A stretch of DNA of 61,495 nt, the filler included, from Hausera hauseri (lineage: Eukaryota), in assembly GCA_046269625.1 (NCBI GenBank). It is 12 parts of 12 records of this genome, joined end to end, with 100 filler letters (N's around TTAATTAATTAA, not from the genome) between each part and the next. Parts side by side here need not be neighbours in the genome. Positions count along the whole stretch, not along the records: positions 25,968 to 30,737 come from JBJURY010441912.1; 11 more parts are not named here. One strand, 5' to 3'. The notes under the pieces were generated by a model, which made no database searches, was not told the origin of the DNA, and worked only from the letters and a program-made list of their open reading frames with translations. How positions within the stretch are numbered: the stretch's first letter is position 1; every line of letters begins with the position of its first letter. The position numbers and the translations under genes are program-made. This document shows, piece by piece, positions 1-61,495 of this stretch.

Positions 1-884
1 TCAGGTTCTGTGTCAGTGGTTTCATGCTCTTTATCTGTATCAGATATACTTCCAATCATTTCAACCTGTTTCTTCTTTTGATTCGATTGTCCTTGATTAG
101 GGCAAGAACGAGCCATATGTCCATATTTTTGACATGAAAAACATAATGGCTGTCCATCTTGATTGACCGGAGGCTTCCTCATGGCCGATTTCTGAGGTTG
201 ATTCTGCCAAGAAACCTTTTTCTGCTGTTGTTCCGGTTGACTGGGATACTTCTGAAAAGGCTTTTGCTGAAAATTTTTCTTTTGTTGAAAATTTTTCGGC
301 TTCTTATCATCACTTTTGGGATGCTTTTTAATACTCTCGAGTCTTTCATAATTGACTTCAATTTTCCTAGCCTTACTGACGGCTTCTTTATACGTGTCCG
401 GATCTGCAACAATAATGTAGTTCTGGATTTCTTTATTGACACCATAACAGAACTGAGCTAGGAGGGCATCTTCCCTTATATCATCATCTGCATAGGCTCT
501 CTGAGCCAATTTCTGAAGGGCACATGCATACTCTTGCACGGTTTCGCCTTTCCTTTGACGTCTTCTATTGAATTCTCCAATTCGACCCTTTCCTGACGGG
601 TCTACTAAGAGCCTTTCCTCAAGAGCGTCCTTAAGGCTAGCCCAATCAGCCTTATCCTCATCTTCTTTAATTTGTGAAAAGGCACTAAGTGCCATTCCTT
701 TTAAATGTAAAGGGAGACGTTTTATCCGATGCTCATCTGTCCACGCAAAACTTTCTGAATAGGTTTCATATTGTAATATGAATTCGCTGTAATCCTGATC
801 TGGTTTACCTTCGAACTTGTCCATTGGCAGCACCATTGTACCATTTAAGTTGGCACCTAAACTAGTACCTAATCCTGAGGACAT
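1..884 (-). CDS. gag: LTR-retrotransposon gag (capsid MHR + CCHC zinc knuckle), runs off the window start
   Basis: Manual translation from ATG at 884 is open to base 1: MSSG...KFEGKPDQDYSEFILQYE...RQRKGETVQEYACALQKLAQRAY...QFCYGV...CFSCQKYGHMARSCP. Missed by the ORF track because no stop lies in the window. Confidence 0.92.
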   Translation of the reverse strand, partial: MSSGLGTSLGANLNGTMVLPMDKFEGKPDQDYSEFILQYETYSESFAWTDEHRIKRLPLHLKGMALSAFSQIKEDEDKADWASLKDALEERLLVDPSGKGRIGEFNRRRQRKGETVQEYACALQKLAQRAYADDDIREDALLAQFCYGVNKEIQNYIIVADPDTYKEAVSKARKIEVNYERLESIKKHPKSDDKKPKNFQQKKNFQQKPFQKYPSQPEQQQKKVSWQNQPQKSAMRKPPVNQDGQPLCFSCQKYGHMARSCPNQGQSNQKKKQVEMIGSISDTDKEHETTDTEP

Positions 885-1025
885 GTCGTAATTCTGTTCT
901 CTTTCTTGAAGATTTACTTGGAAATTTTCGTCTGATTCGGAACTACTCCTTGCCGAGTCAGTACTTGAAACTGTATTATTAGCGTGTATACGTTTACTTC
1001 GTAAAGAATACGACGCCAGTATGCC

Positions 1026-1043
1026 TCCTCACTCGGGGCACCA
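1026..1043 (-). promoter_or_regulatory. Primer-binding site complementary to the elongator tRNA-Met 3' end
   Basis: Minus strand TGGTGCCCCGAGTGAGGA, 1 nt after an LTR-like ...TTATCA end. Matches the metazoan tRNA-Met(e) end TCCTCACACGGGGCACCA with 1 mismatch (recalled). Confidence 0.85.
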
Positions 1044-1044
1044 G

Positions 1045-1770
1045 TGATAAGCTTATGGGTTATAAAAGAAGTCTGGGTTTTATCAACCCTAAACTTATAC
1101 TATAAAACGATAATACTCTAAGTAGTCTAGGGTAATTTACTCCCAAGACCTTACTCTTTATTAAGTCTTTTAAGCAGCCTGTGGGGTCTGCTTTAGAAGT
1201 TAATTTTAACTTACGTGAGTATCGATCACTAGGAGGTACACTAGTGTCGTATCCCCGGATTTTATTTTGTAGGTTAGACAACCGTCTTATGGACGGAATA
1301 CCAAAAAGGGGCCCTAAGTTTATTTGACTTTTAATTATCCTTATAATTTACACTAGAATTAAAGAAATAAAATTATATTAATTGAACTAAAAACACTGTA
1401 CAAAAATAAAAACATACTTACATGAGTTGAAGAAATACATAGCGACGGTATACGACAAAGAAAAGAATTAAGAATTATGAAATTCAATGTAGTGGTAGCG
1501 TTTATATACTAAATCAAGTAGTTGCAAAATCACAAGATAATTAGTGATAATTACAAAAAATTAAATTACATCATATGATAAATCAAATAACATAACAGTT
1601 AATCGGCTACTAATTACTACACACGCAGCACGATTAATCTTAATGATTACGTCATTAATTTTATGCGAAATCCATTATTTTGATCACAAATAAAATCAAA
1701 AGTCATAAACACATGTCAAAAGTCATAAACACATAATGATTTGCAAATTCAGGTCAATTTGTTGTCAACA
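1045..1770 (-). repeat. LTR (TG...CA, ~726 bp)
   Basis: Minus strand starts TGTTGAC directly after a polypurine tract and ends TTATCA just before the PBS. TATA-like TATATAAA near 1501-1508; 20-bp tandem repeat near 1698-1735. Confidence 0.8.
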
Positions 1771-4012
1771 TTTCCCTCCTCAGATTGTGTTGTCCTCAAC
1801 ACCAGCGGGTAAGTTTCCAAGACTCCGTTATCATATCTGTAATTGGCGGAATCTAACCGCAACCATTGTTTTCCTTTCCGGATTTTTTTCTTTAAAGTGA
1901 TCGTTTCCTTGGTTGATCGTTTTTTATTTTTCGTTAGATCTATGAAGATAGGCTCGTCAGAACTTATTTCCGGAGACATTTGACTCGTGGTTGGTTGATC
2001 TGAAATTGTAACTTCTGGGGTTTTATCAGTGTCCATCGGTTCAGGAATCGGATTAGAAGGAGTTTTTAATAAGACTTGATGTGGAGCTTTTTTTAAAACT
2101 GGGACTGTTCATTTCCAAAAAAGGTTTTTATAATTGATTCTCGTTCATTGGATTGTTTTTGTTCATGGGTATCATTATTTGTTTTATATTCAAGAATTGA
2201 TTCGTAGACTTTTAACATTACAAGAGCTTTTTCTCGGGTACGGAGGGGATAGACTATATCATTGTACTTCATAAGAATTTGTTTTTGGGTAAGCTTTCTT
2301 TCCGGGTTTATTTCGCAATGATACTGCAAGTCACGGATACCATGAATAGCATTAATATCAACCAAATCCAGATGCAAGTTAGTGTTATATACATCCATTC
2401 CAACTATAAGTTTTCCATTTAATTTTTGCCTGATTACCGATCTTATTTGGTGAGCATCCATTTGTCCTTGTATATCCATTTCCTTCAATCCTGTAATTTG
2501 ACTGTTATAATTATCAATTCTGTCTCTCGGAGTGATTACTTCATCGAGGATAATGTTTCCCTGTAAGTCCATAATGGTTATTTCTATCAACGTTATTTCT
2601 TTATTTCGTAATGGTGTTAATAGGTAGGCGGAATTAACTGCTACGATATATATTCTATTTTCTCTTACTTTTGGTAATCGACAGAAAGACATTCCAGATA
2701 CCAATTGTTCTCGGTTTGGTAGGTTAGAAGGGTATAAGGGTTTTTCGTACTCTATTTCAGGTAAATTTTCTCTGCGAGTCACTTCGATATATACAATTGC
2801 GGATTGTCCTCCACATGTTCGTAGTATTATTGTAACATTTTTGTAGAATCTTTTGTCTAATCTGACTGTCGAAAATAATGGGACTTCGAGAATATCTGTA
2901 AACTCATTCAGGTGGGCTCTACTTTTTAACTGTAATTTTTCTTTTGCTACTGATATATAGACAGAGGTTGTTCGGCTAGAGATGTCAATAAGGTCCGAAA
3001 GTTTTGTCGATGCGTTTGGCAATTTGATGATTAGTCCGGCTCTCTGATCTACTAAATGACCTTTTAAGTTATTTGGGATGAGGCTGGCTTTTCCGAAGTA
3101 CATGTAATCCTTTTCAGTGGTCTGATTGATATTATTAATAATATTGAAGTAGAATGATTTTGCTCTGTCGACTGATTCTGAACCTTCTTGAACTAAAAAG
3201 AAACAAATTAATATCAACCAAGAAAGATTTAGAAATGGTTTATAACTGTAAATTTGTTTATTTGATTTACAATTATGGTAGGTCGTAAAAATTTCAACGG
3301 CCTTGTCTTGTAACGCTGTACAATAATGTACAATTACGTTTGTGGATCGACTCACTTGTCGGGTAATCTTTTTATTTTTCCGATTCTCATCGGTAAGCAT
3401 TAACGGATGATTTTGCCGTTCATATTTAGTCAAATTTACAGCTTGACAATTATTATTATCAAACGATTCATGTTCGGCAATCTGCCGATTATCATTGTTT
3501 AAAGGAGGCGCGCCTATACTATCTGATATATCTTCTTGGGAGTTTTCTCTTAGCAATTTTAATTGTCTTATTATCTCTTTTGTTTTACGTTGTCGCCGTC
3601 TAACTCTAGAATAATAAATTACTGGGGGCAGAAGTAAACCTAATATTACTAATAAAACACTTAATGCAACGAGTATCCAGAAGTATTTATCAGTGTTTAT
3701 ACTATTTTTTTGTGTAGTTATTCTTACTATAATTCTAGGAGTAGTTATCGTCTGTTTTAAAGTCTTCTCTGTACGAAAAACTGTTCGTAATTTTTCTCCT
3801 TCGTCATCTAATTCTATTATGACGACTTTATAGTTTGTGTCAGCCCTCAGGAACATACACGCAGATGTCGGTTCTTCAGGAGTTAAAACTCCTTCACTAA
3901 TCACTTTATGGTTGAGATGGCATTCAAATTTTATATTTGTGTTCTTCAGGTCAGGCACTGTAATAACTAATGAATGACTCGTTGGTTGGATAATTATATC
4001 CAGTTCTTTAGT
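1749..4012 (-). CDS. 3' accessory ORF of LTR element: FN3-like domain, TM helix, basic stop-transfer, degenerate REX4/ISG20-like DEDDh exonuclease domain (5'-truncated; probable 1-nt frameshift near 2093)
   Basis: Frame is open from contig end 4012. LRADTNYKVVI resembles the FN3 LxPxTxY motif. TM FWILVALSVLLVILGLLLPPVIYY followed by RVRRRQRK. ITIMDLQGNIILDEVITPRDRIDNYNSQITGL...KLNGKLIVG...IRDL follows the REX4 pattern. The 95-aa ORF 1749-2036 extends upstream to ~2100 in the -1 frame. Confidence 0.7.
1771..1781 (-). promoter_or_regulatory. Polypurine tract
   Basis: Minus strand GAGGAGGGAAA abutting TG of the LTR. Confidence 0.75.
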
Positions 4013-4112
4013 NNNNNNNNNNNNNNNNNNNNNNNNNNNNNNNNNNNNNNNNNNNNTTAATTAATTAANNNNNNNNNNNNNNNNNNNNNNNNNNNNNNNN
4101 NNNNNNNNNNNN
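4013..4112. other. Artificial contig spacer (N44-TTAATTAATTAA-N44); also at 8220-8319, 14672-14771, 21748-21847, 25868-25967, 30738-30837, 37984-38083, 43708-43807, 48547-48646, 52997-53096, 57452-57551
   Basis: Identical 100-bp linker with stops in all six frames, present 11 times. Confidence 0.99.
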
Positions 4113-4169
4113 GTCGTAATCTTGAATGCTTTTTATTTCTTCTTTATCTAAAGGTCACTAATTTTATGT

Positions 4170-4188
4170 ATCCCGGGTCACGGCACCA
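4170..4188 (-). promoter_or_regulatory. Primer-binding site complementary to the tRNA-His 3' end
   Basis: Minus strand TGGTGCCGTGACCCGGGAT, 3 nt after ...TTGAACA. tRNA-His ends ...GTCACGGCACCA. Confidence 0.8.
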
Positions 4189-4191
4189 GTT

Positions 4192-5167
4192 TGTTCAATA
4201 CCATGTAAATTTATATTGGGAGAGCATTATTTATTTTGTGGAAATTCGTTTATAAATTTACGGGGAACAAATGACTTCGTTTAATACGAAGAGGTGGGAG
4301 AAGATGAGCGAGATAGAGAGCCTGGTGACTTACCTATCTACTAGAATGTAATGTGTAATGAATCCCCGTGAAAATTTTAATTACTCTCTATGGTTTATTA
4401 TCTTATCTGTTAATTAAGATTATTTGGGCCGCCGACAGATAGTGGATCTGGTCGACTAACGTTTACTGACTCTATTTATTTACTGAACTTTACTTGAAAT
4501 CACACAAATGATAAATGACAATCAAAATGATATATTAAAAGACAATAGAAAAATGCATACTTGAAGCTGACATATCAATAATAACAATCAAAAAATGTTC
4601 AGAAGGTTTAAAATCATACGGGTATTTATACCCTCAATGTCTCATGTAAAACATACAGAAATTTCCTGTTTATTTAATAAAAATTGACAGGTTGTCTAAA
4701 TTAGGACAGAACACATTATGTATAAATGAAGTAAATTACAAATAGGATCAGATAAGTCACAAGTATGATTTGCACATCATAATTTTAAATATTTCATACA
4801 TCATAAAGTCTAAATCAGAATTAGCAAAGTCAAAGTTCAGTTTATCAGTAGCGAAATCAAAGGTTCACTTCATTAAATCAAGGTTTATCAGAGGTTCACT
4901 TCATTAACTCAAGGTTTATTTCATCATAAGGGACTTTATTACTTGTTTAATAAACAGAACTTTTAAATAATACGTCATTTCGCACATCTTCAATTTCCTT
5001 CACACAAGAAAACCAATTTTATCTCAAAATGTGGATGTTTTGTAAGAAATAGTCAGAAAGACATGGAAAATATAATTTTGATTAATAATATGAAAATTCT
5101 TTGCCAACAAAGCCAAAATAACACAATTGGAACTTTTAAACGAGACAGCATTTCGCACTTGTTCACA
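4192..5167 (-). repeat. Probable LTR of a second element
   Basis: Ends CA before the His PBS. TATAAATA near 4624-4631; 31-bp tandem repeat 4861-4920. 5' boundary tentatively TGTGAAC after GGGGAAGA (5168-5175). Confidence 0.5.
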
Positions 5168-5664
5168 TCTTCCCCATTACGTTTAGGAATTTTGAACTTT
5201 GAAAAAAATTTCTTTTATTTTTTCATTTTACTTTAAACACCAACTGGAGTCGATTCCACCCAAAGCAATGCTTGAAAAGTGAGCGGTTTTGACATTTTAA
5301 AAGACAGAAAGCAGAAATTCAGTGACTTTGTTTTAATATTTAGCGCCCAATCTGCTGATGTAATTTTTGAGTAGAAACTTTACCTAGATGCTGAAATATG
5401 TTGTTGTAAAATGTGAACTTACGTTGGCGACTAGACGGATCGATTCGACCCATAATTTGATTATAGTACACATTTGAAGCATGAGCTTACATGCCACTAA
5501 TAAATATTGAGCAACACATGAATATAAGATTAATATTTATTTCACCAATATGTTAAGTCATTATGGCATTGTTACAATATCAGTTTAGTGGGTAGAACAT
5601 TTACACAGGAGTGCATCTCAGGAGTTTCTCAGCAGATCATTATAAAGTAAAAATTTAGTCAGGC

Positions 5665-7020
5665 TCAACAGTTTGAACAGACGTACACTGCGCAATTGTT
5701 ACAGATTGGATTGCTGCACTGTTTACAACGCTGCACTGTCTTGTTAGTCTTACACTGTCGGCAGAATACTCTGGCACTTGTAGTGGCCGATGGTACTGAT
5801 GACTCGTTCGCAAGAAGACGTATATTGTTTTTCTTATCCAATTCACCACCACATAGCTCTACACCTAACATCTTTAAAAACTGTCGACGAACTTTTTTGG
5901 AACTTTCAGTAGTATGATACCAGAGAACAAATGCATTGAAAACCGTCGCATCAATCATGTGTTGAAAAACGTACTTTGGCCAGCGACAAGTGCGTTTGCG
6001 AGATGTGTAAATTGCACACATCTGGTCAAGGTGGTCGACTCCACCTTTCCATTTATTGTACGAATAAATAATTTCTGGCTTTCCACTACTAGCACTGATA
6101 TCGCCTGCTGTATGCTCACTTGACAATATTAAAACTCGTCTATTCTTCCGTGGTACATGCGAGACGAGAGGATCTAGCCTTATGGTTTTTACTTGAGAAT
6201 TCTGTTGGCACCTTCCAGCGATCCATCTGAGGGTTCCAATAAGTCCCAAGCTCCTCATACGAAGTTCATGAAGCACTGCGAGAGAAGTAAAGGAATTATC
6301 TGTAACCACTGTTCTGCCTACAGTGAGATTTAAGACAACTTGGTAACCCAACCAGTTGCACGTCCAGTATCTTTGTCGATACGTAAGTATGGTTTCATTC
6401 CGAGAAAATACCCCGTGCTGGCATGATATAGGCACGAGAACTTCAAACAATACTTATCAGGCTTCTAAGGCATATATTGTTTGAAGCTTCATCGCCGTCG
6501 AAATGGTACAACGTCTCATCAACAGTGACATATTCACAGAGAATGAACTGTTTTGACAGCTGTTGTACCCATACATACAAGTCATACAGAGCTCTTATGG
6601 GCACAAATTTAGAATGTAGTTGAAGAGTTGATCTAGTACTAATTATATCAAATCTAAGATATTTTGTAATCACTTTAAAGCTAGTGCCCGACATGAACTG
6701 ACATATGCATCTGCATCCTTCAGGTTCTGACCAGACTGCCCGGATTGGATCACCACAACCCTTATAAACTCCTATTAGAATCTTTACTCAGATATAAGTT
6801 TCCCTTTCCTTCCTGCTAGTCACGAACTCTGCATTACTACTATGGGCCTTCTCATTACTGCACACATTAACATTATTCAGAATCTGATCAGTTATGTAAA
6901 TTTTCCAGTTTAAGAGAGCCGTGTTTCCACAATGATGACGACCAAACGCTCTTAGTCCACCAGCAGCTCTCATCATGTTAACTGCCTGACGACGACCTTC
7001 TGCCAAAGAGTCAGCATACC
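5665..7020 (-). mobile_element. piggyBac (PGBD4-like) transposase, frameshifted
   Basis: YVTVDETL, VVTDNSFTS, YNKWKGGVDHLDQM, RKRTCRWP and C-terminal Cys-rich domain CRQC...CKQCSNPICNNC...CSNC, spread over several frames. Confidence 0.9.
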
Positions 7021-7579
7021 CACTGTATCACCCCTGCTGTCAAATTGTTCTCAATATCTTTAACCTACTGCTTCGATGCATTCATCAAAATGCGTTTTTG
7101 GATCCAAATCTATTCTAACCCCGTCATCTTCATCACTTTCTGACACAGTTGCTGCTGTTGTGTTTGCTGCTGTTCAAACGACTCTTTGTATGAAAAATCA
7201 TATGAGGATGGTGACAGTTTACATTAATCATACTTGTAATCAACATCTGAAATACTATTATCGCTTTCGTGACTACTGTTTCCAGAAATATTATCATCAA
7301 TATCATCGATATCATCCATTCTCAAAATTATATCTAATGCTTTTTGAGAACTAATTAGCCGATCCTAAATGCTGAAATTTTGTTCCACACAAATTTTGCT
7401 TTATGACCTATTTTACATTGTGAAAAAGTAAATTTGCATTATATTTCGTTCACATGTGGTTATGAAATAAAATTATATTGCTTCAGATGTAACATTTATT
7501 TTCAGAAATGAGTGATTTTTTGTGAAGTGCGTTTATATTGTTAATCACTTTCACGAATCAAACCACAAATGTAATCTCT

Positions 7580-8050
7580 CATCATGTTCTTGTTGTACTG
7601 TCCTTCGTAGAGATGTTCGAAGTTAATTATATCCTAATGGAAGCGCTCGCTTTGCTCCTCTGAATACGCTTCCATGCTCTCGTTGAATCTATCAAGAATA
7701 TGAACTTTGAGGGACATTTTGCATCCCATTTTGCAGTACTTCTTTACCACAGTCTCAACCAGGTTCACATAGTTTTGGCTTTGTTGTTAACGAGAAAACC
7801 GTGAATCACTGCGCCAAAGCTGTTTCAGACCTCTTTCTCCTTCCTGGTAAGCTTCTTCAGAAAATCACTGCATTTCAAGATCTTTTTTATATTTGGTCCA
7901 ACGAAGACACGAGTTTTGACCTTAACCTCAGACAGCTTAGGGAAATTTGAAGAAATTTGAACGCTGGTGACTCTTTATGTAGAGCTGTGATGAATTGTTT
8001 TATGAGGTTCTGTTTGATACGCAGTAGAGGCAGCAGCACATTCTGGTGGG
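7580..8050 (-). mobile_element. Chapaev/Chapaev3-type (CMC) transposase C-terminal relic
   Basis: Manual translation: VLLPLLRIKQNLIKQFITAL...FPKLSEVKVKTRVFVGPNIKKI...GFLVNNKAKNY...GCKMSLKVHIL...SEEQSERFH*D, matching LPPLHIKLG...FPKLS...GIFVGPQI...MSLKxH...SDEQGERFHQD. Confidence 0.8.
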
Positions 8051-8959
8051 TCAACCAATAGCCCGCTGCAGCCAGTCCCTCCTATTATAGTGTACCTTGG
8101 TGTCCCTGCTATCCCAAAGGCGAAGTTAGCAAGAAAATTTGATAAAACCGCCTTAGAGACCCATCAGAAATGCCACCATTTTAAAGTTTTTGATGACCTC
8201 CCAGCTATACTTGTCATACNNNNNNNNNNNNNNNNNNNNNNNNNNNNNNNNNNNNNNNNNNNNTTAATTAATTAANNNNNNNNNNNNNNNNNNNNNNNNN
8301 NNNNNNNNNNNNNNNNNNNTGAGACATTTCACGACCGATACAATCAAACAGTTTCGTATTCTGCGCTGGTAAATCGACAGATTGCTGTTGCACGGTCGTT
8401 TCGTTTAACTTTAAATCCACGTTTAATTGATTTAGAGCATCAGAAAGTTTATCCAAATTTTCACCGAAAGTCGTTTTACACGAAAGTTGTACTTGGGTGC
8501 ACATAGAGACTCTGGATCATTCAATGACATCAGTACGGGCGTTTGCAGAAAATGCATTTCATAGTTGCGAAAAATTCGTTTCGGTAAAAATATCTGTGTT
8601 TGGCGCGACGACGCCGACGGTTTTGATTTTTCTCGTTTACGTATTCCACCAATCATTGCATTTCGTCTTTTCAACGTCGATTTTGCTGCTGCTTTCTGAG
8701 CAAGTTCTTGTTTTGTTTCCAGACAATTGGCCTGCAGACAATCACCCGGTTTTTCTAATTGTTGTTGGACAGGTCGTTCCAGCAGTTTGACATTAGTATC
8801 GTCTTTTTGGTTGTAGCCAAACAACCACAACCAATCTGAACTTTCATCATCATCATTGGCGTCATTGAGTAGAATTGTTTTTTCGTTGTCTTCCATAGCA
8901 GTAATGTCTGAATGGGCATGGGAATGGTATTTATAGTTTGTTGTTGTTGTGCGATATAC

Positions 8960-9435
8960 ATTACTTTGATTCAGTAAAAAATTTATGTAATTTTTAATTT
9001 GATTAATAATAGGTTCATAGTCCACTCTCCGAATACCAAGTACAGCAATTTTTCCAGTGCTAAACACATTGGCACAAGGTAGACGAAGCGATATCAGTCT
9101 CAGTGCAGGAAAGAGTTTGGGTTTATGCATACATTCAGTTGCAGCGACTATTGCTAATTTGTACAGATTGATTGTTTGGTTGTAGTCTAACTGAGTCGTT
9201 CCGTTATTGATTGTATTTTGCAAATGACAATTCCGAATGGTGGTAGTTTACTGTTGTCACCTGTGATTGGTTTGGGACAACCCATAATACGACACTTTCC
9301 TGATTGAAATACGATGCATGTAAAATTCGGTGGACACCGGAGGACATACTGCCTCGGATTCCACGGATTAAAAGGTAATGTGTTTATGTCACACCACTTG
9401 GCAACACGTCCGCGGTAAATGATATTAGCTATCAT
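8960..9435 (-). pseudogene. TATA-binding-protein (TBP)-like two-repeat protein, frameshift near 9200
   Basis: Repeat 1 IANIIYRG...TCIVFQSGKCRIMG. Repeat 2 KIQSIT/..INLYKLA...HKPKLFPALRL...ANVFSTGKIAVLG (TBP: IQN...IRLE...YEPELFPGL...IFVSGKVVLTG). Confidence 0.8.
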
Positions 9436-9531
9436 TAAGGATATATTGTTTATACTGTAACTATTGATATGCGCGTGTGTAAAACGATTATAAGCAAATC
9501 ATGTGGCGAGGAAAGGTTGTATTATTATTAG

Positions 9532-10191
9532 ATGAAGCTGCAGAATGATGCCATTTTTCAGATTGTAGGCTCCAGTTGAAGTGGCAAAACACACTTTGTA
9601 TGTAAACTATTGCAGAACTACCGTGACATGTTCCATTCATCGCGGTACAATCATATATACTGGCATCAAGGTGTTGGTGATGATGGTGAGTCCAGTTTGA
9701 AACATCGTGAATTTTGTAAACTGAAATCGATAACGGTATTTGATGGGTTTGATGAGAACTGGTCAGAGAGATTACGCAACGGTGACGTTATTGTCATTGA
9801 CGATTTATTTCAGGAAGCCGCGAAACAATGGGATTTCAACATCCTGTTCACGAAGATTGCATGACACCGCGGTGTGACGGTTATTTTAATTACGCATAAC
9901 ATGTTCCACCAGGGCGTCCAGCATAGAACAAGAAATCTAAACGTACACTATTTGGTGTTGTTTAAAAATCCCCGTGATCAAACTATCATTCATTATGTTT
10001 TACGACAAGTATTTCCTCACAACCGAGCCTACTTGATAGATGCATATCATAATGCTACGAGCAAGCCACATGGATATCTGCTTATTGACTTTACACAACA
10101 GTGTCCCAACGACATGCGTGTACGAACAGATATTTTCAATCAGAAGGGTGGTGCATGTGTCTATAAACAAATTCGAAAATCAACGACATGA
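9532..10191 (+). pseudogene. Polinton packaging ATPase (FtsK/A32-like)
   Basis: Walker A IVGSS*SGKT, Walker B VIVIDDL, FTKIA*HRGVTVILITHN, YLVLFKNPRD, KPHGYLLIDF. Two in-frame TGA. Confidence 0.9.
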
Positions 10192-10403
10192 TTATGACAA
10201 AACGGAATGAAGAATTCCCAAAAAACAATTGTTAAATGTAAACAATCTACTACCAAGCGGGTGTCCGGCAGCAAAAAAACGCGTATCAAAACGAACCACC
10301 GCTACAATCAAGCGATTAATCAATTCTGTGCTTCGAACAGCAAAAGCAGCTGCTAGGCGCAAATTACCATCAAAGTGGCAACGGTTATAAACAAATACGT
10401 CTC

Positions 10404-10754
10404 ATGATCAATACATCCACAAAAAGCATGCAATTCAAACGTAGTCAGCCGTACTTTATTGCTTTGCTCAAGGCATCTACGAGACATAAACGAAACATGC
10501 TACAATCATTTCCACAGTTTGTAGTAGACGATTTGATCGAAATTTTATACAATATCGTTGTGGGTCACGTTGACATTGGTAACGGAAAGCGGAATTTACT
10601 AATGTATCGAAAACAACTCATTGGCCTTGACAACTCCCGTAGTAAAGGACTGAAACGGAAGATTCTGTACCAGCAAGACGGCGGATTCCTTGATGAAATT
10701 CTACCGGTTATCACGTCATTACTGGGTGGACTCATTGGTTCTGCAACAACATGA
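10404..10754 (+). CDS. Small Polinton virion protein with QxGG/FL protease-type site and amphipathic C-terminus
   Basis: EILYNIVVG...KRKILYQQDGGFLDEILPVITSLLGGLIG; position within the Polinton module. Confidence 0.6.
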   Translation: MINTSTKSMQFKRSQPYFIALLKASTRHKRNMLQSFPQFVVDDLIEILYNIVVGHVDIGNGKRNLLMYRKQLIGLDNSRSKGLKRKILYQQDGGFLDEILPVITSLLGGLIGSATT

Positions 10755-10917
10755 TAGTATAAACAATAACGGTAAGTATATGATGATTCGACGATATGGG
10801 TGCATGGTTTTCATCATTTTTCCCCAGTTTACCTAATCTTTCATTTACATTTTACGTTTTAATTGCCGTAATGCTAACAAAAACGAAATCACCAGCGACG
10901 ACAACACCGACGGCAAC

Positions 10918-11940
10918 GATGGGCTGCTTGTGGTTCGACCCGCGTCATCCGTCGGCTATACTGGCGTCGACAAACGTGCAAAGACTGTCAAACAGACTCG
11001 TCAACAAACCCAACGTTGACTCGGGAAACAGTTAGCACACAGCCTAAATAAACCGATAAGAAGGCGGTTTCCAACTCGTGCATACCGTGATTCCGGTGTA
11101 AATAATGTATGACAAATGGATCTGATGGAAATGATTCCGTACGCCAACATCAATGATGGGTATCGTTACGTACTGACATGCGTTAATGTATTCGGTGGTT
11201 TGCACGTGCAATTGCCGTGAAATCTGAATCTGGTAAATATCTTGCCGACGCTGTTCAGACACTGCTAATGCAACAACAACAACAACAACAATAACAACAA
11301 CCGATGCATTTACAAACGGATTTGGTAAGGAATTCTAAACTCGCACATTGCAGCGGTCTTGAAACGGTTCGGCGTAAACCATTACTCGGTGTTTCCCAAT
11401 ACTAGACTGCTCTTGTTGAACGATTTAATCGAACATTGCGCAGTCGCCTAAACAATTTTTTTACGAAACAAGGCAACAAACGCTGGGTCGATGTACTACC
11501 GTATATCGTGGTATCAATAGATTACGGCCAGTTGACGTACTCGATGATTTGAACATGCGGCTTTATCAAAACAACCGACGAGGTCGACAAGCAATTAAAT
11601 ATCGCCCAGAATATAAAATCGGTGCTTACGTATGTATTTCGAAAATAAGTACGACGCCATTCATTAAGAATTTTAATCAGAACTGGAGCGACTACGTTTT
11701 TCGCATTTCGGCAAACAACACAAAACAAACATCTGTCGTGTACGTTTTAGAGGATGAAAACGGTGAGGAAATACGCAGTAAATTCTATGAACAGGAACTG
11801 CAGGTACTGCTTAAGAAACCCTATGTATACCGCATTCAGGAAATTTGACGTTCACGCGGAAAAGGTTCGAATAAACAATATCTCGTCAAGTGGCACGGAT
11901 ACACTGCACCGAGTTGGATTTTTGCATCGCAGATTAAGTG
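10918..11940 (+). pseudogene. Polinton retroviral-type integrase with C-terminal chromodomain
   Basis: WFDPRHP, PIRRRFPTR, QMDLMEM, YRYVLTCVNVF, LQTD, LVERFNRTLR, FIKNFNQNWS, FYEQELQ, then KQYLVKWHGYTAPSWI. Confidence 0.9.
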
Positions 11941-13008
11941 ATGAGCACTTATTTGATACTTGATAGTATATTATCAGAACATGACAACAACAATAACAAT
12001 ACCGCTAAACCGTTTACCATGGCATTGGACCAGCCGCTCGACTTACGCCAGAGAGCCTGAGAAATGGCTTTGGTGAAATTCACGTTTAAATTTTCACCAA
12101 TAACAATATGTGAGAACAGTGGAACATACTATACTCTCGTAAGACAATCTCCTGCATCTAATCGTTTGCAGTTAGTCCGAGACTCTAATGGAATATTTCA
12201 CGTTCGCAATTTCCAACGGCAATATTTCCCGGTTTATATTTTTCATTTAAACAATCGATTGGTGCTAAAACACAAACATCCCATTGAATTGCAAATTAAA
12301 TTACTAGCCGACGTTCAGGCATGGGGTTTTCGATCATCTGTCAATGTGCGCTCGAAAGGTTTGCAGCTCGGTGGACAAAGTATAATTAGTGAAAATTTGA
12401 ACTTTTCCACTGTGAAAACAACCGATGTTACAGTGAAGTGGCAAAAGACTGAATCATTCTTTTACTCTCATACAACAGGAATTGGTTTTCTTACGGAAAC
12501 GGAAATAGAATTGTGTGCAACCATCAAGGCAGTAGCTCAGTTGGCTCTCAAGACATTTCAATTAAATTCTGATAGTCGTATTTCATTTACACTGCACAAT
12601 AATGTTATATATTTTGCCTTAGATGAACTATTGACTAGGAATCTGGGTTTTAAGAAACGAGAATTTGGTCAAACCGGCAGCGGCAGACGGCCCATTGTTT
12701 CTAAACACAAACCACGTCTCTACGAAGCATTTCATCCTATAAATTTTTTAACGGATCTAACCGAACCTGTATATGTTGGTGGAGAACGTAAATAACTATT
12801 GGCTTTTATTGGACTGGATTCGGACACGTACAAAACACTGGGTGAAACTGCTCATGTAAATATCATCCGGCCCATGTATTTATCGTTGTCTCACAATGTT
12901 GTACACAGTATTTCCGTGCATATAGTAGACGAATTTTGGAAACCCATTAAATTTCTGTTTGGAGCCAAGAAGCATTTGTTGCTACATTTTCGTCGTCGTC
13001 GTCGTTGA
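11941..13008 (+). pseudogene. Polinton penton/minor capsid protein paralog 1
   Basis: MSTYLILDS...NTAKPFTMALDQPLDL...*EMALVKF and C-terminus TDLTEPVYVGG...PMYLSL...SISVHIVDE...LLLHFRRR, one frame with 2 stops. Confidence 0.75.
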
Positions 13009-13032
13009 TAATAAACAAACTGCGTCATCAGT

Positions 13033-13077
<45 letters not shown>
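13033..13077. repeat. (CAT)n microsatellite
   Basis: About 15 CAT units between the two penton genes. Confidence 0.95.
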
Positions 13078-13083
13078 GAGATC

Positions 13084-14162
13084 ATGAGTATTTACGTGGT
13101 GTTGCCGAGCAACAGTTGTCCGACGACTTGTCCAAACAATTCCGCTAGTAAATATGTTGTAGATTGGAGCAATCCTTTGGATTTATCTGCTAGATAATGG
13201 GAGGTTGCACTGACGGAATTTAACTTTCCCTACGTACCGGTGACATTGAGAGGTAGTATGAAAATAACGTACAATAAGACTGTTACTGAAACCAAAACAC
13301 ATTCTTGCACTCTGACACTTACTAACAATGAAATAACAGTTGGAGAATCGGTCATTTGCACGACCGAAGCAAATTACGGTTCACACAGCAAGATTGGTGT
13401 TTCTATTTTAGATCGAAACTTACATTTTATGGAAGATTTTGAATTTACTGTTACCTCTGAGTCCTCTGAGATGGCACAAAAATTTGGTTTAAAAAATACA
13501 GAGTAAAAAAGTCAACATATTCAACGTGAATATGTGGTTTGTCCAAGATTAAGTCCCGCATATTACCAGACAACGGTGAAATTTACCTATACAGCAGAAA
13601 GCGTGCCAACGTCATACGTATCGATTGGAGACAGTGTCTATTGCGAATCTGTAGCACATCTTTGTCAACACTTTTCTTCAAATCAAAAGTACAAGGAGAT
13701 ATTTAAAGTTTTCGAGTCAGATGCAATTGGTACATTAAATTTGAACTTACTAAGGATATTGTTGATATTTCATGGGACAAAGTTTTGGCTATGGTATTCG
13801 GTTTTGAAAAACATAGGTGTAAGGCATCGAATACGAAAACGGCACATGGTGCAACACTTAAACGCAAACTGAAAACTGGACGAAGTCAAATGTACATTTA
13901 CGTAAACGTTACCGAACCGATTTTGGTGGATGGAGTACGTGTACCGCTACTCTGTCCAATTTATCCGAAAAGCAGTAAATATACCGCTGACGACAATGTC
14001 ACTGTCAATATCGTTAATCCAATGTACCTACCTGTGGCAACTACATCAACAAACAATGTTGAAGTCAATATCAGATGTGACGCAGGTTACTTTATTGAAT
14101 TTTCTTACGGTACCCCAACCAGTCTAACTCTTCATTTCCGTAGAAACTATGATAGATTCTGA
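13084..14162 (+). pseudogene. Polinton penton/minor capsid protein paralog 2
   Basis: MSIYVVLPSNS...NSASKYVV...PLDL...WEVALTEFNFP and MYIYVNVTEPILVDGVRVPLL...PMYLPV...VEVNIRCDAG...LTLHFRR. Confidence 0.85.
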
Positions 14163-14436
14163 AATTGTTTCCATTTACAATAAACCTTAGCTGGGCGGTG
14201 AACTGCCGTATTTCCTTGGTAAACAGTATGGCTCTGGGTGGTTGCGTACATTGGAACGCTTAATATTTCCGGTGTTGAAACGTATTGGATCTGTGACAGC
14301 AAAATCAGTACAAGACGTATTATATAAAAACAAATCGATTTTACCATCACTGAAGGAACACACCTTGACAGAAATAAAAAACGCTGCACCGGGAGTCGTT
14401 GAATCAGTCAAAAGCAATTCGCTGGCAGTGGCTTGA
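14149..14436 (+). pseudogene. Polinton small core (pVII-like) protein
   Basis: GGELPYFLGKQYGSGWLRTLERLIFPVLKR (QxGxG...PxLK pattern), directly upstream of the MCP. Confidence 0.65.
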
Positions 14437-14494
14437 GAAAACTATAAACAAACGTCGTCGTCGTATGATTTTCGATTGATTGATTGATAGATAA

Positions 14495-14671
14495 ATGGCA
14501 TTTGCAAAATCTGAATTGTGTATATTCGAGAAAGCCGCACCATAAGTTGTTATTGACAATGCAGCATTTAAAGAAATCTATCCGTTGATTCTGCTTCAAC
14601 GGACGATAACATTGACATTCAATTCAACATTATGGCATCGGACAATGAATACCTGGATTTGAACGATACGC
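14495..14671 (+). pseudogene. Polinton major capsid protein N-terminus (truncated by contig end)
   Basis: MAFAKSELCIFEKAAP*VVI...EIYP.../IQFNI...EYLDLNDT matches the KSELxLF...P.Q...YP...IEF...YIDL N-terminus. Confidence 0.8.
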
Positions 14672-14771
14672 NNNNNNNNNNNNNNNNNNNNNNNNNNNNN
14701 NNNNNNNNNNNNNNNTTAATTAATTAANNNNNNNNNNNNNNNNNNNNNNNNNNNNNNNNNNNNNNNNNNNN

Positions 14772-15240
14772 TCACTTATGACACTCGCTGGGGCGCGCTT
14801 TCGGTTGTTTAAGGGGAGCGGGCTGCATATTGATTTTTAGTCAGCAGACTGCAAGGACAGCGGCACAAGATACAACAACTATCTGCATTTTTTCTAAAAA
14901 AAAAAAAAAGAAGACATTTTGTCTGTAGCAAACATTTCTATGAATGATGATTCTATGAACTGATAACTGGCAAGTGCGGTTTTGAGCTCGCTGTGCAGCA
15001 CTCTGCGTTGTATCCATAGGTGATGCACCTGTTGCCACCGTTAATATTTGTCAAGTTATTATCGTATGGTAGTGATGATTGCTCAGTATGAACTCATATA
15101 GCGAAGAAAGTAGGCACCTCTGAATTTGCTATTTAGTGTTGCTTTTTATCTTTTTTTTTGTCTCAAGATACAGTGATGTGTCTCTATGTTACTACAAATT
15201 GAGGCGTAAATGTCCGCAGTGCAACTGATGCGGAGTGAGA
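14772..15240 (+). ncRNA. Probable kinetoplastid snoRNA cluster (C/D and single-hairpin AGA-type H/ACA)
   Basis: Box C/D pairs: ATGATGA 14944 + CTGA 14960; GTGATGA 15072 + CTGA 15120; GTGATGT 15173 + CTGA 15225. Hairpin ending AGA near 14820-14872. rRNA targets not verified. Confidence 0.5.
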
Positions 15241-16129
15241 GATGTAATCATAGTTGTTATTCGGAAATGCAGTTGCAAGTGGAGCATTGCACGCTCTTTT
15301 GGCATTCTGTTTCCTTGTGTTTATTTTCCGTCTTGTTGCGTTTGTTCAATATCATTGATTTGTATTGAAGAGGTGCTTTGTTCATTGTGGTTCTGAGACA
15401 TGTCCGAAAATCGCCTACGTGCACAGCTGCCGGCGAATAGCCACGAGAAGGGACATACTGTGGATTCTCCGAATGTTCGAGTCGGCTGCGGCGGTCCCTC
15501 AAACTGGAGGAAAAGGTGACGTTTGTTGTATCGAGGTATGAATACTGAGTTTTTATTAAGCAGAATGGAGCATACGAGTTCACACACCCTGTCGTTTGTC
15601 GTCAACATACAGAGGTTTTTCAGCGTGCTTCCAAGTATCTTCATACATCTCTTACGAAATGTTCTGTAAGGATGATATTACTCGGGTTCTTTGTGATGAT
15701 GTTGTTGTCGTTTTCTTTTTGTGTTTTTTTTTCCCCCTCTACTTTTGTTATGGTTGACCTCTGGAATATTATCGGTTACAAACAATTCAGCTCCAGAATA
15801 TCGGTTGATACGGTATGTTTTAGTTGTTCTCCGTCCTGTTTGTTCAGAGTGGTGCTAAATATACGCCTATTATCTCATAGACCTCTTTCATTCTTCTCAA
15901 TTTTTTTTTTTAAATCCTTATTATTCGCATCACTCAAACATGTTGTTGTTGCTGCGATCCAACGCGTATGACTCTGAGCTGTAAAATGTAGACCTGACTG
16001 GTTGCTTTTATGATGATCCTGATAATATTTGTTCCTTCTTTTTTCCTATAAAAATGTGCGAAGGTTGCACTTGCTTGACTTTTATCCTTTCCTTGGCTAT
16101 ACTTCACCTCTTAACGTTTCACCATCCAT

Positions 16130-16894
16130 ATGTCCATTTACCCACATCTTGTATTTTTACTGCTTCTCACCGTTACGGCTACTGTTTTTGCACAGGATCC
16201 TGCTGGTGGTTGGTTGTCATATGCCACTGCCTCGTGTCCCGCCGGCACGCACTTAACACATTTCCAGGGGCGCTGGCAGGTTTTGGGCAACGCACCCAGC
16301 AGTGGCGCTTATTATTCTCCATGGATCGGCTCAGACACGTCCGACAACCTGAATCTTATACAGCCGGTAAACCCATGGACGTTTTCGAGTTGGGCTTTTT
16401 ATACTGAATATTTTCAGTGGGAACCAGGGTATAATTCTAATTCGAACAATGTGAATTGTCAAACCGGAGATTGGATGCGTGGTGTGATCCATTACGATAA
16501 AAATAACTCATACACGATTCTTCAATATGACGAGACCACGAACAAGGGTAGCTACCAAAATGTCGTTCCTCAAAAAGATGCGTATGGAAAGGAAAAGAAG
16601 TATACGATTCTCTACGTTGTATTCGAAAAAGTTGCCAACTGTAATGACTACCCCCCTGACGAAAAAATCACCTTCAGAGATCTGATTGTGGAATGCAACC
16701 ACAAACGCATTGTGCCAAAATGGAAGACTTCATATGTTGAAGATGTTTGTCAATTCCGTGCTCATGTAGTATCCCCTTCGACTATTGTCATGACGTGGAA
16801 TACGAGTGCACCGAGCAACAAAGCGAAGGTTGCGATTCAATATCGTAAAAACGCGGAACGTCTAAATGAAATGAAGCGTGGGTTTATGCACTAA
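16130..16894 (+). CDS. Secreted beta-rich hypothetical protein (signal peptide; possible peptidase G1/concanavalin-like fold)
   Basis: Intact 254-aa ORF, N-terminal hydrophobic segment ending VFA-QD, Trp-rich SPWIG...LIQPVNPW motif, preceded by polypyrimidine tract. Confidence 0.75.
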   Translation: MSIYPHLVFLLLLTVTATVFAQDPAGGWLSYATASCPAGTHLTHFQGRWQVLGNAPSSGAYYSPWIGSDTSDNLNLIQPVNPWTFSSWAFYTEYFQWEPGYNSNSNNVNCQTGDWMRGVIHYDKNNSYTILQYDETTNKGSYQNVVPQKDAYGKEKKYTILYVVFEKVANCNDYPPDEKITFRDLIVECNHKRIVPKWKTSYVEDVCQFRAHVVSPSTIVMTWNTSAPSNKAKVAIQYRKNAERLNEMKRGFMH

Positions 16895-17364
16895 GAGCGA
16901 CAGCTACACCAACATGACAGCGCAGAACCTTGTCATCAGGGTGCGTTTTGTTTCCTGTTTTTATTCTTCTTTATTTTCTCCGTTACAAACATGAAGGTGA
17001 AACATCCTATAATTCTTAAGGACGGTTGTGAACCAGACAATTATGGACTTTGTACGTGGATGCAGCTATGGAAAAAAGAGAACTGACGTAGCAACTGATT
17101 GTAAGTTATGAATGTTTTTTTTTTTTTTCAACTTTTCCTTTTGCTTTGATGTATCTCTATGTGCGTGTGATGTTGTATTTTGTGACTTTAATGCGGCCAC
17201 TCATGGTATTTTCGTTTCGGATTCCTTCTTTTTTTTGCGCAATGCGGGCTACTAGTACGAGGAAAAAAAGTATCGTAGGATTTTCTGTCAACTCTAGGTG
17301 ATAGGATAGTATATAAACGACAGTTGCTGTGTGTGTTTGTACTGTCTTAGGTTGGTGAGGTTGG

Positions 17365-18870
17365 ATGTGCGCGTTGGGGACACTTTTGTGCCTTGGTGTG
17401 CCAGGTGGTTTTCAACCGATTAGCGATGGGAATTGCGTAGCGGATAAGTATTTGGTTGATGGACGTGATTTTCATTGTTTTGTGCGCAAGGATGAGTCGC
17501 TGTTATCTGGGATTTCGAGCGCTAATGGACACATTGCCGAGTCTGCGATTAAGATCGTTGCGCCATCGCTCACTCCGTTTAACATTGCGCTTGTGTTGCT
17601 GTCTGATGGGGCTGTTGTGTATTTGTCGGTGAATCGCGACTATCACCTTAAGCGCGTTACGTTTGACTCTGAGGTGTCTGAGAAGTCTCAGTTGGAGAAC
17701 CCTAAAATTGTTGACATTGCTGCCGGTGGAACACACATGGTCGCATGTGACACACTTGGGAATGTGTACACGTGGGGGTGGAGCAATGAGTGGGGTCAGT
17801 TTGGTGATGGGAGTGCATGGAAAAGGAAGGTGTATGAGGAATCTTTTGCGATCGCAGGAACAGGCGGGTCCAATGATGGTTGCTGTGGGAGTTTTTTCTG
17901 TTGTGATAGTGACGGGGAAAAGATAATTCTGACCACTCCAAAGCGACTTAGCAGCTTTGGTTCTTGTAATAATCGACCGGCAATTGTGCAAGTATCGTGC
18001 GGTAGACGGCACACTTTGTTTCTCTCTGCGACGAAGCGTTGCGTATATGTTTGCGGGAACGGGGCGAACGGACAACTAGGCCTCGGACCGTCGTTCGCAG
18101 TTTCACCTTGGCCGTTGTCTGTCAAGTCTCTCGTAGGATGTTGTGTAAAGGCTGTGTTTGCGTCACCAGAGGCTGATCATTCCATTGTGTTGTTAGAGAC
18201 CGGAAAAGTTCTTGTTTTTGGTGAGAATAGCGTTGGAACTCTTGGCACTGGATCTCAAGCCACACTCTGGAGGCCGTCTCGGATCATTTATCACAATAAT
18301 ACTAGAGTGGCTCCCATTGCTCTCAAAGAAGCATGCGAAGCGAACTTGAAAACATATAACGCTGCTGTTGCAGCTTTTGGCACTACCAGCAGCTATTCGT
18401 GTCCTCGAAGAATCAAGAAGACCGTGGAGTCGCTCACATTTAATGAACCCGCTGCAGATTCCCTGTCAACAAGCGCGATGTGCACTATTGTTCAGGATCG
18501 TGATGGATTTTTGTACACTTCCGGAATGCGGCCAGTGAGGATGGATGCTCAGATGAGGAATGCTGTTGGAGCTATAGGTCGCCATATTGAGAAGACGAAA
18601 GGGAGCATTTTTGAAGAAGTCGCTGTTGAAACGGGGCCTTATGCCAAGGGGATAGCATGCAACGGTTTTACAATGTTTATGAATGCCAAACATGCGAGTG
18701 AAGTAGCGTATTTCGTCGGGTCGGTAAAAGACCGTGATGGTGAGATTGTTACTGCATCTGGGCTGCAAGGTGCTTTCTCTGTTGGCAGTATTCAGTTTCA
18801 ATTTACCGGAAAGGTTCTGAATATTTTTCCAGTCGTTGGTGGTGCAATCATACAGTTGTGTTTCTCTTGA
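17365..18870 (+). CDS. RCC1-repeat protein
   Basis: IVDIAAGGTHMVA...GNVYTWG...WGQFG; IVQVSCGRRHTLFL...YVCGNGANGQLG; DHSIVL...GKVLVFGEN...GTLG. Confidence 0.92.
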   Translation: MCALGTLLCLGVPGGFQPISDGNCVADKYLVDGRDFHCFVRKDESLLSGISSANGHIAESAIKIVAPSLTPFNIALVLLSDGAVVYLSVNRDYHLKRVTFDSEVSEKSQLENPKIVDIAAGGTHMVACDTLGNVYTWGWSNEWGQFGDGSAWKRKVYEESFAIAGTGGSNDGCCGSFFCCDSDGEKIILTTPKRLSSFGSCNNRPAIVQVSCGRRHTLFLSATKRCVYVCGNGANGQLGLGPSFAVSPWPLSVKSLVGCCVKAVFASPEADHSIVLLETGKVLVFGENSVGTLGTGSQATLWRPSRIIYHNNTRVAPIALKEACEANLKTYNAAVAAFGTTSSYSCPRRIKKTVESLTFNEPAADSLSTSAMCTIVQDRDGFLYTSGMRPVRMDAQMRNAVGAIGRHIEKTKGSIFEEVAVETGPYAKGIACNGFTMFMNAKHASEVAYFVGSVKDRDGEIVTASGLQGAFSVGSIQFQFTGKVLNIFPVVGGAIIQLCFS

Positions 18871-19467
18871 TAGACATGCGGTACATTTTTGATTCAAGTT
18901 TTTTTTTGTTTTGCCCTGTTTTTTTTTTTTCCCCCTACTTTTGCAACGCGTTTTCCCAGTGAACGTTAGTTGCTGTGCTCGTGAATAAATTCAGTTCGTT
19001 GTCATTCGCTTCCATTCTCTTATCTTTATCATTGCGGAGTGAATGCTATATGTAGTTACCATGTATTGTGTTCTGCCTGTACTGATTGATTATGATTCGT
19101 GTATGTCAAATTAACATGAAAAAAATAGCGAGGCGGAGAGGCCGATATGATCTCAATGCATTCTTACGGAAAACAGTGGTATATGAAACCTTGATGATAC
19201 TGGCTGTAGATAGTGTATGCTATGACGGTGAAAGGTTGAATCGTGTAACTGTTGGTTAATATGTTATTGTCACATACTGATTCTATTCTGACGCATGTCA
19301 CCTTCATTTGTGTTTATCTGTACTTTGTTAGTTGTTGCTGTACATTTATGATTCATATTACTCCGTCAAGAGAGCAAAATTGTGTCCTTAGTCCTTTTTA
19401 AGTTTTGAAACAAACAGTCGTTTTCTTTAATCATATTAATATTGTGGTAGCTACGCTTTTAACTTAT

Positions 19468-19884
19468 ATGCGGCGCTGCTTGATTTCTCTCTCTATTCGA
19501 CGAAGCATTAAATGCACTACAACACGATATGTCCCAGTCATTTCAGCATCACCTATCACATTCGCTGCACTGGCGCACGGTGGAATGATTCACTCACGTT
19601 TCTATTGCGACGCACCCCGTGCTGGGTAATACCTATTATCGAAGGACGACGTGCTGGCTCGTGTACTTGAGGTTGTGAAAAACTTTGAAAAGGTCGATGC
19701 GTCCAAGGTGACTGCTGAATCACACTTTGTGAACGATTTGGGTTTAGATTCCCTTGATGTTGTGGAGATGGTCATGGCCCTGGAGCAGGAGTTCATTCTC
19801 GATATTCCGGACCACGATGCCGAAAAGATTCAGTCAATCAATGATGCTGTGGAGTACATTTGTCAGAACCCAATGGCTAAATAA
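19468..19884 (+). CDS. ACP: Mitochondrial acyl carrier protein (kinetoplastid type) with one in-frame TAA at 19627-19629
   Basis: Arg-rich presequence MRRCLISLSIRR..., then *YLLSKDDVLARVLEVVKNFEKVDASKV...LGLDSLDVVE...EQEFILDIPDHDAEKIQS...QNPMAK, all in one frame. Confidence 0.92.
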
Positions 19885-20309
19885 TCTGGGTGCGATTTAA
19901 TGCTTCAGTGGATGATTGACAGAATGTAAGTAACCAAGATACTCAACTAATCAACTTACATAGGCAGTACAGACGTGATAGATGCAACCTGCGATATATA
20001 TATACAATTTGTTTTTTTTTTGTCGTACTGTGTTTGAAACATTCTCTGTGTGTTTAAGTGAGTAACCGAATTGTCTTTGTTTTTGAAATAAGATTGTTTT
20101 CTTTTATATGTATTTAGTCTGGCAACGTTATCTTGATTTATGTCTTTGTTGCTGACTTATTTTTTCCTATTGCTGTTATTACTCGTGGTTGATATGTTGC
20201 GGGTCAGTTATATATTTTTCTATTGTGTTTTACCTCTATTCAGAATCTCAGCATAAGACACACGCCCTCAAGGACACGATAGTGCACAACTTTCACTGGT
20301 GGCGGGATA

Positions 20310-20912
20310 ATGTCGACTTTTGGGTGCATTATCCCTGGACAGTTACCGATTACTGATTTTGCTTTAGTTGGCAACTACAAGTGGATTGCAACTGTTGGTA
20401 CGCTTCCTGAATTGTTTATTGTATTTCTTACTGGGGTTGAACCTCTGCCACCGGGGACGGCATTGGCTGTATTTGTTACATGCGAAGAGAATATTGGACA
20501 GTGTGATAGTGGCTACAGTAACAACGAAGCTTACAGTTATCTTGGTTGTGTAACCAACGAGTGTCCAAGCAGCATGCTCCGGACTCCTCTAGCAATATTT
20601 GACCGTGTTGGTTGTGGGACAGCCACGCGTGTCGGGTTATCAATCGAATCACAGGAAACAATCAGCAACCTTGGGGCTGTTTCTTCTCAGCCACTGGAGC
20701 AGTTTCGTGCAGCTATTGTGACCCGAATTGCTGAACGAATCACCAGGGATTTGTGCAGGTTTGTCACATCGTTTGCGAAACCTGTCGAGGGCGCCAGCGG
20801 CGGTGTTGAGGATGTTGTATGCCTCCCAATCTCGTGGGTAGACACCTGGCAAAGACGGCTGCTAACACGTTTACAGAAGGACTCAAACTACTTTGTCTCA
20901 CCAGAGGATTGA
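20310..20912 (+). CDS. Hikeshi/OPI10 (DUF775)-family protein
   Basis: FGCIIPG...VFLTG..PLPPG...LGCVTNECPSSM...VGLSIE...FVTSFA...LPISWVDTW...LQKDSNYF mirrors the Hikeshi pattern. Confidence 0.8.
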   Translation: MSTFGCIIPGQLPITDFALVGNYKWIATVGTLPELFIVFLTGVEPLPPGTALAVFVTCEENIGQCDSGYSNNEAYSYLGCVTNECPSSMLRTPLAIFDRVGCGTATRVGLSIESQETISNLGAVSSQPLEQFRAAIVTRIAERITRDLCRFVTSFAKPVEGASGGVEDVVCLPISWVDTWQRRLLTRLQKDSNYFVSPED

Positions 20913-21714
20913 GACGAAACCTTGGGCGTTGTGCGGTTTTAATGAGCTCTCATGTGAGCAACGCTGTGCGCGGAGTTGTGTTGTTTTTTTTTTTTCTTGT
21001 TCTTTGTGTTACTCTGGACGTCTTTTCTGAGGGAGGTACCTCCTCACCACTTTGTCACAATCTTTAAGAACGACTGTTTTTATCGTCGTGACTGGCACGC
21101 TCGCGTCTGCTATGTGTGCGAATTATTAATGTGTCTCCGCCACGTACTTTGGCTCACGTGATTGACTGTAGAGGTTGTATCTTCTGGTGCACGGTCTAAG
21201 ACTAATCACTGGTAATTCTGTTTTTTGGATACACACAATGTAAGATTACCAAGTTGAGTTAACCTTGTGGATCATTATACATAATGTGAAGAAATTGCTA
21301 GTTATATATGTGAACATTGTGCTCTTACCCGCTCGAATGCAGAGTATGCGACGTTGCATGCTTAATGGAACACGTTTCTTTCTATTGCTTGTTTCACCCT
21401 CCGCTACGTGAGTTTTTGTTTTTTCTGAGCACCTTCACTGACACAGTTTCTTGTATATCTTGCGCTTTTGTTGCAGCGTGCTTATCTGAGAACGCTTCTT
21501 GGAATGGTTTAGTTGTCACGGTTTGTTTGAGGGAACAAGTGTGTAGTTTTTCATAACACCTTGGCTTCACCTTATTTGAAGTTTTAAATAAGAGCGATTC
21601 TGCGGCGTGTGCTGCTTTTCAGACTGTATCATCGTATGTTGAGTCTCTGGGCCGGTATTGTAGCCATCAAATGAGTGGCTCGAACGTATTTTTACAAACT
21701 TCTCACTGAGCCGA

Positions 21715-21747
21715 TCATTTATGACACTCGCTGAGGCGCGCTTTCGG
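21715..21747 (+). repeat. 33-bp direct repeat of the contig start (14772-14804)
   Basis: TCA(C/T)TTATGACACTCGCTG(G/A)GGCGCGCTTTCGG at both ends of contig 4, 2 mismatches. Confidence 0.95.
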
Positions 21748-22399
21748 NNNNNNNNNNNNNNNNNNNNNNNNNNNNNNNNNNNNNNNNNNNNTTAATTAAT
21801 TAANNNNNNNNNNNNNNNNNNNNNNNNNNNNNNNNNNNNNNNNNNNNATCAATATCCCATGTATTGGATCTCGCGCATGCATGTGGAGGATCAATGCCAT
21901 CAAAAGATGGAGAAATATTACAACGCAGGAGGAAAGCACACGTATGTGTGTCCAGCGTGTAATATTCAAACTCACTGTGCGTACTTCGACTTTTATGAGG
22001 TACACAAACATCATATTGATCCGTTTACTCGGTCTAAGAAGATGATGGTTGAGCATTGCCCCACATACCCACACTACTACAGTAATAAAGTGCACAACGT
22101 TAGTGGTTGTCATAGTACAATGGAGCAGTAATATAACACCACAACGCTACACACTAAACGGGCCTACGCTTGTCCCGGTTATTGTTCAATATTTGCTGAA
22201 AACTACTATGAAGAATTTTATAATCTACACAAAGGTCACTTAAACCAGTTTAAGCGGACTAAGAAACAACTAGTTATGGATTACACTAGCAGCAGCCGCA
22301 GTCTTTCAATAACCAGTAATAAACGTCAGGCCTCAACAAGTCTTGACGACTGAATCAGAAACACTACCGAGCAACAGTATCAACAAGAACAATAACAAG

Positions 22400-25300
22400 A
22401 ACAACAACAACAGGAGCAACAGGAGCAACGGGATGCCAATCTGCCCAATATTACAGTTAAGTTCCATCTGAACAGATCGTACGTGGACATAAAAGCGAAC
22501 ATGTCGGCAAAGCAACAACAACAACGCCTTTAAGGCATGTTCCGCAAAATGTGCGCAACCGGTTGGAATGAGAAGTGGAGAAATTCTAACACTGCCACCA
22601 CCATCACTGCAAAGTGCAATATTATGCACTTGGAGAATTTGAAAATTTGGAAGGTGACAGGAAACAATGGTACCTGTCACATTGAGCTGCACCATATGCC
22701 AATGATTTTATTGCCGACGTAAGTGAAAAGCTGGAGGAGAAAATCGCCAACTATACCGAAAAGGGTAGTGGATGGAGAATTATAAAAATTGTCACCCTCG
22801 GTTTTATCATAACAAAGTCGAGTGACATAATATATTTGTCTGGCCGATCATTTATACCGACACCTGCAGCTCTGAAGCAGTCTCTAGCGTTATTGAATGT
22901 AAAAAATACTAACGATGAATACTGTTTCTTTACAGTATTCTGGTGGTATTGAAACATGATGAAGTGGACAGACATAGTGCATCTCGTCCAAAACAGTATC
23001 AGAAATATTTTTTCCAATTGGATTTCGATGAAAGCTGGATGCCGATGAAACTGAAAATCATTCCGGCTTTTCAACGGCGTAATCCAACACTGCTAATCAA
23101 TGTCTTCCGGTACAACATAATCGTAGAAATACCGGCGGATGAAGAAATTTACAAAAATCCTCATGTGGATATAATCTACCAAAGTCGGAACGCAAATGTT
23201 CGCTCAGTAAATTTATTATTACTGGAACAAAAAGAAATGTACCGTTACATTGCAGTGGCAAATCTGGACAGACTGCTGAACATGCAGCTTAACCATTTCC
23301 TCCAAAAATGGATACAGTGTAAATGGTATCCTGTAAATGTCTTCATGGATTCAGATCAGAAACAACATGGGCGAAACATGTGACTCTGTGAAGACAAAAT
23401 TCGTCAGGAACCACAATGTATGTCATGCCCATACAAAGAAACTCAGGTTCTCTGATTGGTCAAAAACAGACAGCCCGGCATATGTAGTATATGCCGATAT
23501 CGAAGCTATCTTACGACGGCACAACATATATGACCAAAAACATGTTCAAATTGCCGTCGGTATGTTGGTTGTCTAAATAAAAGCTGCAGGTCAACCTCAA
23601 TATTGTGTTTTCCACGGATGGAATTGTGTACGCGATTTCTTGCAGCAGTTGCAAACCATAGTGGAAACTGAAATCGCACCGTGGTATTGCGATAACAGCA
23701 CCATCAAACTTCTGATCTGAACAGATGAAGATGAACGCCTGACGTTTGCAGTCACAAATGAATGTTACCTGTGCCACAAAATATTACCGTTTGATACTCA
23801 GGAACAGCTCGTACAGGATCACGATTATTATACCGGTTGATATTTCGGAGCCGCATGTAATTTATGTTAATTGGCAAGGCGTGTGCGGCCATTCCTACCA
23901 ACTGTATTTCATAACTTCAAGGGTATTGATTGTCATCATATTTTGAAATAGACAATAAGCGGATTTCCACACTGGGAACTATCCGTAATTCCGACTACAA
24001 CAGAGAAATACCTGTCACTGTCTGTACGTATAAACCGGTTTCAGATATGATTCCTTGATTCGCTGCAATTTCTCAATGATTCTCTGGCAAAGTTGGTGAA
24101 TGCCTTTCCAGATGTGCCGCTAACAATGACTCAGTTCCTTCTACATATTGTGCGTAGCAAAGGCATATTACTGTATGACTTTGCGATATAGTACGAGCGG
24201 CTCCAGGCGGCAAATGAATTACCACCGCAATGGCCCGATATAACAGAAGAAGAATATCAGAGAGCGCAGTCGTTTTGGACAAGGCTCGGTTGTAGAAACC
24301 TGTTGGAGTACATGCTTCGCTATCTGAAATTGGATGTGTACCTGTTAGCCGATGTGTTTTATCATTTGTAGCTAAAGCATTGACAGAAGATAGGCTGGAG
24401 CCGCTCAACTTTTACTCAGTACCAGTAGTGAGTTGGGCATCAGCTCTGATGTCATTGGATTTGGATATGGAGCTGTTGCAAGACCCGGAAATGTACCGAA
24501 TGTTTAATGTTGTTATTCGTGGCGGCATGACGTTCGTCAACAAGCACCACGTAACCAGTAATTATACCACATCACTGTTGTATATCGAGATTAATAACCT
24601 GTAGGGCTGGGCGCTTTCACAGCCCTTGCCGTACGGTTCATTCGAATGGGTAGTTGACAAACAGGACCTGGACACATTACTGCAAAGTCTGCCGAGATCA
24701 AACACGACAGAAAACAGCTCAATCGGGTACCTGATGGAAGTCGATCTCGTGCGACTAGATGAGCTGCATGACTTTCTGGATGAACTGCCGGTCACTCCAG
24801 TCAGCTGAAGGTCGCCGGACTCGAAGGTGAAGAAGCTGCTTATGACGCATGAACCGAAACATAACCGCACAGTTCATTGGCGTCTGTTGCAATTTTACAT
24901 ACAGTTGAATGTACGCATTACACGGCTACATGGCGCAATCCGGTTAGCACATAGTCCGATATTCAAGCCGTATATCAGTCGGAATTCGGAAAAACGAGCT
25001 GCAGCTTGTACAAAGTTCGAAAAGGACTATTACAAGCTGAAAAACAATTCCCTTTAAGCAAAAACAGTGCAGAATCTGAAAAAGCTGCTCAATGTACGTC
25101 TATGCAATAGCGAAAAGTGGTTGGTCACGTACACGAGTATGGCGCAGTTCAGGCGATCAATGCACATTGCCGATGGATTGGTGGCGGTGCATTAAACAGG
25201 GAAGAAATTGTTCTGGACCGGCATAGTTACATCGTACAAGTGGTATTGGATCTGAGCAAGTTGCGGATGTATGAGCTGCAGTATTGCGACTTTGCACGTT

Positions 25301-25828
25301 AGCGGCAAATGTTTGACGGCTGCAATTTTGACATAATTGCCGGTGACACAGATGATTTTTTCCTGCGGCTGAAAAAAGACAATCGCAAACAGCTACTGCA
25401 GCAGATGCAATCAGATGGACTACTAGACACGTCCAATTATCCACCGGATCATCAGTTGTACAGTAGCACAATCCCCAACAAAATCGGCTGCTTCAAGGAT
25501 GAAAGTGAAGGTCGGGTTCACTATCTGGAATGGATATTTCTACGGCCAAAATGTTATAGCCTTTTAACTGACGGTGTACCGAAAATGTGCGCTAAAGGAG
25601 TTCAGTTGGCCCAGATGGAAATAAACCACGGTGATTATCGCCGTATCTACGAAGAAGAAGAAGGACAATCAAAGGTTGTTGTGTCACAAACGATCATCCG
25701 ATCGATTGAGCACCAACTGTATAAGGTTACCAATACAAAAGTCGGTTTATCATGCAATGATGATAAGCGTAAGTGGGTGTGCGAAATATGAGTTGGGCAT
25801 ACGGACATTGGCGTTTGGAATAAAATAA
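22400..25828 (+). pseudogene. Polinton/adintovirus protein-primed family B DNA polymerase with endonuclease-VII-like zinc insert, decayed
   Basis: EKGSGW, LNVKNTNDEYCF, VYADIEAIL, CYLC...DHDYYTG...AACNLC, FHNFKGID, FLDSLQF, IRGG, YIEINNL*GWA, YYKLKNNSL, AGDTDDF, IGCFKDE, LRPKCYS, KGV, DDKR. Confidence 0.92.
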
Positions 25829-25969
25829 CACACGTTTAGTGTTCACAAACAGTTCAGTGCAAACATGNNNNNNNNNNNNNNNNNNNNNNNNNNNNNNNNN
25901 NNNNNNNNNNNTTAATTAATTAANNNNNNNNNNNNNNNNNNNNNNNNNNNNNNNNNNNNNNNNNNNNAA

Positions 25970-26420
25970 TACGATTATTCATTTGACAATAAAGGACAAT
26001 ATGAAATTAATCCGTGTCAAGCAAAAGTTATTGCCATTAAAATACAGAGTGGATTCGTTGAGCAAGTGACCGACGTTGTGAAGTTAGTCGGTGTCGTTCT
26101 TGGCTCAACAAACTTCTATGAGGAACAAGGTGGAAAAGTGGCAGATTTTGGCAACTTGATTGCTGTTGCTGGTGACTTTGAGGTGACAGATGTGCAATTG
26201 TTTAGTGGATACGTGTTACACATTGGTCATGTGCAACAGAGCATACTTCGAATTGGAGATTTGGTGAATTTGGATGTTCATGGGTCTCGACGTAGTGCTA
26301 CAATGCAAAATCACACTGGTACACACGTTCTCAATTACCCTTTGATGGAAAAATTGAATGACCCTAACCAAGAGGGATCTCTCATTGCACCAAAAAATTA
26401 CGATTTGATTTCAAATCAGA
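25970..26420 (+). pseudogene. AARS: Alanyl-tRNA synthetase internal fragment (putative LTR cargo)
   Basis: GVVLGSTNFYEEQGGKVADFG...FEVTDVQ..SGYVLHIG...RRSATMQNHTGTHVLN...QEGSLIAP/KLRFDF. Intronless and decayed. Confidence 0.9.
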
Positions 26421-26576
26421 CAAAAGACGCTGTACAGATTTAATCGTGCTGAATATTGGGTGGATTAATAAAAATGTAATGTTTCTTACCATTACTAATA
26501 TAAAGGAATATGTGCCACTTTTGAGGATAAATTCCACAGTAGCCGAAGGAAAAAGAATACAGGTAAGGAGGTCGGT

Positions 26577-26675
26577 TATCCCGGAATTTGAAACCCGCTG
26601 CTGCGAGGCTGAGGACCCGGCCGCCCACCCTGCGCCAGTGGGTCAGACGGCGCCTTTCGCTTCAGCCCCGCAACA
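26577..26675 (+). repeat. GC-rich right LTR cap A (ends ...GCAACA) upstream of the gag leader
   Basis: Homologous to 44829-44926; imperfect reverse complement of cap B (30445-30553). Confidence 0.8.
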
Positions 26676-29600
26676 CACCCCCAGGCACACTACCTCTCCC
26701 TTTTCTATCTTCTTTTTCTTAAATAATAAACATGTCCATACGCACAGCATTGCATTTACACACTGCGACCATTCACACTTTCATTTCTTCCATACTCCAC
26801 TCCTTTGATTTCTACCTTACATATAACGGATCTCTAGTACCCCTCGCTGGAACTCTACAATCTTCTTCAACCCACATCTGCCTCCATATTCATTTCCGTA
26901 TCCGTGATGTCATGGATTCGTCATCCACAATTGACACCATAAACAAACTTACTAAACAATAAATCCCCGTCATCCACTTACCCAAACACAGCGCTTCCAA
27001 CATCCCTACACAACATACCCTCTTCACTCATTCACCCTGCACCAAATATTTTCCCGATAGCCAAAACTCTACTCAAATTTGGTTAAAACTGCACCAATTT
27101 TTGTTCCAACGTCGTCGACTCTTTAGCCAAAGCCAACAGCCTCTTTTTCCACTTACCAGCTTCCATCAAAACTAAAATCACCAATATAATCTATATCCTT
27201 CAGCACGCTGACACATATACCCAACTCTATAATGCCATTCTCAAGCTTACTGGGCCTTCAGTCGATTAAATCATTCAAAGGTTCTTTAACGACAACGCCA
27301 TGGGCCTTAAGAAGCCTTCTGAATTCCTACGCACGTCCTTGTCTCACCTCAATACCTTTGGCGTAATCTCTGATCACAGTCCCGAGCTTCTTCGTCGTTA
27401 CTTCTTAAATGCATTGCCCCTTCGAATAAGAGCTTTGCTAACCGTGGTTGAGGACTTCACGGCTCTTGACAAGCTAGCCAAAGTGGCAGACAAGGCATAC
27501 GAAGTACTGCACTCACATGCAGCACCAACTATTTTTGCAGCATTTACAACAGATCAACAAAAAGAAAATGCAATGCTGCAGCAACAAATTGCGCAATTAC
27601 GCACAGAAAATGAAACATTGCAAAAAGCAATCAACAACATTAACGACAAACTAAACGCATTAACACTACTTCGACGGGGTTTTTCTAGGCCTGCTTCCCC
27701 TAATGTATTCAATCAAATCCTAGCTAAGGCAACAACCAGCAAAAACATAGCCGACACATTTCTTTTGTTGTTTTCACGTTGAAAGCAACAGTGGTCACTC
27801 TAACAAAATAAAACATAAACTTTCATATAGGCACCGGAACAGCAATCTCTCTACTGCCACCAACACAACACATACAACACAAATACACTTCACAAAAGCA
27901 ACTATTTACTGCGTCCGGCGAACCTTTACAAATCTTTGGAGTTACCACATTGACATTCACCCTCCCACACTTCACAAACACATTCACATGGAAATTCATA
28001 ATAGCTAATGTACACACACCTATATTTGGTTCAGACTTTCTGCCCCACTGCAATTTACTTGTAGATTGCAAACAATGTTCCTTAAAGAGCGGAAATAATC
28101 TTAATCAAATCAGCAGCATTTCGATGACCACCCCGGCGATCGCGTCTAGTAAGTCAATACTAAAGAAAACGACTACCGGTCTGAATTATTTTTATAATCA
28201 TTTATTATATAGAAATTTTTATTACGGTGACAAATGCGATATTGCCAACTGCGTAACACCATTACTAATAGCACAGCTGCCAACACCATCTTCAACACGA
28301 ACATCCTCCACCAAATACCATTTAGTCGCAACACCTTGTCTATAACTCATACCTCAATTGCATCCTGTTATGATGCATCGACACCATCGGATAATTTGTC
28401 ATCGCTGCCTTCTGATCTACAGCAATACATTTCGTCCTCCTGCACGCGTCTGTTGCAGAAGGACAAATCATTTGTACCACCCCAATCCACCTTCCATCAC
28501 ATAGTAACAGCACATCAGAGACCAATACGTCAAAAGGTCCGCCGGCTATCGCCTTGTCGCAAACAGGCAGTGGAAGCTGAGTTCCTTGAACTTAAAAAAT
28601 CAGGCATAATCAGAAGATCAAAATCCTGCTGGTCTTCACCACTGCATATGGTTCCAAAAAAGATGGCACCTTTCACCCATGCGGTGATTATCGCCAACTT
28701 AGCACCATAACAACAATGGATGCCTACCCTCTACCATTAATCAGCGATATTCTACACAGGCTCCATGGTTCGACTATGTTTTCCTGCATTGATCTACACA
28801 AAGCATACCACCAAATTCCGGTGGCCTCAGCAGACATTCCGAAAACAGCTGTCATTACACCTTTTAGCCTTTTTGAATAGTGCTTCCCAGACCTTCCAAA
28901 GGCATATCGATACAGTTCTTTCATGTTTAGACTTCGCCTATCCCTATATTGATGACATCTTAATTGCATCCTCTTCCTGGAAGCAGCACTCCGATCACCT
29001 ACGTTTAATCTTCCAGCGCTTGCACCAAAACAACTTGCAAATCAATTTCTCTAAATGCTCCTTTTATTAACATAAGGTCAGCTTCCTAGGACATGTTAGT
29101 AGCTTCTCTGGACATTCACCTCAGCCAGACCACATCACACAGCTCAAAAATATACAAATACCACGAACATCAACAGAGATGCATTCTTTCCTTGGAACCC
29201 TGCACTTTATTCATAAGTACATTCCGCACTGTTCCACTCTAACCGCTCTATTTGCATCACAAAGCTCTGACAAGAAGAAACAGCCTATTCAATGGACCGC
29301 CAATTTAGTCAATGCTTTCGATCCTCTCAAAGACAATTTGAAAACTGTGAAAATCCTAGCCTATCCAGACTTCCATGCAGAACTTTTCTTAACCACCGAC
29401 GCATCCATGACCGCTGCATGCGCTGTCCTCTATCAAGTTAAAAATGGATCCCATGAGCCATCGGAATTCTTTTATCGAAAATTCACAGCACAAGAGCAAA
29501 GATGTTCTACCTTTGACAGAGAGTTGCTTGCAATGGTCCTTGCCGTAAAGCACTTTAAACTTCTACTAACTGCACGAACTTTTACAATACAAAATGACTA

Positions 29601-30444
29601 TATGCCCTTGCTTCAAATTCTCACCGTGAAATCGCCTTCTCCAAGTCAGGAGAGGCAAACATCGTATTTGTCCACATTTAACATCTCCTCCATCCCCTCA
29701 CAACAACCTGCTTTCTCCTTTTACAGCACTTCCTCCATCAAACACCATTTCTACTTCACCAATCTCTCCATCTACACCTTTCATCATTCCAACCTCTTGC
29801 ATACCACCCTCCAACTACTTTCCTTTGCCTTCTCCATCTTCTCTCTCTCTTTCGCCTTGTACCTCTTCGCCGTCTTGTCTTTCTCTCTGTCCCTCTCTTT
29901 CCACACCTTCCTCATCTTCAGTGTTTTCTTCCCCCCTTTCTCCTCACACATCATATTTTACTCCTTTCACTTCCGCTTCACAACTTATTCTTCTGTTTAC
30001 CTTTCCCTATCCCTTTTCCTCTCTGTACTACTATTTCTGTTTCATCTTCTACTTCCACTCTCTCATACAATTCAATTCTAATCTCTACTCCAACTTTGCT
30101 TTCTCTTTCTTTATCCACCACTACACATTTAATCATTCCATCGTCTTCAACAATCTCTCTTCCTACTTCACCTTCTTCTCTTCTTTCTGACTCGTCTTGG
30201 CATGACACAACGCTAACAACAAAATCTGACCATTTTTTCCCCAACTTCAAACTCTGCACACAAACACACAGCACAAAGACAAAACACGCAGAGTCACATT
30301 CAGAAAGTATAACAAAAAAAAATCGTTACAAGGTACCAAACGTCTTGTCCACACTATGACCGACTGACAGACACTTTTTCGTTTTGCGGTTTTTTCTCTT
30401 TTATGCTTACCCTTCATAGTTTTCACTTTGCTACGGGGGGGTGG
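26676..30444 (+). mobile_element. CsRn1/Kabuki-clade Gypsy internal region (gag-PR-RT-RNaseH; integrase deleted), decayed
   Basis: KPSEFLR gag, WSSPLHMVPKK, YPYIDDILIAS, SFLG, LTTDAS...STFDRELLA; poly-G PPT at 30435-30441. Confidence 0.92.
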
Positions 30445-30553
30445 TGTGGTGCCCACAGTGGCCGGCGCCCTCTGGCCCATTTGGTTGGACACGGCCGGGA
30501 GTCCGCTGCCGCCTCGTTGGGCCCATAGGCGGGTTTCCGATCTCCCGCCTCAT
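30445..30553 (+). repeat. GC-rich left LTR cap B (starts TGTGGTGCCCAC after the poly-G PPT)
   Basis: Homologous to 57232-57339 (minus) and 38084-38103 (minus). Confidence 0.85.
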
Positions 30554-30737
30554 GGAATTCATGCGGAACATTCGTCAGATGAACTGCAATCACAATAGAA
30601 TTGATCACGTCGATGCGTCCGTTTTTGACGGCATGAATTTATTGCACTTGATCAATTTCAATTGGAATAAATTGGCTGCCGTACCGTCGTTGATCAATCG
30701 CTGTCGGTATTCAAAGAAATTATACGCTTCTCATAAT
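30552..30737 (+). pseudogene. Leucine-rich repeat gene fragment (putative LTR cargo)
   Basis: MEFMRNIRQMNCNHNRIDHVDASVFDGMNLLHLINFNWNKLAAVP...KKLYASHN: typical extracellular LRR units. Confidence 0.8.
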
Positions 30738-31769
30738 NNNNNNNNNNNNNNNNNNNNNNNNNNNNNNNNNNNNNNNNNNNNTTAATTAATTAANNNNNNN
30801 NNNNNNNNNNNNNNNNNNNNNNNNNNNNNNNNNNNNNTAAAATTCGGTAGCTTCCAATCTCTGCAATACATTGTGAGTAATGATATTTTAGTTCGTTCCG
30901 TCGTTCGCATAAATTTTCAAATTCAAAAGTTGATATTTTACAAATCAAATTTATTTTACAACATTTAAAAAAACTTTTTTGCATTACACTGAGCTATCGC
31001 GCATTTTAAACAATCAACGTCATTTCATTAAATATAACATTCCACGTCATTTCATTAAATGTAACATTCTGGTCTTGTCTATGAAACCCCCCCCCCGCAA
31101 CTGCTCCACGTCACAGTCCTCTTGTTACTATAAATAATTATTCCACAAACCACAGATGTCATTGAAGTAAAGAAACATGTTTTTTTTAAACTATTGAATA
31201 ACAAACAAAACTTGGTTATTAATAGCGGGTTTCTCGAAAATGTAAAAGAACTAGTCAGAAGATTAACTATCGATCGTTATTACATGGCAAATCGTTATTA
31301 CATTACAAAATGTTAGTAGATGGTGATGTAACGGATCCTGTAAATATAAATTTTGGTCAAAAGGATCCTCAAAAATTAGGCTACTTAGAGTTGGTTGTAA
31401 ATGTGAAAATAGATTTCCAAAATATGGCTTTGAAAATTTCCGGCAAAAGATTTATTATCTTTATGAAAATTTTGATAATAACGTACCGGCTAAAAGGTCT
31501 TATGCTATGCAAATGGTATGGAGAGCGGTTGATAATATTAGCTTACTCCAAGAAAACCATACGGATAAACGTGATTCGATTTGTACACCACGACATAGAC
31601 ACGTTAGAAATATTCGGTGTAGAAGAAATATATAGCATTCATATGTTAGTATATAAAGTGACCGAGAGCTATATTTGGACCTTGAGGATGTCGTATTTGT
31701 CGTATTCCCTTGGCACTACAGTCATCCTCTTAGCGCTTTAAACATTTTTCACAATTACTGATCGCTCGT

Positions 31770-33440
31770 TCCTTCACCATTCAAACGCACCATAAACCTC
31801 TTGTTCACGTAATGAACATGAAACAACCATCACTTCGACAAGAACGCCATATCTTATACCTTTCAACATTCAACTTTAAAATTTTTATATATCTGGTACG
31901 GACAATTTAATAGCTGTTTTCTTATCGCGGTCAGTCGGTGCAATTAGTGTCACTTTTATATTCTCCAAAAACAATTAATCCAAGATCCCCTTCAGCATAT
32001 ATTCTTAATACAAATCTGTCCAAATCATAGATGGCGTAGCCATGGACATTTCGACACCTGGGCAACATTTGCCAATTTTAGCACCTTCCCTTCAACAAAC
32101 AACATTTAACAATATTAATTCATTGCACCACCTAGGTTCGAAAGCTACATTCTGCGTCCTCAAACGCCGCGTAACGTGGCCATAGATGAGGTATGACGTA
32201 CAGTATTAGATTAGGCAATGTGTGGCTTGCCAAAAATTTAAGGTAGCTAAACATTTCAAGCCACTTTTATTCCATTTTCCCTGCACGGCCCGTTTTGAAT
32301 CAGTTCACTTAGATATAATCGGCCCATTACCTTTTGATAACAGCCGCCAATTCATTTTAACAATGATGGACCGCGCATTTCGTTAGCCTGAAGCTGTTCC
32401 TTTGCGCTCCATCAATATAGACTCCATAGACGATGCCTTCATAAAGATTTGGATTAGCCGGTTCGGTTCACCACGTTACATAATTACAGACCAAAGTCCT
32501 CAATTTGAATCAAACCTTTTCAAGTCCTTAGTCAACCGACTGGGTAGAAATCACATACACAGAACTCTATATCATCCCCAGTTGAACGGCTTATTGGAAC
32601 GTTTTTACCGCACTCTTAGAATTTCGCTAAAAATTATAGCTGAAACACATACGAACTGGACTACCATCCTTCCTTTCGTATTACTTGGGTGGCGCAACAT
32701 ACCGTCTGCTATTACCAGTTGCGTACCCGCTGAAGCACTTTTTGGTACCACAATTCGTGCACTCTTCGAACTTACCGATTTGATCAACACACCTACTGAT
32801 GAAACCATTAGGTCTGCACAAAATCATTTTGTCCAGTTAAGTCAGGACTCCTTCTGTAAAATAATACATGGTGACAAAACGTACTTACACGACTCGCTAT
32901 TTAATGCAAAGTTTGTGTTCTTAAAAACCCATTCACCTTTCGGATTCCAACCAAACCATTTATGACCATTTAAAGTCCTCAATATTACCTCACACAGTTA
33001 CGATACTAAAAAAGGTAAAGATCAAAACGTGCATATAACTAACGGTAAACCCGCATTCTTCGTTAATGATACACCGGATCCTTCAGCCGAGTCCACACAA
33101 ACCTTTCTTGACTCCTTCAATTCTTTTTCCATTATACTTACACGACAACCTGCTACTCCAAAACCTGCATCAACTCAAAAAGCTGCGCTAAACGACATAC
33201 TGACCAGTTCTCAAACTGCGGGCATGTCAAATCAAAATTTAACTTCATCCCAATCACATCAGCAGACAATCAAACAGCATGTTAAACAAAGCAAGACTGT
33301 TACCTTCAGCAAATATAGCAAAGAACAAAATTTCGATAAAATTCAACATCCCGTTCATACAAAGCCTTAATAGTTCACAGACACTATTCTTTTTGGCAGT
33401 TTTGTTTCTTCTTATTTCGCCTTTATAGTGTTATTTTTGT
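31770..33440 (+). mobile_element. Gypsy pol 3' half (RNaseH end, integrase), decayed
   Basis: CVACQ, VHLDIIGPLP, WISRFGSPRYIITDQ, YHPQLNGLLERFYRTL. Confidence 0.9.
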
Positions 33441-33979
33441 CACGGAAGTGTGGATTGTGGATGTCTTGGATAACAATAAATTCCAGAAAGACGAAGGTTT
33501 TAGTAGATAATAACAAATTCATAAATACGAAAGTTTTAGTCAACTTTGTATTAAAATTTTCAATCAATTTATAAAAAATCAATTTCAATAAACTATCAAC
33601 GTACACATATAATTTTATATACAGTTCATACTCGATAAATATTTTTTTTTGGCAGAACATCAATTTATTATTGACAATTAAAGTCCGATGCATGTCTTTG
33701 CTTTGACGTAACAAAATAAATAACAGTTATAACCAATTTAACTTGTTGTTTTCCCAATACTGAATAGTTCGTTTACAACAATTATCCTTAAGTTTAGACG
33801 GTAGTTAAATTGTATCAATATTCTGGCAGCCATTTATAAAATCGTTTTTATCTTAATTTTTTAGGTAACACACCAAATTGTTAAATATTTCGGAAATACT
33901 CTCTAGCTAATACATTAACTTGTTATTGTCGCTTGTTTATTTCATTCTTTCCAAGTTTGTCCAACAATACCATAACGAA

Positions 33980-36900
33980 ACACATCGACACATGCTGGGG
34001 AAAATCTCTCCACCGATCCACTGACCCCTGCAGCGCAATCTACACTTTAAGCACTGCATTACCACCTCCCCTCCCCCCGTGGCAAAGGAGAAAACCATAG
34101 GGAAGAAAAATAGACGTGAGCGTCATAATAAAAGTACGTGCTGGTACCTATTCAGTTTTGGTATGTGTCAGACGTTGGATTCCATCTATGAACTTCTCCC
34201 TGCTGTAAGTGCTAAACGTCACCCTGCGTAACCTGTTAGATGTTACTGGTGCTTGTAGAATTGTTTGATGGAAAGATGCTGTAGATTTTGTGGTGTTTTG
34301 GCAGAATGCTTCATGAAGAGGTGAGAGTGGAGAAGAAACTGAAGAGTGGGGTGGAGCAAGCGGAAAAGGCGAGATATGGAGGTGGAAGCAAATCGTGCGA
34401 TGGCGGTGAATGAAGTATTGGGTGTGCATGCAATGACTGCAAAGTAAGTGGTGAATGATCAGTAAACGTTGTCGGAAATGAAAAGGACTGATTGTGACTC
34501 GATTGCTGCAACTGCTCAAAATTATCGAGGAAATTAGATAATGGCTCGCGGAAAGAGAAATTAAAGTCAGGATTTGAAACAAGGCTGCTATCCTGGTCAT
34601 CATCAACGAAGAATGCTGGATTAAGATTAGAGATATGTACATTTTGAGGTTTGTCCTTGCGTAAAATAGTAGCAGTGTGCGATCAAAGGTTTAGTAGTTT
34701 GTAAGGGCCAACGTATTGAGGCCGAAAACCAGACGATGAAGGATCCTTCAGCCATACAAACTTAGCTAAGTATGTCCTCTGGAATATAAGACTTATCTTT
34801 ATTTATAAGACGGCAAAATGCGTTTGAGTTTACCTCTACGAAGCGGGACTGTTCTGCACGAATGACTTCATCTGATGGACTTTCATCCAGATTTGAGAGC
34901 TAAAATAGTGCACGAATTGGTGTCCCAAAGAGAGCATTAGCCGGGGCACAACAGGTGGTAGTGGATGGCGTGTTGCGCCAACCAAGTAGAACAAGAGGAA
35001 GAATCGAAATCCAATTACAATTGTTGTTTGACAGGATTTTTAAAGAAATCTTCATGGTTTGGTAAAATCTCTCAAGAAGGCCATTTGCTTGGGGATGGTA
35101 CGGCGTAGTATGAAAGTGAGATATCCCCACATGCTTCACTAGAGATTTAAAGAGATGAGCTTCAAATTGCGGACCCTGGTCCGTTATGATGTGACGTAAT
35201 AAACCAAAATGGCTGACCCATATCTTGATAAATGCATTTGCTACTGAGTCAGTGTTGGTTGATCGAAGCAAAACGGTTTCAGGCCAGCGGGAAGCACGAT
35301 CCATCATGAATGAGACGTATTGATAGCAGTTGTCGGATGGCAAAGGACCAACAAAATCCAAATGCATAGTGGCAAAACGGGACGTACAAGGGAAGTGGTA
35401 AAGTGGTGGTTTTAGATCTTTGTTGACCTTGTGTTGCTGGCATGCTACACATCCCTTGACCCAGATCTGTACATCTGTACGCATAGTTGACCATACAACG
35501 TTGCGTTGCAGTAGGCGAAATGTGGCTTTTGAACCCGGATGATGAAAAGAGTGAAAGTGGTTGAAAGCTGTCTTTTGTAGCGATGGAGCAAAAATGATTT
35601 TTTTATTAGTCGAGTTGGATTTGTCGTAGGCGATGCCATTGATGATCTTAACAGATTTAAAAGTTTGGAAAATGTCAGATGATGGCTGAGTGCTTCTCAG
35701 GACCTCAGAGGAGAAAATTGGCTGAACTGTAATTAAATTAACCGACCGCGAAAGAAAATCCGCTACTACATTTTCGGTGCCTGAAATATATTTCATGGAA
35801 AAGCTAAACGTCGACAGGTATGATATCTGTTGTTCTTGTCTGGGTAATGGCTGTTTCAAAGTCATTTTATGAAGTAGAGGCTTGTGGTCGGTTTGTATGG
35901 TAAATTGACGTGAAAGAAGCAAGTGCTTGAAATGTTTTACTGCTAAAACTACAGCCAAGAGTTCACGGTCAAATGTTGAGTATCGGCTTTCCGGTTGCGT
36001 AAGCTTTCGAGAATAGAACTCTGATAGTTCATCGATGACATTGCATATTTGGTGTAATATAGCACCAGTTGCTGTAGTTGAGGCATCGGTAGTTAATATT
36101 AGTTCAGCGTATGATTTTGGAAAAGCCAAGATTTCCACAGTTCTCAGACCTTCACGAAGGTGATCAAATTGGTTTACTAGATAGGAAGTCCAATGGATTA
36201 ATTGTCTTTTCTTCCCAGATGGGAGGCGTGCGAACGGTGCCGTTAGTTCGGAGAAGTCTGGGATTTATTTGTGTACGAAATGCAATGTCCCTAGAAAACT
36301 CCTCATATGGGTAGTTGTAGTTGGCAACGTTACATTTTCTAATTGTTGTAAGCTATCAGGCTGGGGCGAATGCCCTTCAGGAGTAATAATGTGGCATAGG
36401 AAGTTTACGCGTTTTTGGAAGAAATTGCATTTGTCGAAATTAATTTGCAGGTTACTTTGATGCAATCTGTGGAAAATAATTCTAAGATGCTTATGATGTT
36501 GTTTTATGGAGCTGGAAGCGACTAATGTGTCATCTATGTATGGGTGTGCAAAATTATGTCCAGAAAGAGCGATGTCAATGTGGCGCTGAGGGGTCTGAGA
36601 TGCGCTACGAAGGCCGAAAGGCATGAAAATGTATTCATAAAGACCAAACGGTGTGATGACAGCAGTTTTTGGAATGGCATTAGGTGCAACAGGGATTTTA
36701 TGGTCGGCCTTGTGCAGATTAATAAAAGAATAGGTATTGATGTTGCTGAGGCTATGAAGAATGTCCTTAATGAGTGGTAGTAAATAGGCATCTGTAATAG
36801 TTAGAGTGTTTAATTGTCGATAGTCGCCACATGGCCTATAGGTTCCATCTTTCCTTACCACTACATGAAGAGGAGAGACCCATGGAGAATTCGATCTCCG

Positions 36901-37983
36901 AACGATGCCAGACCTTTCCAGTTCATTAAACTTCTGGGCCACAGCTTAACGTCTGCGTGTCGACAAAGGTTTGACCCTCTGTTTGATAGGCCTCTGATGC
37001 TCCGTTACTATATGATGATAAGTTGAGGGTGAGAGCTTGAAGTTGATATCTCTTTTAACTATTCGAAAGCATGATGTTGTGATATATGATCTAAGATCGG
37101 AGTCTAAAGATAAGAATGATTGAGGCGTATCATTAGAAAGAACAGCTGCAGTGACTGAAGAGAGCAACTGGCATTGCTACTGTCGACACCTACTTTGGAT
37201 TTCTGTTTCAGAATATATATAGGAAGTTATCGGAAGTTTTTTTAATAGATGACGAAACGTTCAACATGTTTCCAGATGAGTGCAATGAATTGCTTACTAG
37301 ATTATCTGCGAGACACATGTCTGAAGTTGAAATCGAGTTTCTGCTGAAAAGACAGCTGTATTTGCAATCTACCAATAAATCATGTCCGGCAAGAAAATCT
37401 AAGCCTATTATGGGAGATTTAATGTTGGTCACGTGGAACTTTCAAACAAACTTATCTGGCAAGTTGGCAAATGTGAAAGTCAGTTCCGTCGTTCCTGCAA
37501 CATGCAACGGTTGACCACTGGCAGTTAAATGCGGTGGACGGGAAATTATAGTGGATGTAGGGGTGAAAGACAACGGAAGGAGTGAAAAGGCAGCTCCTGA
37601 GTCTACAAGGAAGTCGATATGTAAAGTATCACTGCCTAAAAGTGCGGCCTTCAACAGAAAGACTGCAGAGGCGGTGTTGAAACGGCCAGAAAATTGAGCG
37701 ATGTTGCCTGCGCCAGAAAGTGCCGTAACATCTGACGGCATTATGAGTTTTTTGGAGGATTTGGAGGAAAGGAAGAAGAGGAAGAAAAGCTAGGAAATTT
37801 TTTATTGTAATGTCTACAACCAGGCACACATGATCTGGCCTTTAACTGATATTTGTTGTAGTATATACAAATAGGGTTATTTACAGCGTATCGCTCACTA
37901 AAGAATCGACAGCTCAAGAAACATTTCCTTGCTTCCTTTTGAAAACGCGTGTGATAAAAACAAGTCATGCGTCCGCCAGGTGA
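33980..37983 (-). mobile_element. Near-complete CsRn1-type Gypsy gag-pol with PPT (34065-34078) and start of 3' LTR
   Basis: Tandem CxxHx9Cx3C fingers, FLVDSGA, WVSPLHVV, PFGL, YIDD, TDAS, DRELLA, MHLDFVGPLP, YHPQANGLLERF; PPT GGGGGGAGGGGAGG. Confidence 0.93.
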
Positions 37984-38083
37984 NNNNNNNNNNNNNNNNN
38001 NNNNNNNNNNNNNNNNNNNNNNNNNNNTTAATTAATTAANNNNNNNNNNNNNNNNNNNNNNNNNNNNNNNNNNNNNNNNNNNN

Positions 38084-41000
38084 CGTCAGCGGTGGGCACC
38101 ACATCAATCCCCCCCCTGGGCAAAGTGAAAACTATAAAGAAGAAAATAGACGGAAAGAAAAAATCGCTAAGCGAAAAGTGTCTTTGTCAGCTGGTCTTAG
38201 TGTAAACAAGACGTTGGGTGCCTTATACTGATTTTTCCCTGCTATACATGCTAAACATGACTCTGCGTGGTTTGTATGTATGCGATGTGTTTGCTTGCAG
38301 AGGTTGAAGTTGGCGAAAAATTGTCAGATTTTGTAGTGAATGTCGTGTCGTGCAAAAACGAGTCAGAATGACGAGAAAAAGAAGGTGAAGAGGGAGAGAG
38401 ATGGTTGGAGACGGATGGTTTAAAATATACAAGAGAGTGTTAAAAGACGATGGAGTGACAAAAGGTGAAGTAGAGGATGAAGGAGGAGAGACGAAAATTG
38501 AAACAAAAATTGGAATTGTGTTAGACGAAAGAGTAAAAGTAGAAAATGAGACTGAAGGAGTGGTAGATAAAGGGAGAGAGGTAGGAATAAAAGTATAAGG
38601 TGCTGAAAATGATGAAGCAGAACTAGAACCAGAAGAAGGAGGTGAAACTGGTGTAGCAGCAGACAAAGGAACAGCAGGTAGTGTAGAAGTGAGGAAAGAG
38701 GTTGACGCGTCGATTGGTGAAGTGTCGTCGATAAAGAAGGCGGGCTTTAAGTTGGTAATGTGTACCGTAACTTCTTTGCCGTCTTTAGAGATAATAGCAT
38801 TATGTGAATGCAGCTGTATTAGTTTATACGGCATCAGATACCTCGGCTGAAAAGCGCACGGTGTTTGATTTTTTAGCCATACGAAGTTTGCCGAATACAA
38901 GTCTTCGGGTAAATATGTTTTGTTTTTGTGAAGTATTCTGCAGAACGAACCTTTGCTGACCGTAACGAAGTGATTTTGCGCCGCCCGTATCGTTTCATCT
39001 GTAGGAGTGTCGTCTAGGGCAGTTAGTTCGAACAATGATCGTACGGGTGCTCCAAATAGGGCTTCAGTATGTGAGCATCCCGTAGAAGTCGACGGAGTGT
39101 TCCTCCAGCCAAGAAGAACAAACGGAAGAAGATTCATCCAACTAGTGTTGGACTCTTCAAGGATTCTTAGTGACGTTTTCAAGGTTCGGTGGAAGCGTTC
39201 TAAAAGGCCATTCGATTGGGGATGGTAAGGTGTAGTACGTATTTGATGGATCCCCAATCGGCTAACAAGGGATTTGAACAGGTTGGATTCAAACTGTGGA
39301 CCCTGGTCCGTGATGATAAAGTGAGGTGATCCAAACCTAGTAATACATGTGTGAATAAAAACGTCAGCTATAGTATCGGTGTTCGTGCTCCGCAGAAGAA
39401 TGGCTTCTGGTCATCGCGAGGAACGGTCCATCATGGTGAGGATGAATTGATGATCGTTATCTGGAGGAAGACGGCCAACGATGTCGATATTCAGGAACTT
39501 GAAATGCGATGTTCAGGGAAAGTGGCACAGTGGTGGCTTTAAATGCTTAGTTCTTTTGTATTTTTGGCAAGCCACACATTCCTTAACCCATGCCTGCACA
39601 TCAGAACGCATTGACGGCCATACTACTTTTCGATGGAGTAAACGAAAAGTGGCTTTAGCACCAGGGTAGTGCAGCGAATGTACGCTAGTAAATGCTTGCC
39701 TTTGCAATGATGGTGCGAGAATTATTATGGAATGACCTGGTTTGGAAGTGTCTAAAGCCACGCCGTCAACAATTGTGCAAGACTTGAAAGAATTAAGCAT
39801 GTATTGAGGTGGATGGTTCTGTTGAAGTTGAGCTTGTGTAAAAATCGGTGAAAAATTAATCGAACTAACCGACCTAGATAAAAAGTCGGCAACAAAATTA
39901 TTAACCCCGTTAATATGTTTCATGTCGAAGTTAAATGTCGACAAGTATGATATCTTTCGTTCTTGTCGCGTAGAAGGATGTTTCATAGTCATGACGTTAA
40001 GTAAGGGCTTGTGGTCGGTTTGTATAGTAAAATGGCGAGTGACAAGTAGGTGGGAGAAATGATTTAAAGCAAGAACGACGGCCAATAATTCTCGATCGAA
40101 CGTTGAGTATCTAGTTTCATGGGATGTTAGCATACGAGAGAAAAATTCTAGAGGTTGATTTTCTTCTTTGTGGATTTAGTGGAGTACAGCACCTACTGCA
40201 GTGGTTGAAGCATCAGGCTTGGGGAAAGCGAAAATGTCGACGGTCTTAATTCATTTGCGTAGCTTATCAAACTTATCAACCAATTCAGGTGTCCACTGGA
40301 TTGGCCAATGTTTTTTGACGCCACTTAAGTGTGCAAATGGTGCTGTCAATTCAGAGCAATGTGGTACATATTTATGTATAAAGTGTAGTATACCGAGGAG
40401 GCTGCACATTTCAGTGGTCGTACGTGGTAACTGAATATTCTTAAGTGTTTCAACTCGGTCTGGTAGAGGAAAGTGGCCGTCTGGTGAAATAACCTGGCCT
40501 AAAAAGTTGATGCGTTTTTTGAAGAAATGGCATTTGTCGTAATTGAATTGGAGATTATGGTAATTAAGGCGTTGGAATATTGCGCGAAAGTGTTCCTCGT
40601 GTTGTTTGCCTGAAGAAGAAACGACCAGAATATCATCAGTGTAGGGGTGCGCAAACGGAAAATCTGAGAGAATTGAGTCGATATATCGCTAAAAAGTCTG
40701 TGCGGCATTTCGCAAACCGAATGGCATAAACAGGTACTCGTAAAGGCCAAAAGGAGTAGTGACATCAGTTTTTTCTATGTATTCGGGTGCCACTGGTATT
40801 TGGTGGTATGCTTTGGCTAAATCGGTGGTCGAATAAATGGTAGTTGAATTAAGGCGATGCAAGATATCCTTTATGAGTGGTAATGGGTAAGCATCCATGA
40901 TAGTCAAATTGTTTAACTGTCGGTAATCACTGCATGGTCTAAAAGTTCCGTCCTTTTTTGTACAACACGTAAAGGTAAAGATTAAGGAAATTTGGAACGG

Positions 41001-42205
41001 CGTACCATGACGGAGCGTTCTAGTTTGAGGAATTCGGCTTCTACGGCCTGCATACGACGAGTGGTCGTACCTTCTGCCGTATTGGTCGTTGATGCTGTAT
41101 AATTATGTGATGCACAGTGCTGTTTGCAGGAGTAAACGTGCGATGTTTTTTGAGTACTCGTGGACATGATGTGTTGACAAATGCTGTAAAGTTGTAGGCA
41201 GCTGTGAGAGATTTGGTGATGATGGTGAAGCGGCTTGAGTAGTAGCGGATGCAATTTGTGAACTGTTTGATGATGTGCAGTCAAGTAGTATTTAGTGTAA
41301 GATGGTCAAATTGAAAGTAATATTTGATGAAGTGATTTCGTCTAGTGAATTAAGGTTGTTGACAGTACCACAGTTGGTGACATTGAACCTCGACTGGATT
41401 TCAATACTATTACTTAAAAATTTACGGAGTGAAATATTACGAAAATTCAAAGTAGTTTTTGGTTTTCTCAAAATTGATCGCCGCATTTCAATCGACTACA
41501 TGGTTGTCGAAATGCTATTGATATGCTCAGTAATGCTGCCAGTGATGCCACTCCTCAGACATTGTTGACTGCAGTCAACCAATAAATTATAATGTGATAG
41601 AAAATTGGACTCTAGAATTGCCGTCTGGACATTAGCAACTGTGAACGTCCAATGGAAAGGTAAAGGAAATTTGGTAAAATAAAAGATAGCTTAGCCATGC
41701 CAGAAATGTGCAGCGGTTGACCTGAATCGGTGTATAAGGGTTTAATTCTGAATGATGAATTTTGTACAGGATAGGTTTGTGGTAATAAAGAAATCGCTGC
41801 ACCTTTATCAATAAGGAAATAAACAAATTGCGTTGTATGAGTGGTGATTGCAGCCTTTAGAGTAAAGACAGCAAAAGAGGCGTGTCGGCATTTACAAAGT
41901 GAAGTAGTGCATTTGACAGAGTTTGCCTTGATAAATTTAGTTTTTTTTGAAAAGGTGAACTAAGACGACTATTAGAAAAAAAGGTAATACGTCCATCTTT
42001 CGTATCTGGTTTGAAAGTGCAGCCTGGAATGCATTTACGAGCTTCGTTTTTAAACCTTGCATGGTAGATGCAAACAACGGTGTCTGAAAAAAACTTTTAT
42101 TATAAAATTTGCAACCTAGGCAGCATTTCTTGGCATTCTTGTTGAATCTGCTATGGTAGTAGCAGATAGATGACCGCGTAGGCGATGGTGACCATGTCGA
42201 TTCCA
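38084..42205 (-). mobile_element. CsRn1-type Gypsy (gag 5'-deleted) through PPT and start of cap B
   Basis: CYYHSRF, PFGLRNAAQTF, STFDRELLA, YHPQSNGLLERFHRTLK; minus-strand poly-G then TGTGGTGCCCAC at the contig edge. Confidence 0.92.
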
Positions 42206-42799
42206 TATTATAAAATTACGCAGTTCCACCTTAGCTTTATTAGAATAGTGAAATATAAAATTCATAACCGGTGTTTTTTGGTGCCTATGCTTCACTTCGA
42301 CAATCAAAAGCTTCGGTACCGTAAACTTCGCCCAATCCAATAGTAAGCAAAAGTCGTAAACGGAAATTTAATCCGGTTAATCCAGCATTTTGATTTCACA
42401 GACTGTATTTACAAAATGGCCAACAATATATTTAATTAAAATTCTCTTTTGAAATTATCACTCAAAAGTCTTTTAGTTAATTCAAACAAAAGGAGCGTGA
42501 ATTGCTCACTCTGCAATGCCGGCACTTATAACAAACATGATGGCTAACTTTAACGATACGTTTTTACAAAAATATACTCGGATAAACATTTTTGTTTCAA
42601 CAAACACGTCGGTATTTCTTCCGTTTTCGGTTTGTCTATCATTGTCGTAACGAACGTTTTTTGTACCGGGTTTGAGAAATTGCTGTCGATTCGATTTATT
42701 GCACAATTCGATGTCCTAATGCATTAAAGTACTTAAACCATCGGTTGATTTGCGTTTTTTGTTGTCGATGGTTCAATACCGGTTTGAGTTTAAAATTTT

Positions 42800-43178
42800 T
42801 CATAACAATTCGTAATATTGTGATCCCTCATTAGTTGCCAATAAACTGTCGTAAGGTAGAATAATTTTCTCATAATTAATCCGCAGTGCATAAACGTTAT
42901 TGCTACTCTTATAGCCCAATTTCATACCAATTTTCGGCCAGAGTTTGTTACCGGTCACATAATCATAGCCGGCATTTTTACGAACTAATTTGTGTAATTT
43001 GTGCGGATCTAAATGTCGTCCGTTGATATTTGGTACTTTCAATTTGTCGCATCCTTGCAATCGCATAAACAGGGATAATTTCGTCAGAAAATTCAATTTA
43101 TATTCGTGATTGGGCTTTCATTTCACAAAGTCTTTGTACTCTCGGTGTAAACTGAAGTGTGTTGACATTTGGAGAAAA
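42800..43178 (-). pseudogene. KDM5: KDM5/Lid histone demethylase fragment (JmjN-ARID linker + ARID)
   Basis: FSPNVNTLQFTPRVQRLCEMKAQSRI/LNFLTKL...LQG..LKVP...LD..KL...W.KI..KLGY...LRINYEKIILPYD (KDM5: [22 protein letters not shown]...YERIL.PY). Confidence 0.85.
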
Positions 43179-43388
43179 TGTCGGTTTAAGCAAGGAGCAA
43201 AATCACTGGCTGAGTGGCAGCGAGACGGGCTAAGGACTGACCAAAGAGGACCACGACGGGGAGCATTCCCCTCTACCGGTACTGGGTGACAGATAAATCT
43301 CCAGGATTGTGGTGACATCTACAGCCGCGGCACCACAGATAACAAGTACGCAAAGAACAGCACTGGTAAAGAAACTCTGCCACCGTCC

Positions 43389-43707
43389 GATGAAGATTCA
43401 AAACTTGGATTTGTTGTGAAATCAGTTTGGACAGTGGCACTGGGATTGAGTAATTTTTACAAAAAATAATGCAAAGGTCATTCAAATTTCAAAACCCGTG
43501 CCGAACAAAATCTCTATTACGTAAACGGTACCACATTGCTCGAGGAAATAAAGAAAATCAGTTTTACCGCATACGACAGTTACGTACTAAACTTTAATAA
43601 AAATGGAGATCCGTCTGGCAGACATGGCATCATAAACTACCAACGAACCTACCACAAAATAAAATTTAAATTTGTATACGGTTATCAGAAAATTGGTCAT
43701 TGGAAAA
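43389..43707 (+). pseudogene. Metabotropic glutamate receptor (class C GPCR) ligand-binding domain fragment
   Basis: EDSKLGFVVKSVWTVALGLSN...VNGTTLL...SFT...FNKNGDPSGRHGIINYQ...YQKIGHW (mGluR: DSKMGFVI.A...A.GLHN...FDENGD.PGRY.I.N...VG.W). One stop. Confidence 0.8.
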
Positions 43708-43807
43708 NNNNNNNNNNNNNNNNNNNNNNNNNNNNNNNNNNNNNNNNNNNNTTAATTAATTAANNNNNNNNNNNNNNNNNNNNNNNNNNNNNNNNNNNNN
43801 NNNNNNN

Positions 43808-44690
<883 letters not shown>

Positions 44691-44828
44691 ACGCAAACGG
44701 GAAGAAGAGAATTTTCCATAAACACTAAAAAATTCAACGACAAATTCTGCACATATTACAAAAACAAAACTCGTCCTATCAGATCCGAAAATGACCGATG
44801 GATAAACATTACATGCAAAAACCTCGAC

Positions 44829-44926
44829 TATCCCGAAATTTGCGACCCGTCGCGGCGAGGCTGAAGCCCCGGCCGCCATCCTACACCATTGGGTCAGGCG
44901 GCACCGCTCACTGACGCCCCACGACA
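44829..44926 (+). repeat. Right LTR cap A (ends ...ACGACA)
   Basis: TATCCCGAAATTTGCGACCCG...GCGAGGCTGA...CCCGGCCGCC...TGGGTCAG...CCCC..ACA, homologous to 26577-26675. Confidence 0.8.
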
Positions 44927-47900
44927 CGCCCTTGGCTACACGACCTCTCTATACTTCCTTTTCTTTTTTTAAAATAATAAACACATTTGCAAAAATGCAT
45001 TAACACACCTAAACACTGCGATTATCTACAACATCATCTCTACTTTTCTTCGCTCACCTGACTTTTACCTCACACACCACAGCTCCACAGTACCTCTCGT
45101 TGGGACTCTGCAACCTTCTTCAACTTATATTTACCTCCACATACACTTCCGCATCCGTGATGGCATGAATTCATTGCCCACAATAGACACCACGGATAAA
45201 ACCACCACGAAACCAAAATCTGTCATACTACTTCAAAAACTCACTCCTGCTTCCACCAATAAAACTTTATCTACTGCCTCTTCCGCTCCTTTCCCTAATT
45301 GCACCGAATTATTCATTGACAACCAAGGCTCCAGCAAAACTTGGTTGCAATTCCATCAACTGTGGCTACAGTCAAACAATATTATCGATTCCTTAACCAA
45401 GGCACACAATCTCCTCTCCTTACTCCCTAACAATATCAAAACACGAATTCACAACATCCTTGAAATATTTGAACTTCCTGACACATACTCTTAGTTCTCC
45501 AACGCTGTTCTTAAAATCACAGAACCCTCAATGGACACCGTCATACAAAGCTTCTTCCACGATAATGCTATAGGCACACAACGACCATCAGAATTTCTAC
45601 GCACATCTTTGGCACATCTGCACACTCTTGGCGTCACTAAAGAACACAATCCAGAACTACTGTGTCACTACTTCCTCAACGCGTTACCCATCCAAATCCG
45701 GGCCCTACTTACCGTGGTGGACGACTCCACGGCTCTTGAAAAATCGGCCGAATTAGCCGGTAAAACACATGATGTTCTACACTTACATTCCCCACCAGTC
45801 GTTTTGGCGGCNNNNNNNNNNATTTAAAACAATAACACATCAATAGAACAACAACTAAATCAACTACGTGGTGAAAATACCGCACTGCACGCAACCATCA
45901 ACAATATAAACAACAAATTGAACGAGCTTTCCCTGTCCCGGCGAAGGGATTTTGTTTCTGACCGCGCCAATTCTGCATCTATAAACCGGTCGCCATCGCC
46001 TGCACGGTCGTCAATCTGCTATTATCATTGCAGATTCAATAAGAATGCCACGAAATGCTGCATAGGGTGCAAATTTTACAACAAAAGCTTTCTTCAAACA
46101 CCGTTGTTTGCATTTACAACGCAAAGTTTAAAAATCAAGCCCATAAATGCATTCCAGGCTGCACTTTCAAACCAGACACGAACGACGAATGTACTACCTT
46201 TTCTTCTAATAGTCGTCCTAGTTCACCTTTTCGAAACAACTAAATTTGCCGCCAGAAGTCACGGAAAACTCTGGCAAAGGCACTACTTCACTTTCTGAAT
46301 GCCGACACGCCTCCTTTGCTGTCATTACTCTAAAGGCTGCAATCACCGCTCCTACAATGCAATCCGTTGATTTTCTAATTGATACAGGTGCAGCAATTTT
46401 CTTATTACCAATCTTTTCCTGTACAGTACTCACCGTTCAGAATTAAGCCTTTATATACCGCCTCAGGTCAACCGCTGCACATTTCTGGCACGGCTAAATT
46501 ATCTTTCATTTTACCAAAATTTCCTTCACTTTTCCACTGGACGTTCACAGTTACTAACGTCCAGGCGACAATTCTAGAGTCCAATTTCCTATCACATTAT
46601 AATTTATTGGTTGACTGCAGTCAACGATGTCTGAGGAACGGCATCACTGGCAGCATTTCTGAGCATGACAATAGCATTTCGACTACAGTACAGTCGATCG
46701 GGACACGCAAGTCAATTTGGGGGAAATCAATAAATAATTCGAATTTCTATAACAATAATTTAATTTGTAAATTTTTAAATAATAATATTGATATTCGATC
46801 GAGGTTCAATGTCAATAATTGTGGTACTGCCACCAATGTTCATTCACTTGACGAAATCACTTCATCTAACACCATTTTCAATTTGAACATATTACACCAA
46901 ATACCACTTGACTATACATCACAAAACAATTCACAAGTCGCATCCGGTACTACTCAAGCTGCTTCACCATCATCACCGAATTTATTACATTTGCCTACAA
47001 CTTTACAGCAATTCGATACCACATTATGTCTACGCGTACTTCTAAAATATCGTTTGTTTACCCCTACAAACAATACTGTACATCACATAATTACACAGCA
47101 TCAACAACCAATACGTCAAAAGGTACGACCTCTGTCACCTCGTCGTAGACAGGCTGTAGAAGCCGAATTTCTTGAACTAGAGCGCTCCGGAATTGTACTC
47201 CGTTCCAAATCTCCTTGGTTGTCACCTTTACACGTCGTACAAAAAAGGACAGTACTTTTAGACCATGCGGTGACTACCGGCAGTTGAAAAACTTGACCAT
47301 CATGGATGTCTACCCTTTACCACTCATTAAGGAATACTTGCATCGCCTTAATTCAACTGCCATTTATTCGACCGTCGATTTGGCCAAAGCATACCACCAA
47401 ATACCGGTGGCACCCGAAGACATAGAAAAAATCGCTGTCACTACTCCTTTTGGCCTCTACGAGTACCTATTTATGCCATTCGGTTTGTAAAATACCTCCC
47501 AGACTTTCCAGTGACATATCGACTCAATTCTCTCAGATTTTCCGTTTGCACACCCTTACATTGATGATATTCTGATCGTTTCGTCTTCGGCCAAACAACA
47601 CGAGGAACACCTTCGCGCAATATTCCAACGCTTTAACCACCATAATCTCCAAGTCAATTTTGACAAGTGCGATTTCTTCAAAAAGCACATCAACTTTTTA
47701 GGCCACGATATTTTACCAGACGGTCACTCTCCTCAACCAGACCGAGTTGAAGCACTTAAAAATATTCAATTGCCACGTACGACCACCGAAATACGCAGCT
47801 TCCTCGGTACACTACACTTTGTACATAAATATTTACCATACTGTTCCAAATTGACAGCACCATTTGCGCACTTAAGCGATGGCAAAAAATCAGTCAATCC

Positions 47901-48546
47901 AGTGGACACCTGAATTGGTATACAAATTTGATAAGCTACGCCAAGGAATTAAGACCGTCGACATTCTCGCTTTCCCCAAGCCTGACGAAGAACTCATCCT
48001 TACTACAGACTCTTTAACCACTGCGGTAGGTGCTGTACTCCACCATATCTACAAAGGAGAAAATGAACCGCTAGAATTTTTCTCTCGCAAGCTAACGTCA
48101 CCTGAAACCAGATATTCAACGTTCGATCAAGAGTTATTGGCCATCGTTCTTGCTTTAAAGCATTTCTCCCACCTACTTGTCGTTTGCCATTTTACTATAG
48201 AAATCGATCACAAACACTTACTAACATCATGTCTATGAAACATCCTTCCTCACGCCAAGAACGACAGATATCATACTTGTCGGCATTTAACTTCGACATA
48301 AAACATATTAATGGGGTTAATAATTTGGTTGCCGACTTTTTATCTATGTCGGTTATTTCGATTAATTTTTCACCGATTTTTACGCAAGCTCAACTTCAAC
48401 AGAACCAAGCACCTCAGGACATGCTTAATTCTCTCAAGACTTGCACAATTGTTGACGGTGTGGTTTTTGACACTTTCAAACCAGATCATTCCGTAATAAT
48501 TCTCGCACCATCATTGTAAAGGCAATCATTAAATAGCGTACATTCG
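44927..48546 (+). mobile_element. CsRn1-type Gypsy gag-PR-RT-RNaseH, decayed
   Basis: RPSEFLR, CYYHCRF, FLIDTGA, RPCGDYR, PFGL, YIDD, STFDQELLA. Confidence 0.93.
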
Positions 48547-48779
48547 NNNNNNNNNNNNNNNNNNNNNNNNNNNNNNNNNNNNNNNNNNNNTTAATTAATT
48601 AANNNNNNNNNNNNNNNNNNNNNNNNNNNNNNNNNNNNNNNNNNNNTAGCTCGAAATGTCTGAAACACATCGGCTAACACGTACACATCCAATTTCAAAT
48701 AGTGAAGCATTTACTCCAACAGGTTTCTGCAGACTAGCTCTATCCAAGGCGATTGCTCTCTGTGATATTCATCTCCTGT

Positions 48780-50660
48780 GATTCCAGACCATTGCGGTAA
48801 CGTAACACTACTAGATGTCTTACCAAGCAAATAAATAGTATATTCGCTAATGCTCAAACGATCTCCCCGCGGAAGCCTATACTCAAAAATCCCTTAAGTA
48901 ATCCAAACTTCTTCAATAAGCATATTTCATTTTGTACATTTTTAATGATAATATTGATATTCAGTCGAGATTTGGTTTTGACAACTACGATTGTGTTGGT
49001 TTAAAACATTCATTAGACAAAATTACATCTTCAAACACTATTTTAATACTACTATCCTGCACCAAACTCCCCTTGATTTTAGTAACTCGCAAACATCACT
49101 CATCACTACACATATTGATTCAACACTACCATCATCGTCCAATCTCTCGCAATTGTCTGCAAGTCTACGGCAATACATACACACTTCATGCCTCCGCTTA
49201 ATTTAGAAGGACCGAACATTCATACCTACAAACAGCACTTTTCATCAAATCATAGCGCAACACCAGAGATTTATTCGTCAAAAAGTACGTCCATTGTCAT
49301 CTCTTCGTAGGCAAGCTGTCGAAGCGGAATTTCTAGACCTTGAACGCTCCGACGTTGTACGCGGATCTAAATCGTCGTGGTCTTCGCCTTTAAATGTTGT
49401 CCAAAAAAAGATTCTTCCGACCATGCGGTGATTACCGTCAGCTAAACACTTTAACTGTTATGGATGCATATCCTTTATTATTAATTAAAGATACATTGCA
49501 ACGGCTCAATTCCACTACAGCATATTCAACCATAGACTTAGCCAAGGCATATCATCATATTCCTGTAACAACCGAGGACATCGAGAAAACTGACGTTACG
49601 ATACCTTTCGGCCTGTACGAATTTATTTACATGTCTTTTAGTTTACGCAACACTGCGCAGACTTTCCAACGTCACATCGACTCCATCCTCTCGGATTATA
49701 CTTTCGCGCATCCCTGTATCGACGAAATCTTGTTTTCTTCGTCTTCAACCAAACAGCATGACGAATGCCTTTGTTTTATTTTCCAACGACTTAACCACCA
49801 TAATTTACAAATTAATTTTATGAAATGACACTTCTTCCAAAAAGGTATTAACTTTTTCGGACACATCATTTCAGAAAATGGTCATTCTCCTCAGGCAGAA
49901 CGTGTTGAAGCCCTCAAAAGTATACAACTACCTCGAACAACAACAGAAATGAGGAGCTTTTTGGGAACTTTGCACTTCGTTCACAAGTATGTGCCATACT
50001 GCTCTGAACTTACCGCACCATTTGCTCACTTAAGCGGCGGCAAATACATCAGCCAATCCAGTAGACACCTGAGTTGGTCGACAAGTTTGATAAGCTACGC
50101 AAAGGAATTAAGACCGTCGACATTCTTGCTTTCCCCAAGCCTGATGCGGAATTCATCCTTACTACAGACGCTTTAATCACTGCTGTAGGTGCTGTGTTTC
50201 ACCAGATCAACAAAGGAGAAAATCAACCACTAGAATTTTTCTCTCGTAAGCTAACATTCCCTGAAACTCGATATTCAACGTTCGATCGAGAATTATTGTC
50301 CATCGTTCTCGCTTTAAAGCATTTCTCCCACCTACTTGTCGCTCGGCATTTTACCATACAGACCGCTCACAGGCCCTTACTTAACATCATGGCTATGAAA
50401 CATCCTTCCTCACGCCAAGAACGGCAGATATCATATTTGTCGACATTTAACTATGATATAAACATATTAACGGGGTTAATAATTTGGTTGCCGATTTCTT
50501 ATCTAGGACGGTTGGTTCGATTAATTTTTCACGAATCTTCTCTCAAGTACAACTTCAACAGAACCAGCTACCTCAGGACATGCTTAATTCTTTTACATCT
50601 TGCACAATTGTTGACGGCGTGGCTTTAGACACTTGCAAACAAGGTCATTCCTTGATAATT
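48780..50660 (+). mobile_element. Gypsy RT-RNaseH fragment
   Basis: RPCGDYRQLN, MRSFLG, STFDRELL, VADFLSR. Confidence 0.9.
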
Positions 50661-50664
50661 CTCG

Positions 50665-52996
50665 CACTACGAATAGGTCTTTGGTGCTGCGTTATGATGT
50701 GATGAAAAGTGCTGTTTGTATGTGTAAAGGTTCGGTCCTTCTGGATTAAGCGGGGGCATGAAGTGTGTATGTATTGTCGTAGACTTGCAGGCAATTGTGA
50801 GAGATTGGGTGATGGTGATGGCGTTGAGTCAATATGTACAGTGACGAGTGATGTTTGCGAGTTATTGAAATGAAATGGAATTTGATATAAGATAGTAGTA
50901 TTAAAAATAGTGTTTGAAGTGGTAATTTTGTCTAGGGAATGTACCGAACCAACGCAATCGTAGTTGTCAAAACCAAATCTCGACTGAATATCGATATTAT
51001 CATTAAACAATTTACGAAATGAAAAATGCTTGTTGAAGAAATTTGGAATACTTACAGGATTTTTGACTATAAGCTTCCGCGGGAAGATCGTTTGTGCATT
51101 AGCGGATGTACTATTTATTCGCTCTGTAAGATATCCAGTAGTGTTACGTTTCAAATATTGTTGTTTGCAATAAACTAAATGATTATAATGCGATAAGAAG
51201 TCCGAACCTAGGATTGCCGTACGGGCGTTAGCGACGGTAAACATCCAATGAAATGTGGAATAAAATTTTGGTAAGGTGAACGACAATTTAGATGTACCTG
51301 AAATGTCAAGCGGTTGCCCTGAAGCTCTAAATAACGATTGGCTTTGAGTGGAGAATTTTGTACAGGGAAAGTGAGTGGTAGCAAAGAAACCGCAGCGCCT
51401 GTGTCGATAAGGAAGTCTATGGATTGAGTTGTTGGTGTGTTTATCGAAGCCTTTAGTGTGAAGACTGCAAAAGAAGTGTGTCGGCAGGTAGTATTAGAGA
51501 AGTTGCCTCTGCGAGACTCTGCCGTGAGTACTGGCGGCGAAATTAGTTTTTTTGGATTGGTGAGGTCGGCCGACTATTACTAGGGAAAATAGAACGTCTG
51601 TCGGCAGTATTGTTAGCGTTGTTCTTATAGTTGCAGCCTGAACGACATTTCTGAGCGTGGAATCTAAATTTCGCATGGTAGATGCAAACGATCTTGTGTG
51701 AATGTAAATTTGGAGTGTAATATCTACACCCTAAACATCATTTATTAGCTTTATTATGAAATTTGCTATGATAATAGCACACAAAAGATCGTGTAGGCAA
51801 TGGTGACCTGTTTCTGGAAACAGAACGAGTATGATTATGAATAGGAACACTTCCTCGTAGTAATAAAAGATCGTTCAACCTATTATTAACGTTATTTATT
51901 GTCTGTTGTAGTGCTAAATTTTTAGCGCGTACTTGGCTCAACTGTTTCTCTATTGTTGTATTGAGTTGATTGTCGCTTGTTGTGAACGCTGCTGATACAA
52001 TTGGTTGAGAATTCAATTGTAGCACTTCATGTGCTTTATCAGCCAATTTCGCCAATTTATCCAATGCCGTAGATTCCTCGACAACGGTAAAAGTGCCCTA
52101 ATTTGTATAGGCAACGCGTTTAAGAAATATCGTCGCAGAAGGTCTGAATTATGCTGCCTAGTTTTACCTAGCGTTTGTAGGTGAGTCAACGACGTACGCA
52201 GGAACTCAGAAGGCTTTTGTGTTCCCATGGCGTTATCATTAAGAATCTATGGATTATGAAATCCATACACGGTTCGGTAAGTTTTAAGACTGCGTAATAG
52301 AGATGTGTGTACGGGTCGGATTATTGAAAGATGTCTAAAATATCGTGAAAAGAAGTCTTTACTGTGTTTGGTAAGAGGCAAAGTAAACTGAGCTTTAGCT
52401 GACGGATCAGTAACGTTGTTAGACTGCAGCCAAAGGTTGTGAAAGCTAAGCCAGGTTTCCCTGGATTTTTCGTGATCGACAAAATATTCTGTGCACTGAG
52501 AAGAAGTGTGTTTGGCTGGCGGGATGGAAGGTGTATAACTGTTGAAAGTAGATGGCGTGGTTACGGTCGTTGGTTTTTGGTGAAAAGTGAATAATAGTGG
52601 TATAGAGGTAGTGTTGTCAGTAGTGTCAATGATGGATAAAGTATCAATTCCACCACGTATGCGCAAGTGTACATGGATAACGATATGTAGGGTTGAAGAA
52701 AAGAAAAAATTGCAAACATTGGCATTAACTACTGGTAGATTATTAAGAGTTAAGTAAAAGTTAGAAAATGCAGTAAAATATTGTACATATTTGTGCAAGG
52801 ACAGTGTGTCTATATGGTATGCTATATTGTGCGTCAGTATTTGTGAGTTATTTATTAAAAAGGAAAACGAGAGGGGTGTGACAGGCCCTAGTAAGTGGTG
52901 TGGCAATGGAACAAACCATGGTGTGGGACTCACTGGCATTGGACAGACGGTTGGGTAGTCTGTCACGCTGTGATGTACACGGAACTCAAGAGTATT
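50665..52996 (-). mobile_element. Gypsy LTR end, leader, gag and protease fragment
   Basis: KPSEFLR, CYYHSKF, FLIDTGA, ILGSDFL; GC-richer end ...ATTGCCACA near 52899. Confidence 0.88.
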
Positions 52997-53399
52997 NNNN
53001 NNNNNNNNNNNNNNNNNNNNNNNNNNNNNNNNNNNNNNNNTTAATTAATTAANNNNNNNNNNNNNNNNNNNNNNNNNNNNNNNNNNNNNNNNNNNNTACA
53101 GCAAAGGAAATGTGTCGGCTATCTTTTTGTAGGTTGTTGCTTTTGCTAGAACCTGCTGTGTGTCCTAGCGTCGAAATCTGTTTTTGTAATTGGTAAGTTT
53201 GGCCTATTATTTTGTGTGGGTTTAATAGCGTTGATTTTATTGTGAATGTTGTAGCTACAGTTAGGTAGGCATTTTTGTACTTATGTTCCAAATTTTACGT
53301 GATAGACGCAAACGATGCTACTTGTATTAAAATCTGGGGAGTAAAATTTACAACCAATTCAGCATTTCTGAGCATTGTTACCAAATTTGTTGTGATAGT

Positions 53400-54145
53400 A
53401 GCAAATAGACGACCGCGCGGGCGAAGCCGACCGTCTTTGTCGTTGACGAAATACATTAGGGGAAGCAGACCTAAAAAAAACCCCGTCGAGGCAGCGTTAA
53501 CTTGTTTAATTTCTCGTTTATGTTATTAATTGTTTTTAACAAAATTTCGTTGTCTGTGCGTAAATGCGCAATTTGTTGCTGCAGCATTGCATTTTGTTGT
53601 TGGTGGCTTTTTGTTAATGCCGCAGAGGCAGTTGGTGTTGTGTGTGAGTGCAGCACTTTATAGGCTTTATCCGCCAGTTCGGCTAACTTTTTCAGTGCCT
53701 TTGAGTCTTCGACCACAGTGAGCAAAGCTCTTATTTGAAGGAGCAAAGCGTTTAAAAAGTAACGACAAAGAAGTTCTGGACTATGCTCTGATGTTACACC
53801 AAGGGTATTGAGGTGAGACAAAGATGTGCGCAAGAACTCAGAAGGCTTCTGAAGGCCCATGGCATTGTCATTGAAGAACCTTTGAATGATAGAGTCGATT
53901 GACGGCTCAGTGAGTTTAAGAACGGAATTATAAAGTTGAGCATATGGATCGGTGTGGTGAAGGATGTCGATGATGTTTGTAATTTTGGTGTTGATAGAAG
54001 CAGGTAAATGAAAAAACAGGCTATTAGCTTTGGATAAGGGGTCAACGACGTTTTGTGATTGGCACTAGAATTGATGCAGTTTAAGCCATGTTTGGATGGA
54101 ATTTTGGCTGTCGAGGAAGTATTCTGTGCAGGGTGAATGAGTGTT
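53400..54145 (-). mobile_element. Gypsy gag fragment
   Basis: MGLQKPSEFLRTSLSHL...YFLNAL, closely similar to 27020-27700. Confidence 0.9.
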
Positions 54146-54149
54146 TCGT

Positions 54150-54470
54150 TTCAATAATTCCATTAGAATTGTATCGATAATTTGACACATACCAGCACCA
54201 CCACCAGCTAAAATTTCAAAAAGGTTTTCAAATGGATTTGAGCCAAAAATTCCCGGAATATATTATTTGGGTCTCTGAAGATGAAGAAATTATGCGAGTC
54301 AAATAATTCAAATTTATCGCTGCTGTCGTCAAAATGAGATGGTCAAACGGGATCTAAGGTCCCATTTAACCCTTCATGGCCACATCTATCATAAATTTTT
54401 TGTTTGTTATCATGTGATAATATTTCATAAGGCCGACTAATTAGCTTGAACATTTTTTGTAATTGACGGT
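54150..54470 (-). pseudogene. DNAJB6-like J-protein fragment (end of J domain + G/F region)
   Basis: KMFKLISRPYEILSHDNKQKIYDRCGHEGL...FIFRDPNNIFRE/F...NPF...AGGGAG. Confidence 0.8.
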
Positions 54471-55325
54471 TGAAAAATATCAGTATCCAAATTAATCCGA
54501 ATTATATAGCAAAAAATATGGCGTATCAAAAAAGTAACTCAAATTCAAATTTTAAGTGTGTAAAAAAATTATTTTTGCTTATTAAAACAACACAATTTTT
54601 TTTTATTTCAGATGCAAATAGTATGAAAACAAGAATGCACCCAAACTTTCATCTGGTCTAGTATCATCATCTTGAACAGAATACTGTTTTTTCACTGTCT
54701 GTCTTAAATACAAAAGCCATCATTTGGTCACAATTTCTCCAGTGATTAACTCGCCAACTCTTCACTCGATTTGAGATAAAATCTGTATACCATGACTCTT
54801 AAGAAATTCGTCTTTGAAACGCTGGAATTTCACATTCGTGTTGCACTACTTTCATAAGATCCTTGCTGTTTGAGGTATTTAACAACGAATTCAGTTCGAT
54901 TGTAACGAAAAATCAGCGCGATAACAGCGTTGAAGAAACTGATCACCCTCACAATGATAATGAAAAAAAAACCAAAACCATAGAAATATAAATAAAATTT
55001 CGTTCACCATATTAATCTGTAGAGTACATTGGGCCATAATAATATTTGTTGATTTACATTCGGGTATGGTAACGACTGTAGTTGGAATTTCACTGACCGT
55101 AATCTCGTGTGTGACATCTGACTCACACACATATTCAGCACCCATCCATTCGTCTTCAGTGTTAATGGTGTCATAGACAATTTCATAATTACCTGGTGAT
55201 GCAACAACTACTTCATTGGAAACGGGTATTTCTTCAAAATAAGTTGATTTGTTATTGATGGCATTCAGAAGTATCACTTTACGAACGCCAATCGGATTAG
55301 AGGGCATTTGTTGTTTTACAAACAG

Positions 55326-56105
55326 TTATGGCATCTCTTTCACAATGTCTTCGACTTTTATTCTCGGTGACGGTTCATGCTTGATAATTCGTACTTTTGA
55401 TGATTGATTGGTGGCTGAACCCATCTCGGATTTATGGCCGTAATCCAACAGAGTACATGTGTTACTTTTAACTAGTTTAATTGGACGCTTTTTACGTCGA
55501 ACTTCATTGTTTTCTTCCTTCGTTACAAAATGAAAATGGAGATATTTTTTAATTTTTTTGAAGTAAAGTCTGGATCTGTTCTGGATTTTGAACAGAATCG
55601 GACTAGTGGTTTTCTTCTGCTGGCATAATTTACAGTAAAATTTTCCGTGTAAATGTTGGAAATTTTTAATAAAATCCGGAAGAACTATTTCAAAGTCTCG
55701 TTCCGGAACAAGTTGGCATTGTATATATTCGTCTGCGGCTGCTTCGATGATTTGTTTATAAAATCTTAGTCTTGTGTCGGAATCTGGATCTTGTTGAACA
55801 TTGATCATTTCTTCTGTCTCTTCGGTTACATTGAATATATTGTCACTGACAGAATAATCTGATCGGTGGTCGTTATTAAATGTTGCTGGCTCAGAAATGT
55901 TCAGATTCTGTGTTTGTTCTTCACTGAATTCAGATTGTACGCTGGTAATATTTTCTACGGAAAATACTTGTAGCAATCTTTGTCGGATGGGTACGGGGAA
56001 CATGTACTTTTCCGGTTCTTGTATAAACCAATCTTCAAAATACGTTTTTCGTTCTTCCAGAGATAGCATACTGCAACGTAATCCGACATATTTTTCCACT
56101 AACAC
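55326..56105 (-). CDS. Unknown ORF with BED-like zinc finger remnant, within the putative LTR cargo
   Basis: 259-aa ORF; FYCKLC...KKYLHFH. Confidence 0.4.
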   Translation of the reverse strand: MLVEKYVGLRCSMLSLEERKTYFEDWFIQEPEKYMFPVPIRQRLLQVFSVENITSVQSEFSEEQTQNLNISEPATFNNDHRSDYSVSDNIFNVTEETEEMINVQQDPDSDTRLRFYKQIIEAAADEYIQCQLVPERDFEIVLPDFIKNFQHLHGKFYCKLCQQKKTTSPILFKIQNRSRLYFKKIKKYLHFHFVTKEENNEVRRKKRPIKLVKSNTCTLLDYGHKSEMGSATNQSSKVRIIKHEPSPRIKVEDIVKEMP

Positions 56106-57231
56106 AATAGTCTGTTCCGTAAAAATGTCGTTATCTATTTGTCATTTGTTGACCGAACGATCCGGTTTTCTAATTCTTCGAGAAGTCCCATTTGACAAAA
56201 AAATAGATGGAATATGAAAATATGATGAAAATTGGGACTTATTTCGCAATCCTGGCACAAGAAACCAATGATTGAACATCTACGGCCATCCGTAATTTGT
56301 CGTTAAACACGGACGTTTTGAATGCAAATTGATGTTATGTATTTGTCGGGATTCCAAAAGTTTGATCCACTTTGAACAAGTTCCAGATGGTTAAGCTGTA
56401 AACACCAAAACCGAATGTACGAGTCTCTGGCATGAAAGTTCCTAACTTTGGTCAATCGAAGAGGGCCCTCCAGCTCAAACTGTGCAAACGACTGAAAAGA
56501 AATATTCACCGGATCTTGAGTATTGTTTGTTACCATATTTTCCGTTTAATGGCATATTTGCTTTGAGGCAAAACGTTTGGGAGCCTGAATTAGATCCATC
56601 CAAGAGTTCTTTGAGTCGAACTCCACTATGGTTCATCTTTTTTACTGTTCTTCAAAATATCATTGTCTTGTTGTAATTTTCGGAGTTAGTACATTCCATT
56701 ATTTAACTGGTGTTGAAGAGTTGAATATAGGCGAATTCCGGTTTACCAAATGTTTGCGAATCTTCAACACGTTTGGTGTTATTGATACTGATGCTGCGAC
56801 TATAGCAATAGCCGACATGAGACGTTATGCAGTGCTTGAAAACGTCAACAAATCTGGACGAATGTTTTACCTGGAACACATCATATTCGGCTGTGACAAT
56901 TGAACTGACTGAGGGATAGAAAATATTCGCATAGCAGGTCGCAGATTTCGTGATGAATTATTCGGGTTATAACCAACAGAAAAAGTAGGGAAATTATCGC
57001 CCTGACAACTGTTTGCTGGATGTGATGTAGACTGGTTTGATGTCGTTTGACTGTTGTCATTGAACCGGTAACATTGAAAACATCGTTATTGTATTCTGTC
57101 ACACATATGCTACTCGTTATGGAATCATCACTGTCAGATTCTGTTTCCGGTACAATATCGGTGTCATGGCCATCGTCATATACTTCCATTTCAAGTATTA
57201 TAAAGTGATAAAGGTGTTTTGTAAATAGATT

Positions 57232-57339
57232 CATAAGGCGGGAGATCGGGTCCGACTATGGCCCCGACGCGGCGGCAACGGATGCCCTGCCGTGCCCGAC
57301 CAAATGGGCCAAAGTGCACCGGCTGCTGTGGGCACCACA
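57232..57339 (-). repeat. Left LTR cap B at an apparent integration boundary (no PPT upstream)
   Basis: Minus TGTGGTGCCCACAGCAGCCGGTGCAC...GGCCCATTTGGTCGGGCACGGC...CCGATCTCCCGCCTTATG; upstream flank unrelated to pol or PPT. Confidence 0.85.
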
Positions 57340-57639
57340 AAGAGTCTATGAACACTCTCAACATTTTAAAGGTCAATTCCAATCAGTTTAGCCTTAAATC
57401 TAGTCATTAGTAGTAGGGTAAAAATGGGGATTCTGTCCCACCCCGGGGATGNNNNNNNNNNNNNNNNNNNNNNNNNNNNNNNNNNNNNNNNNNNNTTAAT
57501 TAATTAANNNNNNNNNNNNNNNNNNNNNNNNNNNNNNNNNNNNNNNNNNNNCGTTGTTCCCTGCGTTTTCGTGACAAAGGTCTTTTCTTTCTTTGCCTTT
57601 CTGGTTTTTCTTCCTCTTCGGGTTTTTCTTCATCATCAC

Positions 57640-60616
57640 TTACTGGGTTAAAATCGCATTTCCGCGGTCTTCCTCCTTTTTTGTGCCTATTTCCATAGTA
57701 ATTTGATAGATCTTTCCGGTTAGTAGTCCATAATCCACAACATAATCATTGTCAACGGCTAACCTGCCATAAACATCAATTTTCGCTATTACATTGGTTT
57801 CAAGATCCAATTCGTCTAGTACCTTTCTTCGCAGGTCTGTGAACTTAGTAAACATTCCTGCTGTTACTTCAATTATTTGTTCGCCTTTATTGGTTTTAAT
57901 CTCTATATTTACTATGTACGGTTGTTTTCTCCTGTGTTTTGTCTTAAATCTCTTCATAGAGTCTTTAATAATTTTCTTGCTGTTAGGAAACAAATATGTC
58001 ATCCTTTGTTAGTGGCATAAGTAATGGTGACCATTCTATTCGATTAATTAATGATAATGTTTCATATTGCCGTAAAGCGTCTCATACCTCATTGGGTGTT
58101 GAATCGGTCATTTGTAATTTAACTTTAATTGTTTCGATTGTTGATTCCAGAGGTTCACCGTATACTATAGAACCTGGTGGAATAATCATCTTTGGAATAA
58201 ATTTGGGATCTTTAATTGGTGATAATGTAGTTTCTGGATACTGGAATGTATCCTATATGGATATAAATTCGTCATCTAAAATTTCAAATATTTCATTATC
58301 GTCAATTACTTGTGGTTCCCTTTTGGATGTACTTGGTTGTAATGGGTCCCAAATATCTTCAAATAATGTGGATAGTTTTGGTGGAACCCTTGATTGAATA
58401 AGTGGTGCGACCAATCGATTATCATGGAGTTCTATCCATTCTCCTGTTGGTCTTATTCCGACGAGTTCCTGTGAATATTCATCGGAATCCATGTCCGGAT
58501 GTCTCTGAGCTATTGGTTCAATTCCTGGAATTGCTCTAGTTTCTTCAGTTTCCTCCAATTCTCCTATTGTTGGAAAAGCTATTCTTAACGTCTTACGGCC
58601 TTCTATTATCCATGGTACATTGTATTCTACTCGCACAGTCTTTATGTATTCGTACAAACATCTTTGTGCCATAATTTCTGAGTTATGACCATTATATAGG
58701 TCTAAACATTTGTAGTTCCTGTTTGTCTGCTTGAAATCATAGAGAGCAGTTAAATTTTCGGGGTTTATGTTTAATATATTTAAAAATTCCGGTAACTGAC
58801 GTCCAATGATCATTTTTCCTGGTAAGTATTTATTCATAAATTCCCTTACCGGTTCTTGTCGTTGTGGATTGGACCATCTGCTATATTCAGTATACTTAGT
58901 AGTATCTGATATGTTTGGATATACATAAATATTGAAGATTGTTTTTCCTTCTAGATTCTTGGCAGTGACCTGGGTAAGTCCATTTTGGTTTCCTTTAGTT
59001 ATGCATCTACCAGTGAGAACTATTACTCTGTCCTGCTTCATGGGCTCGTCCACAATTAACACGGGTATTTCATTAAGTAATTGTATTAAGTATATCGGAC
59101 AATTATCTAAAGGCTGAATCTGGTAATCTCCTTCATAGGGGTAATTAGGGAGTATCTTAATTTCTTTGGAAATTATTACCATTTTATTATTGATCTGCAA
59201 TCGAGCCTCTCCCTGATTGGTGATTATGGCACATGGCGTGTCTTTTATTTTGAGCTGAATATCATTCTTTTTAAGGTAGACTTTATCAATACCTCCAATG
59301 CAAATTGATCCTTGTTCGGCAATATCTGTGAACTCTCTTCGGTTCGCTTTTTTGTCTACAAACAATTTATCCAATTTCTGAACAATATCTATGTCTATGC
59401 GCTGTGGCATCGCTCCTGGGATGATGGTGGAATTACAATTTATTTCATATTGGGGATGTCTATCGTCGTTATACAAAGGTCTGCTTGGAAAAATAAAATA
59501 TGGCGATCCTTGACGGTTAAGTTTAATTTTGTATTCTTGTCGTAGATTATTTAATTGCTGTGATAATATACCGTCTCTTTCCCATTGATCATCTGGTGAG
59601 TTAAAATTCTGATCCACACTAAATGTACCAAAGATATCAGTTTTCTTTAATTGTATTACTTTAAACAACCATGGCAAATCTATTCCAACTATAAGTTTTT
59701 CACAGAGTAGTTGTTTAAGGTTTCATAGCATTTTTCTTTTTCCAGATATACATCTTCTAATTCAACTATCAGATCACCTTTAATGTTCTCTATTCTTATT
59801 CGGTTAATTTTTGACTCCTGTTCTTCTTTGTTAATTTTGTCTATTGCTACAAAAGTCGAAAGTACATTTTTGATTTCTTTAGTTTCTGGCCATAACACAT
59901 ATAGATGTGTATTACTTTGAATGTCTGGCACTTTTTGTTCTGCTTGATTCAAACAATTTTTAGTTATGAAGGGTTTTTCAGGACGAAACTATTGATTGGC
60001 AGTTTGTGTGTAACTTGATGGTGTTCTATTATAGGTTTTGCTATTAATAAGCTTGTGAAGGCTGACTTAGTTTGTTCATTGAAAATTACTGAACGACAAG
60101 GTGAGGTACTTCTTTCGTCGTTGTTACTCTTCCTATTGTCGGACGAGTTTTCTTTTTCCTTTGTGGAACTATCATAAGATGGTATTGCTGAATTTGGCTT
60201 TCTTTTACTGGAATATTTGGAATATTCTGATGTCGTATTTCTATCGTATCTAAATGGGGAATTGTTTCTAATAGATGATGAATCATTTCGTCTAAAACTA
60301 TAATCTGGCGCTTGTGTATATCTATCATTATTGTTACTTGGTCTGGGAGAAGGAGTTCGATTTCGGTCTCTTGAAGGATATGGACTAGGATTTCTATTAT
60401 ATTTATCTGATTCTCGTCGAGGTGGAGTGTAATCACGTCTTCTGTCATAATTTCCTAATCTTGACTCATTGTACCTACTTCTATTATCATTCCTAAAGCT
60501 ATATCTTTCTCTACTACCACCCCGTCTTGTGTGTATCCACTTTCTTACCTTGTGTGTCCTATCTCCACCCTATTATCCGTGCGTGTGTGTATCGTTTTTT
60601 CTACCCCATGACTCAT
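57640..60616 (-). pseudogene. Decayed ~1000-codon ORF: RS/RD-rich N-terminus, degenerate REX4/ISG20-like exonuclease domain, ubiquitin-like domain
   Basis: RERYSFRNDNRSRY...SRDRNRTPSPRP (60040-60560); VIVLTGRC...LTQVTAKNLEGKTIFNIYVYP...YLPGKMIIG...LYDF (~58730-59030); IEIKTNKGEQIIEV...TDLRRKV...YGRLAVDNDYVVDYGL (57700-57910). Segments linked through stops and frameshifts. Confidence 0.55.
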
Positions 60617-60759
60617 CCGCGAACCGGAAAATTTTTTCTTCCCCGGGGGGGGGGGTTGAGGCCATGGACCTACACTCAGTGTATGTATTTAATTCGTACA
60701 GCAAGGTAAACCTTAACAAAACAAAATGAACAACTTATAATAACCAGTTTTATTAATAA

Positions 60760-61185
60760 TTAATTTTCAAAATTTAAAACTACATAGGGCCGTGGATTTC
60801 TCCACTCGTCCGGCCAACTTTCATCGTCATCGTCTATCACCAACACCATTGATGGCCGACTGTCAATAATCAAATAAGTGGTTAAACCTCCCACAGTATA
60901 AAAATCCATTTGTTCAAAGCAGGAGGGACACAACCGGTAAAGTTGTATATGCTCAACTATACATTTCTGATAAAATACATCTCGGCAGGGGAGAATAGCT
61001 AGATTGTGTGCTACTAGTTTAAAACATACCCAGCAAAAGGTGCACATTTTTCTACAACACGGGCAATTATTCTGTTCATTAAGCTAGGTATCTATGCAAG
61101 ATTTATAGTACTGGTAGTGACAAGGTAATACTGTCTTTTGTTCCTTAATGTCTTCTAGACAGATAGGGCAGGTTTCGGTTTCTAC
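60760..61185 (-). pseudogene. Tandem RING-finger protein
   Basis: CPICLEDIKEQKTVLPCHYQYYKSCIDT*LNEQNNCPCCRK continues in frame into CWVC...LPCRDVFYQKCI...CPSC. Confidence 0.8.
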
Positions 61186-61225
61186 AAACGATAAAAACTA
61201 TTGAGTACATCAACTAAAATTATAT

Positions 61226-61495
61226 TTATTTATTGTTATTTAAATTAAATAATTTATCAATTTCCTCTACGTCGTCCTCTGTCAACACACAAATGGGGCA
61301 TATCAAGAAACACTTTTCGTTCATTGTCATGTTATCCAAGTTAGTCTGCTCTCCACATTAGATGCATTCAAATGAATCATTTTCTCTTAGGCTTTGGATA
61401 AATTTGCATAATGGGCAAAGGATTCCTTCGTCATCCTGAATTTCCAGAAACTTTTGACATACCGTACAACCTGAATTTGGTAATATATATAATTC
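61226..61495 (-). pseudogene. CxxC-repeat zinc-ribbon protein fragment
   Basis: CTVC...CPLC...CI*C...CPIC in one frame, 5'-truncated. Confidence 0.55.

Follow-up and report, generated by a model that had tools for sequence, protein, structure and literature searches.

The window analysed here, a stretch of 61,495 nucleotides from Hausera hauseri, consists of contigs joined by assembly linkers (N50-TTAATTAATTAA-N50), and the locus described lies on the first contig (positions 1-4012). An open frame of 639 codons runs there on the minus strand from 4012 to 2093 (protein P0001), its 5' end being truncated by an assembly linker. It is overlapped by a second minus-strand frame of 119 codons (1749..2108), low-complexity and then basic, which is possibly the shifted tail of the same protein; this frame had no Pfam match and no significant match to the tails of relatives. 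An earlier, sequence-only reading had described one ORF over 1749..4012 with more than 630 codons free of stops. The length was right, and the end at 1749 is accounted for by the second frame (2108-1749), the main frame ending at 2093. That reading did not see the overlap of two frames, nor the DSBH domain and the acceptor-like site at 3193 reported below.

Directly behind the ORF there is a polypurine tract (PPT; 1771..1781, minus strand), followed by a putative LTR of about 726 bp with TG...CA ends (1045..1770, minus strand), placed by means of the PPT and the PBS and present as a single copy in the contig. The PBS-like sequence (1024..1043, minus strand) starts with TGG, and its putative primer is elongator tRNA-Met. 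A gag frame, belonging to the next or to a permuted element, is open at the contig end (3..1028, minus strand), with Pfam matches to Ty3_capsid (E=2.1e-6, below the curated cut-off) and zf-CCHC (E=4.3e-5). Summed depth was very high in the bin 939-1072. On the minus strand the order is ORF, PPT, LTR, PBS, gag; with LTR-PBS-gag following it, the ORF forms the 3' end of an element. This order makes the contig either a junction between tandem copies or a repeat assembled in permuted form, two arrangements that look the same from the contig. The PPT, the LTR ends TG...CA, the PBS and the Ty3-type gag are hallmarks of Ty3/gypsy. Pol is absent from the contig (1-4012), the order PR-RT-RH-IN being seen in two related loci instead (L001 and L004, see below), and tblastn found no class III-type fusion protein sequence in the window. 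As the window holds no pol, the kinship of its element with L001 and L004 rests on the FN3 repeat and on the module that we describe next.

Many diverged copies of the sequence exist. In run X1, 6,222 pieces were aligned, 4,234 of them less than 95% alike, and at one position of the exonuclease domain as many as 12 contigs carry a difference; the best-matching sample may be the source sample, and is not independent. A far more decayed copy of the module lies at 58253-59722 (hhalign 76%, E=2e-5). Together with the two retroelement relatives, the copies in run X1 bear out the earlier view of the ORF as multi-copy element cargo and not a single-copy host gene.

The N-terminal part of the truncated protein (aa 1-92; 3737..4012, minus strand, cut upstream by the assembly gap) was modelled with AlphaFold2, from a 6-row alignment, as a seven-strand beta-sandwich (pLDDT 75.5). 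The top 11 Foldseek rows were all FN3 domains or FN3 monobodies (prob 1.0, TM 0.55-0.65), with E-values from 1.1e-3 to 2.4e-3 and none below 1e-3; no Pfam fn3 match was obtained in the window protein. When an HMM was built from five FN3-like repeats of L001 and L004, aa 13-79 ranked first among the 327 window frames and was the only significant match (E=0.001), scoring 17.1 against 11.2 for the best of 1000 shuffles. By this profile comparison, the FN3-like domain of the window is homologous to the polyprotein repeats of related elements. It is followed by a TM helix (aa ~110-134; 3611..3685, minus strand), where the Kyte-Doolittle 19-mer profile peaks at 2.82 (aa 113-131, the sole segment above 1.6), and by a basic stop-transfer cluster, RVRRRQRKTK (aa 136-145; 3578..3607, minus strand). 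A basic cluster likewise follows the last TM in the L001 and L004 polyproteins, which end about 85 aa past the TM. From this comparison we assign aa ~146-220 to an equivalent cytosolic tail and aa 221-278 to an open linker (both within 3179..3577, minus strand). Neither Pfam nor fold comparison gave a fusogen match, F-type or gB-type, for the window ORF. The FN3-like segment and the TM helix with its basic stop-transfer had both been proposed from the sequence, and both stand.

Behind the linker comes a two-domain module (aa 279-613; pLDDT 89.5, AlphaFold2, 27-row alignment). Its first domain (aa 279-415; 2768..3178, minus strand; pLDDT ~90) has a DSBH (cupin/2OG-oxygenase-like) fold, matched by Foldseek in the pdb and viral libraries to oxalate oxidase, cupin PGI, TM1459 and vaccinia C16 (E~1e-4 to 2e-4). 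A metal-binding His/Asp/Glu motif is lacking, the DSBH family alignment having neither HxH nor HxD, and the single His column that is common in the family (25/29 rows scored) is Ser in the window. Because it has no full metal site, this partner domain likely binds.

The second domain (aa ~450-612; 2177..2665, minus strand) has an ISG20/REX4-type DEDDh exonuclease fold, on which profile, AlphaFold2 and Foldseek agree. The window protein matched human ISG20 with phmmer (E=2.2e-4) and the family profile matched ISG20L2 (E=4e-31); the model matched ISG20L2, ISG20, Pan2 and SDN1 (Foldseek, E=2e-9 to 4e-7), and RNase_T clusters in the Atlas gave 0.96 for the domain. Pfam alone misses it in the window protein. 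The fold is thus of the REX4/ISG20 DEDDh kind, not DEDDy, as the sequence-only reading had it, although the range given there (aa 435-590) has to be moved. None of the five catalytic residues (D, E, D, H, D) is present, with A458 and N460 at ExoI, T544 at ExoII and no His/Asp at ExoIII. The two dead motifs previously quoted, VAVNSA and VGMDVYNT, are real (aa 457-462 and 537-544), and the ExoIII residues are missing as well. With all five residues lost, the domain is a member of the fold and not an active enzyme. Its net charge is 0, and dead and intact family members show no difference in charge (P=0.92). The frame is open over the 334 codons of aa 279-612, and the family invariants P217, G260, G280 and R282 (numbering of alignment A1) are kept in dead members.

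A search of 1.84 billion representative proteins, with no length limit, returned 51 matches. In every one of them the best stretch starts at or beyond aa 279, so that none reaches the FN3-TM part; the longest protein has 804 aa, and many of the 51 begin with Met at the residue equivalent to aa 279. Sorting by eye assigned 37 of these matches, plus two profile matches, to a DSBH-DEDDh family of 39 proteins, and the other 14 to a cellular type. All five catalytic residues, D-E-(D/E)-H-D, are found in 27 of the 39 family proteins, and at most one in nine; the remaining three are fragments too short to score in full. At ExoII the intact members have Glu (19 of 27) or Asp (8). In a tree of 45 rows, the family is separate from seven cellular-type rows (support 100/98). 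The window protein groups with P0002 (100/92), its closest relative at 26-29% identity, which shares A-x-N at ExoI; the catalytic loss is therefore old. Dead members sit on long branches, and a single origin of all dead rows, with support of 75/84, is neither shown nor rejected. The 20 family clusters that we checked trace back to records in ENA, JGI, Logan and NCBI. The DSBH-DEDDh proteins are a family of accessory proteins.

The genomic setting comes from a metagenome scan with six close family members, in which 175 pattern matches led to four loci (L001-L004). Both long loci, L001 and L004, have a single frame of more than 3,000 codons, encoding in order a Monjiviricetes-type fusion protein, proteases, RT, RH, IN, FN3-like repeats, TM, basic cluster and tail. 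The fusion protein upstream of pol matches Pfam Monjiviricetes_fusion, of class III type, at E=9e-84 (L001) and 5e-94 (L004). By their domain order, these elements are ENV-before-POL Ty3/gypsy giants, with FN3-TM as the C-terminal end of the polyprotein. A stop closes this polyprotein 961 bases (L001) or 335 bases (L004) before a separate module ORF, and the module is likewise an ORF of its own in L002 and L003, making it stand-alone in 4/4 loci. In L001 a purine tract resembling that of the window, with TGTT behind it, is found 2.5 kb farther on, at 13822. With the fusogen encoded ahead of pol in the same frame and FN3-TM as the final cassette, FN3-TM is the polyprotein tail and the module an accessory gene. 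Two earlier ideas find no support in the form given: that the ORF occupies the env position, and that a receptor-like protein carries the nuclease, which in all four loci travels instead with DSBH as a gene of its own.

Whether the window ORF yields one protein or two depends on the junction between tail and module. A splice-acceptor-like site, a T-rich tract ending in AG (3193..3220, minus strand), reads in frame as a hydrophobic stretch (aa 263-274); the AG at 3193 is 15 bases ahead of the module start. On a T-richness score the site ranks second of the 172 AG sites in 4012-1029, and highest inside the ORF. It is also the best of 6,222 window AG sites when compared with the 28 bases before the L001 module ATG (score 14, next 11), a comparison made with one query after the likeness had been noticed by eye. 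The module ORF starts with AG-AT-ATG in L001 and with AG-ATG in L004, and no AG stands directly before the module ATG in L002 and L003. The L001 site ranks first of 555 on the T-richness score, and the L004 sites 17th and 129th of 791. In the window there is no stop before the acceptor-like AG and no ATG after it, the first Met being aa 304, inside the DSBH fold, and no splice donor was identified for this site.

The 58-codon linker (aa 221-278) has no stop, a result obtained in 0.8% of 20,000 shuffles (P=0.008), and its GC at third positions is low. Because the linker is open, a membrane-anchored form is possible in the window lineage. Among the 32 of 7,247 pieces listed, the register is kept, at up to ~15% divergence, in three of the four contigs bridging 3193 and in both of those covering 3276-3610; the other junction contig has a net 2-base gap, and the comparison is one in which stop codons would not show. 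A 12-base gap at 3525 has a depth of 159 of 365 in run X1. No fused relative occurs among the 51 protein matches or eight profile matches, and aa 1-217 had no match among longer proteins in a weak search.

The 12-mer hydropathy of aa 263-274 (2.9) compares with 2.0-3.3 for five signal-like stretches of the polyproteins and with 1.77 for the L001 acceptor read in frame. Such a stretch is also found in P0002 (3.11) and P0013 (3.18), both on one branch with the window protein (98/78). In these two it closes with Gln, and Met comes within two residues, as it would if an acceptor AG preceding an ATG were translated. A hydrophobic start is missing from four further full-length dead members, and N-glycosylation sequons are not in excess (0.49 vs 0.38 per 100 aa).

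Sequence variation within the ORF gives a hint that the dead domain is kept by purifying selection. Based on 18 ORF differences, from the 40 of 912 rows listed, of the eight variants listed for the dead domain six are synonymous, where a share of 0.29 would be expected (P=0.009), and both listed variants adjoining ExoI are among the synonymous ones; in the tail behind the domain only one of the six listed variants is. A young copy or selection had been suggested before from the open frame, and these counts point to the latter.

We tentatively prefer, at nearly an even chance, an explanation in which a polyprotein tail has become continuous with the reading frame of an accessory module. The likely main product would be soluble, translated from spliced RNA, and would act as a pseudo-nuclease that binds RNA; read-through is possible. 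The missing 5' part of the window element would encode a polyprotein of the L001 and L004 type, and the acceptor at 3193 would be used, with an upstream exon supplying the start codon. Intact members, which pair the nuclease with DSBH, would act as 3'-5' RNases like ISG20 and SDN1 and trim the 3' ends of host small RNAs or of the element's own RNA. By analogy, the dead module likely binds RNA ends: it would have kept its grip on them and either shield element RNA or soak up silencing RNAs. Unspliced RNA would yield a further, minor form tethered to the membrane, its module facing the cytosol and open to release by the element protease. Of the membrane-anchored pseudo-nuclease proposed initially, the catalytic loss is confirmed and the anchored form possible, while the main product is likely unanchored; the decoy or anti-defence function proposed with it is a candidate role. 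This explanation fits the 27 intact relatives out of 39, the confinement of all 51 matches to the module, the separate module in 4/4 loci, and the match of the L001 acceptor-like bases to 3193. It is weakened by the missing ATG and donor, by the L002 and L003 starts, by the low ranks of the L004 sites and by a dead domain that is not basic, and the open linker favours a real fusion. In the latter case, which we regard as rather unlikely, the module would form the C-terminal end of the polyprotein in this lineage, giving as main product a type I membrane protein with FN3 outside and the dead nuclease in the cytosol; the same reading, equally doubtful, has it tether element RNA or capsids at the budding membrane, the acceptor-like site being a relic. 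With the DSBH domain added, it corresponds to what the sequence-only reading proposed. The open linker, its low third-position GC and the lack of an ATG at the module start all suit such a fusion, as do the diverged contigs that keep the frame, including over the 12-base gap at 3525, and Burro-like elements are described as holding accessory ORFs apart or inside the polyprotein (PMC6431247). Yet neither the protein nor the profile matches include a fused relative, the acceptor motif is well kept in the DNA, and one of the four listed junction contigs has the net 2-base gap.

The hydrophobic stretch could instead be an internal signal peptide, of the kind found ahead of the fusion protein and the FN3 cassettes in the polyproteins. 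Cut loose by signal peptidase, the dead module would serve as a binding domain in the ER lumen or on the surface of the particle. The catalytic loss would then follow from the change of compartment. We consider this improbable: the hydropathy lies within the range of the polyprotein stretches, and P0002 and P0013 are alike in this respect, but their Gln-Met ends, the four dead members that start differently and the lack of a sequon excess count against it, and the L001 acceptor match explains the stretch at the DNA level without a signal. With similarly low probability, the module would be a passenger, either in decay or of purely structural use, with no RNA-related role and at most protein-protein contacts. 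Such a passenger would suit the long branches of dead members and the decayed copy at 58253-59722, and variation of the rotifer ORF3 within a genome looked neutral where it was described (PMC5408684); the synonymous excess, the confident two-domain model, the retained family invariants and the 334 open codons speak against decay. Finally, the idea of a host gene present once, or of a chimeric assembly beside an LTR, is largely refuted and now barely credible. In its favour, the contig is short and carries a single LTR copy, with ORF, LTR and gag in that order, and no listed contig spans the whole stretch. However, the PPT lies directly behind the ORF, which has no introns, the module occurs inside two complete-looking retroelements (L001 and L004), and the diverged pieces in run X1 and the contigs differing at one site are at odds with a single copy. 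A bolder version of the explanation we prefer, which we think unlikely, is that a lineage of these envelope-bearing Ty3/gypsy giants captured an ISG20/SDN1-like RNase, fused it to a cupin-like domain and uses it against host small-RNA silencing, and that one branch disabled the enzyme and joined it to the polyprotein end, so that splicing would give a soluble shield and read-through a membrane tether holding RNA at the budding site.

Among viruses, the arenavirus nucleoprotein exonuclease and the plant-virus AlkB are analogues, as RNA-acting domains in selfish elements, from other folds or families. Closer to the present case are the Juno and Vesta LTR retrotransposons and the Terminons of bdelloid rotifers, which carry a DEDDy exonuclease as ORF3 (Rodriguez et al. 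2017, PMC5408684). As in the window family, this is a DnaQ-like 3'-5' exonuclease encoded by an extra 3' ORF of Ty3/gypsy elements, and its Asp-to-Glu change ('DEED') may correspond to the Glu at ExoII of 19 of our 27 intact members. The rotifer protein is RNase D-like and intact, and the accessible part of that report mentions no TM and no extra domain; the window family, in contrast, is of DEDDh type with a DSBH domain and has intact and dead lineages, the window ORF itself having lost the residues and standing in frame with FN3-TM. Inactive DEDD derivatives that keep RNA binding are known in Maelstrom and EXD1 (PMC5408684), which use the fold for binding as the window domain may do, but these are host factors, compared here by their fold. 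The cellular exonucleases of the ISG20/REXO/PAN2 cluster (PMC3985635), including ISG20, ISG20L2, REXO4, SDN1 and Pan2, share fold and profile with the element proteins, which differ in their own branch, in the N-terminal DSBH domain and, in the window, in the lost catalytic residues.

For the polyprotein, Chary and Hayashi (PMC13524379) describe errantiviruses of GAG-ENV-POL order with HSV/gB-type Env from Platyhelminthes, Nematoda and Bryozoa, and L001 and L004 share with them a class III-type glycoprotein upstream of pol. The words 'exonuclease' and 'fibronectin' are absent from the main text of that paper, whose supplements may hold such elements unannotated; the window contig itself has no env and no pol. 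The Burro/GYPSM1 giants, planarian Ty3/gypsy elements, encode env within a single huge polyprotein, in frame and flanked by gag and pol, and have accessory ORFs that may stand apart or form part of the polyprotein, with MATH, BIR, ankyrin, BCL2 and dUTPase as cargo (Arkhipova and Yushenova 2019, PMC6431247). Their env is described as related to gypsy Env; in the accessible part of that text no FN3 is named, and DEDD nucleases appear only for Terminons. We found neither a DSBH-DEDDh module nor an FN3-TM cassette in such elements in the full-text literature, a body that excludes most subscription papers, Repbase and supplements.

The reason for exonuclease genes in LTR elements has been an open question since the rotifer report, in which activity and role were not assayed (PMC5408684). 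The family described here offers a direct test set for it, consisting of compact proteins with two domains, some members intact and others dead, from elements which also encode a fusion protein. The FN3-TM cassette at the polyprotein end is in turn a candidate attachment or immune-mimic protein, distinct from the fusogen. If the bolder version outlined above were true, a retroelement would have its own enzyme/pseudo-enzyme pair of RNA-silencing antagonists, with the compartment switched by splicing. And should intact members turn out to destroy small RNAs, with the dead ones binding them, the family would represent an animal retrotransposon silencing suppressor with a known enzyme fold.

The metagenome loci L001 and L004, in which the module of DSBH and ISG20/REX4-type DEDDh domains lies in an ORF of its own, each encode a Ty3/gypsy polyprotein of more than 3,000 aa (positions 2-9040 of L001 and 1-9624 of L004) with a Monjiviricetes-type fusion protein upstream of pol. 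These polyproteins contain two or three aspartic-protease domains, and their FN3-TM cassettes are preceded by internal signal-like stretches; L004 has an additional FN3-TM cassette between the proteases, upstream of the RT. Both loci also carry a small coiled-coil-like accessory ORF (9207-9875 in L001, 11571-12008 in L004), which starts directly at AG-ATG in each, and its order relative to the nuclease module is not the same in the two loci.

A different contig of the window carries another relative of this module in a more decayed state, at 58253-59722 on the minus strand (profile match 76%, E=2e-5), together with a frame that begins at 59988. Upstream of this relative lies an apparent further exonuclease-like piece, split across two frames. 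The decayed module is preceded by an Arg/Ser-rich frame (60569-59964) and by RING-finger-like Cys patterns (61495-60900). Separately, P0014, an 804-aa protein from the homologue search, has four tandem DEDDh-like domains, some of them degenerate.

Elsewhere in the window, another PBS-like sequence (4170-4190, minus strand) lies at the beginning of the second contig, followed at 5665-6787 by what we take to be a piggyBac-like transposase remnant. By eye, frames at 8400-14200 and 22900-25800 are Polinton/adintovirus-like (ATPase-, integrase- and DNA polymerase B-like), and 16115-20912 holds intron-free genes of higher GC (RCC1-like repeat protein, DUF775-like) with a protist-like look, which could derive from a different organism represented in the assembly.

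In run X1, the putative LTR had a depth of 10-15 in its 5' part (window 1341-1742) versus about 2,000 in its 3' part, a drop that we read as a U3 that is either fast-changing or copy-specific. Along the coding frame, summed contig depth in the same run was 8,429-13,206 in the FN3 part (3753-4012) versus 436-1,073 in the nuclease part, a more than 10-fold excess; such depth does not measure copy number. Loose contig ends occurred at 3854 in two runs. Because of this excess and these loose ends, the FN3 part seems to be common to many elements with differing downstream sequence.

Follow-up and report, generated by a model that had tools for sequence, protein, structure and literature searches.

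To our knowledge, end-to-end pairing has been tested in few retroelements only and is short there; the CYC segments of Ty1 are about 14 nucleotides long. These complementary segments, CYC5 in the 5' gag region by the primer site, which itself lies within the gag frame, and CYC3 at the 3' end, must pair for initiation of reverse transcription, according to those portions of the sources that deal with circularisation (PMC4974528; PMC7969010). In HIV-1, part of the gag coding sequence base-pairs with the terminal region at the 3' end, an interaction presented in part of its source as kept despite sequence divergence (PMC1976439), and Ty3 is stated, in the relevant section of PMC11381356, to circularise through tRNA. 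There are further elements, too, in which a primer site is not evident (PMC6934838; PMC7175516, in part). In LTR-mediated retroposition, as outlined in portions of PMC5131818, intron-free host-gene pieces become joined to an LTR element and replace its internal ORFs at microsimilar sites anywhere.

The locus described here shares with Ty1 the complementary segments at the gag start and the 3' end; unlike Ty1, it belongs to a Ty3/gypsy element whose match covers 70-100 bases from the first LTR base and is known from sequence alone, and in a sister lineage the match spans the polypurine tract. Whereas HIV-1 pairs the far end of U3 together with R (PMC1976439, in part), the present family would use the tract along with the U3 end next to it. 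With the self-priming of Tf1, as covered in part of PMC7175516, it would have in common an RNA-RNA duplex at the primer position, and with LTR-mediated retroposition it shares intron-free pieces, although its cargo sits behind a fixed LTR head rather than at variable sites. The CHCC Gag motif, the TGTGGYG LTR start and the pol order are common to the CsRN1 clade, as far as excerpts of its descriptions go (PMC2582038; PMC3601003); unlike that clade, the family occupies a separate branch and has an imperfect or missing Trp primer site, a ubiquitin-like Gag start and an LTR filled with cargo. The long inverted match is present in this family and absent from the canonical CsRN1 relatives tested. 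In a mostly open literature, we found no description of a long inverted match, a panhandle or tRNA-free priming in such elements.

The window, meaning the whole stretch of 61,495 nucleotides that was analysed, consists of 12 short contigs with N linkers between them. One Ty3/gypsy family is represented by broken copies, alike at 62-86%, on six of these contigs, and the window holds no complete family element. One element is contained in contig 25968-30737 (Table 1), in the order alanyl-tRNA synthetase scrap, cap A1, gag, partial pol, polypurine tract, cap B1 and leucine-rich-repeat scrap.

Table 1. Features of the Ty3/gypsy family, in coordinates of the window
Feature	Position	Strand	Basis
Host-gene cargo, broken intron-free alanyl-tRNA synthetase piece	25968..26571	+	Pfam PF01411 E 3e-17; low run depth
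Cap A1, GC-rich, complementary to cap B, open in the ubiquitin-like Gag frame	26572..26675	+	alignment, duplex, junction
tRNA-Trp primer-like 12-mer	26573..26584	+	8/12 against published CsRN1 motif (PMC2582038)
C-run after ACA, opposite the polypurine tract in the duplex	26676..26690	+	position
Broken gag, ubiquitin-like domain first	26720..27780	+	profile/Pfam matches
Broken pol with protease, RT and RNase H; integrase largely missing here	27812..30360	+	domain matches
Polypurine tract	30435..30444	+	sequence; equivalent place in copies at 38104, 34068
Cap B1, U3 head of 3' LTR, TGTGGTG start, terminal ATG in cargo frame	30445..30554	+	
Host-gene cargo behind cap B, leucine-rich-repeat piece	30552..30737	+	Pfam LRR_8 E 8e-5
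Cap A2, CDC5L-like Myb piece before, gag after	44824..44926	+	
Cap B2 = 5' LTR start, unrelated flank in front	57232..57339	-	
First 20 bases of a further cap B after polypurine tract, contig end cuts off the rest	38084..38103	-	
A3, second-type 5' segment, contig end cuts off the rest, gag frame	52899..52996	-	
B3, second-type U3 head after polypurine tract	33955..34066	-	

The remaining contigs are of mixed character. On contig 14772-21747, intron-free genes sit close together on a single strand (RCC1, Hikeshi-like, peptidase A4, acyl-carrier-like), and it gives the impression of a kinetoplastid, or some other protist, that was assembled along with the animal. By eye, 8320-14671 and 21848-25867 read as decayed Polinton-like contigs with ATPase-, integrase- and polymerase-B-like stretches, and 4113-8219 as the decayed remains of a piggyBac-like transposase in minus orientation. 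Long ORFs on the minus strand (655 and 489 residues), which have no Pfam match, lie in 1-4012 and 57552-61495 and adjoin gag-like sequence of other LTR elements. Family members stand tail to tail on two contigs (31735-37900 and 48647-52996), in the latter of which 482 bases form an 86% inverted repeat; a 152-base piece of a Polinton-like polymerase contig (24224-24374) recurs, 82% alike, at 48798-48647 beside a family member and is possibly cargo.

The relationship to CsRN1 rests on several landmarks. RVT_1, RT_RNaseH, Integrase_H2C2 and rve were matched in sister copies of the window, with the pol order PR-RT-RH-IN and a DDE integrase; the rve integrase sets the family apart from DIRS elements with inverted terminal repeats, which have a tyrosine recombinase instead of a DDE integrase. 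The Gag motif CX2HX9CX3C (from PMC2582038) was read by eye near 46015-46070, and the TGTGGYG start of Table 3 in PMC3601003 is found in B1, B2 and the copy at 38103. A protein search returned a distinct group, P0001-P0042, at 42-75% identity, of which a few long rows are more distant and P0001 and P0002 are intact relatives. In a quick tree of 46 rows, arbitrarily rooted and with an SH-aLRT of 99, without bootstrap, on the split, the window copies, P0001-P0042 and the sister lineage G001 fall on one side and 18 canonical-type rows on the other; the window family was not nested among canonical CsRN1 members in the Pol tree. The cap-B pattern had 0 matches among contigs of metagenomes and viruses. 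Scans with single proteins found nothing in viral or genome contigs, and a metagenome protein scan yielded distant elements only, two of which served as controls.

An earlier note on this DNA had described two LTR caps as imperfect inverted repeats of about 100 bp, and its coordinates and motifs for them are correct. The inverted repeat itself holds for A1 and A2 against B1, where it is modest, and is weak against B2. The reverse complement of A1 agrees with B1 in 70 of 121 columns (~58%; global z 4.5, local z 5.5), and the similarity goes beyond that of shuffled sequence, with none of 1000 dinucleotide shuffles reaching the score. Inverted A2 reaches z 5.3 globally and 6.2 locally against B1; against B2, which is 82% identical to B1 over 110 bases, both A copies reach no more than z 2.2 globally (20 and 24 of 1000 shuffles). 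Under the harsher local scoring applied first, the values were 2.6 (28/1000) for A1-B1, 6.1 for A2-B1, 0.2 for A1-B2 and 1.9 for A2-B2. The same-orientation A-B match was never significant in the shuffle test, and in a blind scan of the whole stretch (19,716 windows, both strands) inverted A1 and A2 were the top two matches to B1 and B2 after the B copies themselves. The last anchor of the note, GCGGGTTTC, is common to A1 and B1, whereas A2 and B2 differ there; in run X1, another letter occupies 82% of the depth at 26591 and 53% at 26592.

A second cap type had been thought to repeat the pattern more weakly, and this did not survive: A3 (52996-52899), cut by a contig end, against B3 (from about 34066) was equalled by 106 of 1000 shuffles globally and 743 of 1000 locally, and the two agree in about 9 of 10 terminal bases only. 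Extension of the match on the tract side is not significant in the window family, and pairing of the C-run alone gave p<=0.05 in 0 of 9 pairs. Neither cap contains an Rfam family or tRNA gene, so that derivation from a whole tRNA, 5S or SRP RNA is unsupported; a cap-like end at 43339 was set aside, since it lies in a gene scrap and has no clear match to either cap.

A polypurine tract precedes B in three copies, an unrelated flank precedes B2, and B opens with the CsRN1 integrase motif; on the sequence, these landmarks mark cap B as the LTR's U3 head and its element as a CsRN1-related Ty3/gypsy. To this extent the description of both caps as LTR caps stands; cap A, on the other hand, looks like a segment internal to the element, where primer site and gag begin, and is probably not an LTR cap, because it always enters gag (3/3 copies in the window, in the frame of the ubiquitin-like domain), shares the gag frame and has no flank junction at its ACA end among the loose-end rows listed. 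In the stretch 26530-26720, compared with run contigs, there is a sharp junction at the left edge of A1, 26572, where 25 X1 contigs and 2 X2 contigs diverge, with a 3.6-fold depth step. One base after this junction begins the primer-like 12-mer, in the same register as in the canonical relatives L023, L025 and L031; measured against the published motif rather than the host's tRNA, it matches at 7 of 12 positions in A2 and 10 of 12 in the best X2 contig, the first base never matching.

Other family copies carry different intron-free scraps (Myb/CDC5L-like, ARID, innexin), and from the cargo, innexin included, the host is an invertebrate animal. Behind B2, 3 kb of gene scraps are joined to gag without cap A, and in the copy at 38084-42200, too, cargo adjoins gag and cap A is absent. 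Depth, read for the shape of junctions only and not for copy number, is high over the element in run X1, drops ~100-fold right behind cap B (from 21,035 to 186) and is ~6-fold lower before cap A; the family is therefore abundant and its cargo not shared. Cargo frames continue in frame into cap A or gag in all three cases (26380-26675, 44584-44926 and 54210-54130 on the minus strand), the last open frame of the alanyl-tRNA synthetase piece reading through into cap A, and the terminal ATG of cap B (30552; 57234 on the minus strand) opens cargo frames of 62 and 117 codons (2/2), which suggests translation from the LTR head through the cargo into Gag.

Gag starts with a ubiquitin-like domain at 26720-26915 (+), 44973-45170 (+) and 52876-52637 (-) and in the sister contigs L103-L107; the profile of the Gag start matches ubiquitin (Pfam E 2e-5 for L104), and the domain ends R-x-x-GG in intact-looking copies. 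By host proteases, Gag could be freed from any upstream fusion.

The sister lineage comes from G001, a bin labelled bacterial that contains many eukaryotic retroelement contigs; such LTR-retrotransposon contigs occur in many prokaryote genome bins (L021-L075), dozens of them in G001. Its U3 head is ~45 bases long, has no counterpart in cap B by blastn, and terminates in a pyrimidine tract and AG in 15 of 17 tract-linked copies; of 15 newly inspected heads, 14 lack a tract in front. Many heads (L110-L123, L129, L131, L163-L176) have a splice-acceptor-like end, often with a longer phase-0 open frame after it, and the sister element may trap host exons.

Five of six gag-start segments of this lineage match the head and the preceding 30 bases in inverted orientation (median z 3.8-5.2), each at p<=0.05 against 16-17 of the 17 heads, compared with 0-2 of 17 in the same orientation; the sixth, from L107, does so against 3 of 17 heads only. 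The segment windows were chosen after the match was seen, and in the blind scan of 18,360 windows that followed, L104-L106 came top for most of six heads. The match runs on for ~30 bases past the LTR boundary, where the sequence occurs at the 3' end only; taken by itself, the tract side reaches significance in three of six segments and the head in four of six. The segment lies inside an open frame of 51-146 codons in all five contigs with upstream DNA, and its distance to a shared AATAAA, by eye, is 47 bases in L105 against 49 from the end of A1. No block is common to the 5' upstream DNA and the DNA behind the heads. In six ordinary elements, three of them with an intact Trp primer site, no match between leader and head was found (z -1.3 to 1.3), and among control LTR ends one of six reached z 2.7. 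The complementarity thus recurs, in other letters, in a sister lineage with an unrelated head, and is absent from six ordinary elements.

Folding in silico indicates which strand would pair. For the four A-B pairs, duplex z is -6.3, -4.8, -2.5 and -4.5 in the sense strand against -3.1, -4.4, 0.1 and -2.4 in the antisense strand; by z, the sense strand pairs more strongly in all 5 pairs from the window and in 20 of 20 comparisons in G001, the bias that RNA pairing with G-U would produce. The cap hairpins by themselves are no better than shuffles (|z| <=1.5 in 12 folds). The idea of a panhandle finds support in silico in the predicted sense duplex and in the matching layout in the sister lineage, with the correction that it would more likely close the internal region than loop out the cargo. 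Covariation among copies did not appear in the X1 variants: among 27 variant rows, a pair becomes G-U in 8, is lost in 8 and is improved in 3, and variants do not avoid paired positions (14/70 against 10/34, Fisher p 0.33; p 1.0 against B2). Coding constraint on A is not convincing, with 11 of 31 variant places at third positions of the gag frame in a hand count. Cognate A-B pairs come from one element only. The copies are related, so that counts over them are not independent.

On balance, we think it moderately probable that U3 head B and gag-start segment A pair in the genomic RNA, forming a long imperfect duplex that circularises the internal region. In the sense genomic RNA, A at the gag start would anneal to B near the 3' end; the duplex would close the internal region rather than the cargo, bring the 3' end close to where the minus strand is begun, and guide both initiation and first-strand transfer. 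It would do so in an element whose LTR, filled with changing host-gene cargo, has no repeat to rely on, and the same geometry would give fixed cargo joints next to both caps. A duplex between the 5' and 3' regions is the simplest reading because two lineages with unrelated heads keep a sense-biased segment at the gag start.

We infer that A is internal rather than U5, and the converse arrangement, in which A is the U5 end of a long B-cargo-A LTR with 100-base terminal inverted repeats, ACA the integrase end and the C-run a primer site for the element's own polypurine-tract RNA instead of tRNA, appears improbable. It draws on the ACA ends of A1, A2 and A3, which resemble an integrase end and fit the CsRN1 3' motif in 5-6 of 7 positions (PMC3601003, Table 3, in part), on terminal 9-10 bases that covary between the two cap types, and on ATA or TTA at the equivalent place in the sister segments. 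Against this, 26675 has no depth step in two runs and no junction among the best 12 of 97 loose-end rows (A1 being diverged near that end), in contrast to the sharp junction at 26572; A lies within the gag frame; the canonical LTRs of L023, L025 and L031 end ATA or TTA directly before the Trp site, so that an ACA upstream of A is not needed; and profile searches of G001 found 35 heads against 5 segments, all five on gag contigs and none with flank (0/5), although the segment model, built from those five, is less sensitive than the head model. If B-cargo-A units instead moved as Pack-type DNA transposons with the caps as TIRs, an idea that the earlier note had raised, the inverted ends and gene scraps would fit; the window, however, holds no B-cargo-A unit, with or without a target-site duplication, no transposase is linked, both caps fall at retroelement landmarks and the ends are only 58% alike, which with the 0 of 5 sister flanks leaves such mobility unsupported and very improbable.

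The duplex might also be the primer itself: genomic RNA cleaved where the U3 head terminates would have that end annealed to the upstream border of A and would from there prime the minus strand without tRNA. The head 3' end indeed faces the upstream edge of A, the site of the junction, the pyrimidine tract and AG of the sister heads may be where the RNA is cut, Tf1 offers an example of self-priming (PMC7175516, in part), and an exact Trp site is absent from the G001 gag contigs (2 unrelated hits in G001); yet those contigs, with only 0.1-1 kb of upstream DNA, may miss the primer site, and the window family keeps a Trp-like 12-mer and a head that ends ATG, not AG, so that we give self-priming the same low standing as a U5 role for A. 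A functionless relic of fold-back template switching, arisen once per lineage and decaying, would account for the low identity, the X1 variants without covariation, the loss of the match in L107 and in the second cap type, and cap hairpins no better than shuffles. It accords poorly with the finding that two lineages whose heads are unrelated have the segment at the same place with respect to the ubiquitin-like domain, with its retention inside coding sequence and with the sense-strand bias, and we hold it to be a shade less credible again. Pairing of U3 head and gag start in a circularised RNA is thus the reading carried forward.

A bolder scheme, offered tentatively and rather unlikely as a whole, would extend this pairing to a widespread and hitherto undescribed Ty3/gypsy subclade that would have lost tRNA priming and the fixed R: the RNA 3' end, tract and U3 head together, would anneal to the gag start, prime the minus strand and dock the transfer, while the front end of any host mRNA would be copied in at one fixed joint of the LTR, its translation giving a leader that the ubiquitin-like domain frees from Gag.

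The inverted match is real, and it is probably a variant of known genome circularisation. End pairing over 70-100 bases, rebuilt with different letters in two lineages, would offer a handle on how LTR elements whose repeat is mostly borrowed host sequence are copied, and it would explain the fixed joint for the uptake of host genes. Furthermore, the inverted match can serve as a signature in searches for a subclade that would escape LTR finders.
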